NCBI GenBank assembly: GCA_035543435.1 | Contig: DATKKD010000047.1 | Location: 1-56,003 of the forward strand | Direction: 5' to 3' | Source: Thermoplasmatota archaeon | GTDB taxonomy: Archaea > Thermoplasmatota > E2 > DHVEG-1 | DNA length: 56,003 nucleotides | Part shown: piece by piece, positions 1 to 56,003 of the stretch | Position numbering within the stretch: the first letter of the stretch is position 1 | How the letters are laid out: each line of letters starts with the position of its first letter | Made by a program: the position numbers and the translations under genes | The notes under the pieces: model-generated | Seen by the model: the letters and a program-made list of their open reading frames with translations, nothing else | Database searches by the model: none | What the model was told of the DNA's origin: nothing

Positions 1-485
1 TCACCTCCGGTCCAGCTCAGTTGTGCAGTGAGTGAGACGTTGATCGATCCATTCTTTGGGAATGGGATGCTTGGTTGGTATGGCGGTAGGTTGCCCCTCG
101 TGGTGAACATCCAAAGATCACCTGTTGCTGATTGGCTGTTGTTGTCCCAAGCGATGATTCTCCAGTAGTAGGTCGTAGTCAGGTTTAGGATTCCTGGGCT
201 GAATATGGTCGTGGAGATGTTGGTGGCGACTTGGGGTGGTGTTTGATTAGTCCCGAAGAACACGTTGTAGGTGACGGTGTCGTTGTCAGGATCACCTCCA
301 GTCCAGTTGAGCAGAGGGGTGACCGAGACGTTCGTTGATCCATTGCTTGGAAACGGGTTGCTGGGAACATTCGGTGGGCTGTTGCGAACATTCCCGAACG
401 CGGATGCTTTTATATACGCGCACGAGGACGTTACGAGCAAGAAGGCCAGTAGAACAGCGCAGCCGACGTGAAGCGTCGATATCAT
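1..485 (-). CDS. secreted repeat-domain surface protein, N-terminal part (gene runs off the window start)
   Basis: Open minus-strand frame from ATG (485-483) to the window edge. It is absent from the ORF track because no stop is reached. My translation MISTLHVGCAVLLAFLLVTSSCAYIKAS... has a signal-peptide-like start. Two ~97-aa tandem units follow (NGS.NVS...L.WTGGDPDNDTVTYNVFFGT...TTYYWRIIAWD...LWMFTT), an FN3/Ig-like pattern typical of archaeal surface proteins. The nucleotide repeat is 1-66 vs 291-356. Confidence 0.6.
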   Translation of the reverse strand, partial: MISTLHVGCAVLLAFLLVTSSCAYIKASAFGNVRNSPPNVPSNPFPSNGSTNVSVTPLLNWTGGDPDNDTVTYNVFFGTNQTPPQVATNISTTIFSPGILNLTTTYYWRIIAWDNNSQSATGDLWMFTTRGNLPPYQPSIPFPKNGSINVSLTAQLSWTGG

Positions 486-667
486 ATTATTGTTTGATGG
501 TTTCTTCAACATATCTTTTTCCTCCAGTCAAGGATTTTACACGTAAAATAAGGAGTAGGCAATATATAATAGTTATGATGAAAGGAGTATTAAAAGTCGT
601 TTTTTATATAAAACCAGCCTTGAATAAAAGAAAAGAGATAAAAAAAGTGAGGACGGTGAGGCCTCGC

Positions 668-2539
668 CTAGCGGTTAAAGAAGTGATTCACCAACAGATG
701 GAGTCTTTCTTGGAGGAATTGCCAGAGCAACTGAAGGGCTGTCGGTGGGACAACAAGCGGCGTCTTCATGTAGACGGGGATGAGAGCGAAATCATTGGGG
801 TCGTGGATGTTCACAATTTTCACAGTCCCGTTAAATTCGCTTCTCTGCGAAGGAGCAACAACCGTTACTTGCACGGTGAACGCCCCGTCCTCCGGCGTCA
901 GTCCTGTGCCATTCTGTGGTTGGAACGTCCAGGTGCCCCAGGATGGCCATGTCTCAATCCTCCAGTCGAGCAGCGACATGGGGTCCCCGATGTTTTCCAC
1001 GATGAAATTCCCATGGGCGGTCGCCCCTGGTTTGATGCCGGTCCAAGAAAGGCCTCCTTCGGTGCTCAAATCAGGGTTCCTCGGTGTACTCCCGCCGGTC
1101 GTAAGCCCTTTGATGCAGAAGTTCGCGGTCTGGTTCCGTGACTCGTTGTGGAAATCGTACTCATAGAGATCCGCCCAGGACGACCCCGCCCAATAGTAAC
1201 TCTCACCGGCGTGGGCAACGGATTTCACCTCGGTGCCACGATCCTTTACCGCAAGGAGGGTCGACACAATGGACGTCCGATCGATCGCCTGGCCACCCGC
1301 GAGGAGTTTGACGTAGATGTAGAACGGGTCACCCGCAGTCAGACTCACCGGATGAGCAAGCGTGACCGTGTGATATCCCTTGTAATCGATGGTCCCTGAT
1401 GCGCTTGCCAGTTCATTCTGCAGTGCACCACCCTCAAACCGCCCGTACACCTTCGCCTCGTATCCGACTCCATCGGTTGCGGTGTAGAAGCTCACCGCCT
1501 GGAGTGTTTCGTTCCCCTGTGCCGTGAATGCGTTGAAGGCTTCGGAGATGTCGGTGAGGGTGTCCCGCCATCCATGGTAATCGTAGTAATAGGTATGGTC
1601 ATAGGGATGGAGTTGAACATCCTGGAATGATACCGCACCCATCTCCGGGTTCTGGCCGCACCATCTATCGTAGTAGGAGACCCAGAAATAGCCGCCCTCA
1701 GGCCCCCACCCCGAGCCCCAGCTGTTCTTGCAGATCCAGGCGCCGGGGAGCGGAGCTGGTGTGACCTTGGCGTCATCCCAGCCGACGATCGCGACCGCAT
1801 GGTTTGGTGGTGTCTGTGAAGATGGTGGTTGATAGAATGCGTAGTAACTCCCGTAGCTATGGATATAATTATTTTCATAGTCAATACAGGTCCCCATGAC
1901 GCCGTTCGTCATCAGCGTTTCCTTGATCGTGTCGATGTTAGAGAGGTTTGTTCCCGCAATGAACCATTCGATATCGTTGGGGTAGAAGATCTCATAGGTG
2001 CTGTTGTGATACTCGGGGATGTTGTAGTACCACGCGGCGTCCTCTTCGGTGTTATCGTTCGCGGCTGCGCAGTACACCGCGCCGTCCCCTCGGGTGATGT
2101 AGGCTGACGCGATGAGATAATCGCCCCCTTCATGGACGGGGAGGCCACTGCCTTGCGAATCGCTGTTATTGTACGTGTTGAAACCGTTCCACCAATCGAG
2201 GTGATACTCAGCGAGATTTGGTTCCTCAGAATGTCCGGTCACGTTCCAGTTCCCCGTGATGAGGAGGTTCCCTTCGAGGGCAGCCATCGTCCCATGGGTC
2301 CAGCAGGTCCCCCCAGTTTGATCCTTCACGGAGGTCACATAGTCATGTCCGTCGTCATTGCGCAGATCAAAAGAGCTGGGCGGATTAAATGACGGAGAAA
2401 TCGATGTGGTTCGTGGTAATGATGCAACGGTCGACTCGGTGCTTTGTGCGGCTATGGAGAGCGCGGTTCCTGGTACCACCATAAGCATCGTCAGACACAC
2501 GGCAATCAAAAGCTTCCCTATGGTCCTTTTTTCATTCAT
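668..2539 (-). CDS. secreted papain-like (C1 family) cysteine peptidase with C-terminal Ig-like domains
   Basis: Track ORF 668..2593. I place the start at MNEKRTIGKLLIAV (ATG 2539), which gives a signal peptide. Catalytic motifs are DQTGGTCWTHG (Cys), NHAVAIVGWDD (His) and WICKNSWGSGWGPEGGYFWVSY (Asn/Trp). Confidence 0.8.
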   Translation of the reverse strand: MNEKRTIGKLLIAVCLTMLMVVPGTALSIAAQSTESTVASLPRTTSISPSFNPPSSFDLRNDDGHDYVTSVKDQTGGTCWTHGTMAALEGNLLITGNWNVTGHSEEPNLAEYHLDWWNGFNTYNNSDSQGSGLPVHEGGDYLIASAYITRGDGAVYCAAANDNTEEDAAWYYNIPEYHNSTYEIFYPNDIEWFIAGTNLSNIDTIKETLMTNGVMGTCIDYENNYIHSYGSYYAFYQPPSSQTPPNHAVAIVGWDDAKVTPAPLPGAWICKNSWGSGWGPEGGYFWVSYYDRWCGQNPEMGAVSFQDVQLHPYDHTYYYDYHGWRDTLTDISEAFNAFTAQGNETLQAVSFYTATDGVGYEAKVYGRFEGGALQNELASASGTIDYKGYHTVTLAHPVSLTAGDPFYIYVKLLAGGQAIDRTSIVSTLLAVKDRGTEVKSVAHAGESYYWAGSSWADLYEYDFHNESRNQTANFCIKGLTTGGSTPRNPDLSTEGGLSWTGIKPGATAHGNFIVENIGDPMSLLDWRIETWPSWGTWTFQPQNGTGLTPEDGAFTVQVTVVAPSQRSEFNGTVKIVNIHDPNDFALIPVYMKTPLVVPPTALQLLWQFLQERLHLLVNHFFNR

Positions 2540-2643
2540 GGTCTTCAAGCCCCCTATACATAATAATGATGAATGACAGATATTAATATCCAAGTGTTAT
2601 AAATACATTGTCATTCTGCAAAGAAAAATCCTTTTGACGGCAG

Positions 2644-3174
2644 CTAAAAGTGATTGATTATGAAATCACGAAACCTCTCGTACTTCCCAAGCCACCGGAC
2701 CACCCGATTGGTTGTCCTGAAGATCTGTGAGTCAAACAAGCGGGTGACCATGAGCGTCACGACAAAGATAATCAGGCCCATGAGCGCTGTCAAGTAGATG
2801 TCGATTTTCCCGAAGTACATCACGTACACAAAGGCGATGATCGCTCCCAGCAGCGTCATGAAGAACGACCTGATGATGAAATACAGTCGTTGCAGCCAGG
2901 TGGAGAGGAGCAGCGCCTGTATCACCGCCATCTTTTCGATCGAGCACACCTTCCCCTCTGAATCGTGTTCGATCTCCTGCAGAAGCTTTTTCGTATGGTG
3001 CAGGTCTGATAACTGTAAGATCTTTTTTGCGAAGGAGGTGTCTGTGATATCATGGCTGCTGGCAGTTTCGATCTCCTCTGTAATTTTTTTAGCGATCATC
3101 TGAATTTCATCGTCCAAATTATAGTTCTTTCGATTCATATGCACACCATTCTCGTAGAACATCCTGGTGGTCAA
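2644..3174 (-). CDS. hypothetical membrane protein (soluble N-terminal half, 2-3 C-terminal TM helices)
   Basis: 176-aa ORF with hydrophobic segments LLLSTWLQRLYFIIRSFFMTLLGAIIAFVYVMYF and LTALMGLIIFVVTLMVT. No motif recognised. Confidence 0.5.
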   Translation of the reverse strand: MTTRMFYENGVHMNRKNYNLDDEIQMIAKKITEEIETASSHDITDTSFAKKILQLSDLHHTKKLLQEIEHDSEGKVCSIEKMAVIQALLLSTWLQRLYFIIRSFFMTLLGAIIAFVYVMYFGKIDIYLTALMGLIIFVVTLMVTRLFDSQIFRTTNRVVRWLGKYERFRDFIINHF

Positions 3175-3314
3175 GATGGAACGTCTCAGAATCTCACAGA
3201 CCGTTATTTATACATTCTGTCTGAATACGGATTACCGTGTATGACCACCGCACCATCGTCCCCAAATTATAAGAACGAATAAGTCATTCCGCCTTACCAT
3301 CTGGAGACGTGACT

Positions 3315-3488
3315 ATGCCAACGAAGAATATTGGAACCGCGGCAAATGAAAAAAACCTCGAGCTGAAGAAATGGTTCAAGGATATGAACGCTGTGATGGA
3401 GCAATGGAAATTCTCAGTCGAGACCACCAAAGAAGGCACCCGTATCGAGCTACATGCGGTCGCCCTCATCAAACAGCAAAAAAAATAA
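3315..3488 (+). CDS. 57-aa small protein, paralog of 5684..5881
   Basis: Below the track length cutoff. GGAG lies 8 nt upstream of the ATG. My translation is MPTKNIGTAANEKNLELKKWFKDMNAVMEQWKFSVETTKEGTRIELHAVALIKQQKK. It aligns with the C-terminal 40 aa of 5684..5881 (shared W-K-[FI]-S-[VM]-E-x3-EGTRI). Confidence 0.45.
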   Translation: MPTKNIGTAANEKNLELKKWFKDMNAVMEQWKFSVETTKEGTRIELHAVALIKQQKK

Positions 3489-3537
3489 ATTCACCTGGTA
3501 GGCTCTCCCTTTTCACGCGTCAAACCGTTGCTCGCTC

Positions 3538-4149
3538 CTATAGGTCAGGCCAGATTCTTTCTTGTTCTCCTTCAGGAGGATATATCTCTTTCCAACGACC
3601 TTTACGAACCAAATAGGAGGCTTCGAAGAGCTTCAGAAGCCCGAAGTCTTTTCGATCGTCTGACATCGCGAGATGATAGTCGTAGTCCTTACGTGGGTAA
3701 CGCTGTTGTATCGCGGTTATTTTTTTCTCCCGAAACATGTGGTTGAAATGCGTGAGATCCTGATCGAGGGTGCTCGAGACATACTGCCACCCTAATTTCG
3801 CTGAGAGATATTTCACGTAATCCTCTGGTGAGGCGGTGCAAAGCACGACCACGGTCCCCTCATCGGTCTCCTCCTGGACGAAGCGAAGCAGCGGGGTGCA
3901 GACATCCTCGTACAAAGATTCGCCAAAGGTTCGCATGATGTCTTCATAGTCAGGAGTTTTTCTGATGACTCCTAAAAGGCTTTTCTGATACATCCCCCGA
4001 GAAAGCAACCCGAAACCCCGAAGCAGAGAATAGTAAATGATTGGCATGAAGCACCGAGGCCTCTGGAGGAACTCCATCACGCATTTCCCCCATGAGTTAT
4101 ACGGCAGCAGGGTGTTGTCCAAATCGATGACGTTGAGTTTCTTGCTCAT
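3538..4149 (-). CDS. HAD-superfamily hydrolase/phosphatase
   Basis: Track ORF 3538..4161 uses a TTG start. ATG at 4149 gives MSKKLNVIDLDNTLLPY, which carries HAD motif I (DxDxT). Confidence 0.6.
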   Translation of the reverse strand: MSKKLNVIDLDNTLLPYNSWGKCVMEFLQRPRCFMPIIYYSLLRGFGLLSRGMYQKSLLGVIRKTPDYEDIMRTFGESLYEDVCTPLLRFVQEETDEGTVVVLCTASPEDYVKYLSAKLGWQYVSSTLDQDLTHFNHMFREKKITAIQQRYPRKDYDYHLAMSDDRKDFGLLKLFEASYLVRKGRWKEIYPPEGEQERIWPDL

Positions 4150-4179
4150 GAGGGCCGCCAATGATTTTTTTCTGTCCGC

Positions 4180-5007
4180 CTAATGGTGGAGGGACACCAG
4201 AAGCTTTTTCTTGGTATCATCGTTGAAATGAATATCGGGGCGCATCTGTACCAGGTCGATGTACTCGGCCGCCGCCTCAAGCGATTGGGGAGCATAGTAC
4301 CGGCGGGCGAGGGTGAGGATGTCATCGATGGGGCAGAACTCGAGGAAACAGCAGAGAAGACACGCAAGGTCATAGGCCAGTTTGTACCGCGATGGAACAT
4401 CTTTCTGGAGATGACCGATATCAAGGATGTAGACGGTGTCCCCCACCATGATGTTGTCCGGTTTCAGATCGCCATGGAAAACCCTTTTGCGATGCATGCG
4501 GTACAGGTACCGAAAGACCATGTCGACGATCTCCGGTTTGATCTCGTGAAACGAAGAGATTGGCTTTGCATCGAGATATTCCGTCACCACCAACCATGAC
4601 TGGCCTCTCAGCCAGTAGTATCCGTATGGTTTGGCCGTGGGAATCCCGAGGCGATATAACGTCTCCAATCGTTCGAAATGATCCTGTGCCATTTCCTCGG
4701 TGGTCTCAAAGATTCCGAAGAGAGGCCGCTTGGCGTGGATTTGGAGGTACACATTTTTCAACAGCTGTATGGACCGGTCTGTCAGCATGTCGCTGTAACT
4801 CATGATCTTGCCGAAATAACGTGTTTTTTTCCCTCGCTTGTTCCGTCCCGTGATTCTGACTGGGAGGGAGAGCCGAGAGACCCCGATATCTATTGGCCGG
4901 ACTGACACGATTGAGAGGCCGAAGCGTGCCGTCATGATCCTTCGGACGCAGCGCAAGTTTTCGTGATAAAAAACTCCGGGGGTGGAGTCCGTCGTCTGCT
5001 CTGTCAT
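4180..5007 (-). CDS. protein-kinase-like fold protein (RIO/Bud32/LPS-kinase-like)
   Basis: Catalytic loop FHGDLKPDNIMV and DxG-like ILDIGH. About 275 aa. The exact subfamily cannot be assigned by eye. Confidence 0.65.
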   Translation of the reverse strand: MTEQTTDSTPGVFYHENLRCVRRIMTARFGLSIVSVRPIDIGVSRLSLPVRITGRNKRGKKTRYFGKIMSYSDMLTDRSIQLLKNVYLQIHAKRPLFGIFETTEEMAQDHFERLETLYRLGIPTAKPYGYYWLRGQSWLVVTEYLDAKPISSFHEIKPEIVDMVFRYLYRMHRKRVFHGDLKPDNIMVGDTVYILDIGHLQKDVPSRYKLAYDLACLLCCFLEFCPIDDILTLARRYYAPQSLEAAAEYIDLVQMRPDIHFNDDTKKKLLVSLHH

Positions 5008-5022
5008 GGACCACCTGCAACG

Positions 5023-5673
5023 CTAGCTTGCCTGTTGCCCGTCTTTCTCCTTGGAGGTCTGCGCGACTTCCATGCATGCTTTCTCCGTGGCATTCTGTCT
5101 TGCCTTCCTTCGTCCCCGTCCCCCAAGCCACATTGCAAGAAGGAAATGGAATGCACGCCCGTAATGGATCTTAAGCGTGTCGTTCTCCCCTCGTCCGTAC
5201 TCGAACACTGGCCTGCCCTTGTACGAGAAGATGATGTGCCAGATCTTCAGAGGCGGCAGTGAAAAGGAAACGTCGTTGGTGTTCAGAATCACGTTCGTAT
5301 CCTTCACCGCGATGTCCATGTCCATGACGTCCTTCACCTTGAGTGGGATCTGGACGCCGCTGCGGAACAGAGACCGGGAGACCGCGTAGGCGAGCATCTC
5401 GATCGTCGAGACATCAAACACCTGTGATGTCTTCATCGTGTGGTGCTCAAGGGCGGGTTTCTCCGGGGCTTCGGACGCTCTCTCCTCTTTTGTCGTCACG
5501 ACCTCAGAGGTCTCGACGGCAGGACCCTGCGGAACGCGATCCTTATGGTATTCACTGATGACCTTGCGACCAGCTTTATCCTCCCATTCCTCAGGATTCA
5601 TGAGGACGCGGTCAGGATCGGATTGCTTATCGGACAACGTTTTTTTTGTTTTCTTCTTTTTTTCTACGGCCAT
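5023..5673 (-). CDS. hypothetical protein with Lys-rich N-terminus
   Basis: 216-aa ORF spaced 10-15 nt from both neighbours in the same orientation, so operon-like. No motif recognised. Confidence 0.5.
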   Translation of the reverse strand: MAVEKKKKTKKTLSDKQSDPDRVLMNPEEWEDKAGRKVISEYHKDRVPQGPAVETSEVVTTKEERASEAPEKPALEHHTMKTSQVFDVSTIEMLAYAVSRSLFRSGVQIPLKVKDVMDMDIAVKDTNVILNTNDVSFSLPPLKIWHIIFSYKGRPVFEYGRGENDTLKIHYGRAFHFLLAMWLGGRGRRKARQNATEKACMEVAQTSKEKDGQQAS

Positions 5674-5683
5674 AACGAATCAC

Positions 5684-5881
5684 CTACCGTTTCACAATCA
5701 CCTGAAACCGCACGAAGATGCGGGTTCCTTCCTCAAACTCCTCCATAGAGATTTTCCAATCCTCGACCTCCACCCGCAGGTTCTGAAAAAATTTGTCCAA
5801 CGCCTCGAGAACGACCTCGAAGTTCTCCTTTTTCCCCTCGACGAGATGGAGCACTTCAACGATTTTTTCTTTGTTACTCAT
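5684..5881 (-). CDS. 65-aa small acidic protein, paralog of 3315..3488
   Basis: First gene of the 5881->3538 minus-strand operon. The ...EDWKISMEEFEEGTRIFVRFQVIVKR tail is shared with 3315..3488. Confidence 0.5.
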   Translation of the reverse strand: MSNKEKIVEVLHLVEGKKENFEVVLEALDKFFQNLRVEVEDWKISMEEFEEGTRIFVRFQVIVKR

Positions 5882-6112
5882 ACACGATACCCTCTAACCG
5901 ATTTTCTGTAGTTTATTCGCGATAGTTCCCCATACGAGAATCGCCATTAACCTCCTGAACAGGAGGTGACACGAGTCCATAGAGCCAAGGAGATTATAAG
6001 AATAACTCAAAAACAGATGAAAAATACATAAAGGATGACCGTCTGTCACTTTTCCTCTCTGAGGTGATACACTACAGCAGGCATGCTTCGTCAGAGATCC
6101 CATCGATGAAGA

Positions 6113-6916
6113 TCAAGACAACCCAAACCCTGTTTCCAGGAGTGTCACCAACTGGTCTATGAAACGCGCCACGGGGCCTCCGTCCACGACATCATGGTCG
6201 ACATGAATCGTCAGGTGAAGAAACTCACGCACCTGAATCTTACCGTCGACCACACCCGGTTTCTGTGTGATGCCCCCGAGGGCGAAGAACGTCCCAATCG
6301 GGCCGCCCATCCCAATCACAAACCCAGGGAATCTGCCTTTCATCCCGATCGCAGTCACCCCGATAGTCCCAAGGTGCTTCTTCTTGAGCATCCCGTTTCT
6401 CCGCATGAGAACCAGGCCAAGTTTTTTCATAAACACAGGCGCACGGAGCAAGCGGCGTTCCCACGGAGTCAACTGATCATCGAATGCCTGGAAGTGTGTG
6501 TTCAGAGGTTTCTGCTGTGCGCTACGGATCTCACGGGTGATGTCTGCGACTGATTTTTCGTTCGCCTTCCGGATGATGTACCCTATGAGGAGCGCCTCCC
6601 CATTGACCTCTCGTTCGATGGGCATGGAAACATCGACATCGTCAAACAGCACGAGCTTGCGACGACCCTGGCGATACGCGTTCAAGAGTTTATGTTCGCT
6701 TGCCGCCTGAGCGATGCATTTAATGACCCATCCGGTGAACGAAACATCGTTGAGATTCTCCTCCTTTATTCGTTGCATGATCCCACGCGCGAGGGTCACA
6801 TCGACCTCTAAGAGCGCGTGCGCATTGCGCCGACGTTTCCCTTCCGTGGTCACAAGGACGACGTTCCGGCGGTCCTTCGTAAAAGGCCTTATCTCATAGT
6901 TTCCGAGCCGATCCAT
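6113..6916 (-). CDS. 2-oxoacid dehydrogenase acyltransferase (E2) catalytic-domain protein, stand-alone
   Basis: HLTIHVDHDVVDGGPVARF matches the E2/CAT-fold active site DHRxxDG. Start placed at MDRLGNYEIRPF (ATG 6916) to avoid the overlap created by the track start at 7039. No lipoyl domain. Confidence 0.7.
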   Translation of the reverse strand: MDRLGNYEIRPFTKDRRNVVLVTTEGKRRRNAHALLEVDVTLARGIMQRIKEENLNDVSFTGWVIKCIAQAASEHKLLNAYRQGRRKLVLFDDVDVSMPIEREVNGEALLIGYIIRKANEKSVADITREIRSAQQKPLNTHFQAFDDQLTPWERRLLRAPVFMKKLGLVLMRRNGMLKKKHLGTIGVTAIGMKGRFPGFVIGMGGPIGTFFALGGITQKPGVVDGKIQVREFLHLTIHVDHDVVDGGPVARFIDQLVTLLETGFGLS

Positions 6917-7006
6917 AGCACCATACCGCCGATGATATGAAGATTCAAATACTTTTTCGCAGAAAATTTTAGTATCACCTATCCATGTAGTACGACTCTG
7001 GAGAGT

Positions 7007-7576
7007 ATGAGACCACACCCGATACTTGCAATTGAGCACTGCGAAGCGTCGCTGTCACCCTGGCTTCTTCTTGAGTACCAACACTGCGCGAAACTCTGGA
7101 AGGATCAACTTGTGTTCACCCGCGTCACGAAGAAAAAGACCGCGGAGGCGTTACAGCTGCTCGGCCGTGTCGAACGAGAAAAGGCTGACCTTGTGTTCTC
7201 TGGCAAGCGCGGTATCATCCTTGATCCTCAGGCAAAAAAACCGCTGACATCAAACGACTGTCGTTCTTGCGACGTCATCATCATCGGTGGATTGCTCGGC
7301 TACGAACGACCCCGAGGTCGAACGAAGACGATGATTAGCGATGCGTCTCGATTCTACACACGGCATCTCGGCAGCCTCCAGCTCTCCATCGACGGCGCCG
7401 CATTCGTCGCCCAAGCGATTTGCCTAGGGATGCGCCTCGAGGACATCGAGATAGCGCGAGAAGTAGAAATCAAACACGATGCAGTACATTCAACCATCCT
7501 GCCGTTTGGATACCCGGTCATCGATGATCATCCCATGATCACCCCAGGACTGATCGACTATCTAAACCATCTATAA
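7007..7576 (+). CDS. predicted SAM-dependent RNA methyltransferase (DUF431/SPOUT-like)
   Basis: The N-terminus ILAIEHCEASLSPWLLLEYQHC resembles the conserved IEH.E..LS.W...EY.H start of the DUF431 family as I remember it. Not verified. Confidence 0.45.
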   Translation: MRPHPILAIEHCEASLSPWLLLEYQHCAKLWKDQLVFTRVTKKKTAEALQLLGRVEREKADLVFSGKRGIILDPQAKKPLTSNDCRSCDVIIIGGLLGYERPRGRTKTMISDASRFYTRHLGSLQLSIDGAAFVAQAICLGMRLEDIEIAREVEIKHDAVHSTILPFGYPVIDDHPMITPGLIDYLNHL

Positions 7577-7683
7577 TATATTATAATGACTAACCAGTCT
7601 TTTTTCGATTTATACGATTCATAAAAGTAATATCTTTAAATAATAGCCACCGGTTATCATTCTTAAAATGGTAGGGAGAGGCC

Positions 7684-8466
7684 ATGCAAGAAAGTAAGAA
7701 AATAATTTCCCTTGTTCTGATATCGGCGCTCCTGATTGGTGCAGTCGCGATATCAGGATGCACGCAGCAACAAAAAACGAACACCATCATTATCGGGACA
7801 TCCTCGGATTTTAAACCTTTTGAATACAAAGCCGCGAATGGAACCATCATTGGCTTTGACATTGACTTGATTACCAGGATCCTCCGGGATGCGGGCTATA
7901 ATGTCACAGTCCAGGATATAGGATTCGACTCCTTGATACCAGAGCTTCAGACCGGGAAGATCAATGTCATCGCCGCAGGCATGACCATTACCGATGAAAG
8001 AAGGCAACAAGTTGATTTCAGCAACCCATACTACGATGCTAATCAATCGGTGCTTGTGAAAATCGGCTCCGGTGTCAACATCACCAATGTCAATGATTTG
8101 GCAAATTACACCCTTGGCGCCCAGACCGGGACAACAGGGTGGCAATGGATCAACGACACCTTCTATGCAACCGGAAAAATACCGCAAAGCAAGTTCAACA
8201 GCTACGACCTGTACACCGATGCGGTCAATGACCTTCTCATCGGTCCTGCCCGTGTAGGTGCAGTTGTCATCGATTCACCAGTCGCAAAAGCATTTACCCT
8301 TACCGATCCGGTGAGGATAGTTCTCAATATTCCAACGAACGAATCCTATGGGTTTGCAGTACAAAAAGGAAACACAGCACTCCTCAACAAGATCAACACA
8401 GAGTTAGCAACAATCATGACGTCACCATACTGGAATGAGCTCATCCAACAATACTTCACGACCTAA
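7684..8466 (+). CDS. polar amino-acid ABC transporter substrate-binding lipoprotein
   Basis: Signal peptide with lipobox-like AISGCTQQ. Family-3 SBP pattern (GFDIDL..., AAGMTITDERRQQVDFSNPYY). First gene of an ABC operon. Confidence 0.85.
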   Translation: MQESKKIISLVLISALLIGAVAISGCTQQQKTNTIIIGTSSDFKPFEYKAANGTIIGFDIDLITRILRDAGYNVTVQDIGFDSLIPELQTGKINVIAAGMTITDERRQQVDFSNPYYDANQSVLVKIGSGVNITNVNDLANYTLGAQTGTTGWQWINDTFYATGKIPQSKFNSYDLYTDAVNDLLIGPARVGAVVIDSPVAKAFTLTDPVRIVLNIPTNESYGFAVQKGNTALLNKINTELATIMTSPYWNELIQQYFTT

Positions 8467-8486
8467 ACAACACATGGAGTGATTCA

Positions 8487-9161
8487 TTGGCGCTTGAAAC
8501 GCTGATCGACTCACTCCCCCAACTCCTGAACGGCCTTGGTGTGACCCTGGGGCTCACCGCATTTGGCATCCTCCTTGGGACCTCTGCAGGGATCCTCCTC
8601 GCAATTGGGCGCTCCTATGGACCGCGACCTCTCGCCTACCCTATCTTGATTTTCGAGAAAGTTTTCCGAGGCATCCCACTCCTTGTGTTATTTTTTCTTA
8701 TTTACTTCGGACTCACTCAGCTGGGAATTTCCTTCGATGCGTTCACCTCCGCAGTCATTGGGCTGGGGTTAAGGAGCGCCGCGTACCAGGCGCAGATCTA
8801 CCGCGGGTCGATCAACTCTATCCCGGTCGGACAGATCAACGCCGCGTACTCGCTTGGGATGTCGAAGCTAAAAGCGATCAGGTACGTAATCCTACCGCAG
8901 ATGCTCCGTATATCAATCCCGGGGTGGTCCAACGAATTCACGATCCTTCTCAAGGATACTTCGCTTGCATTCGGCATCGGAGTGATTGAGCTCATGCGAC
9001 AGGGTCGCTACATCCAGGTCCGTGACCCAAGCTTAGTCCTGCCGGTGTTCCTCCTCATTGCTGCCATCTACTTCGTTCTTGTGTTTACCGCGAACAAAAC
9101 CCTTAGGGTCGTAGAAAAGAAATACCAGATGGCAGGCTTCCAAGCGGAGGCACACCGATGA
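8487..9161 (+). CDS. amino-acid ABC transporter permease
   Basis: His/Glu/Gln/Arg/opine-type permease. EAA-like loop AAYSLGMSKLKAIRYVILPQ and multiple TM helices. Confidence 0.85.
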   Translation: MALETLIDSLPQLLNGLGVTLGLTAFGILLGTSAGILLAIGRSYGPRPLAYPILIFEKVFRGIPLLVLFFLIYFGLTQLGISFDAFTSAVIGLGLRSAAYQAQIYRGSINSIPVGQINAAYSLGMSKLKAIRYVILPQMLRISIPGWSNEFTILLKDTSLAFGIGVIELMRQGRYIQVRDPSLVLPVFLLIAAIYFVLVFTANKTLRVVEKKYQMAGFQAEAHR

Positions 9162-9179
9162 AGAAAGGGGGAAGACATC

Positions 9180-9923
9180 ATGTCCATGCTTGAGGTAAAA
9201 GATATTCACAAGACCTACTGCAACGTCGAGGTCCTGAAAGGCGTTTCCTTCACGATGGAGAAAGAACAAACCAAGGTGATTATTGGGCCAAGTGGCACCG
9301 GGAAAAGCACGCTGCTACGCTGTATCAATCAACTCAGCCCACCTGATAAAGGTGAGGTCTGGCTGGACGGCGAGGAGATCACCAGCCCAAAGGCAGATAT
9401 TAACAGAATTCGGGAAAAGATCGGGTTTGTCTTTCAGGAGTTTAACCTATTCACCCATCTCACCGCACTACGTAACATCAGCATCGGCCTGGAAAAGGTG
9501 AAAAAAATCGATAAAGAAACAGCACAGAAGCGAGCGCTCGAGGAGCTGCGTCGGGTCGGACTTGAGAAGCAGGCATCTCAGTATCCCGCCCAACTCTCGG
9601 GCGGTCAAAAGCAGCGAGTCGGGATCGCACGTGCGCTTGCCATGGACCCTGACATCATCCTGTTCGATGAGCCGACATCAGCCCTCGACCCAGAGCTCAT
9701 CGGTGATGTCCTTGACGTCATGAAATCACTTGCAGGGAAGGTCGCAATGCTGGTCGTGACCCATGAGATGGGGTTCGCCCGCAATGTCGCAGACGAGATC
9801 ATCTTCATGGAGGGTGGCTACATCGTGGAGCAAGGCCCACCTAAGGAGATGTTCACGAACGCGAAAACGCAGCGGGCACGGGAGTTCCTCGGAAGGATTG
9901 GTGCGCTCTATGGAGGTGACTAG
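9180..9923 (+). CDS. amino-acid ABC transporter ATP-binding protein (GlnQ-like)
   Basis: Walker A GPSGTGKST, signature LSGGQKQRV and Walker B ILFDEPTSALD. Confidence 0.9.
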   Translation: MSMLEVKDIHKTYCNVEVLKGVSFTMEKEQTKVIIGPSGTGKSTLLRCINQLSPPDKGEVWLDGEEITSPKADINRIREKIGFVFQEFNLFTHLTALRNISIGLEKVKKIDKETAQKRALEELRRVGLEKQASQYPAQLSGGQKQRVGIARALAMDPDIILFDEPTSALDPELIGDVLDVMKSLAGKVAMLVVTHEMGFARNVADEIIFMEGGYIVEQGPPKEMFTNAKTQRAREFLGRIGALYGGD

Positions 9924-9928
9924 GAGCC

Positions 9929-10618
9929 TTGGCTGATTTCCTGCCGTTCTTCCTGCATTCATTGCCTGATTTGCTAAATGGCCTTGGTAACACCTTCCTG
10001 CTCACGTTCGTTTCCATCACCGCTGGGTTCTTCATCGGGTTAAGCCTGGCATTGGGGCGGGTGTACGGGACCAAGGGGGTCAACTGGTTCTGCATCGGAT
10101 ACATCGAGCTTATCCGGGGTACCCCTCTCTTAGTCCAGCTCTTCATCATCTACTTTGGTCTCCCCTCGGTCGGCATCATTTTTACCCCGTTACAAGCGGC
10201 TCTCATCGGCCTTGCAATCAACAGCGGGGCGTACCAGGCTGAGTACCTTCGGGGGTCAATCCAGTCCATCGAATCAGGTCAGATGGTCGCGGCCAGGTCC
10301 CTTGGCTTGGGCAAACTGCAGGCGATCCAGCATGTGGTCCTGCCCCAGGCACTGCGCGTCTCCATCCCAGCCTGGTCCAATGAGTTCATCTATCTGCTTC
10401 AGTACTCGTCCATCGCGTACATCATCCAAGTGTCAGAGCTCACCGCAGAGGGGAAGTTCATCGCCGCGCACACCTTCCGGTACCTCGAAATCTTCGCGAT
10501 GATCGCAATCATCTACCTTGTGCTCACGATCGTATCCACCGAGATCATCGACCGGATCGCAAAACGACTCAGTATCCCGGGGATTGGAGCAGCCAAGGGA
10601 GTCGGCTTGAGGGACTAA
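9929..10618 (+). CDS. amino-acid ABC transporter permease (second subunit)
   Basis: Paralog of 8487..9161. Loop AARSLGLGKLQAIQHVVLPQ. Confidence 0.85.
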   Translation: MADFLPFFLHSLPDLLNGLGNTFLLTFVSITAGFFIGLSLALGRVYGTKGVNWFCIGYIELIRGTPLLVQLFIIYFGLPSVGIIFTPLQAALIGLAINSGAYQAEYLRGSIQSIESGQMVAARSLGLGKLQAIQHVVLPQALRVSIPAWSNEFIYLLQYSSIAYIIQVSELTAEGKFIAAHTFRYLEIFAMIAIIYLVLTIVSTEIIDRIAKRLSIPGIGAAKGVGLRD

Positions 10619-11595
10619 TCCCCAGTGGTTGTTGCATCCTGATTTTTCATGTGGGTTTCTGTCAGCGACAGGAAAAACCCAATCACTCCCACGAACACAT
10701 CCGTGACCATGAATCCAACAAGCGACAGAACTAGTACTTTCTCCTCTGGAATCGCATACAACGTCGAAAAGATGAAGATCGCGGTGAACTCCCGCGTGCC
10801 GAGCCCGGCGAACGTGATCGGGATGAACCCTGCGGTATTCGCGATCGGGTACAGGAGCAGGAACATGAAGTACGGGATGGCAAGCCCCAGCGAGAGCGCG
10901 ATGATGTACTCCTGGGTGAACACGATAATCCAGGTGCTGACGCCGAACAAGAAAGGCAGGATCATCGCTTTGAAATGCGGAAAATCCAGGTAGAAGGTGT
11001 CAACGAACGACGACAGCTGCCCCTGCATCTTCTTCGGAATAGCGTACTTGATGAGGAAATGGAAAAGCTTCTCCCCTGGTCCTTTCCGAGTGAAATACAG
11101 GGCGATGAGGCACGCGCCGATGATCCACAAGGCCGTAAGCGGCAGGAGATTCGGGATGGTTCCGATGACCAGCACCGCGCCGATGACCATCATCCCATAA
11201 AGTGAGATGGTGTGGACGAAGGTCTCCACTACCGTGTTAACGAACAGCTTCCCGTACGGCGTCCGGGTGCGTTCCTTCAGGTAGGCGACCCGTGCGAGCT
11301 CCCCCACGTATCCTGGGGTAATGATCCCGTAGAACAGGCCTATCAAGAAGAGCTTCGCAGAGTCAAAAAAACCGACATGGATCTTCTGGTCGCGCATGAT
11401 GAGCTGCCATGCCGCGGTGCGAGCGAAGATCATCGGCAGCGACAAGGCGAGTGCGACAATCACATACCGGGGGTTGATGGAAAGGAACGCGTCGATGATG
11501 GCATTGATGTTCAAGGAATATATAATGAAAAATAGGATGATGAGGCCGATGAACGGGAGGAAGAGTCTGGCGCGTCTGAGAAGGTTGCTTGCCAT
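10615..11595 (-). CDS. UPF0104 / flippase-like (LPG-synthase TM-region) membrane protein
   Basis: 326 aa with about 8 TM helices. The overall pattern resembles UPF0104. Assigned by resemblance only. Confidence 0.55.
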   Translation of the reverse strand: MASNLLRRARLFLPFIGLIILFFIIYSLNINAIIDAFLSINPRYVIVALALSLPMIFARTAAWQLIMRDQKIHVGFFDSAKLFLIGLFYGIITPGYVGELARVAYLKERTRTPYGKLFVNTVVETFVHTISLYGMMVIGAVLVIGTIPNLLPLTALWIIGACLIALYFTRKGPGEKLFHFLIKYAIPKKMQGQLSSFVDTFYLDFPHFKAMILPFLFGVSTWIIVFTQEYIIALSLGLAIPYFMFLLLYPIANTAGFIPITFAGLGTREFTAIFIFSTLYAIPEEKVLVLSLVGFMVTDVFVGVIGFFLSLTETHMKNQDATTTGD

Positions 11596-11652
11596 GGCTG
11601 GTTAGGGGAATACGTACGGTTCTTTTATGGTTTGTTCAATAACAACCGGTCA

Positions 11653-12162
11653 TCAGAGGTAGTCTGAGAGTTCGGAGAGTAGGATGTCCGCGGTCCACTT
11701 TGCGACGTTCCCCGCGACGCTTGGGCATTTATCGACGTGCGCGCCTGCTTGTTCAAACGCTGCGTACTGCTCTTTATCGTCGAGTCGGTAGCTTCGCCCG
11801 AATAGCTTCTTTTGTACATCACAGCACAGCGGCGAGCCGTACTCCGCGATGAATCGGTCGTAGAGCATCTTGGTGTACTTGAACACGCGACGTTTCCGTT
11901 CCCCTGCCTGGAACTCCGGGTACGTCCTTCCAATGAGCATACTGATCGCCATGGCTCCGCCGGCAAGCGCCCCGCAGGTGCCCTCAGAGGAGAGGCTGGT
12001 GCCACCGGTGAGCCCGTGCGCAGCCTGGAACACGCGGTCATCACCCACATGCAGGGTGTCTTTGAGTGCTGCGAGCACGCACTGCGGGCAGCTTCCTTTC
12101 TGCGCCTCGTACTCGTACCCGCGTCTGTAGGCTCGTTCGATCAGGTCTTCTTTCGATTCCAT
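11653..12162 (-). CDS. C_GCAxxG_C_C family protein
   Basis: Motifs GSCPQCVLAAL ... GTCGALAGGAMAI ... CCDV ... C match the family-defining Cys pattern. Confidence 0.75.
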   Translation of the reverse strand: MESKEDLIERAYRRGYEYEAQKGSCPQCVLAALKDTLHVGDDRVFQAAHGLTGGTSLSSEGTCGALAGGAMAISMLIGRTYPEFQAGERKRRVFKYTKMLYDRFIAEYGSPLCCDVQKKLFGRSYRLDDKEQYAAFEQAGAHVDKCPSVAGNVAKWTADILLSELSDYL

Positions 12163-12299
12163 GGTTTCACATCACAGCGCTTTTTTTTAAAAGTGTTTTA
12201 CCCCTTGGTTTTTCCTCTGAACCCCTGCGAATTATTTATAGCTTTCCTTGATAGTGTTCGTTCGTAGGAATCTTTATTAAACGCTACCTTCTTCGTTTG

Positions 12300-12656
12300 A
12301 TGGAGACCATGGACGAGGACGTTGTTTTTATCAAACACGGAGATGAAAAGAGCAAGGTCAAGAAACCCGGGAAGCTGTATTGTCAGATGGTGAAATCCCA
12401 TCACATGGAAGCAATCATCGCAGAGCTTGAACCGCACGCCGAGTCCAACTGGTTCCAGCACAACGGGGAGGAGATGCACCTCGTCCTTCAGGGTGAGATG
12501 GAGTACACCGTCGGTGAGAAATCCTACAAGCTTTCCGAGGGGGACATCCTGTGGCATAAGTCGATGCTGAAGCATCACGCGCGAACCATCGGGAACAGAA
12601 AGGTCGTGTACATCACGGTGAGCACGCCGCCCACGTTCATGTGGGACGCGCTATGA
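12300..12656 (+). CDS. cupin-domain protein
   Basis: The cupin motifs HNGEEMHLVLQGEMEYTVGEKSYKLSEGD and ...WHKSMLKHHA are present. ATG at 12300 is preferred over the track TTG at 12297. Confidence 0.6.
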   Translation: METMDEDVVFIKHGDEKSKVKKPGKLYCQMVKSHHMEAIIAELEPHAESNWFQHNGEEMHLVLQGEMEYTVGEKSYKLSEGDILWHKSMLKHHARTIGNRKVVYITVSTPPTFMWDAL

Positions 12657-13460
12657 AGCATCGATGACCGTGCAGTCACCGCTTGTTACACGGACGGTTT
12701 TGCCTTCGTGTATTTTGAGGAGTAAAAAACCGAACTCATCGATATCGACCGCGGTTCCTTGGAGAACTCCGTTCGTGGTCTGAACCCTCACGTTTTTTCC
12801 GAGAGTGTCGTTGTCTTGTTTCCAGAGGTCGATGATCTGGTCGAAACATCCTGCTATAAAGAGTTGGTAAAAACGGTCGAACTGATGGAAGAAAGTGGTG
12901 AGGAACTCCTCGTACTCTATCGGGGCCCCGTGCTCCTTGTGTAGCGACGTTGCGTTCATTCGAACGTCCTTAGGAAGGAGCGCAAGGTCGGTGTTGAGGT
13001 TCACCCCGATGCCGACGATGACGTAGGAGACGTGAGTATGATCCGTCTCTGATTCGAGCAAGATCCCCGCGATTTTTTTCACATGGACAAGAACGTCGTT
13101 CGGCCATTTGATGCGAGCCGGTAGATTGAACGAGCGAATGGTGTAAGTGACGGCGAGCGCTGCGACGAAACCAAGCAGCGATGCCTTTTCAGGAGGTGCT
13201 TTTGGTCGAAGAAGAAGAGAAAGATACACACCTCCCTTCGGCGACTGCCAGACCCGATCAAACCGTCCGCGACCTTTGCGCTGTGTCTGTGCGATGACAA
13301 CGGTTCCCTCCCCCGCTCCCTTCCTGGCTAGCTCATGAACGGCGGCATTGGTGGACAGGATATCATCGAACACATGGATTTTTGTGACGAACGGACCCTG
13401 ATACTCGCAAGAAAAATCTGTAAGCCTTTTGACAAAAAGCCTTTCACTCATACCTTCCAA
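12651..13460 (-). CDS. birA: biotin--[acetyl-CoA-carboxylase] ligase
   Basis: GRGRFDRVWQSPKGG matches the BirA biotin-binding signature GRGRxGRxWxSPxG. Sits next to biotin-dependent carboxylase genes. No N-terminal wHTH domain. Confidence 0.85.
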   Translation of the reverse strand: MEGMSERLFVKRLTDFSCEYQGPFVTKIHVFDDILSTNAAVHELARKGAGEGTVVIAQTQRKGRGRFDRVWQSPKGGVYLSLLLRPKAPPEKASLLGFVAALAVTYTIRSFNLPARIKWPNDVLVHVKKIAGILLESETDHTHVSYVIVGIGVNLNTDLALLPKDVRMNATSLHKEHGAPIEYEEFLTTFFHQFDRFYQLFIAGCFDQIIDLWKQDNDTLGKNVRVQTTNGVLQGTAVDIDEFGFLLLKIHEGKTVRVTSGDCTVIDAS

Positions 13461-13473
13461 GGGAGAGCAACGT

Positions 13474-14934
13474 TCATTGTTTCTGCTGCGACTGGTTCGA
13501 GGCTAGGATCACTGCCTGTACCGCTGCCATGGCGGCCGCGGTCTTTGGGGCTGACGACTGCGCCTTCATCTCCTGGACGTGCTTCACGACCTGCTCAAGG
13601 ATGCCGTACCTGGGGATGAAGCTGGTGTCGTAGACACCTGCCCGCCACTGCGGTTGGTCCATGACGACCTGATGGAACGGGATGTTGTTTCGCACGCCGC
13701 CGATCTGGAACTCCCACAGTGCGCGCTTCATCCGCTCGATCGCACGTGGCCGGTCCTCAGCCCAGACGATGAGCTTCGCGATCATGGAGTCGTAGAACGG
13801 TGGGATCGTGAACCCCGGGTACACGCCGGAATCAACCCGGATCCCCGGGCCGCTCGGCTCCGCGTACCGGACGATTTTGCTTGGGGCCGGCATGAAGTTG
13901 TTGAGCGGGTCCTCTGCGTTGATCCTGCATTCGATCGCATGACCACGCGGGTGGATGTCTCTTTGTTCGTACTCGAGCTCGAGCCCTGAGGCGACCCGCA
14001 GCTGTTCGCGGGCGAGATCGACGCCGGTTGTGACCTCTGTGATCGGATGCTCCACTTGTAATCGGGTGTTCATCTCAAGGAAATAGTACTTCCCTGCCTG
14101 GAACATGAACTCGCAGGTGCCAGCGTTGTAGTACCCCGCGGTTTTCGCTGCAAGCACCGCCTGCGCTCCGATCTCCCTGCGCAGCTCCGGGGTGAGCGCA
14201 CACGACGGCGTCTCCTCGATGAGCTTCTGGTGCCTCCGCTGTACACTACACTCACGTTCGAAACAGTGGATGAGATGTCCTTTCTTGTCGCCGATCACCT
14301 GGAACTCGATGTGACGAGGGTTCTCGATGAACTTCTCGATGAACACTGCGTCATCGCCGAAGGAGTTCTTCGCGAGCTGCCTCACGGTCGTCAGCGCCTT
14401 CTCCATGGCCTGCTCGTCATCGACCTTCACGATGCCGATGCCGCCGCCGCCAGCGGACGCCTTGAGCATCACCGGGTACCCGATTTCGTGCGCGATGTCT
14501 TTCGCCCGTTCATGGTCCGCGATCGCCTCGGTGACCCCGGGGACAACGATGACCCCGGCCTTGATCATGGAGATCTTCGAATCGATTTTTGACCCCATGA
14601 GCTTCATGGCGTCAACGGGTGGACCGATGAACTCGATGCCGTTCTTCTTACAAAGGTCCGCGAACTCCGCATTCTCCGCCATGAACCCGTACCCCGGGTG
14701 GATGCCCTCGGCGTGGCATTTCAGGGCAACGTCGATGATCTTGTCCTTGTTGAGATAACTTTGGCTCGCAGGGCCTGGTCCGATGTTGTATTTCTCGTCC
14801 GCGTACTTCACGAACAACGCAGACTGGTCCGCGTCTGAGTACACCGCGACCGTCGCAATCCCGAACTCCTTGCACGCGCGCATGATGCGCACCGCGATCT
14901 CACCGCGGTTCGCGATGAGTACCTTATTTAACAT
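13474..14934 (-). CDS. pycA: pyruvate carboxylase subunit A (biotin carboxylase)
   Basis: MLNKVLIANRGEIAVRIMRAC start with ATP-grasp biotin-carboxylase motifs throughout. Adjacent to the carboxyltransferase/biotinyl subunit. Confidence 0.85.
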   Translation of the reverse strand: MLNKVLIANRGEIAVRIMRACKEFGIATVAVYSDADQSALFVKYADEKYNIGPGPASQSYLNKDKIIDVALKCHAEGIHPGYGFMAENAEFADLCKKNGIEFIGPPVDAMKLMGSKIDSKISMIKAGVIVVPGVTEAIADHERAKDIAHEIGYPVMLKASAGGGGIGIVKVDDEQAMEKALTTVRQLAKNSFGDDAVFIEKFIENPRHIEFQVIGDKKGHLIHCFERECSVQRRHQKLIEETPSCALTPELRREIGAQAVLAAKTAGYYNAGTCEFMFQAGKYYFLEMNTRLQVEHPITEVTTGVDLAREQLRVASGLELEYEQRDIHPRGHAIECRINAEDPLNNFMPAPSKIVRYAEPSGPGIRVDSGVYPGFTIPPFYDSMIAKLIVWAEDRPRAIERMKRALWEFQIGGVRNNIPFHQVVMDQPQWRAGVYDTSFIPRYGILEQVVKHVQEMKAQSSAPKTAAAMAAVQAVILASNQSQQKQ

Positions 14935-14948
14935 TCACTATCACCATA

Positions 14949-16772
14949 CTACAGAATCTGCATCAGAAGGTCTCCGCTGCACACCGGAGCACCCTCCTTC
15001 ACGAAAACGTCTTTCACTTCTCCCTCAGTCTCGGCCTTGATCTCCTGCTCCATCTTCATCGCCTCGATGGTCGCGATGACGTCACCTTTCTTGACCTTGT
15101 CGCCTTTCTTGACCTTGACTTTGAGGATTGTTCCCTGCATGTTGGATTTAACGCCGCCCTCGACGCTCGTTGGCTTCTCCTGGGCCGCGGGAGTGCCGGC
15201 GCCTGCGACCAGGTACCCGCCTGAGGGTATGACTTTCACTTCGTACGGCTCGCCGTCCACCTCCACCTTGAACTCGGTCGGTATCTGAGCCGGTCCCGAG
15301 CGCTGCTCGGGTGGCACAGTCTCCAGCCAGAGCTGCTTCACCTCAGGGAAGGACTGCTTCACCATCGCTCGGGTGAGCTGATGGTCGATGGGTAACGGTA
15401 GCCCATCAGAGGTGAACTCAGGGCATGCCTGTCCCTTGAGGAATTTCAACCCAACTTGAGGGTATAAAATGTAGGTCATGATATCCTCTTCTTTCTTGAC
15501 GAGGGCTCCACCGTCGATCTCCATGAGCTCCTTTTTCTTCTGGTCCCAGAGCGGTTCCAAGAGATCGGAGGGCCGCTTGTCGATGATCTCCTCTTTCCAT
15601 TTCGGGCCGAGCACCTTTTTCATGATGTCAGGGTGGATTTCGCCTGGTGGTCTCCCGTACATCCCACGGCAGTAATCCTTGGTCTCTTTGGGGACGACTT
15701 TGTACCGCCCATGCAGCACGTTCATGACCGCCTGCACGCCCACGACCTGGCTGGTCGGGGTGACGAGCGGCGGGTATCCGAGCTCCTCGCGGACCTTGGC
15801 GGTCTCGTCAAGGATCTGCCGGTACTTGTCACGGGCTCCCTGCTCCTCCAGCTGGAAGATGAGGTTTGACAGCATCCCTCCAGGGACCTGATGCAGGGTG
15901 ACGCTCGGGTCGACCTTGAGCGCGTCGAAGCGATGCAGATGCCGGTATTTCTCCCAGACCTTGAGGAAATACGTCCGGCATTCGATGAGCAATCCAAGGT
16001 CGTAGTGGGTATCCCATTCGGTTCCCTGGAACGCCGCGACCACGCTTTCGGTCGCTGGTGCCGCGGTGCCGCCTGAGATAGGCGAGATCGAGGTGTCGAG
16101 GATGTCGGCGCCCGCTTCGACGGCACGCTGGTACGCCATCCCCGTCATCCCGCTCGTGTAATGCGAATGGAGGTCCATGGGCAGGTTCACACCCGCCTCT
16201 TTGGTCCCTTTGATGATGTCGTAGGCTCGCTTCGGCGAGATCATCCCTGCCATGTCCTTGATGCAGACCGAGTCCGCGCCCATCTTCTTGAGCTCCACGA
16301 ACTTGTCGACGAAGTAGTCGACCGTGTGGATCGGCGAGATCGTGTAGCTGAGGCATGCCTGGACATGGCCGCCGTTCTCCTTCACCGACTGCATCGGGAC
16401 CCTGAGGTTACGCAGGTCGTTGAGCGCATCGAAAATCCTGAAATAATCGCATCCATTCTTTTTCGCGAGTGTGATGAATTTACGTACGACGTCATCGGGG
16501 AAGTTCCAGTAGGCGACGATGTTCATCGCACGCTCAAGCATCTGCAAGGGGGTGTTCGGCATCGCTTTCTTGAGCTTGTTGAGACGCTCCCAGGGGTCCT
16601 GGTTGAGGTACCTGATGCAGACGTCGTAGGTCGCGCCTCCCCAGACCTCAAGCGAGAAGAACCCGACCTGATCAAGTTTCTCAGCGATCGGCAGCATGTC
16701 CTCGGTGCGCATTCTGGTTGCCAACAGTGACTGATGGCCATCTCGAAGGATGAGTTCATGTAGTTGTACCAT
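14949..16772 (-). CDS. pycB: pyruvate carboxylase subunit B (carboxyltransferase + biotinyl carrier domain)
   Basis: LRDGHQSL HMGL-like/TIM-barrel start. C-terminal biotinylation motif IEAMKMEQEI. Confidence 0.85.
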   Translation of the reverse strand: MVQLHELILRDGHQSLLATRMRTEDMLPIAEKLDQVGFFSLEVWGGATYDVCIRYLNQDPWERLNKLKKAMPNTPLQMLERAMNIVAYWNFPDDVVRKFITLAKKNGCDYFRIFDALNDLRNLRVPMQSVKENGGHVQACLSYTISPIHTVDYFVDKFVELKKMGADSVCIKDMAGMISPKRAYDIIKGTKEAGVNLPMDLHSHYTSGMTGMAYQRAVEAGADILDTSISPISGGTAAPATESVVAAFQGTEWDTHYDLGLLIECRTYFLKVWEKYRHLHRFDALKVDPSVTLHQVPGGMLSNLIFQLEEQGARDKYRQILDETAKVREELGYPPLVTPTSQVVGVQAVMNVLHGRYKVVPKETKDYCRGMYGRPPGEIHPDIMKKVLGPKWKEEIIDKRPSDLLEPLWDQKKKELMEIDGGALVKKEEDIMTYILYPQVGLKFLKGQACPEFTSDGLPLPIDHQLTRAMVKQSFPEVKQLWLETVPPEQRSGPAQIPTEFKVEVDGEPYEVKVIPSGGYLVAGAGTPAAQEKPTSVEGGVKSNMQGTILKVKVKKGDKVKKGDVIATIEAMKMEQEIKAETEGEVKDVFVKEGAPVCSGDLLMQIL

Positions 16773-17096
16773 GGGTGTTCCCTCCTTTTCTTCAGAGGTG
16801 AAAAGGTTTGGTTCGAAACGAGGAAGGGTATTCCCTTGGTCTACTTAAAGATGATGTCATTTCTCCGATATAATTCACGGGAGAAAGATGCTTATGGAAT
16901 TCTGCACAAACATTTTTTAGAGATTCAAACATCCATTTGAAAAGGTGGGATAGAAGAATATACTCTATCCATAATTTTTTTTCTATAGAGTTAAAACTCC
17001 TTCACTATATTATGAGGCGTATCATAGAGTGAGTCTTCTTAGTAATGTATTTGTACATGATATATTATTAGACCCGAATTAACTCGAGGTAGTCCA

Positions 17097-19142
17097 ATGA
17101 ACAAACAATTTCTCCTCTTCCTCATCGGTATTAGTCTCCTGTGTTCCTCCTGCGTGCCTTCCACGGTCGCGCTCTCTGCAGGGGTCATCCAGAATGGACA
17201 GGTCGCCGTAGAATATCGAAACGTCACCGTATTCGCTCCCGCAGTGTCGCAGACCGACACCGGGTACGTCGGGGTGATTTCCACCATCACCGCCACCGTT
17301 CAGGAGAACGGCAGCGGCCGGGTGTTCGTCGACACGCTCCCGCTCACCGACGTCGATATGCAGGGGTCCGCCCGTCTCGCGGTCAAGGTCGCCAGTGCCC
17401 TCGTAAGCACCGACAACCGGTCGCACCTCGATCCAAGGACCTGCGATTTCTTCTTCGTCGTGCGCACGGACTCCCCCATCATTGGAGGACCATCCGCGGG
17501 CGCGATCATGACGATCGCCGTCATCTCCCTCCTCGAGAATTGGACGCTTGATAATCATACGGTCATGACCGGGATGATCAACCCTGACGGAAGCATCGGT
17601 CCCATTGGGGGCATCCCGTACAAGATCGACGCGGCCCACTCCGTCGGAGCCACACGGTTCCTCGTCCCAAAAGGACAGATGACGTACACTGAGATGGTGT
17701 CGGAGACCATCTCCGAAAACGGCTGGACGCAGATCATCACCCATCCCGTGACCAAGAACGTGTCAGAGTACGCGCAGACCATGTATGGGATGCAGGTCGC
17801 CGAGGTCGGAGACATCAACGAGGCCCTCACGTACTTCACCGGGTGGAGCTTCCCCACCATCGAGTCACCGCACAAGGTCACCAACGAGCAGTACATCACC
17901 GCGATGAAACCACTCGCCACCGCCTTGCTCATGGAGGCGCGTGCGTCCTATCAAAACGCAAGCGCCTTTTTCAACACCTCCACGATACCAAATCGGTACC
18001 CATCTTATGATCGCAATCAGGTTACTGATTTCCTGAACAGCGCCGAGGACCGTTTGCTTGAGTCGACACATTGGTACGACGAGGAGGTGTACTACACGAG
18101 CACGAGCAAGTCGTTCCAATCCTTGATCAACTCTCATTTCGTGACCGCAGCCTGCAGGTACTTCTCCTCAGGCGACAAAGCAGCGTACCTCTCGAATCTT
18201 ATGAACGAGACGCTCACCATGTACATCAACCAAAGCAAGACCGCGAAAAACGCACCTATCCATGGGATCGTCACTCTCCAGTGCGTCGGGGCGGCGCAGC
18301 AACGCATCAGCGAGGCGGCATCTTACCTCGATCAAGCTAACGCCAGCCTCCAGACTGATAGCCTAACCGCGCTGTACGACATCGAGTACGCCCAGGAGCG
18401 CGTCCGGAGCGTGCAGTGGTGGCTGAACATCTCCACCCCGTTCAACGACACCGGCGACATCAACACCACCATGATCCGCCAGCTCGCCGAGGAGTACCTC
18501 GATGATGCGCAGCAGGCATCCACCTATTCCGGCATCATCCTCAACGAGATGGGGAAAACCTCCAACGACCTCTCCGATGCGGACACGATGCTTTCCGCCG
18601 CGCGGAAAGAAAACGATGAGGGGTACTCCGCCGCAGCGCTCTTCGGCGCGTTCGAATCACTCGTCAAGGCGAACCTCGCCCTTGAGCTCGTCGACGGTGT
18701 CACCGCGGACAAGGTTGAACGCGCACGGGAGCAGGCAAGCAGGAGCATCACGGAGATCCGGGATCAAGGTATCGAACCCGTGCTCGCAGTGAGTTACTAT
18801 GAGTACGGGCAGAGCCTCGCGAACGAGTCGTCACTGGACACCGCAGTTGTCTACTACCGTGACGCGGACATGATCGCAGGGGCTCTACGATTCGCGACCC
18901 CGTACGGGACGCAATCATCACGGTACGTCGGTGTCACTGAAACACCGACCGTCACCCCCTTGGTGTATGGTCTCACCCGGTACGCTGGGTTGTTCCTCCT
19001 CATCGCGTTCATCGGTGGTCTCGGCGGGCTCGGCCTCGGGCTTCTCATCGCGAGCCTTTCGTCCCCCAAAGAGAAGAAACTCTTCCTCCGGGAATCCTCT
19101 CTACCGCGCAGCATCCAGGATTATTACAAAAAGAACAAATAA
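17097..19142 (+). CDS. secreted/membrane-anchored Lon-type S16 peptidase domain protein with long helical region
   Basis: Signal peptide MNKQFLLFLIGISLLCSSC. S16 proteolytic motifs IIGGPSAGA (Ser) and GGIPYKIDAAHSVGATRFLVPK (Lys). About 400 aa of helical region follow, then a C-terminal TM (GLFLLIAFIGGLGGLGLGLLIA). Confidence 0.7.
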   Translation: MNKQFLLFLIGISLLCSSCVPSTVALSAGVIQNGQVAVEYRNVTVFAPAVSQTDTGYVGVISTITATVQENGSGRVFVDTLPLTDVDMQGSARLAVKVASALVSTDNRSHLDPRTCDFFFVVRTDSPIIGGPSAGAIMTIAVISLLENWTLDNHTVMTGMINPDGSIGPIGGIPYKIDAAHSVGATRFLVPKGQMTYTEMVSETISENGWTQIITHPVTKNVSEYAQTMYGMQVAEVGDINEALTYFTGWSFPTIESPHKVTNEQYITAMKPLATALLMEARASYQNASAFFNTSTIPNRYPSYDRNQVTDFLNSAEDRLLESTHWYDEEVYYTSTSKSFQSLINSHFVTAACRYFSSGDKAAYLSNLMNETLTMYINQSKTAKNAPIHGIVTLQCVGAAQQRISEAASYLDQANASLQTDSLTALYDIEYAQERVRSVQWWLNISTPFNDTGDINTTMIRQLAEEYLDDAQQASTYSGIILNEMGKTSNDLSDADTMLSAARKENDEGYSAAALFGAFESLVKANLALELVDGVTADKVERAREQASRSITEIRDQGIEPVLAVSYYEYGQSLANESSLDTAVVYYRDADMIAGALRFATPYGTQSSRYVGVTETPTVTPLVYGLTRYAGLFLLIAFIGGLGGLGLGLLIASLSSPKEKKLFLRESSLPRSIQDYYKKNK

Positions 19143-19165
19143 CTCGTCCTGATGTACCATAGCCT

Positions 19166-20215
19166 ATGGAGATCTCCGGTGAGCTGACCGACCATACGAT
19201 TCTCATAAAGAAAGCGACCGACGTCGGTCGCTTGTACAATAAAAGCCACCTGGGCACACCGCTCCGTGGAGATCAGCTTTCCCTGGACCTGCTAGAGGGC
19301 GTGCTGCTCCTCGATGAAAAGAAGATGCGGCTGTTTCATCGACGGCAAGAGGTGGAGTTCCCCGAGCTCGTCACCCGTGCTGCGGAGCAGATTCCTGGGT
19401 TTGAGACCAAGTACCTTGTCTTTAAGGACCTTCGCAGCCGGGGTCACCCGATGAGGTCATGCGACAAGGAGCCGCCAACGTTCTACCGGTATAGACAGAA
19501 ACATGATACGGTGCCTCCCTGTTACGTGTGCGCGTTTTCCGAACGTGATATCCTCGACATCGACACCACATCCTCCCTTATCCAACGCCTGATAACCAAC
19601 GAGGGGATGCTGTGGTTCGGCTTGGTCGATGAGGAGGGCGATATCACGTACTACGATGTCGCCGCGATCACGCTGAAGGGCGGCATCAAGGAGCAGCGGT
19701 ACAAGAAAGGCGCTGGCCTTCTGTTGAAAAACCGGGTTATCATCTTCGACCCTTGCCTTGCGAAGCAGTTGCTTGAGAACGAGTTTATCGGGAAGCCCTT
19801 CGGTGACGGCCTGCAGCTCTCCTTCGTTGAGGCATTGTATCTGGCACACCGGGATGCGCTGGAGTTGTACGCACCATCTGGGGCTGTTCTCTCACTCCAC
19901 AAGGTTTTGTTGTTCATGAAAAAACTTCAGCCTGACATCGACCGACGCCTGTCTGTCTTTACGGACCTCAAGCAGCGCGGCATGCTTGTAAAAACCGGGT
20001 TCAAGTTCGGCGCACATTTCCGCGCATACACACAACAGCCGGACCGGACCCATGCTGAGTACCTGATCCATGTCGTGGAGCACGGTTTCACGAGCATCTG
20101 GGCGGAGATCAGTCGTGCGGTGCGCCTCGCGCACTCCGTGAACAAGGAGTTCGTCTTCGCCCGTGTGAGCGGCTCCTCCATTGACTATGTCAAGCTTGGG
20201 CGTCTTCGCCCATAA
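19166..20215 (+). CDS. endA: tRNA-splicing endonuclease, two-repeat (homodimer-type)
   Basis: About 350 aa with duplicated architecture. The C-terminal catalytic repeat has GFKFGAHFRAY, HAEYLIHV and a conserved Lys region. Confidence 0.75.
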   Translation: MEISGELTDHTILIKKATDVGRLYNKSHLGTPLRGDQLSLDLLEGVLLLDEKKMRLFHRRQEVEFPELVTRAAEQIPGFETKYLVFKDLRSRGHPMRSCDKEPPTFYRYRQKHDTVPPCYVCAFSERDILDIDTTSSLIQRLITNEGMLWFGLVDEEGDITYYDVAAITLKGGIKEQRYKKGAGLLLKNRVIIFDPCLAKQLLENEFIGKPFGDGLQLSFVEALYLAHRDALELYAPSGAVLSLHKVLLFMKKLQPDIDRRLSVFTDLKQRGMLVKTGFKFGAHFRAYTQQPDRTHAEYLIHVVEHGFTSIWAEISRAVRLAHSVNKEFVFARVSGSSIDYVKLGRLRP

Positions 20216-20283
20216 ATTTTTCATAACGTATAAATAGTGCGATTTCCATCAGACATTTCCAATTCCGTGAGGGGGAATTCTAT

Positions 20284-20922
20284 ATGCTTCAGATCCGATG
20301 GCATGGGCATTCATGTTTTGAGATTACCAACGATGTCACAATCGTCACCGACCCGCATGACGGGCGATCGATCGGGATTCCAGCACCAACCGTTGTCGGC
20401 GACATCATCCTTGTGTCGCACAACCATTACGATCACAACAGCGTGAAATCCGTGGATAAAGGGGACTCCAAGATCATCACCGACGAGCGGAAGCGGACCA
20501 TAGGGAACGTCCAGATCTCGGGGATCGTCGCGTACCACGATGCAGTGCACGGTGAAAAACGAGGGAAGGTGATCATGTACCGGTTTGTCTGCGACGATAT
20601 CGTGTTCTGTCACCTTGGCGACCTTGGCCATGAACTGGACGATAAAACCCTGCAGCAGATCGGCAAGGTCGACATCTTGTTCGTCCCAGTGGGTGGGAAC
20701 TATACCATCGATGCCGAGCAAGCATGGAACGTGATCCATGCGGTCAAACCAAGGATTGCTATCCCGATGCATTACCGGATCGAGGGCTTGTCAATCCCCA
20801 TCGCTGGTATCGACGCTTTCTTGGAGAAGAATAACTACAAGACCCTCAAGGTCGGTAGCGAAATCGACATCGAGAAAAGCGAGCTTCCCAAGGACCCTGA
20901 GGTGTGGGTGTTCACCCTCTAG
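20284..20922 (+). CDS. metallo-beta-lactamase-fold hydrolase (UPF0173-like)
   Basis: MLQIRWHGHSCFEI start and the HNHYDHN metal-binding motif (HxHxDH). Confidence 0.75.
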   Translation: MLQIRWHGHSCFEITNDVTIVTDPHDGRSIGIPAPTVVGDIILVSHNHYDHNSVKSVDKGDSKIITDERKRTIGNVQISGIVAYHDAVHGEKRGKVIMYRFVCDDIVFCHLGDLGHELDDKTLQQIGKVDILFVPVGGNYTIDAEQAWNVIHAVKPRIAIPMHYRIEGLSIPIAGIDAFLEKNNYKTLKVGSEIDIEKSELPKDPEVWVFTL

Positions 20923-21896
20923 ACTCTTTTTTTCGTGAACACTTCCCGGTTGATGCAGTTAGTGGGAATCCCGCCGTGTAATCCTGTGATGAGGTTCTCG
21001 GCGGCCATGAGCGCCATCTTCGTCCGAGTCTCGATTGTCCCTGACCCGGTGTGCGGTTGTAGGACGACGTTGTCCAGTGCGAGGAGGTCTTTTCCGATGG
21101 TCGGTTCCTGCTCGTACACGTCAAGGCCTGCGCCGAAGATCCAGTGCTCCTTCAATGCTTTTACGAGGGCGCGTTCCTCCACGATCGGCCCGCGCGCGGT
21201 GTTGACGAGAATCGCTGTCGGTTTCATCATCCGTAGCTCTTTTTCTCCGATGAGATGGTGTGTCTGTGTCGTGAGCGGAACATGGATAGAGACGACATCC
21301 GCGTGGGCGAGGAGCTCCGACAAGGGGACCTTGGTTGCCTGTAGCTCGTGCTCCAGCAGCTGGTTACGCTGCTCATCAGTGTAGAGCACCTTCATGGCGA
21401 ACCCCCTGCTCTGAAGGGCGACCGCAGTGCCGATACGTCCAGTCCCTACAATCCCTAAAATCTTATTCGAGAGATCTTGCCCGAGCATCAGTAACGGAGC
21501 CCAACCCTTGAAGCGCCCTGCTCGTGTGAATCGATCTCCTTCGACGATGCGTCGGGCGACCGCAAATATTAGTGCCCAGGTGAGTTCCGCGGTCGTGTCG
21601 GTCAACACCCCTGGGGTGTTGCTGACCGGGATGCCGTGCTCGGTGGCAGCCTTGACGTCGATGTTGTCGTACCCGACCGCGTACGAGGCGATCGCCTTTA
21701 ACCCTGGCTCAGCGAAAATCACCTCCCGGTCGATGGGGTCGGTGAGCAGGCACAGCAAGCCGTCCTTGCCCTTGATCGCGCGGATGAGTTCCTGTTTGGT
21801 CATCATACGATCATGAGGGTTGACTTCCACCTCGAACTCCTTACGGAGCAAGCCTAGACCAGGCTCTGGGATCTGCCTGGTCACCAGCACCTTCAT
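20919..21896 (-). CDS. D-2-hydroxyacid dehydrogenase / glyoxylate reductase
   Basis: MKVLVTRQIPE start (ATG 21896). NAD motif LGIVGTGRIGTAV. Catalytic R/E/H pattern ...NTARGPIVEE... QPHTGSGT. Confidence 0.8.
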   Translation of the reverse strand: MKVLVTRQIPEPGLGLLRKEFEVEVNPHDRMMTKQELIRAIKGKDGLLCLLTDPIDREVIFAEPGLKAIASYAVGYDNIDVKAATEHGIPVSNTPGVLTDTTAELTWALIFAVARRIVEGDRFTRAGRFKGWAPLLMLGQDLSNKILGIVGTGRIGTAVALQSRGFAMKVLYTDEQRNQLLEHELQATKVPLSELLAHADVVSIHVPLTTQTHHLIGEKELRMMKPTAILVNTARGPIVEERALVKALKEHWIFGAGLDVYEQEPTIGKDLLALDNVVLQPHTGSGTIETRTKMALMAAENLITGLHGGIPTNCINREVFTKKRV

Positions 21897-22006
21897 CATC
21901 GCTCCCACAATCCAGAGCTTGTTATATAGAGATTTCGAGAAATCCTCATCTGAGAAAATAACATTTTATAGAGAAACAATCCCGTAAAACACGCGCCGTT
22001 TTATCC

Positions 22007-23326
22007 TTACTCGTCCGCATGCCCATGGGGAAACAAATATTCGTATTTCTCGCTCCGTGAGAACATCCGAGAAATGATGTTGCCGGTGAATTTGCTGATG
22101 AAGCGATACGGGGTCGTCAGTTTTCCGTTGTGAAACAGGCTTCGCTTCAGGATCCTGCGGTAGGAAAAGTAGTCCTTCGCTATCTGCTGGATGCCTTCGA
22201 AGAGCTGCTCCTCGCTGAGCTTCTGGAGGTTGTAGTTCAGGTTCCCCTCGGTGTAGCGTGACCAATCCTTGCAGGTGATCCGTCCCTCCTGCTCCATACG
22301 TTGGTACAGGCGCGTGCCCGGGTACGGGGTCATGATGCTCAGGGAAATCCCGTCCAGGTCCCATTCGTTGATCGCCGAAAGCGTCCGTTGGAAGGTCTCA
22401 GGCGTGTCGTAGTCAAACCCGAACATCAGAAACCCGGTGACCAGCATCCCGTGCTCCTTGATTTTCCTGATGGCTTTCCCGTACTCCTCGACCTTGTTGG
22501 TGGACTTCCCAGCTGCGTTGATGTTCTCCTGGGAGATGGACTCGATACCGACGTACCACATCGAGAAACCAGCTTCTGCGGCATAGCGAAGGAGTTCATC
22601 GTCCCTGCTCAGCACGTTGATGTTGCCGAAGCAATCGAAGTGCTTGTTGAGTGGTGTGAGGGCCTTGAAGAGGGTTTTTGAAAAGGGAGGGCTGATCGTG
22701 AGAGAGGCGTCAGTGAAAAAGATCAAGCGTGATTTGATGGATTGCGCCTCGTCGACGAGATGGTCCACCGGGCGTGCACGGAACCGGTTCCCTTCGACGA
22801 TCTGCATCGCGCAGAACTCGCAGCCGGTCGGACATCCCCGTGAGGCCTGCATCGCCTCGGCGAACGGGTTGTAGGCGCCGATGTCATGCCTGGCCGCTGG
22901 GATCTCCTGCGGTTCCACGAGTCGTTCGGCCCTATAGAACGGTTTGAGGGTGTGGTTGGCAATATCGTTCAGCACCCTCGGCCACGTCAACTCTGCTTCC
23001 CCGATGACCACGGCATCGGCATGCTGCTTCGCCTCATCAGGCAAGAGGGACGCGTGGTACCCCCCAGCAACGACAGGGATTCCTTGGCTCCGGAACTGGT
23101 CCGCAAGCTCGTACCCCCGGATTGAATTGTAGGTAAGGCTGGTCATGGCGACGACATCGTAGTCGGCGCGAACAGGGACGTCCTCGAAGCGCTCATCGAC
23201 GATTTGCACCTCATGCTCCGGTGGGGTGATCGCCGCGAGCTGCTGCATGGTGAGCGACGGGTAGGTGAACCTGGCGAACATGCTGCGTCGTGTATGAGGA
23301 TGTGGCATGACAAGGAGAACCTTCAT
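22007..23326 (-). CDS. B12-binding-domain radical SAM protein
   Basis: N-terminal cobalamin-binding-like domain. Radical SAM cluster motif CPTGCEFCAM (CxxxCxxC). Confidence 0.8.
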   Translation of the reverse strand: MKVLLVMPHPHTRRSMFARFTYPSLTMQQLAAITPPEHEVQIVDERFEDVPVRADYDVVAMTSLTYNSIRGYELADQFRSQGIPVVAGGYHASLLPDEAKQHADAVVIGEAELTWPRVLNDIANHTLKPFYRAERLVEPQEIPAARHDIGAYNPFAEAMQASRGCPTGCEFCAMQIVEGNRFRARPVDHLVDEAQSIKSRLIFFTDASLTISPPFSKTLFKALTPLNKHFDCFGNINVLSRDDELLRYAAEAGFSMWYVGIESISQENINAAGKSTNKVEEYGKAIRKIKEHGMLVTGFLMFGFDYDTPETFQRTLSAINEWDLDGISLSIMTPYPGTRLYQRMEQEGRITCKDWSRYTEGNLNYNLQKLSEEQLFEGIQQIAKDYFSYRRILKRSLFHNGKLTTPYRFISKFTGNIISRMFSRSEKYEYLFPHGHADE

Positions 23327-23450
23327 GGTGCACCTTTCTGGTTGTGTTGCGAACGTGTACTCATGTCCCCCTTATTTATTTATCTCCCATGAGATGAAAA
23401 AGCAGTGGTGGTTCCAGAGGAAAACCATGGTCTTGCGCGTGTTTCTCAAT

Positions 23451-24368
23451 TTACTTAGATTGCTCCTCCGAAGTTATTGAGAGTATCAGCTCGAGGAGCA
23501 TCGAGTTCAATGGTGTCTGCACTCTGTGGTGCTTCCCGAACCTCACAAACGAGCCGTTGATTGTCTCGATCTCTGTTCGCTTCCCCTGCTGGATGCTCTG
23601 CGCCATGGAGGAGTAGTTCTCGGCCGTTTCCCGGATGACCTTCTTGGTCCGGCGAATCATGTCCTCGGGCGTAATTGTGATCCCGTTCTGTTGCGCGACT
23701 CGAGTTGATTCCTCGCAGACTTTTTCAACAAGGTGCTCCAGGATCGCGTTCTTAAGGAGGTACCCATTTTTGCATTGAAGGAACGCGGTGATCGGGTTGA
23801 TGCTGGAGTTGATGATGGCCTTTCTCCAGAGCTCTCGGAGGATATGCCGACTGGCATGGGTCTTAATCCCAGCGTCGTTGAACAAACGAACCATGCCGAC
23901 AACCCGCCGCGCAGCGTCCCTGGTTGGTGCTCCCAGCAGGGTGTTTCCCTTTCCCGTGTGGATGATCTCCCCGGGTTTCGAGAAGATCACTCCATGGGTG
24001 GTCACCCCCGCGAGAACCTGGCGTGTGCTGATGACCTGTGCGATTTTCTCGATGTTTTCCAGCCCGTTTTGGAGAGAGATGACCGTGGTCTTATTGTTTA
24101 TGAGTGGTTGTACCTCCTTTATCGCGATCTCGGTGTCGTAGGATTTCACGGTCAGAAGGATCACATCAGGAATCATGGAGATGCGGTCAGCCGAGTCGAC
24201 CGCGGCGATGCGGATACGCATCCTTGTTTTTCCGGTCACGCATAACCCGTTCCTGTTGATGGCGTCGACATGGCGGCTCCTCCCGAGAAGTATCACGTCG
24301 TTTTTTTTGGAAAGCATCGCGCCGAAGAGCGACCCGATAGCGCCGGCTCCGACGACCAAAATCTTCAT
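23451..24368 (-). CDS. 2-dehydropantoate 2-reductase-like (ApbA/PanE family) oxidoreductase
   Basis: MKILVVGAGAIGSLFG Rossmann start (ATG 24368). About 305 aa, typical for the family. Its start overlaps the upstream stop as ATGA. Confidence 0.7.
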   Translation of the reverse strand: MKILVVGAGAIGSLFGAMLSKKNDVILLGRSRHVDAINRNGLCVTGKTRMRIRIAAVDSADRISMIPDVILLTVKSYDTEIAIKEVQPLINNKTTVISLQNGLENIEKIAQVISTRQVLAGVTTHGVIFSKPGEIIHTGKGNTLLGAPTRDAARRVVGMVRLFNDAGIKTHASRHILRELWRKAIINSSINPITAFLQCKNGYLLKNAILEHLVEKVCEESTRVAQQNGITITPEDMIRRTKKVIRETAENYSSMAQSIQQGKRTEIETINGSFVRFGKHHRVQTPLNSMLLELILSITSEEQSK

Positions 24369-25273
24369 GGCGGCACCCCGAGCTTTCTGCATCGTGCCCT
24401 GATTTCTTGCTCGTCCATGGCAATCAATGGAGTGAGGAGCGGGACGGCGCTCACCTGCTTCCAGCGCGAGAGCAACGAAAAGGTCGCCTTCGGGCGAGCG
24501 AGGGTAAGTCCCATGACAACGGCGTCGCAGTGGTGGTCTGCCGCGATCGTGTTAAGGGTGGTATAGAACTCATGTGCGCGAGGGTTCACCACGATACTCC
24601 TTGATCCCACATACCATTTTTTTTGGAAGCTAGACAGTTTCTTCATGGATTTGTTGGTGCAGACGAACACGATGTCGCATCCACGGTGCATCAGGAACCA
24701 GGCGGCAAGCATCGAGGCAGGGGTGTCGATGAGCGCAAGCACCGTCCCTTGTGTTCCCATCGGGAGCCCGCCCACTCCTTTGATCTTCTCGGTAAAGAGA
24801 AACGCTTTTTTCTCCCGGACTTCAATGAAAAGTTCGACGTCAGGATTTGTCAAATCAACCGGGGCGTGGAGCTCGTGGACGATGTCGGTACCAACCCGTA
24901 TGGCGATATCCTGGCTCGTGAACGGATGTGTGCCGGTTCGCGTCGCCCGGATCGCGAAACTCTGATGCTTTGTCAGTGACTCACGCATGAGCTCGAGTGC
25001 GACCGCTGAGATATCATCAGGGTGCGCAGGCGTTTCAACAGAGGGACTCAAAGAGGTGATACCAACCACGTGTTGAAGGACGCGGCAGCATCTCTTGATG
25101 TCGTGTGTCTGAACATAGATCCTCCCTCGAGCTCTTGTGATTGAGCCTTGGAGCTGTTCCTGGGTGAGGGCATGGTGGATGTTTCGGATAAGTATGGATT
25201 CGAAGTAGTTTCTGACGTACGCACTCTTGAGGGAAAGTTCCCCGTACCGAACAAGGATGATGGAATGCCGCAT
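24365..25273 (-). CDS. THUMP-domain, ThiI-like protein with degenerate PP-loop
   Basis: The ThiI-type N-terminus ILVRYGELSLKSAYVRNYFE is present. Where ThiI carries SGGxDS this protein has LALIDTPAS. At 302 aa it is shorter than canonical ThiI. Confidence 0.6.
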   Translation of the reverse strand: MRHSIILVRYGELSLKSAYVRNYFESILIRNIHHALTQEQLQGSITRARGRIYVQTHDIKRCCRVLQHVVGITSLSPSVETPAHPDDISAVALELMRESLTKHQSFAIRATRTGTHPFTSQDIAIRVGTDIVHELHAPVDLTNPDVELFIEVREKKAFLFTEKIKGVGGLPMGTQGTVLALIDTPASMLAAWFLMHRGCDIVFVCTNKSMKKLSSFQKKWYVGSRSIVVNPRAHEFYTTLNTIAADHHCDAVVMGLTLARPKATFSLLSRWKQVSAVPLLTPLIAMDEQEIRARCRKLGVPP

Positions 25274-25361
25274 TTCAAAGCTCTATACGTAAGCGATACA
25301 TTAACATTTTCAAACGCACTTTCGAAACATTTATGGAACTTATCAGTGATGTAGGTGCCCG

Positions 25362-26504
25362 ATGGTCCTTTTTGTCGTGCGGCGTGGAAAACTCATCAAA
25401 AACACCTATTCACCTCCCCTGATAAGGACCATTACACAAAAACTACGAATCGGTAGAGCCTTCTACGTCCTACTGCTGTTCGTCCCCATTAGCATCCTCC
25501 TTTTTCTCTTCTCTAAGGAAGACACACTCATTTTCCTCACCTCGATCCTCGCGATCATTCCCCTCGCACGAATAATGGGATACTCCACCAAGGAAATTTC
25601 TTTACAGACAAATCCGACGATCAGCGGGCTGCTCTCTGCTACCTTCGGAAACGCCATCGAGTTGATCATCGCCATCTTCGCCCTTCGAGCGGGCCTCATC
25701 GAGGTTGTCCAGGCCTCCATTATCGGCAGCATCATCGGGAACATCCTGTTCCTCGTCGGTATCAGCATCTTTGCGGGCGGCCTACGGCATAAGACACAGC
25801 GGTTCAACAATGAGACGATCGGGGTCTCATCGACGATGTTGATTATTGTCGTCGCAGGCCTTGCTATCCCGAGTGTCTACTACGTGTTGACCCCCCAAAG
25901 TTCTGTCCATATCCAGCTGCTGAGCGCCGCGGTCGCCATCGTCATGACGCTCATCTACATCGCAGGCTTGGTGTTCTCCTTACGGACCCATCGGGACTTG
26001 TTCGATGCGAGCGACGAGATGAAGGCGACCCATGAAAAACCGATGATGAGCAAGCGGTTTGCGGCCTTGACGCTTCTGGTCACCTTCTTGGTCGTCTCTA
26101 TTGAATCGGAATTGCTCGTCGGTGCGATTGAGCACGCCGCAGCTGCGATTGGGATCACCCAAATGTTCATCGGTCTGGTCGTCATAGCGTTGATTACGAA
26201 CATCGCCGAGATATCGACCGCGATTCATTTTGCGAGGGAAGATAAACTGGATGTGTCCATCGAAATTGGTTTGAGTAGCGCGATCCAGATCTCGCTTTTC
26301 GTCGTCCCAATCCTGATGTTGGTGAGCTCGGTGTTTGTGCTCAATTTCTCGCTGGTGTTTCCGCCGTTCGCGATCCTAGCGGTGATGCTTGCAGTCCTGA
26401 TCGTCAATTACCTTTCTGCGGATGGCCGCTGTAACTGGCTTGAGGGTGCGCAACTCATCAGCGTCTATTGTATCATCGCCATCGCGTTCTTCTTCATCGC
26501 CTAG
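25362..26504 (+). CDS. Ca2+/H+ (cation) antiporter, CaCA family
   Basis: Two alpha-repeat motifs, GNAIELIIAI and TNIAEISTAI. About 11 TM helices. The start codon is uncertain. Confidence 0.8.
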   Translation: MVLFVVRRGKLIKNTYSPPLIRTITQKLRIGRAFYVLLLFVPISILLFLFSKEDTLIFLTSILAIIPLARIMGYSTKEISLQTNPTISGLLSATFGNAIELIIAIFALRAGLIEVVQASIIGSIIGNILFLVGISIFAGGLRHKTQRFNNETIGVSSTMLIIVVAGLAIPSVYYVLTPQSSVHIQLLSAAVAIVMTLIYIAGLVFSLRTHRDLFDASDEMKATHEKPMMSKRFAALTLLVTFLVVSIESELLVGAIEHAAAAIGITQMFIGLVVIALITNIAEISTAIHFAREDKLDVSIEIGLSSAIQISLFVVPILMLVSSVFVLNFSLVFPPFAILAVMLAVLIVNYLSADGRCNWLEGAQLISVYCIIAIAFFFIA

Positions 26505-26513
26505 AAAAAGAGT

Positions 26514-27314
26514 CTACCACCGCTGATCAAAGACGTGCTCTACTTTCTTGAGTGATCCTGTTTGAGCGACGAGTGAGAGGTTCATCGGAGTAAGGGAGAT
26601 TTTATTGTCGTAGAGCGCTTGTAGATCCGTGTGTTCCTCCATGTCCTTGAACTCGACCGGTGGTGTTTTTTGAAGATATTTGTTTCCTTTTTTATGGAAC
26701 AGCCGTCCGTACTTGGTCCGATACGGGGTCGTGATCTCCAATGTGGTCTGTAGTGTCGCCTCGAACGGGATGTTCATGGAGAAAAGATCGACGCCCTCGA
26801 AATGCTCCCGCATAATAATCTCACCGACCTTTTCTGTAATCTTTACAGGGTTCTCAAAGTATGGGTAACAAACGGGATGATAAAAATTCGGGTTGGTCTC
26901 CCGGATTTTCATCGGGATGGAGAGGGATGCGGCAAGAGCGTTCACCCCGTCGATTGATGCTTCCATCGCGGCTCCGATGGTCCCTGAGGAGAGCATCCGT
27001 GCGGTCCCGATGTTCAGGCCGATGTTGATCCCAGAGATCACGAGTTTCGGCCTTGTAGAGACGACATCATACAAGCCGATTTGCACACAGTCCGCGGGGG
27101 TACCGTTTAAAAGATGCATTTCCACCCCTTCGTACTTGATGGTTCGAAGCCTCAGTTCCTTCTTTGTGGTGATTGCCTTCCCGATCCAGCTTCTCCCGCG
27201 GTCTGGTACAACCGCGCAGACGTCGTACTTCTGTGACAAGTGTTTTATGAGGGGTACAAACCCGGCGGAGGTGTACCCGTCATCGTTGGTGACAAGGATG
27301 TCGGTCATTGGCAC
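26514..27314 (-). CDS. surE: 5'/3'-nucleotidase SurE
   Basis: ILVTNDDGYTSAG N-terminal metal-binding motif and GINIGLNIG. Confidence 0.85.
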   Translation of the reverse strand: MPMTDILVTNDDGYTSAGFVPLIKHLSQKYDVCAVVPDRGRSWIGKAITTKKELRLRTIKYEGVEMHLLNGTPADCVQIGLYDVVSTRPKLVISGINIGLNIGTARMLSSGTIGAAMEASIDGVNALAASLSIPMKIRETNPNFYHPVCYPYFENPVKITEKVGEIIMREHFEGVDLFSMNIPFEATLQTTLEITTPYRTKYGRLFHKKGNKYLQKTPPVEFKDMEEHTDLQALYDNKISLTPMNLSLVAQTGSLKKVEHVFDQRW

Positions 27315-27361
27315 CGGAAAACGGAGATGATTAATGAATGTTTCCCGAACCTTCTCTTAGA

Positions 27362-27369
27362 TTTATATA
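27362..27369 (+). promoter_or_regulatory. candidate TATA box for 27399..28994
   Basis: tttatata lies about 30-37 nt upstream of the ATG in a divergent intergenic region. Implies a very short leader. Confidence 0.35.
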
Positions 27370-27398
27370 GTATTACAATATAGAAGGCAGCAGTCACC

Positions 27399-28994
27399 AT
27401 GATAGCGAAGACCGGACGTGATTTCGACATCATCCTCATCACCGGGGAGTACTATGATGACCATCCGCTGTCACCGGTGGGTATCATCGCTAGGGTCCTG
27501 GATGCGAAAGGCTACCGGGTTGGTATCATCGAGAAACCACTCACGAAAGAACACTTCACAAGGCTTGGTTCGCCTCGACTTTGTTTTGGGGTAACCTCGG
27601 GGTCGATCGATAGCATGCTGCATAACTACACCCCGATGAAGCGGAAACGAATCGAGGACCGGCACAGCACGGTGCAGGTGATACCGGACCGCGCCGTGAT
27701 TGTGTACTGCAACAAAATCAAGGAGTACTTCAAACCGAGTACGATCGTCATCGGCGGCATCGAGGCGTCGCTGCGCAGGTTCGCGCACTATGACTATTGG
27801 GAGAACGCGGTGCGACGCAGCATCCTTCTCGATTCACGAGCGGATATCTTGGTCTATGGGAACGGCGAGAAACAGATCCTAGAGATTGGGCGCCGGCTCG
27901 ACAAAGGACATGAGCTTGATGGCATCGAAGGAACCTGCGTCCTTCGCAAGGACCTCGGCCCCTCCTTTGAGCCGCTGCCTTCTTACACCGAAGTGATGCA
28001 GGACAAGAAAAAATTCTGCGAGATGCAGATGATGTTCTCCAACGCAAAGGACCTCGCGCAGGAGTACACCAACAACTACGTCTTACAATACAGATACCCC
28101 CGGTACACCACCGCGGATCTCGACTGGGTTTACTCTTTGCCCTTTTCCCGAAAGCTGCACCCGAAGTCGCTGTTGAAGATGGGCAAATTCACGGTCGTGA
28201 CCCATCGAGGGTGCTTCGGCGCCTGCAACTTCTGCTCCCTCTCTCTGCATCAGGGGGACCGCATCATCGAACGGTCTGAGGAAAACATCCTTGCGGAGAT
28301 CAGACGTCTCACCACGCACCCTGAGTTCAAAGGCTACATCGATGACCTTATGGGGCCGTCCTCCAACATGTACGGCATGCAGTGTACGCAAACGACTAGA
28401 GGGAATCTTCAATGTCAGGCGAAATGCATCGGGTGCTCTAAACTCGACACCTCGCATCAGCACCTCATTGCACTTCTGCGCAAGGCAAGGCAGATCAAAG
28501 GGGTGAAGAAGATCTTCATCCGCAGCGGCATCAGATACGACCTCGCCTTGGAAAGCAAAGAGTACATCAAGGAGATCTCGGAGCATCACATCTCCGGATG
28601 CCTGAAGATAGCCCCGGAGCATTTCTCAAAGAACGTGGTCGCCCTCATGGGGAAGGACAACACCCGGTTCGACGAGTTCCTCTCGTACTTCACGGAGCTG
28701 AATGTGAAAAAACGGCAGGCGCTGCGTTACTACTTCATGATCGGGCATCCTGGCGATTCCATGGACGAGGTGTTGTTCCTCCGGGACGTCATCCGCAAGA
28801 AGCGTCTCACGAACCTAGAGCAGTTCCAGGTGTTCACCCCGACGCCGATGACAGTTTCGTCCTGCATGTACTGGACCGGGCTTAACCCGTTCACCGGCAA
28901 GAAAATCGACGTCATCTACGATTATAACACGAAAAAAAAATTAAAAAGGATCCTGCTCGACCTCGAGGAGCTGCATTCGGAGAAACGACGGTAG
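27399..28994 (+). CDS. YgiQ-family (UPF0313) radical SAM protein
   Basis: Characteristic N-terminal domain FDIILITGEYYDDHPLSPVGII. Cluster motif HRGCFGACNFCS. Confidence 0.8.
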   Translation: MIAKTGRDFDIILITGEYYDDHPLSPVGIIARVLDAKGYRVGIIEKPLTKEHFTRLGSPRLCFGVTSGSIDSMLHNYTPMKRKRIEDRHSTVQVIPDRAVIVYCNKIKEYFKPSTIVIGGIEASLRRFAHYDYWENAVRRSILLDSRADILVYGNGEKQILEIGRRLDKGHELDGIEGTCVLRKDLGPSFEPLPSYTEVMQDKKKFCEMQMMFSNAKDLAQEYTNNYVLQYRYPRYTTADLDWVYSLPFSRKLHPKSLLKMGKFTVVTHRGCFGACNFCSLSLHQGDRIIERSEENILAEIRRLTTHPEFKGYIDDLMGPSSNMYGMQCTQTTRGNLQCQAKCIGCSKLDTSHQHLIALLRKARQIKGVKKIFIRSGIRYDLALESKEYIKEISEHHISGCLKIAPEHFSKNVVALMGKDNTRFDEFLSYFTELNVKKRQALRYYFMIGHPGDSMDEVLFLRDVIRKKRLTNLEQFQVFTPTPMTVSSCMYWTGLNPFTGKKIDVIYDYNTKKKLKRILLDLEELHSEKRR

Positions 28995-29012
28995 GAGCAG
29001 GCAGTTTGTTGG

Positions 29013-29204
29013 TTATGCGTTCACTTTCATCTTCCTGGCGAAGTCCTTCTCCCGGCATTCCCTGCATGGGTCCATACCAGTGGGCCGCTGCTCGCTGGTT
29101 TCCCAGTCAGGGTTTGACCGGACATGGATAGGCACTGCTGAGCATTCTAAGTGCGAATGGTAAATCGTACCATTTTTCTTCCAAAAGTATGTCATGTCCA
29201 TCAC
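29013..29204 (-). CDS. hypothetical small Cys/His-containing protein
   Basis: 63-aa ORF only. HLECS...CRECREK could bind metal. No other support. Confidence 0.3.
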   Translation of the reverse strand: MMDMTYFWKKNGTIYHSHLECSAVPIHVRSNPDWETSEQRPTGMDPCRECREKDFARKMKVNA

Positions 29205-29320
29205 ACCTCTGATACAGGTATGGCGTCTCTGTATTTAACTTTTTTTTTCCCTTGAGCCTGTTTTGTTCTGTAATTTAATATACATGTCCTGTGATATAGA
29301 TATCGTGAAGGTGTGAGGGT

Positions 29321-29488
29321 ATGGACCAGAAGCAAATCCTGGAGCGGTGGCTCAAGCAGCTGAAGAACGACGAGATATCCCCTGATGCGATCGGGCTTGG
29401 TCCTGACAAGGAGCAGGCGATCCATCACATACAAAAGGAACTTACGAAGATCGATCAGCTGCAGAAACCACAGCCGCCGTCTTCGTAA
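29321..29488 (+). CDS. hypothetical 55-aa protein
   Basis: Not in the track. My translation is MDQKQILERWLKQLKNDEISPDAIGLGPDKEQAIHHIQKELTKIDQLQKPQPPSS. A purine-rich stretch GGTGTGAGGG sits just upstream. Confidence 0.25.
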   Translation: MDQKQILERWLKQLKNDEISPDAIGLGPDKEQAIHHIQKELTKIDQLQKPQPPSS

Positions 29489-29522
29489 GGTGTAGTATAT
29501 ACTATTATTGAGTGCATGGGTT

Positions 29523-30836
29523 TTATTCGTACCTTAAGGCAACCACAGGATCCATTTTCGCTGCTTTTCGCGCTGGTAGCACTCCTGCGAACACTCCAAT
29601 CACAAGGCCGACGACCGCCGCAATGACGAACCATTCGACCGAGTAGGACAAACCAATGTTGCCACCCGCGCTGATGGCACCACCAAGGGTCTGGATGCTC
29701 GAGTTCAGAAGATTGACCACGAACGCGCTCCCGACAATCCCTAGGATAATTCCTAGGATTCCACCAAGAAGACCGATGATCGTGGATTGATACAAAAATA
29801 GTTGCAGAATGTCGCGGCGTTTCGCACCGATCGCCATCATCGTCCCGATCTCCCGCGTCCGCTCCGTCACGGTCGCGAACATGATGTTAGCGATCCCGAT
29901 GCCCCCGATGATGAGGGAGATAAGGGCAATCGCGGTGATATATAGCCGTATGACGCTCATAACCTGGTCGATCCTGTTGACGATATATTGTTGAGTGATG
30001 ATGACAAAATCGGTATTTTTATCTTTATACTGACCTGCGTCTGAGCTTCCGTTTTCTAAATAATTCAACACTTCATCTTGTACCGCCTGAACATGTGTAA
30101 TGTCGTCTGCTTCTGCAAGAAGTACGGAGTAAGCGGTGACCCTTTTAAAAATCGTTCCAACGTTTGAACCAAAGTAGGTCGAGTAATAGGGTGTTGTCGG
30201 GCAAATGATATCAGGTGTCGCAATAGAACCCACCATGTACGATGCTGTATTCTGTTTCAAGATGCCGACGATCTTTGCTTCAAGGGTCTTCGTATCAATC
30301 CTCTGAACATAGATCGTGTCACCGACCTTCAAGGTTTTATCCTTCCCGAACACCTCCGAAAAGCTCTTACTTATTACAATCTCGTTTTTTCCATCCTCGA
30401 ACATCGTCCCTGATTCTAATTCTGAATTGAAAATTTTCAGGATTGCAGCGGTGCTGGCGTACATGAGGTTCCCTGGTCTGGATTCCCATTTGAGGAACCC
30501 GTTTCGTAGAGAGACCTTTTTCAACGTGACGATTCCAAGCGGCGCGACCGTTTTAATATTCGGAAGTCCTTGTATCTTCTCTACATCCGCGGCCGTGAAG
30601 GAAACCGACCGTATCGACAGCTGTGGCGTCACACCCGAGGTTCCGGTTCCAATGACCATCCCGACAGGGTCGAACACGTTCCATTGCGTCCGCACGAAGC
30701 TGCTGACGGAGTTGCCTGCGGTCGTAACCATGATGACCGATCCGACACCGATGATGACTCCGATGAGCGTGAGGAACGTCCGTACTTTGTAGGACCGCAT
30801 CGCATCAAGACTCATCACGAAGATGTCCCGTATCAT
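29523..30836 (-). CDS. ABC transporter permease, MacB/FtsX-like
   Basis: N-terminal TM, a large extracytoplasmic domain, then a C-terminal FtsX-type 3-TM bundle (...TERTREIGTMMAIGAKRRDIL...). Confidence 0.8.
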   Translation of the reverse strand: MIRDIFVMSLDAMRSYKVRTFLTLIGVIIGVGSVIMVTTAGNSVSSFVRTQWNVFDPVGMVIGTGTSGVTPQLSIRSVSFTAADVEKIQGLPNIKTVAPLGIVTLKKVSLRNGFLKWESRPGNLMYASTAAILKIFNSELESGTMFEDGKNEIVISKSFSEVFGKDKTLKVGDTIYVQRIDTKTLEAKIVGILKQNTASYMVGSIATPDIICPTTPYYSTYFGSNVGTIFKRVTAYSVLLAEADDITHVQAVQDEVLNYLENGSSDAGQYKDKNTDFVIITQQYIVNRIDQVMSVIRLYITAIALISLIIGGIGIANIMFATVTERTREIGTMMAIGAKRRDILQLFLYQSTIIGLLGGILGIILGIVGSAFVVNLLNSSIQTLGGAISAGGNIGLSYSVEWFVIAAVVGLVIGVFAGVLPARKAAKMDPVVALRYE

Positions 30837-31513
30837 GTTTCCTCAGTCACCTCCCCGTCCAGCATGTTGATGACCCTGTTCGCGAACCGTTTCAGGGAGA
30901 TCGCATGAGTCACCAAGAGAACCGTTTTTCCCTCTTTGTTCAAGGCAACGAGCAGTTCCATGATCTGCTCACCGGTTTTCGTGTCTAGGTTCCCGGTGGG
31001 CTCATCTGCGAAGATGATGGAAGGGTTATTACAGAGAGCGCGAGCGATGGCGACCCGTTGCTGCTGTCCGCCTGAAAGCTCCGTGGGTTTGTGCGTCGCC
31101 CAGTTTGTGAGTCCGACCTTCTCAAGAAGGTCACCAGCGCGTCTGTCACGATCTCCTCGGGACGCCCCCACGAACACCATGGGGAGACTTACGTTTTTCA
31201 ACGCATTCATGGTTGCGATAAGATTGAATTTTTGGAAAATGAACCCGATTTTTTTGCCGCGGATCACTGCGAGTTCGTTATCTGAGAGCGTGGAGATGTT
31301 CTCCCCATCGAGCACGATACGTCCGGCCGTCGGGCGGTCCAGACATCCGATGATGTTCATAAGAGTGCTTTTCCCTGAGCCGGAGGGCCCCATGATGGCG
31401 ACGAAATCGCCCTTCCGGATCTTAATGGATACGTTGTTCAACGCCTTGAACTCGGTTTTCCCAGCTTTGTAGATTTTCGTAAGCGAGTCGATCTCAATGA
31501 CGTACTCAGACAT
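30833..31513 (-). CDS. ABC transporter ATP-binding protein, MacB/LolD-like
   Basis: Start placed at MSEYVIEIDSLTKIYK (ATG 31513, GGAGG 8 nt upstream). Walker A GPSGSGKST, signature LSGGQQQRVAIARAL and Walker B IFADEPTGNLD. Confidence 0.85.
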   Translation of the reverse strand: MSEYVIEIDSLTKIYKAGKTEFKALNNVSIKIRKGDFVAIMGPSGSGKSTLMNIIGCLDRPTAGRIVLDGENISTLSDNELAVIRGKKIGFIFQKFNLIATMNALKNVSLPMVFVGASRGDRDRRAGDLLEKVGLTNWATHKPTELSGGQQQRVAIARALCNNPSIIFADEPTGNLDTKTGEQIMELLVALNKEGKTVLLVTHAISLKRFANRVINMLDGEVTEET

Positions 31514-31538
31514 CAGGGTTGCCTCCGTAGATTGATGT

Positions 31539-31667
31539 CTACGGTGTTGATATTTCCTTGAGGGTTTGCGCGAGCGCTTTCGCTCTGTTTGCCACGACGA
31601 AGGATTTCGCGATGAATTCGATCTCTGTTGCTTCCTCGGGGGTGGACACTTGGCCGACAATCATCAT
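31539..31667 (-). CDS. candidate 42-aa ORF upstream of the ABC exporter
   Basis: Not in the track. GGAG is 9 nt upstream. My translation is MMIVGQVSTPEEATEIEFIAKSFVVANRAKALAQTLKEISTP. Stops 25 nt before the ATPase start. Confidence 0.25.
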   Translation of the reverse strand: MMIVGQVSTPEEATEIEFIAKSFVVANRAKALAQTLKEISTP

Positions 31668-32050
31668 GGTTTCTTACTCCTCAATACCTTGTTTACTCTG
31701 TTTTCTTTAAAAGGTGTTGTTGTACACCTGGTATCGAGGTCCTGTACAGGCCGTATCCAAATGCCCTTTCAGGGAAACGTGGTTCACATGGAACAATTAT
31801 TATTTAACACTTATTGATAAATGTATGACGGGTCAAACCTTCGAAGGATGCTCCTGATTTGCCGATAAAATCGTCCGGGGGCAGAAAAAAATTAGCCCTA
31901 TCACCTCCTGTGCTTAGTTTCGCTGGGGTCACGGAAAACCTTGAATACGGGGACCTGGTTGTGGAGCAGGCGCATAGGGTACACACGCTGGTATCTCACG
32001 AGAGAAATATATCTATGTATATATACGTTCTCATCGTAGGGGGGCAACCA

Positions 32051-34876
32051 ATGAAAAGCATCATCATCAAAGGAGCCAGAGAGCACAACCTGCAAAACAT
32101 CACGGTAGAGCTCCCACGAGACAAATTCATCGTTATCACCGGCATCTCAGGCTCGGGGAAATCAACGCTCGCCTTCGACACCATCTACGCGGAGGGACAA
32201 CGACGCTACGTCGAATCGCTCTCCGCCTACGCCAGGCAGTTCCTCGGCCTCATGCACAAGCCAGACGTGGACAGCATCGAAGGCCTCTCCCCGGCAATCT
32301 CCATAGAGCAGAAAACAACGAGCAAGAACCCGCGAAGCACGGTCGGAACCATCACCGAGATCTACGACTATCTCAGATTGCTCTATGCACGGATCGGGAC
32401 GCCGTACTGCCCGACCCATGACATTAAAATCGAGTCACAATCCCCAGCGAAAATCGCAGAACGCATCGCGACAGAACTCAAAGGAACCGTGACCATCCTC
32501 TCCCCAATCGTCCGACAGAAGAAAGGGACCTACGAGCAGCTCTTCAAAGACCTCAACAAGGAGGGCTACACAAAGGTTCGCGTCAACAAGACCATGCGAC
32601 GCACCGATGAGGAGATCAAACTGGAACGCTACAAGAAGCACGATATCGACCTCGTCATCGATCGAGTCGATTTATCAGATCGTTCTCGCCTCGCCGAGGC
32701 CTGCGAACAGGCACTCGAGAAATCCAAAGGCCTCATCCTCGTCCTCGACAGGATCGACAGCGAGCATCTCTACTCCTCGGTCATGGCCTGCCCGGTCTGC
32801 GGCATGGTGTTCGAGGAGCTCCAACCCAGGATGTTCTCCTTCAATAGTCCGTTTGGCGCCTGCGAGACCTGCCACGGGCTCGGCATCAAGATGGAGTTTG
32901 ACCCTGACCTCATCATTCCGAACAAGGACCTCAGCATCGCGGACGGGGCGATCGCCCTCTACAAGTCGATTCGTGACGGCTGGCGCACGAGCTACCTCGG
33001 CGCTGTCGCCAAACACTTCGGCTTTTCCATCTTCACCCCCATCAAGGACCTCACCGAGGAGCAGTACAACGCGATCATGTACGGCACCATGGAGAACATC
33101 AAGTACGACTTCCGGATGAAGAACGGCGACGCGCACTGGTCCTACGCCGGCAACTGGGAGGGCCTCATCCCCCAGTCGGAGCGGCTCTACCGGCAGACCG
33201 AGTCCGAGTACCGACGCCAGGACATGGAGCGGTTCATGCGCATCAGCCCCTGCCCGGCCTGCAAGGGGAAACGGCTCAAGAAAAAGATCCTCTCCGTCAA
33301 GATCGCCAAGCAGTCCATCATCGACATCACGGACATGTCCATCAAGCAGAGCATCGAGTTCTTCGACTCCCTCACCCTCACCAAGAAACAGACCGAGATC
33401 GCACACCTCATCCTCAAAGAAATCAAATCCAGGCTGCGGTTCCTGGACAACGTCGGGCTCAACTACCTGACCCTCTCACGCAACGCGGGGACGCTCGCGG
33501 GGGGAGAAGCGCAGCGCATCAGGCTTGCAACCCAGATCGGCTCCAACCTCATGGGCGTGTTGTACATACTCGATGAGCCGTCGATCGGCCTTCACCAACG
33601 CGACAACAAAAAACTAATCCATACTCTTGAGAAGCTGCGTGACCTCGGCAACACCCTCATCGTCGTGGAGCATGACGAGGAGACCATTCGAAGCGCTGAT
33701 CACATCATCGACATGGGGCCGGGGGCAGGAATCCACGGCGGCAAGATCATCGCCGCGGGGACACCCGAGGAGATCCAGTGTAACCCACGGTCCTTGACAG
33801 GGCAGTACCTCTGCGGGAAACAGTGGATCCCAATCCCTGAGACCACACGCTCTTCGGACCAGTACATCAGGCTCAAAGGATGCAGAGAGAACAACCTCAA
33901 GAACATCGATGTGAATATCCCCATAGGCACCTTCACCGTCATCACTGGTGTCTCCGGCAGCGGGAAATCCACGCTCATCTACGAGATCCTCTACAAGGGC
34001 CTCATGAAGAAGCTGCATGGATCACGGGATCCGCCGGGGAAACACGACGGAATCGAGCTCGACGTCGCGATCGACAAGGTCATCGTGATCGACCAAAGCC
34101 CGATCGGCAAGACCCCGCGGAGCAACCCAGCGACTTACACGAAGGTGTTCGATGAGATTAGGAACATCTTCGCCAGGCTCCCTGAGGCGAAACTGCGCGG
34201 GTACAAACCAGGCAGGTTCTCCTTCAATGTTCGCGGCGGCCGCTGCGAGGCCTGCCAGGGCGACGGCCTCATCAAGATCGAGATGAACTTCCTCCCGGAC
34301 ATCTACGTGGAGTGTGAGGAATGCAAAGGGAAACGGTACAACAAGGAGACCCTCGAGGTCCAGTACAAAGGACGTTCCATCGCAGACGTGCTGAACATGA
34401 CCGTGGAGGAGGCGATGGAGCTGTTCGAACACATCCCCTACATCCAGAAGAAGCTCGAGACGCTCAACCAGGTCGGCCTGAACTACATTAAACTGGGGCA
34501 AAGCTCAACCACGCTCTCCGGTGGCGAGGCACAGCGCATCAAACTCACCAGAGAACTATCGAAACGAAGCACAGGACGGACCCTGTACCTCCTCGATGAG
34601 CCTACCACCGGCCTGCATTTCCATGATGTGAAGAAACTCATCACGGTCCTCAACGACTTGGTCGATATGGGGAACACCGTGGTCGTCATCGAACACAACC
34701 TCGAGGTCGTGAAATGCGCGGATCACCTCATCGACCTCGGGCCAGAGGGCGGTGACCTCGGCGGTGAGGTCGTAGCGACCGGCACCCCCGAACAAGTCAT
34801 CCATAATCGGCGGAGTTATACCGGCCAGGTTCTCAGACCGTTCTTTCAGATGAAGAAGGCTGTATGGTTGAAGTAA
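32051..34876 (+). CDS. uvrA: excinuclease ABC subunit A
   Basis: [17 protein letters not shown] start (ATG 32051). [34 protein letters not shown], Zn-finger Cys pairs and a second ABC module [10 protein letters not shown]. Confidence 0.95.
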
Positions 34877-36417
34877 TGCAGTTGCCGACGAACCCGGGGT
34901 GCTACCTCTTCCGCGACAAGGACAGGACCATCATCTATGTCGGGAAGGCGAAGAACATCCGCAAGCGGGTGAGCACCTACTTCCAGCGGCCCGCGTTGGA
35001 CCCGAAGACCCAGTTGCTCATCCACAGCATCGCCTCCGTGGATTACATCGTCACGAACACTGAAGTCGAGGCGTTTATCCTTGAGAACACCCTCATCAAA
35101 CGGCATCAGCCGAAGTACAACATCAACCTCAAGGACGCGAAATCCTACGCGTTCATCCAGGTGACCGACGAGACCTTCCCAAGACTTTTGATTGCACGCG
35201 GGAAACCGAGCGGTCCGGGGCGTTTCTACGGCCCGTTCGTCTCAGGACAGGAGCGGGACTACGTGCTGCAGTTCCTTAACCGTACACTGGCGCTACGGAC
35301 CTGCAGGAGACTGCCGAAACGAGCGTGTCTGCGCTACCACATCCATGTCTGCGACGCGCCCTGCATCGGCTGCATCAATGCGGAAGACTATGGGAAAAAA
35401 ATCCACAACGCACAACTCATCCTTTCAGGGAAAACCCAGGAGCTCCTGAAGCAGCTCGAGCACGGGATGCATGAGCACTCCAAGCGACAAGAGTTCGAGA
35501 AAGCGCTCCTCCTGCGGAACCAACAGGAGGCGATCGCGCACTTGCAGGAGCGACAAACCATGCAGCGTCAGATCTCCTACGACGAGGACGTGGTGAACTA
35601 CCTTGTCAGGAACGACACCGTGTACCTCATGCTGTTCAACGTCTACAAAGGCACGCTTTCGCAGAAGAACGAGTTCGTGTTCGACGCAAGCCCTGAGTTC
35701 CTGGAGGAGTTCCTCGTGCAGTACTACTCGGAGAACCTTGTACCGTCCGAAGTCATCGTCCCGACGAGGACCACAGAGAGCGTCGCAGCGTTTCTCGCTT
35801 CTCGGCGTAAAAAGAAGGTGACCGTGCTCATCCCACAGAAAGGACCCAAGAAACGACTGCTTGATCTCGTCTTGAAAAACATCGAGATCACGTTCTTCGG
35901 CGACCTCAACAAGGTCGAGGAACTCAAAGCGAAACTGCAGCTGCAGGACGCGCCCCTCATCATCGAATGCTTCGACATCTCCCACCTCTCCGGCACATCC
36001 ACGGTCGGATCGCTTGTGCAATTCAGGAACGGCAAACCAGACAAATCCAACTATCGCAGATTCCGAATACGAACCGTTGAAGGAATCGATGATGTCGCGG
36101 CGATCGCGGAGGTCGTACGCCGGCGCTACACCAGGATCAAAGAGGAGAACAGTGAACTGCCGCACCTGATCGTGGTCGACGGTGGGCGAGGGCAACTCAA
36201 CGCCGCGGTCCATGAGCTCGAGAGGTTGGGCTTGAAGACACCGGTCATCTCGATAGCGAAACACTTCGAGGAAGTGTACGTACCAGGGAGGATGTTCCCC
36301 CTACGTATGGACCGCAGAGAAAAAGCCTTGCAGTTCATCCAGGAGATCAGGGACGAGGCGCATCGGTTCGCCATCGCTTATAACCGCCTGTTGCGGAAGA
36401 AAGAGTTGAGGTCATGA
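34864..36417 (+). CDS. uvrC: excinuclease ABC subunit C
   Basis: N-terminal GIY-YIG module [25 protein letters not shown]. UvrC endonuclease V-like C-terminal region. Overlaps the uvrA end. Confidence 0.9.
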
Positions 36418-38348
36418 ACGAGTTTCAGCTTCGGACGAACTTCACCCCAAAAGGGTCTCAACCAGAGGCGATCGCATCCTTAGTCGACGGAATCTCAAAC
36501 AAAAACTATTCATCCCAAACGCTCCTCGGGGTCACCGGATCCGGAAAGACGTTCAGCATGGCGAACGTGATCCAGGCGGTGCAGCGTCCAGCGCTCGTAC
36601 TCGCCCATAACAAGACCCTCGCGGCGCAGCTCTTCAGCGAATTCAAGGAATTCTTCCCGGAGAATCGTGTCGAATATTTTGTGAGTTATTATGATTATTA
36701 CCAACCGGAGTCCTACATCCCTCAACGAGACTTGTACATCGAAAAGGACGCCGACATCAACCCGAAGATTGAGCAGATGAGGCTTGCCGCGACCGCGTCG
36801 CTGCTCTCGCGGCCTGACGTGATCATCGTCGCCTCCGTGTCCTGCATCTATAACATCGGCAACCCACGGGAGTACAAGGAGCTGGGGTTCGAGATTAAGA
36901 GAGGCATGACGATCCAACGTAACGACCTGCTGCGGAAACTCCTCGAGATTCAGTACGAGCGTAACGACCTTGAGCTGCAGCCTGGCAGGTTTCGCGTGAA
37001 GGGGAACACCATCGACTTCATCCCTGGGTACTACACGAACATCTACCGGATCGAGATGGACGGCGACCGGATCGACTCCATCAAAGAGCTCAACAAGGTC
37101 ACGAACGCGCCCGTCGAGACGCTCGAGTACCTGTTCGTGTTCCCCGCGAAGCATTTCGTGATCGCGGAGGATAGTCAAAAACAAGCGATATCGACGATCA
37201 AACACGACCTCGAGGCACGCCTCCCGGAGCTGCCACCACTCGAGGCGCACCGCTTGAAGCAGCGCACGCTGTACGACCTTGAGATGATCGAGGAGACCGG
37301 GTACTGCAAAGGCATCGAGAACTACTCACGGTACTTCGACGGGAGAAAACCAGGGCAGAAACCGTACTGTCTGCTGGATTACTTCCCGGACAACTTTTTG
37401 TTATTCATTGATGAGAGCCATCGGACGCTTCCGCAGATCCATGGGATGCACCATGGGGAGTACTCACGGAAGAAAGCGCTCGTGGACTACGGGTTCCGGC
37501 TGCCAAGCGCGTTCGACAACCGCCCGCTCACATTCAAGGAGTTCGAACAGTACATGCACACCGTGATCTTCGTCTCCGCGACGCCGGGGGACTACGAGCT
37601 GAAGCGCTCACAGCAGGTGGTCGAGCAGATCATCAGGCCGACCGGTCTTGTGGACCCGCCGGTGGTGGTCCGCGGCATTGCAGGGCAAGTCGAGGATTTG
37701 ATGAAAGAGATCCAGCGGACCGTGACCCGCGGGGACCGGGTGCTCGTCAACACCCTCACCAAGAAACTCGCGGAGGAGCTCGCAGACTATCTCGCGGAGA
37801 AGGACATCAGGACCCGGTACCTCCACGCGGAGATCGACACCCTGGAGCGCACGGAGATCATCCGGCAACTGCGGCTCAAGGAGTTCGACGTGCTCGTGGG
37901 AATCAACCTCCTCCGGGAGGGTATCGACATCCCTGAGGTTGGGTTCATCGGCGTCCTTGATGCGGACAAGGAAGGATTCCTCCGGGACGAGCGCAGCCTG
38001 ATCCAGATCATCGGCAGGGCGGCGCGCAACGTGAACTCCGAGGTCGTGCTGTACGCTGATCACCTCACGGTGTCCATCAAAAAAGCCTTGGAGGAGACCA
38101 ACCGCCGTCGGACCATGCAGTTAGAGTACAACGCGGCGCACCACATCACCCCGACCACCATTATCAAACCCATCAAGGAGAAGTTGGTCGAGGTCACCGA
38201 CGTGAAGCACATCCCGAAGAAAGACGTCCCCGCGATCATCGTGAACCTCGAGGAAGAGATGAGGAAAGCCGCGGACGAGCTTGATTTCGAGAAGGCGATC
38301 GCACTGCGTGACCGGATCAACCGACTGCGACAGACCTTGCTGAAATAG
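36414..38348 (+). CDS. uvrB: excinuclease ABC subunit B
   Basis: Helicase motif I GVTGSGKTF, YYDYYQPE and the C-terminal UVR motif. Overlaps uvrC as ATGA. Confidence 0.95.
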   Translation: MNEFQLRTNFTPKGSQPEAIASLVDGISNKNYSSQTLLGVTGSGKTFSMANVIQAVQRPALVLAHNKTLAAQLFSEFKEFFPENRVEYFVSYYDYYQPESYIPQRDLYIEKDADINPKIEQMRLAATASLLSRPDVIIVASVSCIYNIGNPREYKELGFEIKRGMTIQRNDLLRKLLEIQYERNDLELQPGRFRVKGNTIDFIPGYYTNIYRIEMDGDRIDSIKELNKVTNAPVETLEYLFVFPAKHFVIAEDSQKQAISTIKHDLEARLPELPPLEAHRLKQRTLYDLEMIEETGYCKGIENYSRYFDGRKPGQKPYCLLDYFPDNFLLFIDESHRTLPQIHGMHHGEYSRKKALVDYGFRLPSAFDNRPLTFKEFEQYMHTVIFVSATPGDYELKRSQQVVEQIIRPTGLVDPPVVVRGIAGQVEDLMKEIQRTVTRGDRVLVNTLTKKLAEELADYLAEKDIRTRYLHAEIDTLERTEIIRQLRLKEFDVLVGINLLREGIDIPEVGFIGVLDADKEGFLRDERSLIQIIGRAARNVNSEVVLYADHLTVSIKKALEETNRRRTMQLEYNAAHHITPTTIIKPIKEKLVEVTDVKHIPKKDVPAIIVNLEEEMRKAADELDFEKAIALRDRINRLRQTLLK

Positions 38349-38372
38349 AAAAAAGCACAGGGGTTCCGGTTG

Positions 38373-38849
38373 TTATGCCATCGTCGAAATGAAAGTGAGG
38401 ATCCACTGGCTCAAATAGTCGCTGATGATGATGACAACGACCGCGATGGCGATATGTTCGAGGATCGCCTTATATGGGTTGACCTTTTGCTCGCATGCTA
38501 TGTAGTAAGTGAGGACTATGAGCAGTGAGAGGCCCCAGATGATTGACAGGACAGAAGCGATAGTCAGGGGGAGGAAGAGAATGAAGAGAATGAACACCAA
38601 GATGACGAAAAAACGAGTTATGAAGTTAAAGAGCGTCGATTTTCGAACCACATCTGATTTCTTCAGGTCTGATTCTTGGTAGATGTGAATCCCGAGCGAA
38701 TCAGAGATGTTGTCCGCGATCGCTATTACGAGGAGTGAGCCGATAATGGCGAACTTTGGGTTCGGGCTTTTTGCGAGTCCTATGATGAACGCCAGGCAGG
38801 TGATGATCGCGGAGGTGGCGCCAAAGCTGAAGCGGGTGAGATGAGACAT
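38373..38849 (-). CDS. VIT-family-like small membrane protein
   Basis: FGATSAIITCLAFIIGL and AIADNISDSLG resemble VIT/CCC1 TM1-TM2. Lacks the cytoplasmic metal-binding domain. Resemblance only. Confidence 0.45.
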   Translation of the reverse strand: MSHLTRFSFGATSAIITCLAFIIGLAKSPNPKFAIIGSLLVIAIADNISDSLGIHIYQESDLKKSDVVRKSTLFNFITRFFVILVFILFILFLPLTIASVLSIIWGLSLLIVLTYYIACEQKVNPYKAILEHIAIAVVVIIISDYLSQWILTFISTMA

Positions 38850-38946
38850 CGACTGGCTCTATAATCCTCGCTGTTATATAAGAATTCTTAAAAAATCTGG
38901 GATATTTGCAAATCGTTTTATAATTTCCTTCCCATTCATTTCCGAG

Positions 38947-39663
38947 TTGATCTCCGTGAAGAAGGCAAATTCTCAGGAGCAGCATGCGCGACGCAACGTG
39001 CTGTCTGATTTCATCCTCGGCAGCCAGGATGGATTGGTGAACGTGCTTGGCATCATCCTTGGTGTCTCCGCGGCGACGCGGGACATCAAGCTGGTCTTCG
39101 TCGCGACTCTCGCCGCACTCGGTGCTGAGTCGATCTCCATGGCCGCGGTTGCGTACACCTCGACGAGCGCGCGCCGTCGGTTGTACCAAAGCGAGGTACA
39201 GCGCGAGCAACAAGAGATGCGCGAGGTGCCTGACAGGGAGACCGAGGAGGTACGCGAGGTTCTCACGAAATGGGGATACATCGGGGAGGAGCGGGAGCAG
39301 CTGGTGCAACGCATCATCGCGAACCCGAGGGCATGGTTGGAGTTCATGATGTCGTACGAGCTGGAGCTCGCCCCCGTGGGTGCGTTCGAGGCGCGAAGGA
39401 GTTTTCTTCTCGTTGGTGGCTCCACGGTCGTGGGGTCATTGATACCTCTGTTGCCGTTCTTCTTCCTCAGCGGTGATGTGGTGACCGGTGCGATTTCCTC
39501 CGTTGTGGTGAGTGGCGTTGCGTTGTTCTTCATCGGGTGGTACGCGGCGAAAACCACGATCGGCTCGCTGTGGAGGTCAGGTGTCCAGATGGCTGCGATT
39601 GGATTGTCTGCTGGTTTCATCGGATTTCTCATCGGCCATTTCGTTGGAGCAACACCCCTGTAG
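38947..39663 (+). CDS. VIT1/CCC1-family iron/manganese transporter
   Basis: ILGSQDGLVNVLGIILGVSAAT (TM1). Glu-rich cytoplasmic helix bundle QSEVQREQQEMREVPDRETEEVREVL. C-terminal TM helices. The start codon (TTG in the track) is uncertain. Confidence 0.7.
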   Translation: MISVKKANSQEQHARRNVLSDFILGSQDGLVNVLGIILGVSAATRDIKLVFVATLAALGAESISMAAVAYTSTSARRRLYQSEVQREQQEMREVPDRETEEVREVLTKWGYIGEEREQLVQRIIANPRAWLEFMMSYELELAPVGAFEARRSFLLVGGSTVVGSLIPLLPFFFLSGDVVTGAISSVVVSGVALFFIGWYAAKTTIGSLWRSGVQMAAIGLSAGFIGFLIGHFVGATPL

Positions 39664-39741
39664 GAACTTTTCATCAACAATAATTTTTTGGATAGGAATT
39701 CTTATAAATCTCTCGTATTTTACAGAATACTCAATGTGGAG

Positions 39742-42378
39742 ATGGGGGCGAATATGTCGCATTGTCATGATAAACAATTGATTATGATAGGGCTATTTTT
39801 GCTGTTTATTATGAGTATCACTGCAACGATGTTACCAGGAGTAAAGAGCGATGACCATGGTTTTATGGGGAGAGATCCACCGAATGTGGATAGTTGGATG
39901 ATGAATATGGACACCAGGGTCCTTACCCTGACTTTCAATGACATCATGAACGTCTCATCCTTGGATGTGACCGGGATAACGATCCAAGATGCTGAGACCG
40001 CGACTGTCTCCTACACGCTCCATGATAGTACCTCGACAAGCCCAAATGGAGCCACCGTGGTCATCGATCTTTCAACCAATGATTTCAACTCGATCGCTGG
40101 CACGTCTCATCTCGCAAAATCATTGAACACGAGCTGGTTGACCATGGCCGATGGCGCGATTCAAAATATGAATGGCACGAACGCGAGCTCCATCATCGAC
40201 GGTAGCGCTCTTCAAACAAATGCGTTCACTGCTGACGCGACCGCGCCCACGTTACCCTTGGTTCATATCTTTTCAAATTATAGTGATCCCACCCTAGCAA
40301 AGGTCGGTGATAACATTACGATTCGATTCACCGCAAGTGAACCACTTAATAGCACCTCGGTCAGTGTGCTGATTGATACCGACATCGCGAACATCGTTGG
40401 CGACGGCTTATTTTGGAATGCCTCCTACATTATGCAACAAAATGATGCTGAAGAGAATGTCATGTTTGCCATTGATTTCTCTGACATGGCGAATAACCCT
40501 GGAGCCACAGTAACGAGTGCCACTGATGGAAGCTTTGTGATCTTCGACAAGAGTCCGCCGTCGTCATCCGTTGATAACATCGTCCCCTATTGGAGGAATT
40601 CTGCGACGACCATCACGGCGACTGCGAACGACACCAGCAGCGGTGTCAAGAACGTGGCCTTGTCCTATCGATTTTGTACTGATAACAGCTCATGGAGGAC
40701 TTGGGTGAACGCAGGTGTTGAAAGTGTGGCCCCCTGGACCTGGAATTTCACATTTGTGAATGCATCTGGGTTCTATCAGTTCAACAGCATCGCAACAGAC
40801 AATGCGACCAACCATGAGCCTGCCTCTGGTTCCCCCGACGCTTTATGTGGGTACGACGCGGTGGCACCAACCTCGTCGGTTGACCCAATAGCTCCGTACT
40901 GGAATACGGTAAATCCTCTCACCATCAATGCATCGGCGAGTGACGGGTTAAGTGGCGTCAAGAACGTGACGTTGTACTATCGATTTAGTGCTGACAATGC
41001 CTCCTGGAGCGGCTGGGTAAACGCCGGTGTGGACACAGCATCTTCCTGGTCACGGAATTTTACCTTCCCAAACGGGACTGGATACTATCAATTCACGAGT
41101 GCTGCAACGGACTATGCGAAGAATGCGGAAACGGGACCTGGTACCATGGAGGCATTGTGCGTGTATGATGTCGTCGTGCCACCGAGTGGTTTCATCGCGA
41201 CTGTCTCGGGCACCTCAATGATTAATCTTGCGTGGATAAAGGGACTCAATGCCGACAGCACGAGAATCCAACGCAAAACAGGATGGTATCCTCACAACCT
41301 CAGTGATGGAACGACGGTCTACAACGGCTCAAACGCCACCTGTGCTTCTTCAGGTTTGTCCCCGGGAACCTTGTATTTCTATCGTGCGTGGAGTTTCAAT
41401 AAGACCATTTCAACGTGGTCGACGATGAACGTGAGTGCCTCTGCGACCACGCAGAGCGGCGCGGGCGGTAGCCCTGGTCCCGGTGGTGGTCCAATCGATA
41501 CCTCTCTGCCTGTCTCACGACCAGGTGGTCCGTACCAAGGTGCTGTGAGCACGGTGATCGTCTTTAACGGCTCGGCGAGTTACGATGCTGATAGTTCTAT
41601 CGTTCGGTATGACTGGCGGTTCGCTACGGGAGACACCTGGCATAACAACAGCGGTGCAACGCTGACACACATCTATCCTTTCGTTGGTACATTCACCGTC
41701 ACCCTGCGAGTGTTCGACGCCGGAGGTAATGTGGGGATGAACACCACTACAGCAACCATCACCGCGACACCGGTCAATCGACCTCCGATACAGCCCACAG
41801 TCAGAGGACCGACCGCGGGCACCAAGAACTTTCCCTACACCTTCAGCTTCACCTCCATCGACCCGGACGGTGATGCCATTCGCTATTCTGTCGACTGGGG
41901 CGATGGAACCATGAACGTGTCGTCGCAGCTTGCGAGCGGCACGACGTTTATGCTTTCGCACGCCTGGGCATCCAATCGGGTCTTTCTGATCGACGTCTCC
42001 GTAAAGGATCAGAACAACGCTTCATCAACGAACACCACCGTCACCCTTCCGATTGATGCGACCCCGGTCGAAGGGTACGGGTATGTCATCGACACAAATG
42101 GCGACGGTGTCCTTGATTCCTTCTTCAGCAACTCTACCGGGCAAACGTCGACGATGCAGGGACGGTCTAATGGAACATACCTGCTCGATTTCAACGGAGA
42201 CGGTGTCATGGATCATGTGTACAATCCAGAAACCAACACCATCAGTGTGTTAGGTCCTGCAACAGCTCTCAAGAAAAGCGAAGGCTCCGCGTTCACTTGG
42301 TGGGTCTTAGCTCCCATCATCCTTGCCCTCGTCGTCATTGTTCTCCTCGTCTTGATGTATAGGACAGGGCGCATCTGA
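39742..42378 (+). CDS. large N-glycosylation-sequon-rich surface protein (Ig-like repeats, FN3, PKD, C-terminal TM anchor)
   Basis: Track ORF starts at a TTG (39688). I prefer ATG 39742 (or 39784) before the signal/TM LIMIGLFLLFIMSI. Two ~100-aa tandem repeats (SSVD.I.PYW...SGVKNV.L.YRF..DN.SW..WVNAGV). PKD signature YDWRFATGD...FTVTLRVFD. DPDGDAIRYSVDWGDG module. C-terminal TM WWVLAPIILALVVIVLLVLMYRTGRI. Confidence 0.7.
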   Translation: MGANMSHCHDKQLIMIGLFLLFIMSITATMLPGVKSDDHGFMGRDPPNVDSWMMNMDTRVLTLTFNDIMNVSSLDVTGITIQDAETATVSYTLHDSTSTSPNGATVVIDLSTNDFNSIAGTSHLAKSLNTSWLTMADGAIQNMNGTNASSIIDGSALQTNAFTADATAPTLPLVHIFSNYSDPTLAKVGDNITIRFTASEPLNSTSVSVLIDTDIANIVGDGLFWNASYIMQQNDAEENVMFAIDFSDMANNPGATVTSATDGSFVIFDKSPPSSSVDNIVPYWRNSATTITATANDTSSGVKNVALSYRFCTDNSSWRTWVNAGVESVAPWTWNFTFVNASGFYQFNSIATDNATNHEPASGSPDALCGYDAVAPTSSVDPIAPYWNTVNPLTINASASDGLSGVKNVTLYYRFSADNASWSGWVNAGVDTASSWSRNFTFPNGTGYYQFTSAATDYAKNAETGPGTMEALCVYDVVVPPSGFIATVSGTSMINLAWIKGLNADSTRIQRKTGWYPHNLSDGTTVYNGSNATCASSGLSPGTLYFYRAWSFNKTISTWSTMNVSASATTQSGAGGSPGPGGGPIDTSLPVSRPGGPYQGAVSTVIVFNGSASYDADSSIVRYDWRFATGDTWHNNSGATLTHIYPFVGTFTVTLRVFDAGGNVGMNTTTATITATPVNRPPIQPTVRGPTAGTKNFPYTFSFTSIDPDGDAIRYSVDWGDGTMNVSSQLASGTTFMLSHAWASNRVFLIDVSVKDQNNASSTNTTVTLPIDATPVEGYGYVIDTNGDGVLDSFFSNSTGQTSTMQGRSNGTYLLDFNGDGVMDHVYNPETNTISVLGPATALKKSEGSAFTWWVLAPIILALVVIVLLVLMYRTGRI

Positions 42379-42426
42379 ACAGAGAGTCGCCATCTGTCGC
42401 TCGCAAAGTAAATGGCTTCCACGGTC

Positions 42427-42435
42427 TTTTTTTTT
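42427..42435 (+). terminator. oligo-T tract downstream of 39742..42378
   Basis: T9 run 49 nt after the stop codon, in the convergent gap. Archaeal terminators are typically oligo-T. Confidence 0.4.
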
Positions 42436-42498
42436 CAGTAGATGTCTCGGTGGCATTGCGTTTCTGTCACCGGCTGGTCTCATTTAAAAGAGTCCTGT

Positions 42499-44679
42499 TC
42501 AGTGAAGAAGAAACCGTAAGAATGGAAATGCATGTGGAAACCGCTCCAGCAGCCGCTCGAGGAATCGACCACCGGGTAGTTCATACGACAGCGGCATGGT
42601 GACTCTGAGAGTCCCCCAGGCGCTTTCATTCCCATAGATGTCTTTTGCCTGACATCGAATAGTGTACACTCCTTTGTTGTTCCAGGTGTGCGACTGATTT
42701 ATAGATAATCCCGAGGGGTACGGCCCAAGCCACCCGCTGCTCGCATTATCCCCCCAGTCAATGCGATAGAACACGGCATCACCCTCCGGATCTGCGGACG
42801 ACACCGTGTAGGTCACGGGTGTCCCGGTTTTCGCCTTCGCTGGTCCCGTGATCAGCGGCGTCTCAGGTGCGGTGTTGTTCATTGAAATCAAGGCCCACGT
42901 GGCATCGAACGCGGTCGCACCTTCCTCGTCCGTGACCTTCAGGACCACGGTGAAGTTACCCGCATCAACATACTCATGTGATACATTCTGGTCCTCGGAG
43001 GATGTCCCGTCACCGAACGTCCAATGGAAATGGTACGGGGGCACCCCGTTCTGCGCGGATCCAGTGAACTGCACCGGGACATCGACCTTCCCAGCATAGG
43101 GCCCATGCGCGTCCGCGATGCAACCCCCGATGATGGTGAAATCCGCAGGGGAGATCGCTTCGGCGGATGATGAAGCAGTATGTACAACAACTTTGATGCG
43201 ACAATGAGAGGAACTAGTTCCAGGGACGCTCCATTGATACCGGCCGTCGTCCGGGATATTTCTTGCGAGGGTAATCCATGGTCCAGAGACGCCGTTCAAA
43301 GACAACTCCAAATCAACCTGCGAGGCGCCTTGGGCTGGTGGGATCGCGGAAAGCCATCGGATGTCACGAACAGAGTTCCCTTTGAAGGTCTCACCGCCAT
43401 GCGGTGATTTCACGTGCACTGACAGCGTCGTGGGCTCGCTCCAGGGGGAAAAGGCGCGTAGGGTGTTCAGCTCCGACGGCCAGCTCCCTTGGTCAATCTG
43501 GATGAGGACGTCCTCACGACCGTCGTGGTCGAAGTCACCATCGATGCGTAACGCTGAATAGTCGCCCGGGGAGCCGACCATGAAGGTCGCATCCGAGATC
43601 CAGTTCCCCGTGCCATCACCGAGATAGACATGGGCGGTGGTCCCGCTGTAGGCGAGGATGTCGAGGGAGCCGTCACCATTCAGGTCACCGCATTGGACAT
43701 TATAATCACCCGTTGTAGGAAGACCTGTGGAGGCTGAGGTCCAAGAGCTGGTTCCTTTGTCGAAGAGGTAGCAGCGGACGCCGAGGTTGTCATAGGCGAT
43801 GATGAGGTCGTCGCAGCCGTCACCGTTGACGTCACCGCGGTCCAGCCCTAACGCGACCGCGCTGGGCAGTCCGTTTTGGGTAAGCGTGAATCCGAAGGCC
43901 CCGTCACCGAGGTATACGTACGTGTTGGCTTTGGTGCCGACGAAATCCATGTTACCGTCAGCATTGATGTCGCAGGCTTTGAGGTCGTTGTTGGTGTTCC
44001 CAAGAGCGTCAGTCCATCGGTGTGTCCAGGTGCCGTCCCCGTTGTTCTTGTAGACATGGTACCCGTTCCCGTAGCCGAAGGATTGAACAATGATATCAAG
44101 GAGGCCGTCGTTGTTGAAATCCGCGAGGTCAATGTTAAACATCCCGTAGGTCTCGCCTCCGGACCCAAGTCCTGTCGCCCATCCTGTCCAGGCAGTACCG
44201 GTACCGTCGCCGAGCGCGGCGCCGACAAGAGTATCGCCATAGCCCGTAGAACCATAGTTATGGTGGATGCCCCAGACGATGTCCGGGTGGCCGTCGAGGT
44301 TCAGGTCGCCGAGCGCGCAGCCACCGTACCCGAAGTCACCGTCTTGATGGACGGTCCAGGTGCCGTCATCATTGTTGAGGTAGACCATGATGCCGTGTTC
44401 CTGGGTGTTGATGTACGGGTTGCCGTGGTCCCCGACGCTTATGATGTCGGGGTTGCCGTCTTGGTTGACATCAAAGAGTTCAAGCTCGGTGTTGCCGCCT
44501 TCCTTGGCCGGGTCATTAAGCCCTGTGGATTTCTCCACGAAGGTGATCTGACTGGTCGTGAGAACCTTAACTGCGTGTAGGCTGTTCTGAGTGATCGAGG
44601 AGCCCAGGGTCATGATGCAGAGAATCGCTATCAAAAAGCTGGCGAAAAGGCGCGTGTCGTGTGTTCTTTTGTTGTTCAT
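42499..44679 (-). CDS. secreted FG-GAP/VCBS-repeat (integrin-alpha-like beta-propeller) protein with PKD domains
   Basis: Signal peptide. Repeated D.N.DG..D motifs (DVNQDGNPDII, DLNLDGHPDIV, DFNNDGLLDIIV, DINADGNMDFV, DVNGDGCDDLII, DLNGDGSLDIL, DFDHDGREDVLI). PKD HFHWTFGDGTSS...FTVVLKVTDEEG. DPEGDAVFYRIDWGD module. Confidence 0.8.
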   Translation of the reverse strand: MNNKRTHDTRLFASFLIAILCIMTLGSSITQNSLHAVKVLTTSQITFVEKSTGLNDPAKEGGNTELELFDVNQDGNPDIISVGDHGNPYINTQEHGIMVYLNNDDGTWTVHQDGDFGYGGCALGDLNLDGHPDIVWGIHHNYGSTGYGDTLVGAALGDGTGTAWTGWATGLGSGGETYGMFNIDLADFNNDGLLDIIVQSFGYGNGYHVYKNNGDGTWTHRWTDALGNTNNDLKACDINADGNMDFVGTKANTYVYLGDGAFGFTLTQNGLPSAVALGLDRGDVNGDGCDDLIIAYDNLGVRCYLFDKGTSSWTSASTGLPTTGDYNVQCGDLNGDGSLDILAYSGTTAHVYLGDGTGNWISDATFMVGSPGDYSALRIDGDFDHDGREDVLIQIDQGSWPSELNTLRAFSPWSEPTTLSVHVKSPHGGETFKGNSVRDIRWLSAIPPAQGASQVDLELSLNGVSGPWITLARNIPDDGRYQWSVPGTSSSHCRIKVVVHTASSSAEAISPADFTIIGGCIADAHGPYAGKVDVPVQFTGSAQNGVPPYHFHWTFGDGTSSEDQNVSHEYVDAGNFTVVLKVTDEEGATAFDATWALISMNNTAPETPLITGPAKAKTGTPVTYTVSSADPEGDAVFYRIDWGDNASSGWLGPYPSGLSINQSHTWNNKGVYTIRCQAKDIYGNESAWGTLRVTMPLSYELPGGRFLERLLERFPHAFPFLRFLLH

Positions 44680-44845
44680 GGTTTATCCCCCTAATGTATA
44701 AAGTGGTGTTGTTTCTTAAACCTTCTGGATGAAGCGAGCCCAACAAAAGGACATTGTGATCGACCTTCAAACTAAAATATAATAAATCTGCATGTATTTT
44801 TTAATCATCTTTATTTACTCAAGCATCCTGATAAGGAGGAGGTGA

Positions 44846-45238
44846 ATGATCATGAAAAATCCGATCACACATTTTGAGATCCCAGCAGACAACATGCAGA
44901 GAGCCAAGAAGTTCTATGAGGCGATTTTCGATTGGAAGATCGAAAAATACGACGAGGATAGCGACTACTGGTTCGTCATGACTTCCGAGGTCGGTGATGA
45001 CGAATGGACCCCAAAGGAGCCAGGGGCGATCAACGGTGGTCTGGTAAAGCGCGATAAGCCAGGGGAACCATTCATAAACTACATCACGGTCGACTCGATC
45101 GACAAGGTTTGTAAGATGATCGAGAAGAACGGCGGGAAGATCATCCAGTCGAAGACCGAGATGGGCGAGTGGGGCTGGTGGGCGACGTTCAAGGACACCG
45201 AAGGCAACGTCTTTGGTTTGTACGAAGAGAGCCAATAG
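44846..45238 (+). CDS. VOC/glyoxalase-family protein
   Basis: NPITHFEIPADNMQRAKKFYEAIFDWK start and C-terminal FKDTEGNVFGLY, typical of VOC proteins. A strong AGGAGGAGGTGA precedes the start. Confidence 0.75.
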   Translation: MIMKNPITHFEIPADNMQRAKKFYEAIFDWKIEKYDEDSDYWFVMTSEVGDDEWTPKEPGAINGGLVKRDKPGEPFINYITVDSIDKVCKMIEKNGGKIIQSKTEMGEWGWWATFKDTEGNVFGLYEESQ

Positions 45239-45342
45239 ACAGACCAAAATTGTTGTGCTGAGGAGAGCGACCCGATTCATTGGAGATGAGGAGCTGCGCT
45301 ACACATAAAAATGATTAATACATAGGTGACGATACGACTGTC

Positions 45343-45858
45343 ATGGGCGTGCTCCAGGACATCCTGAAATCATCGATGAAGCCCAAAGAAAAGCAAGCGA
45401 AGCTCGTTGCGGTGGTGTGCGACGGGACGATAAACGATGACGAATTCATCAAGTTTTTCCGATCAGCTTCCGATGTCGAAAAGGGTGTGTGCGCGGACGT
45501 GATGAAACACGTCGCAGAGGAAAAACCTGAGATTCTCGCACCCTATATGAACATCCTTGTCGGGTACATTAACTATCCTGTGCCGCGGGTGAAATGGGGC
45601 ATCCCTGAAGCGATCGGGAACATGGCAGAGCAATTCCCTGATGAAGTCGTGTTGGCGATCCCACACCTATTACTCAACACGAAGGATGACAGCACCGTGG
45701 TCCGTTGGTGTGCCGCGTATGCGCTGTCGCAAATTGCGCTGTATAATACCAAGAAGCGGAAAGAACTGCTCGCGTTGTTTTCTCAGATCGTTCAGAAGGA
45801 GAAGAACAACGGCGTGAAAAACGTCTACCTGAAAACCTTGAAAAAATTGTCTCAATAG
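45343..45858 (+). CDS. HEAT/ARM-like helical-repeat protein
   Basis: Repeated helical hairpins with PRVKWGIPEAIGNM and VVRWCAAYALSQI (HEAT-like R.WA..ALG signature). Function unknown. Confidence 0.45.
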   Translation: MGVLQDILKSSMKPKEKQAKLVAVVCDGTINDDEFIKFFRSASDVEKGVCADVMKHVAEEKPEILAPYMNILVGYINYPVPRVKWGIPEAIGNMAEQFPDEVVLAIPHLLLNTKDDSTVVRWCAAYALSQIALYNTKKRKELLALFSQIVQKEKNNGVKNVYLKTLKKLSQ

Positions 45859-45920
45859 AACAAGGCTTTGGATAATCGTACTCATGGGTGATGATGGAAT
45901 AGGGCATCCTGGTTTCGGTT

Positions 45921-46238
45921 ATGAAGTATTATGTGTATGTGATTAGGCTTGATGATGCGGTGGCGAGGTCTCGTAAATTTAAGGATCGTAATCCACATAT
46001 GAGAGAAGATCTCCCTTGTTATTATGTTGGTCAGAGTAGCCATCCGCCCGAGATTCGTTTCTGGCAACATAAAAGCGGCTATAAGGGTAACTCTTTTGTG
46101 AAACAATTTGGCTTGGGTCTTTGTCCCCGATTGTATGAGCGTTTCAATCCGATAGCCACTCGTGAAGAAGCTGAGAGGATCGAAACACAGCTAACACAAC
46201 ACCTGCGAATCAGGGGTTATGGTGTGTGGTCTAATTAA
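45921..46238 (+). CDS. stand-alone GIY-YIG nuclease-domain protein
   Basis: YYVYVIRL (GIY-like), CYYVGQS (YIG-like), conserved R...H/K and a distal E (REEAERIE). About 105 aa, like the UPF0213/YhbQ-type proteins. Confidence 0.6.
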   Translation: MKYYVYVIRLDDAVARSRKFKDRNPHMREDLPCYYVGQSSHPPEIRFWQHKSGYKGNSFVKQFGLGLCPRLYERFNPIATREEAERIETQLTQHLRIRGYGVWSN

Positions 46239-46406
46239 AAGTCCCGTACGAAATATAATTACCAAATAGGAACCCATCGATGAGGGATTGGGTGTACACG
46301 TATTTTTTTCAGAAAAAGAGTTCTACTGTCATCACCAGTTTGGTAATTTAAATATTGACATTTAACAAAGTAAGGATGATAATACAGGCCATGTTTTTTT
46401 GTGATT

Positions 46407-47276
46407 TCAGTTTGCAGTACTGACATTATTGAGTTGGACGTTTAAAGCAAGACCGAGGTAAAAGGAGGATCTGTACAGTGATTCGGTTTTAATACCGATA
46501 AAACCGGTGGCGCCTGGGTAGAGATCAGAGTACAGGTGGCTGCCTCCGGGGATGTCGATGGCGAGGGCTCCCTTGAATGTTCCGTTCCAGTCATGAGCGC
46601 CGCCAAATCCGAAGGTATGGACCCAGCCTTCTGAATAGGCGTCGTGCCATTGTCCTTCCCAACTATCCGTCCATGCTTCACCGAAGCTAATAACGTCGAA
46701 GGGAGCTAGGGGAATGAATTGATTGACGAGGTCATCCATCATTATTACGGCGAAGAGGAGGAAGACGAGGGTGTCGTGTTTTTGGAGGAGCCACAAGAGG
46801 GCAAACAGGGAGGCGTACAGAGGCGAAGTAAACCATGTTTGCGTTGTGTGCCCCGTAATGAGGCAGAAGTGGTTGCCGGTCTGTGAATGGTAGATGTTTG
46901 CTTGGGTGTTTCCTCGTTGTGAGATCTGGGCGAGGCGTTCGACCATGTGCTGTGCCTGAGGCAGGGTCATACCTGCGGGGAGAAGGTCGTAGCTATGGAG
47001 GACGCCAACCGCTTCTTTGAAGAGGAGCATGACTTCCTGTTGGGTTGTTGCCTGTGTGAGTCTTGTATGGAAGTTGTTGCAGTACTCTTCGAACTGTTGG
47101 TATTGATAGTCGGTGAGTGAGACGGTCTTCGGTTTATCATTTTGTAAACCGTATGCCACCGTGGTCATTTGGACCGATGAGTGGTGTTGGGTTGCCGTAG
47201 AGATTGTTGGCAAACACGATACTGTGAGAAGTAGTGTTATAGTAAGTATTGCAAAGATTTTCTTTTTTTCCTGCAC
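46407..47276 (-). CDS. hypothetical secreted protein
   Basis: Signal peptide KKIFAILTITLLLTVSCLPTIS. No recognisable domain. Confidence 0.5.
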   Translation of the reverse strand: MQEKKKIFAILTITLLLTVSCLPTISTATQHHSSVQMTTVAYGLQNDKPKTVSLTDYQYQQFEEYCNNFHTRLTQATTQQEVMLLFKEAVGVLHSYDLLPAGMTLPQAQHMVERLAQISQRGNTQANIYHSQTGNHFCLITGHTTQTWFTSPLYASLFALLWLLQKHDTLVFLLFAVIMMDDLVNQFIPLAPFDVISFGEAWTDSWEGQWHDAYSEGWVHTFGFGGAHDWNGTFKGALAIDIPGGSHLYSDLYPGATGFIGIKTESLYRSSFYLGLALNVQLNNVSTAN

Positions 47277-47342
47277 TTTGCTTCCTCCCTCTAAAAGTAA
47301 ATCTTAGTTCATGTATTAATAATTATCTTACAGGAGAAAAAG

Positions 47343-47381
47343 TGCAGGGGGGAGAGACTTCAAATTCAAGTTCAAGTCTCT
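47343..47381 (-). repeat. weak tRNA-3'-end-like copy plus 8-bp hairpin (copy E)
   Basis: aaaaagtgcagggg (47337-47350) matches the A-run + discriminator + acceptor 3' strand of tRNA-Leu. It is followed by the perfect inverted repeat agagactt/aagtctct (47353-47360/47374-47381) where a T arm would be. Confidence 0.4.
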
Positions 47382-47392
47382 TTCCTATGAAA

Positions 47393-47599
47393 TTACCATT
47401 TCATTTTCATTTTTTTCCTTTCAAAATCATCTTCTTTTTGATTAGTAGCTGCTTTTGTTTTCTCTAGGTATTTCTCTAAATCCGACGGACAAATAGCAAC
47501 GATTTCTAATCCGTTATTACCTGTCGTATAATGCATGGTTATGTCATCGGCCTGAAAAACATTACCACATTGATTACAGATATATTTCATGTAGTTCAC
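47393..47599 (-). CDS. 68-aa zinc-ribbon-like small protein
   Basis: CNQCG ... ICPSD motif. Its start overlaps the stop of the upstream RHH gene by 4 nt. Confidence 0.45.
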   Translation of the reverse strand: MNYMKYICNQCGNVFQADDITMHYTTGNNGLEIVAICPSDLEKYLEKTKAATNQKEDDFERKKMKMKW

Positions 47600-47754
47600 T
47601 CCATTTTTCTGCTTAATTTATTATTCTTTATATAGAAATTCGTCATGTAAACTATTTGTCTGCTGTATGGTCTCTCTTCTTCCTTCGCGAGTTTTTTGAT
47701 GAGTTCATTTTCTTGCTTTGTTAATGATATATTCATTCGTATCCTTTTTTGCAT
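47596..47754 (-). CDS. ribbon-helix-helix (CopG/Arc-like) DNA-binding protein, paralog 1
   Basis: MQKRIRMNISLTKQENELIKKLAKEEERPYSRQIVYMTNFY shows beta-strand/helix/helix RHH periodicity. It aligns with 51166..51336 and 51642..51782 (shared AKEE.RP.SRQIV.M). Start chosen by homology (ATG 47754). Confidence 0.6.
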   Translation of the reverse strand: MQKRIRMNISLTKQENELIKKLAKEEERPYSRQIVYMTNFYIKNNKLSRKME

Positions 47755-47765
47755 TGCATACACAA

Positions 47766-47985
47766 AGGTGTAATAATTTTGCATACTTATATGTCTTTCT
47801 ACACAATGATATATACTCCCTACTACGTACCGCTGTCATCCGACTAATTTCAGAAAGGACATGTGAAATCAATGAAAATCGATAAAGAATTTTCAACCTT
47901 TGAGAACGAAAGTAATAAGAAGTTTCGAAATCGACATCACACATTTGACGAAGATTATTACAAAGCGAGATTTGAGAAGTGAATT
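47766..47985 (+). repeat. diverged direct repeat, left copy (partner 49315..49545)
   Basis: gtgtaataatttt.c.....ttatatg.c....acacaatgatatatact is shared almost exactly. Weaker similarity continues for about 150 nt (atcaat.a.a....gataa.ga.ttt ... gaagtg). Confidence 0.6.
47791..47982 (+). pseudogene. possible TAA-interrupted copy of the 49340..49543 small ORF
   Basis: Same frame as the 49340 ORF across the repeat. An in-frame TAA lies at 47845-47847. Downstream my translation ...KGHVKSMKIDKEFSTFENESNKKFRNR... aligns with ...KAWVRSIIADNEFRHVDKETNLRNR.... Confidence 0.25.
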
Positions 47986-48027
47986 GCCTCTTTTGAAATA
48001 AGGAATTTTTTGGAAGCGATCAAGAAC

Positions 48028-49203
48028 ATGAGAGTGGCGATGATTGGCTGGGAGTATCCACCATTTACGGTAGGCGGGTTAGGTACCCATTGTTATGGAC
48101 TGACTCGAAGTCTTTGTAATATGGGTGTGAAAGTAGATTTTTATATGCCTCAAACGAAACATGGCGCAAAAAGTGATTCTTGTAATTTGGTGATTAAAGA
48201 GGTGGGTGAGACCACAGTTTTTCCCTATGATCGTCCTCAAAGCAATGAAATATCTGGCCAGTTCTTTGAAGCTGTTGCTCGTTATAATGCGTTAGTTGTT
48301 GCGAGAGTGAAAGGTAAGTATAACATCATTCATTGTCACGATTGGCTTACGATTCAAGCAAGTATCGCGCTAAAGGATCTTCTGGACATTCCTTTGGTTC
48401 TTACGGTTCATTCAACGGAGTATGACCGATGTGGCTGGCTTCATCCCAATCAATGGTTCATTGATGTTGAACGAGGAGGAATGGAAAAAGCTGATAAAAT
48501 TATCGCGGTGAGTCAATTTACGAAAAGAACGATGATTGAAAAATACGGGATAGATCCTGAGAAGATCACTGTCATTTATAACGCGGTGTACCCGATCTCT
48601 GAAGGAGAGAAGCAGAAACTTGTTTTGTTTTTAGGTCGCCTGACCATTCAGAAGGGTGCTGAGGTGTTTCTCCGCGCAGCAAAGAAAGTGACAGAATTTG
48701 AACCCGGTGTTCGATTTGTAGTCGCTGGTGCCGGTGATCTACTCCCTCAGTTAATCAATCAGGCTGTTGAGTTGGGCATCTCGAACAGGGTAATTTTTAC
48801 GGATCGTCTTACTGATGATGAAATGAAACATATCTATGGTATTGCGAGTGTGTATGTGATGCCCTCAGTGAGTGAACCTTTTGGCATCACTGCCTTGGAG
48901 GCGATCTCTGCAGGTACTCCCACGATTGCTTCGAAAACCGCAGGCGTCTGCGAGACGTTCCATAACTGTTTAAAGGTTGATTTCTGGGATGCTGACGAGA
49001 TAGCAAACAAGATCATATCGGTATTACGATATGAATCGTTAAGTAAAGCACTCATAAAGAATGGGAGGCAGGAAATTGAACTTTTTACTTGGGATAAGGT
49101 TGCTGAAAAAACACTCGATGTGTATGACGGTCTCAATGTTGCGAGATTGAAAAAACAGCTTGAGGAGAGAGAAAGGATATACAAGTTGAATACAACCTCC
49201 TAA
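48028..49203 (+). CDS. GT4-family glycosyltransferase (glycogen/starch-synthase-like N-terminus)
   Basis: MRVAMIGWEYPPFTVGGLGTHCYGLTRSL start (ATG 48028). HCHDW motif. C-terminal GT-B motif EPFGITALEAISAGTPTIAS. Confidence 0.8.
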   Translation: MRVAMIGWEYPPFTVGGLGTHCYGLTRSLCNMGVKVDFYMPQTKHGAKSDSCNLVIKEVGETTVFPYDRPQSNEISGQFFEAVARYNALVVARVKGKYNIIHCHDWLTIQASIALKDLLDIPLVLTVHSTEYDRCGWLHPNQWFIDVERGGMEKADKIIAVSQFTKRTMIEKYGIDPEKITVIYNAVYPISEGEKQKLVLFLGRLTIQKGAEVFLRAAKKVTEFEPGVRFVVAGAGDLLPQLINQAVELGISNRVIFTDRLTDDEMKHIYGIASVYVMPSVSEPFGITALEAISAGTPTIASKTAGVCETFHNCLKVDFWDADEIANKIISVLRYESLSKALIKNGRQEIELFTWDKVAEKTLDVYDGLNVARLKKQLEERERIYKLNTTS

Positions 49204-49314
49204 AATCATAAAAAGAATTGATACAAGCATTTTTACGATGAACACCTTACGGTATTTTTCTCCATATTTTTATTGATTTTAAAGAAGTATTTTTAAGAAC
49301 TTTGTTTTACATAA

Positions 49315-49545
49315 ATGTGTAATAATTTTACGCATTTATATGCCTCAATACACAATGATATATACTACATCCCGCATACACCTTTTATCCAACACACATA
49401 GGAAAGCGTGGGTGAGATCAATCATAGCGGATAACGAGTTTAGGCACGTCGATAAGGAGACGAACCTGAGGAATCGAAAACATCTTCAAGCTTTAATAAC
49501 AAGTGACTTTAGACGAGTAATATTTACGAAGTGCGTGGATTAGTT
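49315..49545 (+). repeat. diverged direct repeat, right copy (partner 47766..47985)
   Basis: See 47766..47985. The two copies bracket the glycosyltransferase gene. Confidence 0.6.
49340..49543 (+). CDS. hypothetical 67-aa protein encoded inside the repeat
   Basis: Track ORF. The only support is its partial conservation in the left repeat copy. Confidence 0.3.
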   Translation: MPQYTMIYTTSRIHLLSNTHRKAWVRSIIADNEFRHVDKETNLRNRKHLQALITSDFRRVIFTKCVD

Positions 49546-49636
49546 TCGCATTTAACGCTAGAAAAAAACGGTAAGATATACGAAATAGCAAGGGCGATCA
49601 TATCGTCAAAATCTCTTTTAAAGGAGGAGAAATGAC

Positions 49637-49927
49637 ATGGTATGTTGTGAAGAATGTGATAAGGAATTAGGTGTTCTACAAAGGTATCGTCATCCTGCTT
49701 TAGGGATAAGATTCTTGGTTTGCGGGAAATGTTTTGAGAAGATAGACAAAGACATGGAACGATGGAGAACATTTTGTCTTTCGGATTCATTCAACGCAGA
49801 ATCATCCAAGATTGACATCCAAGAGGCATGGAATAAAAATATCTCAAATGACCCGTTGCTACAAAAATGGTTTTGTAATCTTTGGATTAAAATAGAATCT
49901 CAACCGTGTAGACATTCAATCCAGTAA
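49637..49927 (+). CDS. 96-aa zinc-ribbon protein
   Basis: AAGGAGGAG lies 7 nt upstream. Motifs CEECDK ... CGKC. Confidence 0.5.
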   Translation: MVCCEECDKELGVLQRYRHPALGIRFLVCGKCFEKIDKDMERWRTFCLSDSFNAESSKIDIQEAWNKNISNDPLLQKWFCNLWIKIESQPCRHSIQ

Positions 49928-50037
49928 CGTAATTAACGAAAAAAATATCATTAGCCCGTTCATGTCAACGACACCCATAAAAACATGGGGTACATTTACT
50001 GGATAACCATTTAAACTAAGGTATCGGTGATTGTATT

Positions 50038-50283
50038 TTGATAAATGAAAAAGATGAATTTGTTGAACGATCTCATAATAAATTTCTTCAAATGGCTAAG
50101 GATTTTGTTGCGGTATGTCCAAAATGTAAAAGTAAGAAGGTTACCATCAGAAAAAGAAAGTCGCCTAAATATAGATGTCACGATTGCGGCAATGAATTTC
50201 ATGATCCTAAGACAAGGATTGTTTACACAACGCAAAAACAAAAAGATGACTTTGGTCGACGATACTCTAATCCTGATGAATAA
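50038..50283 (+). CDS. zinc-ribbon protein (transposase-type Zn-ribbon-like)
   Basis: CPKCKSKKV...KYRCHDCGNEF resembles the N-terminal Zn-ribbon of IS1/IS1595-type transposases, but no transposase body follows. The track start is TTG; an alternative ATG is at 50092. Confidence 0.45.
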   Translation: MINEKDEFVERSHNKFLQMAKDFVAVCPKCKSKKVTIRKRKSPKYRCHDCGNEFHDPKTRIVYTTQKQKDDFGRRYSNPDE

Positions 50284-50358
50284 ATGACCACTTGATTTTT
50301 TATTTTTCAATTTTACTGAAAATCTCCATTAAAGGAAAAATTATTATAAGAGGATTGT

Positions 50359-50490
50359 ATGGAAGATACCAAAATGAAGTGGCGTTGTAAAAGTTGTGGA
50401 ACATATTTTGATGAGTTATCAGATTTATCGATTTGTCCAATTTGTAATTCAAAGAGGATTGAAAGGATCTCTGAGGATAAACGTGACTGA
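50359..50490 (+). CDS. 43-aa rubredoxin-like zinc-ribbon mini-protein
   Basis: Not in the track. My translation is MEDTKMKWRCKSCGTYFDELSDLSICPICNSKRIERISEDKRD. AGAGGA lies upstream. Confidence 0.4.
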   Translation: MEDTKMKWRCKSCGTYFDELSDLSICPICNSKRIERISEDKRD

Positions 50491-50580
50491 AAATAATCAT
50501 GTATTTGTCTAGGTTTCATTGTTCTTTAGAATATACTCCGAGAATCCTGTTTCAAGATTAAAATGAATCATTCTTTTGGA

Positions 50581-50799
50581 TCAGTTGTTGCAATGGAATT
50601 TTAGCCCTGTTACTGTCGAGGTATATAATATACCATGTATTGTTCTAATTTTATGAATAACGATTTCTCCGATGCTTTCATAATCTTCTGCTTCAATTTT
50701 TGCTATAAAATCGTATTCTTCAAATAACGGATGAAGTTCGATAATCTCAGGGAGTTTCGAGTTTATTGAATACATCATTTTCATGCAATGGTGGAACAT
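50581..50799 (-). CDS. stand-alone Lrp/AsnC ligand-binding (RAM) domain protein
   Basis: The pattern ...IELHPLFEEYDFIAKIEAEDYESIGEIVIHKIRTIHGILYTSTVTGLKF follows the RAM-domain pattern (G.yD....v...d...l..fv...i..i.GV..T.T). There is no HTH. Confidence 0.5.
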   Translation of the reverse strand: MFHHCMKMMYSINSKLPEIIELHPLFEEYDFIAKIEAEDYESIGEIVIHKIRTIHGILYTSTVTGLKFHCNN

Positions 50800-51165
50800 G
50801 TACCATCTTTATTTCTCCTTATGTATCAGGGATGTACGGTCAGATAGAGATTTTCATAATTGGTTCTGCAAACCCCTCTGTTATTTGTTTATCTGAAGTG
50901 TATATCATTGGAGGGATGGGAAGGGACGAGGGGGAGAGGAGAGTGATTAGGATGGGATGCATTTTTAAAAGAGAATCCCTCATCCCTTAGTGTTTTATCT
51001 GAGTGTTAAAGGTTGTTGACTTGGATTGTGTTTCAAGTTCCCCCAACAATCAACGACATACGTATTGCATAACAGTATTTAAATGTATGCTTAAATTAAT
51101 AACAATATGTAAAAATAATTCATTTTGATTCATTGTTATACATTATTATTTAGAAATATTTAAAA

Positions 51166-51336
51166 ATGAATGAAGAATATGGCGATACGATTCCCATGGT
51201 AAAAAGAACAACGATAAGCCTCACAGAAGGAGAAATCAGACAACTGCATGAAATAGCGAAAGAAGAACATCGACCTATCAGTCGCCAGATCGTTCACATG
51301 ATGGAAATCTATAAAAAACAACGCAAAGAAAAATAA
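51166..51336 (+). CDS. ribbon-helix-helix protein, paralog 2
   Basis: Not in the track. My translation is (MNEEYGDTIP)MVKRTTISLTEGEIRQLHEIAKEEHRPISRQIVHMMEIYKKQRKEK. By homology the real start is probably ATG 51196. Confidence 0.55.
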   Translation: MNEEYGDTIPMVKRTTISLTEGEIRQLHEIAKEEHRPISRQIVHMMEIYKKQRKEK

Positions 51337-51641
51337 TTCCCCCGCATCCTTTTCAATCCTAACTACTTTTATCTTTGGTACAACAGAGTATTAGAGAGAT
51401 GAAGGTTTGGAAGATATTTGCTGGGAAGTGTCATTAAAAGAAACCTTCGCTCTCTCTTGGTATTTCCTTCTCCCTATTTCTGAATTGTTGTGTTTCCATC
51501 GCACTGATACAATCAGGAGTTTCCATAACGCATAATAGTATTTATAGTTATGCACAAGGTTATATAAATTATATGCACATTAATTAACTTTGCATAATAT
51601 TCGTCCGAATGAAAACCTAAGAATGTCCGGGGGAGAATCCA

Positions 51642-51782
51642 ATGATAAAGAGAACAACGATAAGTCTTCATGTGGAAGATATCGGACTACTAAAAAAATT
51701 AGCGAAAAAGGAACATCGACCTATCAGCAGCCAGATTGTCCATATGATGGAATTTTATAGAAAGAACCATGAAGAAATATAA
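51642..51782 (+). CDS. ribbon-helix-helix protein, paralog 3
   Basis: Not in the track. GGGGGAG is 7 nt upstream. My translation is MIKRTTISLHVEDIGLLKKLAKKEHRPISSQIVHMMEFYRKNHEEI. Confidence 0.6.
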   Translation: MIKRTTISLHVEDIGLLKKLAKKEHRPISSQIVHMMEFYRKNHEEI

Positions 51783-51886
51783 AAAAGATCTAAAACCGAG
51801 AAAAAAGGGTTTACCTACTATGAAGAACTCCAATTTCCATGCTAATGCCTATCATTTAAATAAAAGTATTTATTTTATATGTTCTT

Positions 51887-51917
51887 GTGGGGAAGGGATC
51901 ACAAATTTGCAAGTAAA
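51887..51917 (-). repeat. degenerate tRNA-3'-half-like copy (copy F)
   Basis: gtggggaagggatcacaaatttgcaagta compared with caggggaagggatttaaacctcaatttgccggta of copy C, 50 nt away. Confidence 0.35.
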
Positions 51918-51937
51918 TTCATCACGATTCATTAGTT

Positions 51938-51987
51938 CAGGGGAAGGGATTTAAACCTCAATTTGCCGGTACGATAAGGATTGACAG
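51938..51987 (-). repeat. tRNA-Leu 3'-half-like fragment (att-like copy C)
   Basis: 44/50 identical to 53298..53347 by hand alignment. The first 20 nt correspond to the acceptor 3' strand + T arm of tRNA-Leu. Confidence 0.7.
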
Positions 51988-52002
51988 ATGATTTTCTCTT
52001 TT

Positions 52003-52509
52003 CTATTTAAGATTCTTTTGAAGTTTTACTTTTTTATATAAAAATTGGATGGCGCCTCCAACAATAAAACCGGGTAAAATAAAAATTCCAAAAGCAAATA
52101 GCACTACGATTATGAGAAATAACGCATCACCGATATAACCCATTATACCCTCCCATGCGTAATGTTGCATTCTTGGGGCGACTAGATAGTCCCAATTTGC
52201 TAAAAGTGTAATGATAGCATAAAAAAATAAAGTAATAATACCTACAAATAAACTCGTCAAAAAAATATGAACACTTTTTTGGATTTTTGTTAGATAAATT
52301 ACTAATGCCCCACATCCCACTCCAATCATAAATGATGCTATCAGAAAAATAACGGGTGCAAATGTATTTCCCAAATTTCCCCATTTTATTAAACCCAAAC
52401 TAGTGTTCTTACCTGAAGCATCTAAAATAAACATACTACTAATGAGGGTAGTACCTATGAGAATACAGAGTAAAATAGATCCTATTTGCTTTGGTTTTAT
52501 TTTCATCAT
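52003..52509 (-). CDS. hypothetical polytopic membrane protein
   Basis: 168 aa with about 5 hydrophobic helices. AT-rich codon usage like the rest of the island. Confidence 0.5.
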   Translation of the reverse strand: MMKIKPKQIGSILLCILIGTTLISSMFILDASGKNTSLGLIKWGNLGNTFAPVIFLIASFMIGVGCGALVIYLTKIQKSVHIFLTSLFVGIITLFFYAIITLLANWDYLVAPRMQHYAWEGIMGYIGDALFLIIVVLFAFGIFILPGFIVGGAIQFLYKKVKLQKNLK

Positions 52510-52585
52510 TTTTTTACTGTTAATAATAATCTCTTAACTTACCATAAAACTATCTTATGGTGTCCCTTTGAATCTAATAAAAAAT

Positions 52586-52604
52586 TGCAGGGGGGGATTT
52601 GAAC
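52586..52604 (-). repeat. tRNA-Leu 3'-end fragment (att-like copy D)
   Basis: tgcagggggggatttgaac equals tgcaggggaagggatttgaac of the tRNA apart from a 2-nt deletion. It is preceded by the same A-run. Confidence 0.6.
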
Positions 52605-52706
52605 GCCACTTTCATATTAAAAAATATGATTTTCTCCCGTTGATAAAAAAGAGTCATTTAATATGTAATTAATTGTTTTGAAATTGCAAATTAATGAGGT
52701 GCTAAT

Positions 52707-52913
52707 TTGAAATATAGATGGAAAAGACATGTAACAAATACGTTGCTCTATGCAATAATCATAACAGCAATAATGGGAATAATCAGACAATACACAAGGG
52801 AAGGTACGATTATTTTCGCTATTGTAAGCGTTGTTGCACCTGCTGCAGACCGATTAGTAGAGAACAAACACTTGAAAGAATTGGAGGACAAGGGTATTTC
52901 TCCCAAACCATAA
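52707..52913 (+). CDS. hypothetical small membrane protein
   Basis: Track ORF with a TTG start and two hydrophobic segments. Weak support. Confidence 0.3.
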   Translation: MKYRWKRHVTNTLLYAIIITAIMGIIRQYTREGTIIFAIVSVVAPAADRLVENKHLKELEDKGISPKP

Positions 52914-52979
52914 ATGGTTGGCTTCCCTCTTCATTTATCGTAAAATTAACGTCAATTCCCCTGTTGCCAAGCAATTATA

Positions 52980-53210
52980 TTATTTTTCCAGGAGCCTTTG
53001 ATACGGCAATTTAGTCTTCTTAAATATAGTAAGAAATAATAGACATATAGACATTATTATTATCGAAACTGCAAGCATAATCCAATCATATTGAATAGGA
53101 TGCTGATTATAAGTTGTTTTGATAATATTAAAGATACTCATTAATCCAATTCCAGCAAAGAAACTAATAGCTACAATCAACCAACGGTTCCTTTTTTGTT
53201 CTCCATCCAT
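52980..53210 (-). CDS. hypothetical small membrane protein
   Basis: 76 aa with two clear TM helices (WLIVAISFFAGIGLMSIFNII, WIMLAVSIIIMSICLLFLTIF). Confidence 0.4.
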   Translation of the reverse strand: MDGEQKRNRWLIVAISFFAGIGLMSIFNIIKTTYNQHPIQYDWIMLAVSIIIMSICLLFLTIFKKTKLPYQRLLEK

Positions 53211-53288
53211 CTTTTTAACCTTATGAAAAAAGAGGTTCTTTGGTTATTTAAACATTTGTTAGGTCGAAATCATCCCTGATGAAACGAA

Positions 53289-53347
53289 AAAAAAGTGCAG
53301 GGGAAGGGATTTGAACCCCAGTTTACCAGTACGACAAGGATTGACAG
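53289..53347 (-). repeat. tRNA-Leu 3'-half-like fragment (att-like copy B)
   Basis: 53289-53318 is identical over 30 nt to 55414-55443 (A-run, discriminator, acceptor 3' strand, T arm). It then continues as a diverged variable-arm/anticodon-stem-like sequence shared with copy C. Confidence 0.75.
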
Positions 53348-53356
53348 TGTAACTTA

Positions 53357-55282
53357 TCAGAAGAACTTCCATACTGTTATACTTGCCTGTATGGTTTTCC
53401 CTGAGTTATCATAAGCAATCACGGTAATAGTATGTTTGGAAAATGAAGGAGTCATCCAAGTCCAGACATATGGTGCATCGGTATCGGTTGCTTTGAGGGA
53501 ACCGTCGACGGAGAACTCGACATGGTTGATGCCGAGTGGAATTTGGCTGGCTTGGGCCTTGATAGTTATTGGCCCGATTGTGATGCATCGCTTTGGCAAC
53601 CAAAAAACCCTGATATTAAGCAGATAAATCCCATTTTTTGGTTTCGTGATTGAGACAGAAGGGAGTTTGTAACTTATAGAAACACGAGCAGTATCACTGC
53701 TTTGGTTCCCTTCACTATCGGTGACAGTGAAAGTTGCAGTAAAGTTCCCGACGGACGTATAGTTATGGCTTGGGCTTTGCTGGTTCGAGGAGAAACCATC
53801 CCCGAAATCCCAGTTATATGCGTAAGGTGGTAAACCGCCATATACAGTGCCACCAAATTGAATAACAGTTTCATAATAGCCAGTATAAGGGCCATTTGCA
53901 TTAATGTTTAAAGGACCTCGACCGAAAGCATGCATATAACCCCCATAGGATTCATCCCCGATGTAGAGCGTCCCGTCTGGTCCTATCGCGGTCGGAGACT
54001 CTATCCACATACCTAGATGTTTTTCCCATCGCTCTGTACCATTTGAGTTTACAGCAATCATATAACCATGGGATTGATCATCCCAATTAGATGTACCGAA
54101 GTAGGTGGTCCCATCTGCTGTATGGGCGGGCGTAGAACCATAGATATATCGATAATTTCCCGGAGTATAAACCCATTTAATCGTCCCATTTGGGTACACT
54201 GAATAAAGACTACTATCGCCGGCATAGATAGCTCCATCTGGCCCAATAGTTGGGTGCGTCCCGGCTCCAACATCAATTTTCCATTTCATCGTTCCATTAT
54301 TTGGATAAATTGCATAGAGGTTACCATCAAGGGAGACACAGTGGACTGTTCCGTCCTCCTCGACACATGGACCAACTCGGACCCAATTGCCTGTTAAAAA
54401 ACTCCATTTCACGGTCCCATTATTTGGGTAAAATGCGTAAAGATTGTGGTCATGGCTTCCACAATATACTGTACCATCCGGACCGATGGCTGGGGATGAA
54501 AGAACACATGCATTCGTCTTATATTGCCATTTCACTGTTCCATTAGGGTTCATGGCACGGACATAACCATTCCAGTCACCAAAGTAAATGGTTCCATCGG
54601 CGCCTATCGCTGCTGATGAATCTACATCATTCCCTGTGCAATAGCTCCATTTTATGGTTCCATTACTCGCGTACACAGCGTAAAAATAATTCGGCATTCC
54701 CCAGATAGTTCCAAAATAAAGAATGCCATTTTGGTCTATTGCTGGGGTCGTTGTTATTGCTCCACTAAGGTCTGTCAATTTCCATATCAACGTTCCATTT
54801 GGATAGAGTGCATAATAATCACACCAATATTCTCCAAAATAAATACGACCTTGTTGGTCTATGCATGCTCCACCCTCAAAATCAGAACCATAAAATCGCC
54901 ATTTCTCTACACTATCCGTTTTTTGTGGAACAATATAGGGACTTGTGCCAGTATGACGGGTATCATGACTCATCATGGGCCATGAGGAATTTAAAAGCTC
55001 CGAGGATTGTATTGGATTACGAATTTGAGTAGATTCATAATGCAATTCATTCTTACAAACACTTTGAGGATTTAACTGGTCCATATGTTCGAGGATTATA
55101 GGTATTCTTTTTTCGTACTCAAGCCTTTCTTCGAGAGAGTAACTTGTATAATAAGCGTATTCCGAGGCTTGTTGATACCGTCGTTGCTGTAAGGGTATAT
55201 TATCTATTTTTTGTCCATTTGATGGAATGATTGCTGTCCCAATGAACAAGAGAATGATTCCAACCGCCAACCATTTCTTCAT
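53357..55282 (-). CDS. secreted PQQ-like beta-propeller repeat protein with PKD and Ig-like C-terminal domains
   Basis: Signal peptide MKKWLAVGIILLFIGTAIIPS. Repeated ...GT.KW.......SSPAIG.DGT.Y.G..D..LYA..PNGT.KW blades. PKD YNWDFGDGFSS...FTATFTVTDSEGN. Confidence 0.75.
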   Translation of the reverse strand: MKKWLAVGIILLFIGTAIIPSNGQKIDNIPLQQRRYQQASEYAYYTSYSLEERLEYEKRIPIILEHMDQLNPQSVCKNELHYESTQIRNPIQSSELLNSSWPMMSHDTRHTGTSPYIVPQKTDSVEKWRFYGSDFEGGACIDQQGRIYFGEYWCDYYALYPNGTLIWKLTDLSGAITTTPAIDQNGILYFGTIWGMPNYFYAVYASNGTIKWSYCTGNDVDSSAAIGADGTIYFGDWNGYVRAMNPNGTVKWQYKTNACVLSSPAIGPDGTVYCGSHDHNLYAFYPNNGTVKWSFLTGNWVRVGPCVEEDGTVHCVSLDGNLYAIYPNNGTMKWKIDVGAGTHPTIGPDGAIYAGDSSLYSVYPNGTIKWVYTPGNYRYIYGSTPAHTADGTTYFGTSNWDDQSHGYMIAVNSNGTERWEKHLGMWIESPTAIGPDGTLYIGDESYGGYMHAFGRGPLNINANGPYTGYYETVIQFGGTVYGGLPPYAYNWDFGDGFSSNQQSPSHNYTSVGNFTATFTVTDSEGNQSSDTARVSISYKLPSVSITKPKNGIYLLNIRVFWLPKRCITIGPITIKAQASQIPLGINHVEFSVDGSLKATDTDAPYVWTWMTPSFSKHTITVIAYDNSGKTIQASITVWKFF

Positions 55283-55410
55283 CTATTTCCTGCCCCTATA
55301 TGAAAATTAAAGACCTCTTCTCTATTTAAAATCTTCCCCGTGTAATTTGTACCGGTATTTAGGAGTTCAAATCATTTTTTAGTATTATGGCATGGTTCAC
55401 CTGGAAAAAT

Positions 55411-55420
55411 AAGAAAAAAG
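55411..55420 (-). terminator. oligo-T tract after tRNA-Leu
   Basis: Plus-strand aagaaaaaag reads CTTTTTTCTT immediately 3' of the discriminator base on the minus strand. Confidence 0.5.
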
Positions 55421-55537
55421 TGCAGGGGAAGGGATTTGAACCCTCGGACTCCTGCGAGACAGGATGTCTCATCGAACCCTTTATTTTAAGATAAGATCTT
55501 AAGTCCTGCGCCGTTGGCCAGGCTTGGCTACCCCTGC
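55421..55537 (-). tRNA. tRNA-Leu(UAA) with a 32-nt intron at the canonical 37/38 position
   Basis: Hand fold of the reverse complement: GCAGGGG TA GCC AAGCCTGGCCAAC GGC G CAGGA CTTAAG[intron]A TCCTG TCTCGCAGGAGTCC GAGGG TTCAAAT CCCTT CCCCTGC A. This gives a long variable arm, an 85-nt mature length and no encoded CCA. Confidence 0.85.
55466..55497 (-). other. tRNA-Leu intron
   Basis: Intron ATCTTATCTTAAAATAAAGGGTTCGATGAGAC. Its ATCTTAA segment can pair with the anticodon-loop TTAAGAT, as expected for a bulge-helix-bulge substrate. The boundary is ambiguous by 1 nt. Confidence 0.7.
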
Positions 55538-55543
55538 AATAGG

Positions 55544-55615
55544 TGCGGATGCCGGGACTCGAACCCGGGCTGAAGGCTTGGAGGGCCCTAATCATAACCG
55601 CTAGATCACATCCGC
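55544..55615 (-). tRNA. tRNA-Gly(UCC)-like, with C at position 33
   Basis: Hand fold: GCGGATG TG ATCT AGCGGTTA TGAT T AGGGC CCTCCAA GCCTT CAGC CCGGG TTCGAGT CCCGG CATCCGC A. A GCG acceptor start with A73 fits Gly identity. The anticodon assignment depends on the loop register. Confidence 0.7.
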
Positions 55616-55690
55616 AGGCCACAGGAGAAATAACTTTTCCATTTTAGTAATTTGCCATATTAAAAAAAAGAGATATTAATTGTCCTGATA

Positions 55691-55837
55691 TCAGGCTATA
55701 CCTGGATCGTATTTGTCCTCTTCTTCAGGAGTATATCGTTGTTTTTGAGTAGCTTTGCAATTTTCGCAGATACCCTCTTCTTCCTCTTCAGGATCTAACT
55801 CTTCACCACAAATTTCACAATATGCTGTCATAGTCAT
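55691..55837 (-). CDS. 48-aa acidic zinc-ribbon mini-protein
   Basis: Not in the track. GGTGA is 6 nt upstream. My translation is MTMTAYCEICGEELDPEEEEEGICENCKATQKQRYTPEEEDKYDPGIA. Confidence 0.35.
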   Translation of the reverse strand: MTMTAYCEICGEELDPEEEEEGICENCKATQKQRYTPEEEDKYDPGIA

Positions 55838-56003
55838 CTCACCTAATATTTACAAAATCAGAAACGTTTTCAATATTTATAATTTTGGTTGATTTGGTCG
55901 TATAATTTATTATAAATATTTTTTTTAGAAAAATAAAAAGTTATAATTAATAATAGGAAAACGTATACAGGTTGTGTTTGGTCAACATGAAAAAAGTGAA
56001 AAA

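Follow-up and report, generated by a model that had tools for sequence, protein, structure and literature searches.

Integrated elements at tRNA genes

The scheme of tyrosine-integrase elements that target tRNA genes was reportedly set out by Williams in 2002. In such islands, the core is the 3' end of the tRNA gene, the tRNA is regenerated, a displaced fragment marks the far end, and reuse of the site gives tandem elements. The same outline fits the array described here, a cassette stack of about 9 kb that adjoins the tRNA-Leu gene of an uncultured Thermoplasmata archaeon, within an analysed stretch of 56,003 nucleotides (the window). The array differs in that its units are 0.4-2.6 kb, usually have one gene and no integrase, occur up to seven or more in a row, and have arms conserved across unrelated cargo. 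Tyrosine-integrase elements in tRNA-Leu include MGE1 and MGE2 of Methanosarcina (PMC4779613).

The CIMEs of Streptococcus have been studied with the accretion-mobilization of ICEs and IMEs (PMC5704250, PMC7563491), and phage-ICE tandems are described as well (PMC13651849). Like the array units, CIMEs are bounded by att sites, lack recombination genes and lie in tandem with an autonomous element of the same att; they can be mobilized in cis or in trans, either one at a time or as composites. However, CIMEs are bacterial, linked to conjugation and usually present as one or two units, whereas the array is archaeal, has many single-gene units, and has as its putative helper an MCM-carrying plasmid- or virus-like element.

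Integrons have been reported from archaeal MAGs too (PMC9668308). Mobile integrons resemble the array in their cassettes, which mostly hold a single ORF, measure about 0.5-1.5 kb, share one orientation, have a recombination site each and carry accessory cargo, with the newest cassette presumably beside the primary site. In the array, however, the repeated site directly copies the tRNA 3' end and is not a folded attC, the primary site has no IntI gene next to it, many cassettes have their own promoter, and the candidate recombinase is XerA-like and located on a separate element. The array may be viewed as a variant form of the known integration at tRNA sites, with an outcome like that of an integron whose site is a tRNA end.

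According to their titles and abstracts, the tycheposons and tRNA-flanked islands of Prochlorococcus (bioRxiv 10.1101/2020.12.28.424599) and the ssrA islands of Dehalococcoides (PMC3146451) are likewise variable, located at tRNA or tmRNA genes and punctuated by partial copies of the 3' end of the RNA gene, with cargo-only segments beside integrase-bearing elements. As presented there, they differ in integrase families, hosts and multi-gene modules, and those titles and abstracts mention no regular cassette of one gene between conserved arms. Methanosarcina casposons share with the array a target at the tRNA-Leu 3' end and tandem copies (PMC4779613). In casposons, which encode Cas1 and PolB, the terminal inverted repeats adjoin target duplications of 14-15 bp. 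In the window, the flanks of the inverted 25-mer are not duplicated (53296-53347 compared to 55349-55420). Cas1 was absent from the Pfam-searched proteins and from the precomputed Pfam calls for the integrase-bearing loci L241-L243.

The tRNA target and the AT-rich block

The attachment target is an intact tRNA-Leu(UAA) gene on the minus strand (55421-55537, with the 3' end at 55420 or 55421), detected by Rfam (41.4 bits) and by ARAGORN with introns allowed. Its intron of 32-33 nt is placed after the anticodon loop by the Rfam tRNA model, and its upstream neighbor is a tRNA-Gly(UCC) gene (55542-55615, minus strand; ARAGORN, Rfam 57.5 bits). A core search identified the final 23 nt of tRNA-Leu, 55421-55443, as the shared core.

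The original prediction was of an AT-rich island that starts at 45.9-46.2 kb. The compositional shift is real: G+C is 0.534 over 1-46312, with every 1-kb window at or above 0.435, and 0.368 over 47351-55420, with every 1-kb window at or below 0.445. The step is abrupt at about 47.3 kb, and the sharp edge is at 47351 rather than at the predicted start.

The 23-mer TGCAGGGGAAGGGATTTGAACCC has perfect matches at 53296 and 55421, a match with three mismatches at 51936, and none in any shuffled sequence. The string AAAAAGTGCAGGGG occurs at 47337, 52580 (one mismatch), 53290 and 55415, with 0.01 expected, and an nhmmer profile of related sites re-detects 53289, 55414, 51932 and 52579 with E values from 5e-16 to 5e-5; the repeats far exceed what chance would give. 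Along the array, the tRNA 3' end recurs in one orientation and with a gradient of decay: the copy at 53296 is exact, those at 52586 and 51936 have two to three changes, that at 47343 is degenerate, and one at about 46313 is nearly erased. Identity between 53289-53318 and 55414-55443, as predicted, extends over all 30 of 30 nt, and the resemblance noticed between 51938-51987 and 53298-53347 was recovered as an 87% match of 51934-51987 to 53294-53347. The weaker copies proposed at 51887 and 47337 have E values of about 3 by themselves, which is not significant; only the latter is validated, by the empty-site alignment described below. The repeat does correspond to the tRNA 3' terminus, but the repeated unit is larger than was predicted, with conserved arms on both sides. 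An inverted partial copy of the core lies at 55349-55373 (nhmmer minus strand, E 2e-4; inverted-repeat search).

Cassettes of the array

Cassette A adjoins tRNA-Leu. Its cargo (53319-55282, minus strand; Pfam) includes the gene for a secreted protein of 641 aa with PQQ-like beta-propeller, PKD and Big_7 matches in Pfam (53357-55282, minus strand). The left, or X, arm CAGTTTACCAGTACGACAAGGATTGACAG at 53319-53347 is common to 51959-51987 and many other loci. The right, or Y, arm (55283-55420) comprises a TATA-like box and the 5'UTR of the 641-aa gene, and within it lies a conserved module, Y3 (55349-55420). In Y3, an inverted copy of the 3' half of the core plus a palindrome (55349-55373) stands precisely 47 nt away from the core and is followed by TTCACCTGG and an A-run. 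Some 20 nearly identical Y3 arms at other loci keep this 47-nt spacing. On its far side, cassette A is bounded by an internal attachment-site copy (53289-53318, plus strand), an A-run followed by the exact 23-nt core with no mismatches.

Cassette B (52607-53288) has a left arm, CACTTTCATATTAAAAAATATGATTTTCTCCCGTTGA, of type C, an arm type also present in L157, L059 and L139, and a TATA-like box read from the sequence at 53264-53273. The ORF list gives a 76-aa membrane protein gene (52980-53210, minus strand) and a possible 68-aa ORF (52707-52913, plus strand), and the cassette B proteins have no significant Pfam match. The core copy beyond it, predicted at 52586 with a 2-nt deletion, was confirmed at 52586-52606 (plus strand; nhmmer E 5.5e-5) and has one substitution as well. 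Cassette C (51988-52585, minus strand) has a gene for a 168-aa multi-pass membrane protein (52003-52509; ORF list), for which the Pfam search gave no match. Next is a degenerate double site (51887-51987, plus strand), with a partial core at 51887-51911 and, 49 nt on, a core at 51936-51958 that has three mismatches (nhmmer E 3e-9 for 51932-51973); the left arm CAATTTGCCGGTACGATAAGGATTGACAG comes next. Comparable empty units of 49-72 nt occur in L157 and L139.

Segment D (47351-51886) is a larger unit of 4.5 kb without an integrase and with a G+C of about 0.33. Its Pfam matches comprise an operon of Zn-ribbon (47393-47599) and RHH (47596-47784) genes, both on the minus strand, Zn-finger ORFs at 49637-49927 and 50038-50283, an AsnC-C-terminal-like ORF (50581-50799, minus strand) and two further RHH genes (51166-51336 and 51642-51782). 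A GT4 glycosyltransferase gene (48010-49203, plus strand) lies between 59-nt direct repeats; a homologous RHH/Zn module in L074 has no glycosyltransferase. At its distal boundary, the AT-rich block has a site that is an exact 14-mer at 47337-47350 (plus strand), made up of the host-side A-run plus TGCAGGGG, with the core degenerate beyond.

Cassette E (46373-47336, minus strand) carries a gene for a secreted protein of 289 aa (46407-47276). The extent first predicted for the AT-rich island takes in this gene; it is instead an older unit with host-like G+C, bounded by a decayed attachment site at 46313-46372 (plus strand). Alignment of that site to an intact copy in L011 (at 5890) and to the window at 53.3 kb reveals a core lost for the most part by deletion next to a surviving left arm, CCAGTTT..GGTAATTTAAATATTGACA. 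Beyond it, a GIY-YIG-like gene of 105 aa (45921-46238, plus strand; weak Pfam match) is probably the array's original distal neighbor; orthologs with 69-73% aa identity lie at the distal array end in L064 and in L082.

Empty site and second background

In L011, a related MAG, the 289-aa gene, whose identity to the cassette E gene is 88% in aa and 90% in nt, lies directly against tRNA-Leu, in the order gene, A-run, tRNA-Leu, and is the sole unit before the next core copy. By alignment, L011 is a clean empty site for 47351-55420, with the breakpoint within the core. The metagenome contig L002 shares 4454 nt of the island at 100.000% identity. It differs in tRNA-Gly (five substitutions), the spacer between the tRNAs, the tRNA-Leu intron and the far flank, and identity to the window begins in the tRNA-Leu 3' exon. 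The identical block could in principle result instead from an assembly join through the shared 52-nt tRNA exon. Relatives vary in presence and absence exactly at the repeat boundaries, both as the empty site and as a block behind a different tRNA flank. Together with composition and repeats, these two loci support the prediction that elements integrated repeatedly and site-specifically at the 3' end of tRNA-Leu, in an array that lacks an integrase.

Arrays in other Thermoplasmata

The survey covered 240 Thermoplasmata genome and metagenome loci. At least two same-orientation copies were present in 28 of 118 genome loci and, with up to seven copies, in 87 of 120 metagenome loci, which were chosen by a pattern including TTACCGGT and overrepresent that arm type. 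Core-to-core intervals (n=222) have a median of 878 nt and an interquartile range of 634-1338 nt. A single ORF, mostly for a secreted or membrane protein, is present in 141 of 178 cassettes and fills about 77% of its unit, and 120 of 176 ORFs (68%) are in the tRNA sense (p = 1.6e-6), with 32% opposite. All 20 cassette proteins tested are non-recombinases, including M14 peptidases, NosD/beta-helix, PKD, MFS, PAS, Fpg and others. Cassettes C0, C2, C7, C13 and C18 have neighbors that differ from array to array, and C2 in L157 and L224 is about 93% identical, with the identity starting and stopping at cores. Arms are conserved over unrelated cargo, in part because the type-B arm continues into a conserved coding C-terminus, DWHPAQEPYDIPGMT, and the right arm serves as promoter and 5'UTR, with a conserved TATA box. 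Position 22 of the core co-varies with the left arm. RNAalifold gave no consensus structure beyond the T-arm hairpin, and neither circular nor attP-junction cassette forms were seen, with terminal overlaps in 0 of 243 contigs.

Recombinases and a candidate helper

As predicted, no tyrosine or serine recombinase is encoded in any frame of the 56-kb window, and a six-frame jackhmmer search found no integrase pseudogene fragments there. Integrases for this core do exist in larger, related elements at other loci. Tyrosine recombinases were found by jackhmmer in only about 14 of 243 loci. In L143, L241 and L243, the core is followed by an ORF of 180-190 aa and then by a XerA-like tyrosine integrase, and these elements additionally carry MCM or resolvase or many small ORFs. 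The L143 unit is 8.7 kb and has a type-B left arm as in many cassettes, the L243 module of core, partner and integrase adjoins an intact tRNA-Leu, and L241 lies with the seven-copy array L139 on one 54-kb contig. Relatives of the XerA-like integrase in IMG/VR adjoin tRNA-Ser, tRNA-His and tRNA-Leu, with a TTACnnGTAA palindrome beside the core.

Origin of the array

The region from 46.3 to 55.4 kb probably consists of tandem non-autonomous cassettes that accreted at tRNA-Leu(UAA) and were mobilized in trans. Six or seven small units would have inserted successively and site-specifically into the tRNA 3' end, an order of insertion that we infer. Each insertion would restore the tRNA and displace earlier units outward, and therefore leave units separated by 21-23-nt copies of the tRNA end, which would be more decayed the farther they lie from the tRNA. 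Each unit is built from a left arm, in many cases with a TTACnnGTAA-type palindrome, a cargo gene, as a rule just one, and a right arm, which frequently holds an archaeal TATA box and 5'UTR to serve that gene. Units may be excised, via a presumed circular intermediate, and re-inserted, singly or in blocks, by an integrase that another element provides in trans. As helper, the best candidate is the XerA-like tyrosine integrase and its partner of about 180 aa, from the larger MCM/resolvase elements in the same hosts; only shared core and arm motifs connect it to the cassettes, on which it may act.

It is unlikely that the units are instead debris from successive full-size proviruses or plasmids that lost their integrase and most genes. 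Archaeal tRNA genes are well known as places of tandem integration and decay, as at Methanosarcina tRNA-Leu (PMC4779613), distal sites are decayed, the RHH and Zn-ribbon genes of segment D, with their counterpart in L074, are typical of plasmid or virus regulation, and larger integrase-bearing units such as L143 lie within the same arrays. Yet random erosion would hardly yield tight sizes (634-1338 nt) with one intact ORF in about 77% of the unit, nor conserve both arms and a promoter across unrelated cargo. The same unit in different neighborhoods, with identity that stops at the cores, and the absence of an integrase pseudogene from the window also favor cassettes over a provirus series, as was predicted. 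A process without a dedicated recombinase, in which DNA taken up from other strains is exchanged by ordinary homologous recombination or gene conversion with the tRNA ends as portable homology, is still less probable, even though L002 shares a multi-cassette block whole from within a conserved tRNA exon and most arrays have no integrase nearby. An identity of 23 nt is short for efficient homologous recombination; the cores always have one orientation and adjoin tRNA-Leu, breakpoints are exact at the core in L011 and cassette C2, integrase-bearing elements use precisely this core, and position 22 moves with the left arm as for a defined crossover.

Rather than recombination sites, the tRNA-like ends might be reusable expression modules, a terminator or processing signal plus a common promoter, spread by local duplication in a family of surface-protein genes. 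Transcripts of the 68% of cargo in the tRNA sense would finish in the T-arm and acceptor and then CTTTTTT, right arms have the conserved TATA box and 5'UTR, and many cargo proteins share a C-terminal motif. This origin is very improbable, given that 32% of genes are opposite in direction, the RNAalifold consensus is the T-arm hairpin alone, cargo is unrelated between cassettes, gene-less units occur, and the AT-rich block is foreign in composition and has a clean empty site in L011. An assembly artifact of this metagenome-assembled contig, with the sequence collapsed or chimeric where the tRNA end is repeated, is scarcely credible. Assemblers do break there, since L001 terminates inside the repeat at window position 55439, but two independent assemblies, ENA ERZ27256600 and JGI 3300032829, repeat the order across the junctions at 53296, 52586 and 51936 with 99.85-100% identity, and more than 100 unrelated contigs show this architecture.

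The island and its core copies

An intron-containing tRNA-Leu had been predicted at the island edge, and it was found there both by the Rfam tRNA model (41.4 bits) and by ARAGORN with introns allowed. This tRNA-Leu(UAA) occupies 55421-55537 of the minus strand, with an intron of 32-33 nt after the anticodon loop, and ARAGORN places a tRNA-Gly(UCC) at 55542-55615 on the same strand. The AT-richness of the island, previously judged from spot counts, was borne out by full computation. The G+C content is 0.534 over 1-46312, where the lowest 1-kb window is at least 0.435, and 0.368 over 47351-55420, where the highest 1-kb window is at most 0.445; the transition, near 47.3 kb, is abrupt. The host flank encodes UvrA, UvrC, UvrB, VIT1, and PKD and FG-GAP surface proteins.

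The final 23 nt of the tRNA-Leu gene, read on the plus strand, are TGCAGGGGAAGGGATTTGAACCC. An exact copy of this core lies at 53296 and a copy with 3 mismatches at 51936, both in the orientation of the tRNA-Leu end, and 52586-52606 is a same-orientation copy minus two bases; shuffled controls gave 0 matches to the 23-mer. The 14-mer AAAAAGTGCAGGGG is present at 47337, 52580 (1 mismatch), 53290 and 55415, against an expectation of 0.01, and a profile made from related sites of other genomes recovers 53289, 55414, 51932 and 52579 with E values of 5e-16 to 5e-5. The recurrence of the tRNA 3' end therefore exceeds a shuffled background, as the original prediction required. Direct repeats matching the tRNA 3' end bound the island, and the tRNA-Leu remains intact.

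Order of the units

Cassette A (53319-55420), nearest to tRNA-Leu, encodes a secreted PQQ-propeller/PKD/Big_7 protein; its right arm ends in ...GAAAAATAAGAAAAAAG and its left arm starts with CAGTTTACCAGTACG. Cassette B (52607-53288), between the cores at 53296 and 52586, encodes a 76-aa membrane protein, and cassette C (51988-52585), outward of the core at 52586, a 168-aa membrane protein. They are followed by a degenerate double site (51887-51987), segment D (47351-51886), a boundary site (47337-47350), cassette E with its 289-aa gene (46373-47336) and, at the outer end of cassette E, a decayed site (46313-46372). A GIY-YIG-like gene (45921-46238) lies beyond, and its counterpart in L064, one of the compared genome and metagenome loci (L-numbers), is also at the distal end of an array. 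The quality of the sites declines with distance from tRNA-Leu, as would be expected if the units had been inserted one after another at the tRNA.

Six 21-nt repeats with a period of 108-135 nt, at 54170-54800 in the 641-aa gene, encode PQQ-like beta-propeller blades, and their reading as a non-coding repeat was rejected. Segment D carries three RHH genes, Zn-ribbon and Zn-finger ORFs, an AsnC-C-terminal-like ORF and a GT4 glycosyltransferase gene. The last looks like a secondary insertion, given that L074 has a homologous RHH/Zn module without it. The GT4 gene (48010-49203) has a G+C content of 0.42-0.48 versus 0.33 in the surrounding segment, and 59-nt direct repeats with 83% identity (47759-47817 and 49308-49366) bracket it. 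The three small RHH paralogs are at 47596-47784 (minus), 51166-51336 (plus) and 51642-51782 (plus), the latter two within a 148-nt direct repeat of 75% identity. Their products are candidate proteins that could bind arm palindromes of the TTACCGGTAA type. Exact-protein look-ups with the 289-aa protein and the glycosyltransferase returned no record. An Rfam MIR5516 match at 48290 is spurious, given that its 29 bits fall far under the family gathering threshold of 93.

Presence and absence in relatives

Species-representative genomes were scanned with the 23-mer, and at least 118 loci were recovered from MAGs of Thermoplasmata, Methanomassiliicoccales and Micrarchaeota. The closest among the matches listed is L011 ('Euryarchaeota archaeon MFD04408.bin.1.91'), with 90% DNA identity to 46335-47350 and 86% over both tRNAs. 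There the ortholog of the 289-aa gene lies directly against tRNA-Leu: the alignment tracks the left flank of the window to ...AAAGAG-TGCAGGGG and then passes into the tRNA. L011 is thus a clean empty site for 47351-55420. A second exact core copy bounds the ortholog in L011 on its far side, where the window retains a decayed version of the site (46313-46372) with the core mostly deleted and the arm CCAGTTT..GGTAATTTAAATATTGACA kept; the 289-aa gene is therefore an older cassette.

The PQQ-like protein is carried exactly by two metagenome contigs. L001 is 99.85% identical to 48213-55439 and ends inside the repeat, and L002 is 100.000% identical to 50967-55420 of the island, over 4454 nt. The identity with L002 begins at the tRNA-Leu 3' exon. 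Outside it, L002 has five substitutions in tRNA-Gly and an inter-tRNA spacer of 22 nt versus 5 nt in the window; its tRNA-Leu intron also differs, and its far flank is unrelated. Either the assembly was misjoined at the shared exon of 52 nt, or the same site holds the same multi-cassette block in two different genomes. Integration at the tRNA 3' end, as first proposed from the repeats, is thus supported by relatives that differ at the repeat boundaries, with an empty site in L011 and the same block within other flanks in L002.

Two further stretches are variable. The upstream side of the tRNA pair differs in that 55616-56003 is not common to L002, whose flank is unrelated; this stretch of 0.4 kb, which lies upstream of tRNA-Gly, is 0.29 in G+C and contains a 48-aa Cys-rich ORF (55691-55837, minus). 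The 7 kb of 38850-45920 encode VIT1, an 896-aa PKD protein, a 726-aa FG-GAP/PKD protein, a glyoxalase and a HEAT protein at host-like G+C, and this stretch is variable as well, since both the 158-aa ORF (window 38373-38849) and the GIY-YIG-like gene have orthologs in L064 with just 0.6 kb between them (1787-2422).

Arrays across genomes and metagenomes

Two to four same-orientation cores, spaced by 0.6-2.6 kb, are present in 28 of 118 genome loci among the matches listed, and arrays are found at the tRNA-Leu isoacceptors UAA, CAA, CAG, GAG and UAG. Metagenomes were searched with the core end followed by NNNN and TTACCGGT, a pattern that biases both the sample and the arm statistics, and at least 120 loci were obtained. 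Among the matches listed, 87 of 120 have two or more copies, and the largest arrays (L139, L157 and L209) have 7.

The pooled core-to-core intervals (n=222, among the matches listed) have a median of 878 nt and an interquartile range of 634-1338, and 8 are 'empty' (<150 nt). Cassette contents were counted in non-redundant cassettes of 300-3000 nt, with ORFs of at least 60 aa. Among the matches listed, 141 of 178 cassettes hold exactly one ORF, and the longest ORF fills a median of 77% of the cassette. The ORF is in the tRNA sense in 120 of 176 (68%, p = 1.6e-6), and 109 of 176 have a hydrophobic N-terminus. Recombinases account for none of 20 cassette-sized proteins adjoining cores, which comprise M14 carboxypeptidases and NosD/beta-helix, PKD, transglutaminase-like, alpha/beta-hydrolase, MFS, PAS, Fpg, DUF169 and ArsR-type proteins. 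The view of the island as a cassette array rather than a series of proviruses is upheld by these small, mostly one-ORF units between cores in many loci.

The cassettes behave as discrete units. The neighbours of cassette clusters C0, C2, C7, C13 and C18 differ between arrays, and the C2 cassettes of L157 and L224 are about 93% identical from left core to right core with unrelated flanks; to its right, the L157 cassette abuts the tRNA itself. Circular cassette contigs or intermediates were not found among 243 contigs. A full-text literature search found no account of such archaeal arrays, which does not prove their absence.

Anatomy of the site

Core copies outside tRNA genes have conserved arms. 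The left arm, on the tRNA 5' side, has the palindrome TTACCGGTAA (variants TACATGTA and TAATATTA) three bases past the core and continues in one of three ways: with ACGACAAGGATTGACAG, at 53319 and 51959 in the window; with AATTCT..GGATAATAATTACTCCTGT, in the type-B arm; or with a T-run and CTCCTGTTGA, at 52607 in the window. In many cassettes the right arm has an A-run and a TATA-like TTTAAATAA on the tRNA-sense strand, followed by a conserved 5'UTR with a GGGG-type ribosome-binding site at its end, ahead of the start codon of the cargo. An alternative right arm is found in about 20 cassettes, cassette A among them (55349-55420): a common 76-nt module (Y3) in which the inverted 3' half of the core and the palindrome lie at a spacing of exactly 47 nt from the core. 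Core position 22 has A in place of C in 46 of 404 copies, and the variant travels with left arms and is almost absent from tRNA copies, a distribution that places the probable crossover within positions 1-21.

RNAalifold, applied to 68 sites with the type-B arm and 74 with the type-C arm, gave no consensus structure past the T-arm hairpin, so that a structured RNA or folded single-strand site is not supported. The CAGGGG...CTCCTG pairing needs G-U pairs and is available only on the strand antisense to the tRNA; the Y3 arm contains a 25-nt inverted repeat. Two other candidates were rejected: TTTCTCCTG as a ribosome-binding site or small ORF, given inconsistent frames and start codons, and the distal part of the type-B arm as a piece of the site, given that it is coding. 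It encodes the common C-terminus DWHPAQEPYDIPGMT, with which NosD/beta-helix-type cassette proteins end at many loci (for example, L054, L068, L082, L139, L143 and L170); these cassettes also have a conserved 70-nt 3'UTR up to the core.

In 'empty units' (L157 368/440, L139 5948 and 6384, and 51887/51936 in the window), cores lie 49-72 nt apart and a left arm is fused to a short right arm (..CTCCTGTTGGAAnCATATGAA). In the tRNA sense the unit starts with ACAGGAG-TA, similar to GCAGGGG-TA at the tRNA-Leu 5' end, so that a complete, degenerate tRNA copy may have been its origin.

Recombinases and a candidate helper

The original prediction that the island has no visible integrase held: Pfam matched no recombinase family among the island ORFs, and jackhmmer, with both seed types, found no tyrosine or serine recombinase in six frames of the 56-kb window. 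Tyrosine recombinases were found in about 14 among the matches listed (243 loci, about 1.5 Mb), and the primary site in the window has no intI or other recombinase beside it, nor do most arrays have one within about 4 kb. Two integrases near tRNA-Leu were rejected as integron-style array integrases: that of L055 belongs to tRNA-His, and that of L135 (2143-3042), beside tRNA-Leu, belongs to an element in tRNA-Gly. The L135 ORF starts inside the 3' part of tRNA-Gly, and its N-terminus MRAPGIEPEQKAWKA is the reverse-complement translation of that tRNA; it marks a separate element with its att site inside the integrase ORF, in SSV style.

A consistent module, consisting of the core, an overlapping ORF of 180-190 aa and a 313-aa XerA-like integrase, is present at three loci, such that autonomous elements using exactly this core are present in the same hosts. 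In L143 it belongs to an 8.7-kb unit between two array cores; this unit has a left arm of type B and also encodes a resolvase. In L241, which shares a 54-kb contig with the 7-copy array L139, it precedes more than 10 kb of small ORFs, together with genes for a PDDEXK nuclease and an SNF2 helicase. In L243, which also carries MCM and resolvase genes, it lies against an intact tRNA-Leu. The family of this integrase counts more than 1100 relatives, chiefly from metagenomes and Thermoplasmata MAGs. IMG/VR gave no match to the exact core, nor to a single-sequence integrase query, and a profile search there found distant relatives (37-51% identity) 0.6-0.9 kb from tRNA-Ser, tRNA-His or tRNA-Leu(CAA), with a TTACnnGTAA palindrome again adjoining the core. 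We infer that the XerA-like integrase of these same-core elements may act on the cassettes.

Relation to known systems and a proposed mechanism

The class of mechanism is already known: a tyrosine recombinase integrates DNA into the 3' end of a tRNA gene, and elements then accrete there in tandem. The island itself is not an autonomous integrative element of this kind, since it has no integrase of its own. In an SSV-type provirus, integration divides the integrase ORF into Int(N) and Int(C), one at either end, but the ORFs across the core copies are short and without integrase similarity, and among the examined loci an SSV-style ORF was found only in L135, at tRNA-Gly. A casposon or other transposon with terminal inverted repeats and target-site duplication fails because the flanks of the inverted 25-mers differ and are not duplicated; Pfam also matched no Cas1 or transposase in the proteins examined. 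An IMEX, moved by the host Xer at dif, does not fit a site at the tRNA-Leu 3' end, and the XerA-like enzyme is found in the context of mobile elements with MCM and resolvase genes rather than in a housekeeping one.

The arrays resemble integrons in outcome, with mostly single-ORF cassettes (141/178) and 68% of ORFs in one orientation, but they fail the defining integron tests, as they lack both an adjacent intI and the attC fold. Integron attC sites are imperfect inverted repeats that fold as single strands, whereas those of the arrays are direct repeats of the tRNA end. In function, the nearest analogues are the CIMEs that accompany streptococcal ICEs, att-flanked and gene-poor elements, and the islands of Prochlorococcus and Dehalococcoides, which are flanked by tRNA or tmRNA genes. 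As in a CIME, the island is att-flanked and free of recombination or transfer genes, and autonomous same-core elements occur in tandem or on the same contig (L143, and L241 with L139) or at tRNA-Leu (L243).

We tentatively propose, with slightly less than even confidence, an integron-like gene-capture system of Thermoplasmata that would have arisen by evolution independent of integrons. The final 21-23 nt of tRNA-Leu genes, in all isoacceptors with that end, would serve as a universal docking and cassette-boundary site for a large environmental pool of single-gene cassettes that move between genomes. Their cargo would be mostly secreted or surface proteins, and many cassettes would have one arm with a standard promoter and 5'UTR and another with a palindrome. 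The cassettes would be shuffled in trans by the XerA-like integrase and the 180-aa partner protein, both carried on MCM plasmid- or virus-like elements. If cassettes are mobilised in this way, the arrays would represent a second, independently evolved prokaryotic route to modular gene capture, and the first of this type in archaea, and could account for diversification of the secreted and surface proteome in uncultured soil and sediment Thermoplasmata. The putative recombination system is compact, with a 23-nt core, defined arms, one candidate integrase and one partner protein, and it could serve as an archaeal genetic tool. In practice, metagenome assemblies are broken by these arrays, which also show that an entire class of mobile DNA escapes island finders that rely on integrases.

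Atypical arrays

At L214 9395, L238 4974, L143 840 and L241 9405, the array ends with the core and CTGGA(G/C), without an intact tRNA, and several kb of other genes follow (in L241, peptidases C25, M14 and M28). These ends resemble junctions to large elements that have CTGGA at the start of the left arm. In L039 and L065, of Methanomassiliicoccaceae type, the repeat unit is nearly the whole tRNA-Leu, about 70 nt, instead of 23 nt with arms, which suggests a different element family that uses a longer att in the same gene.
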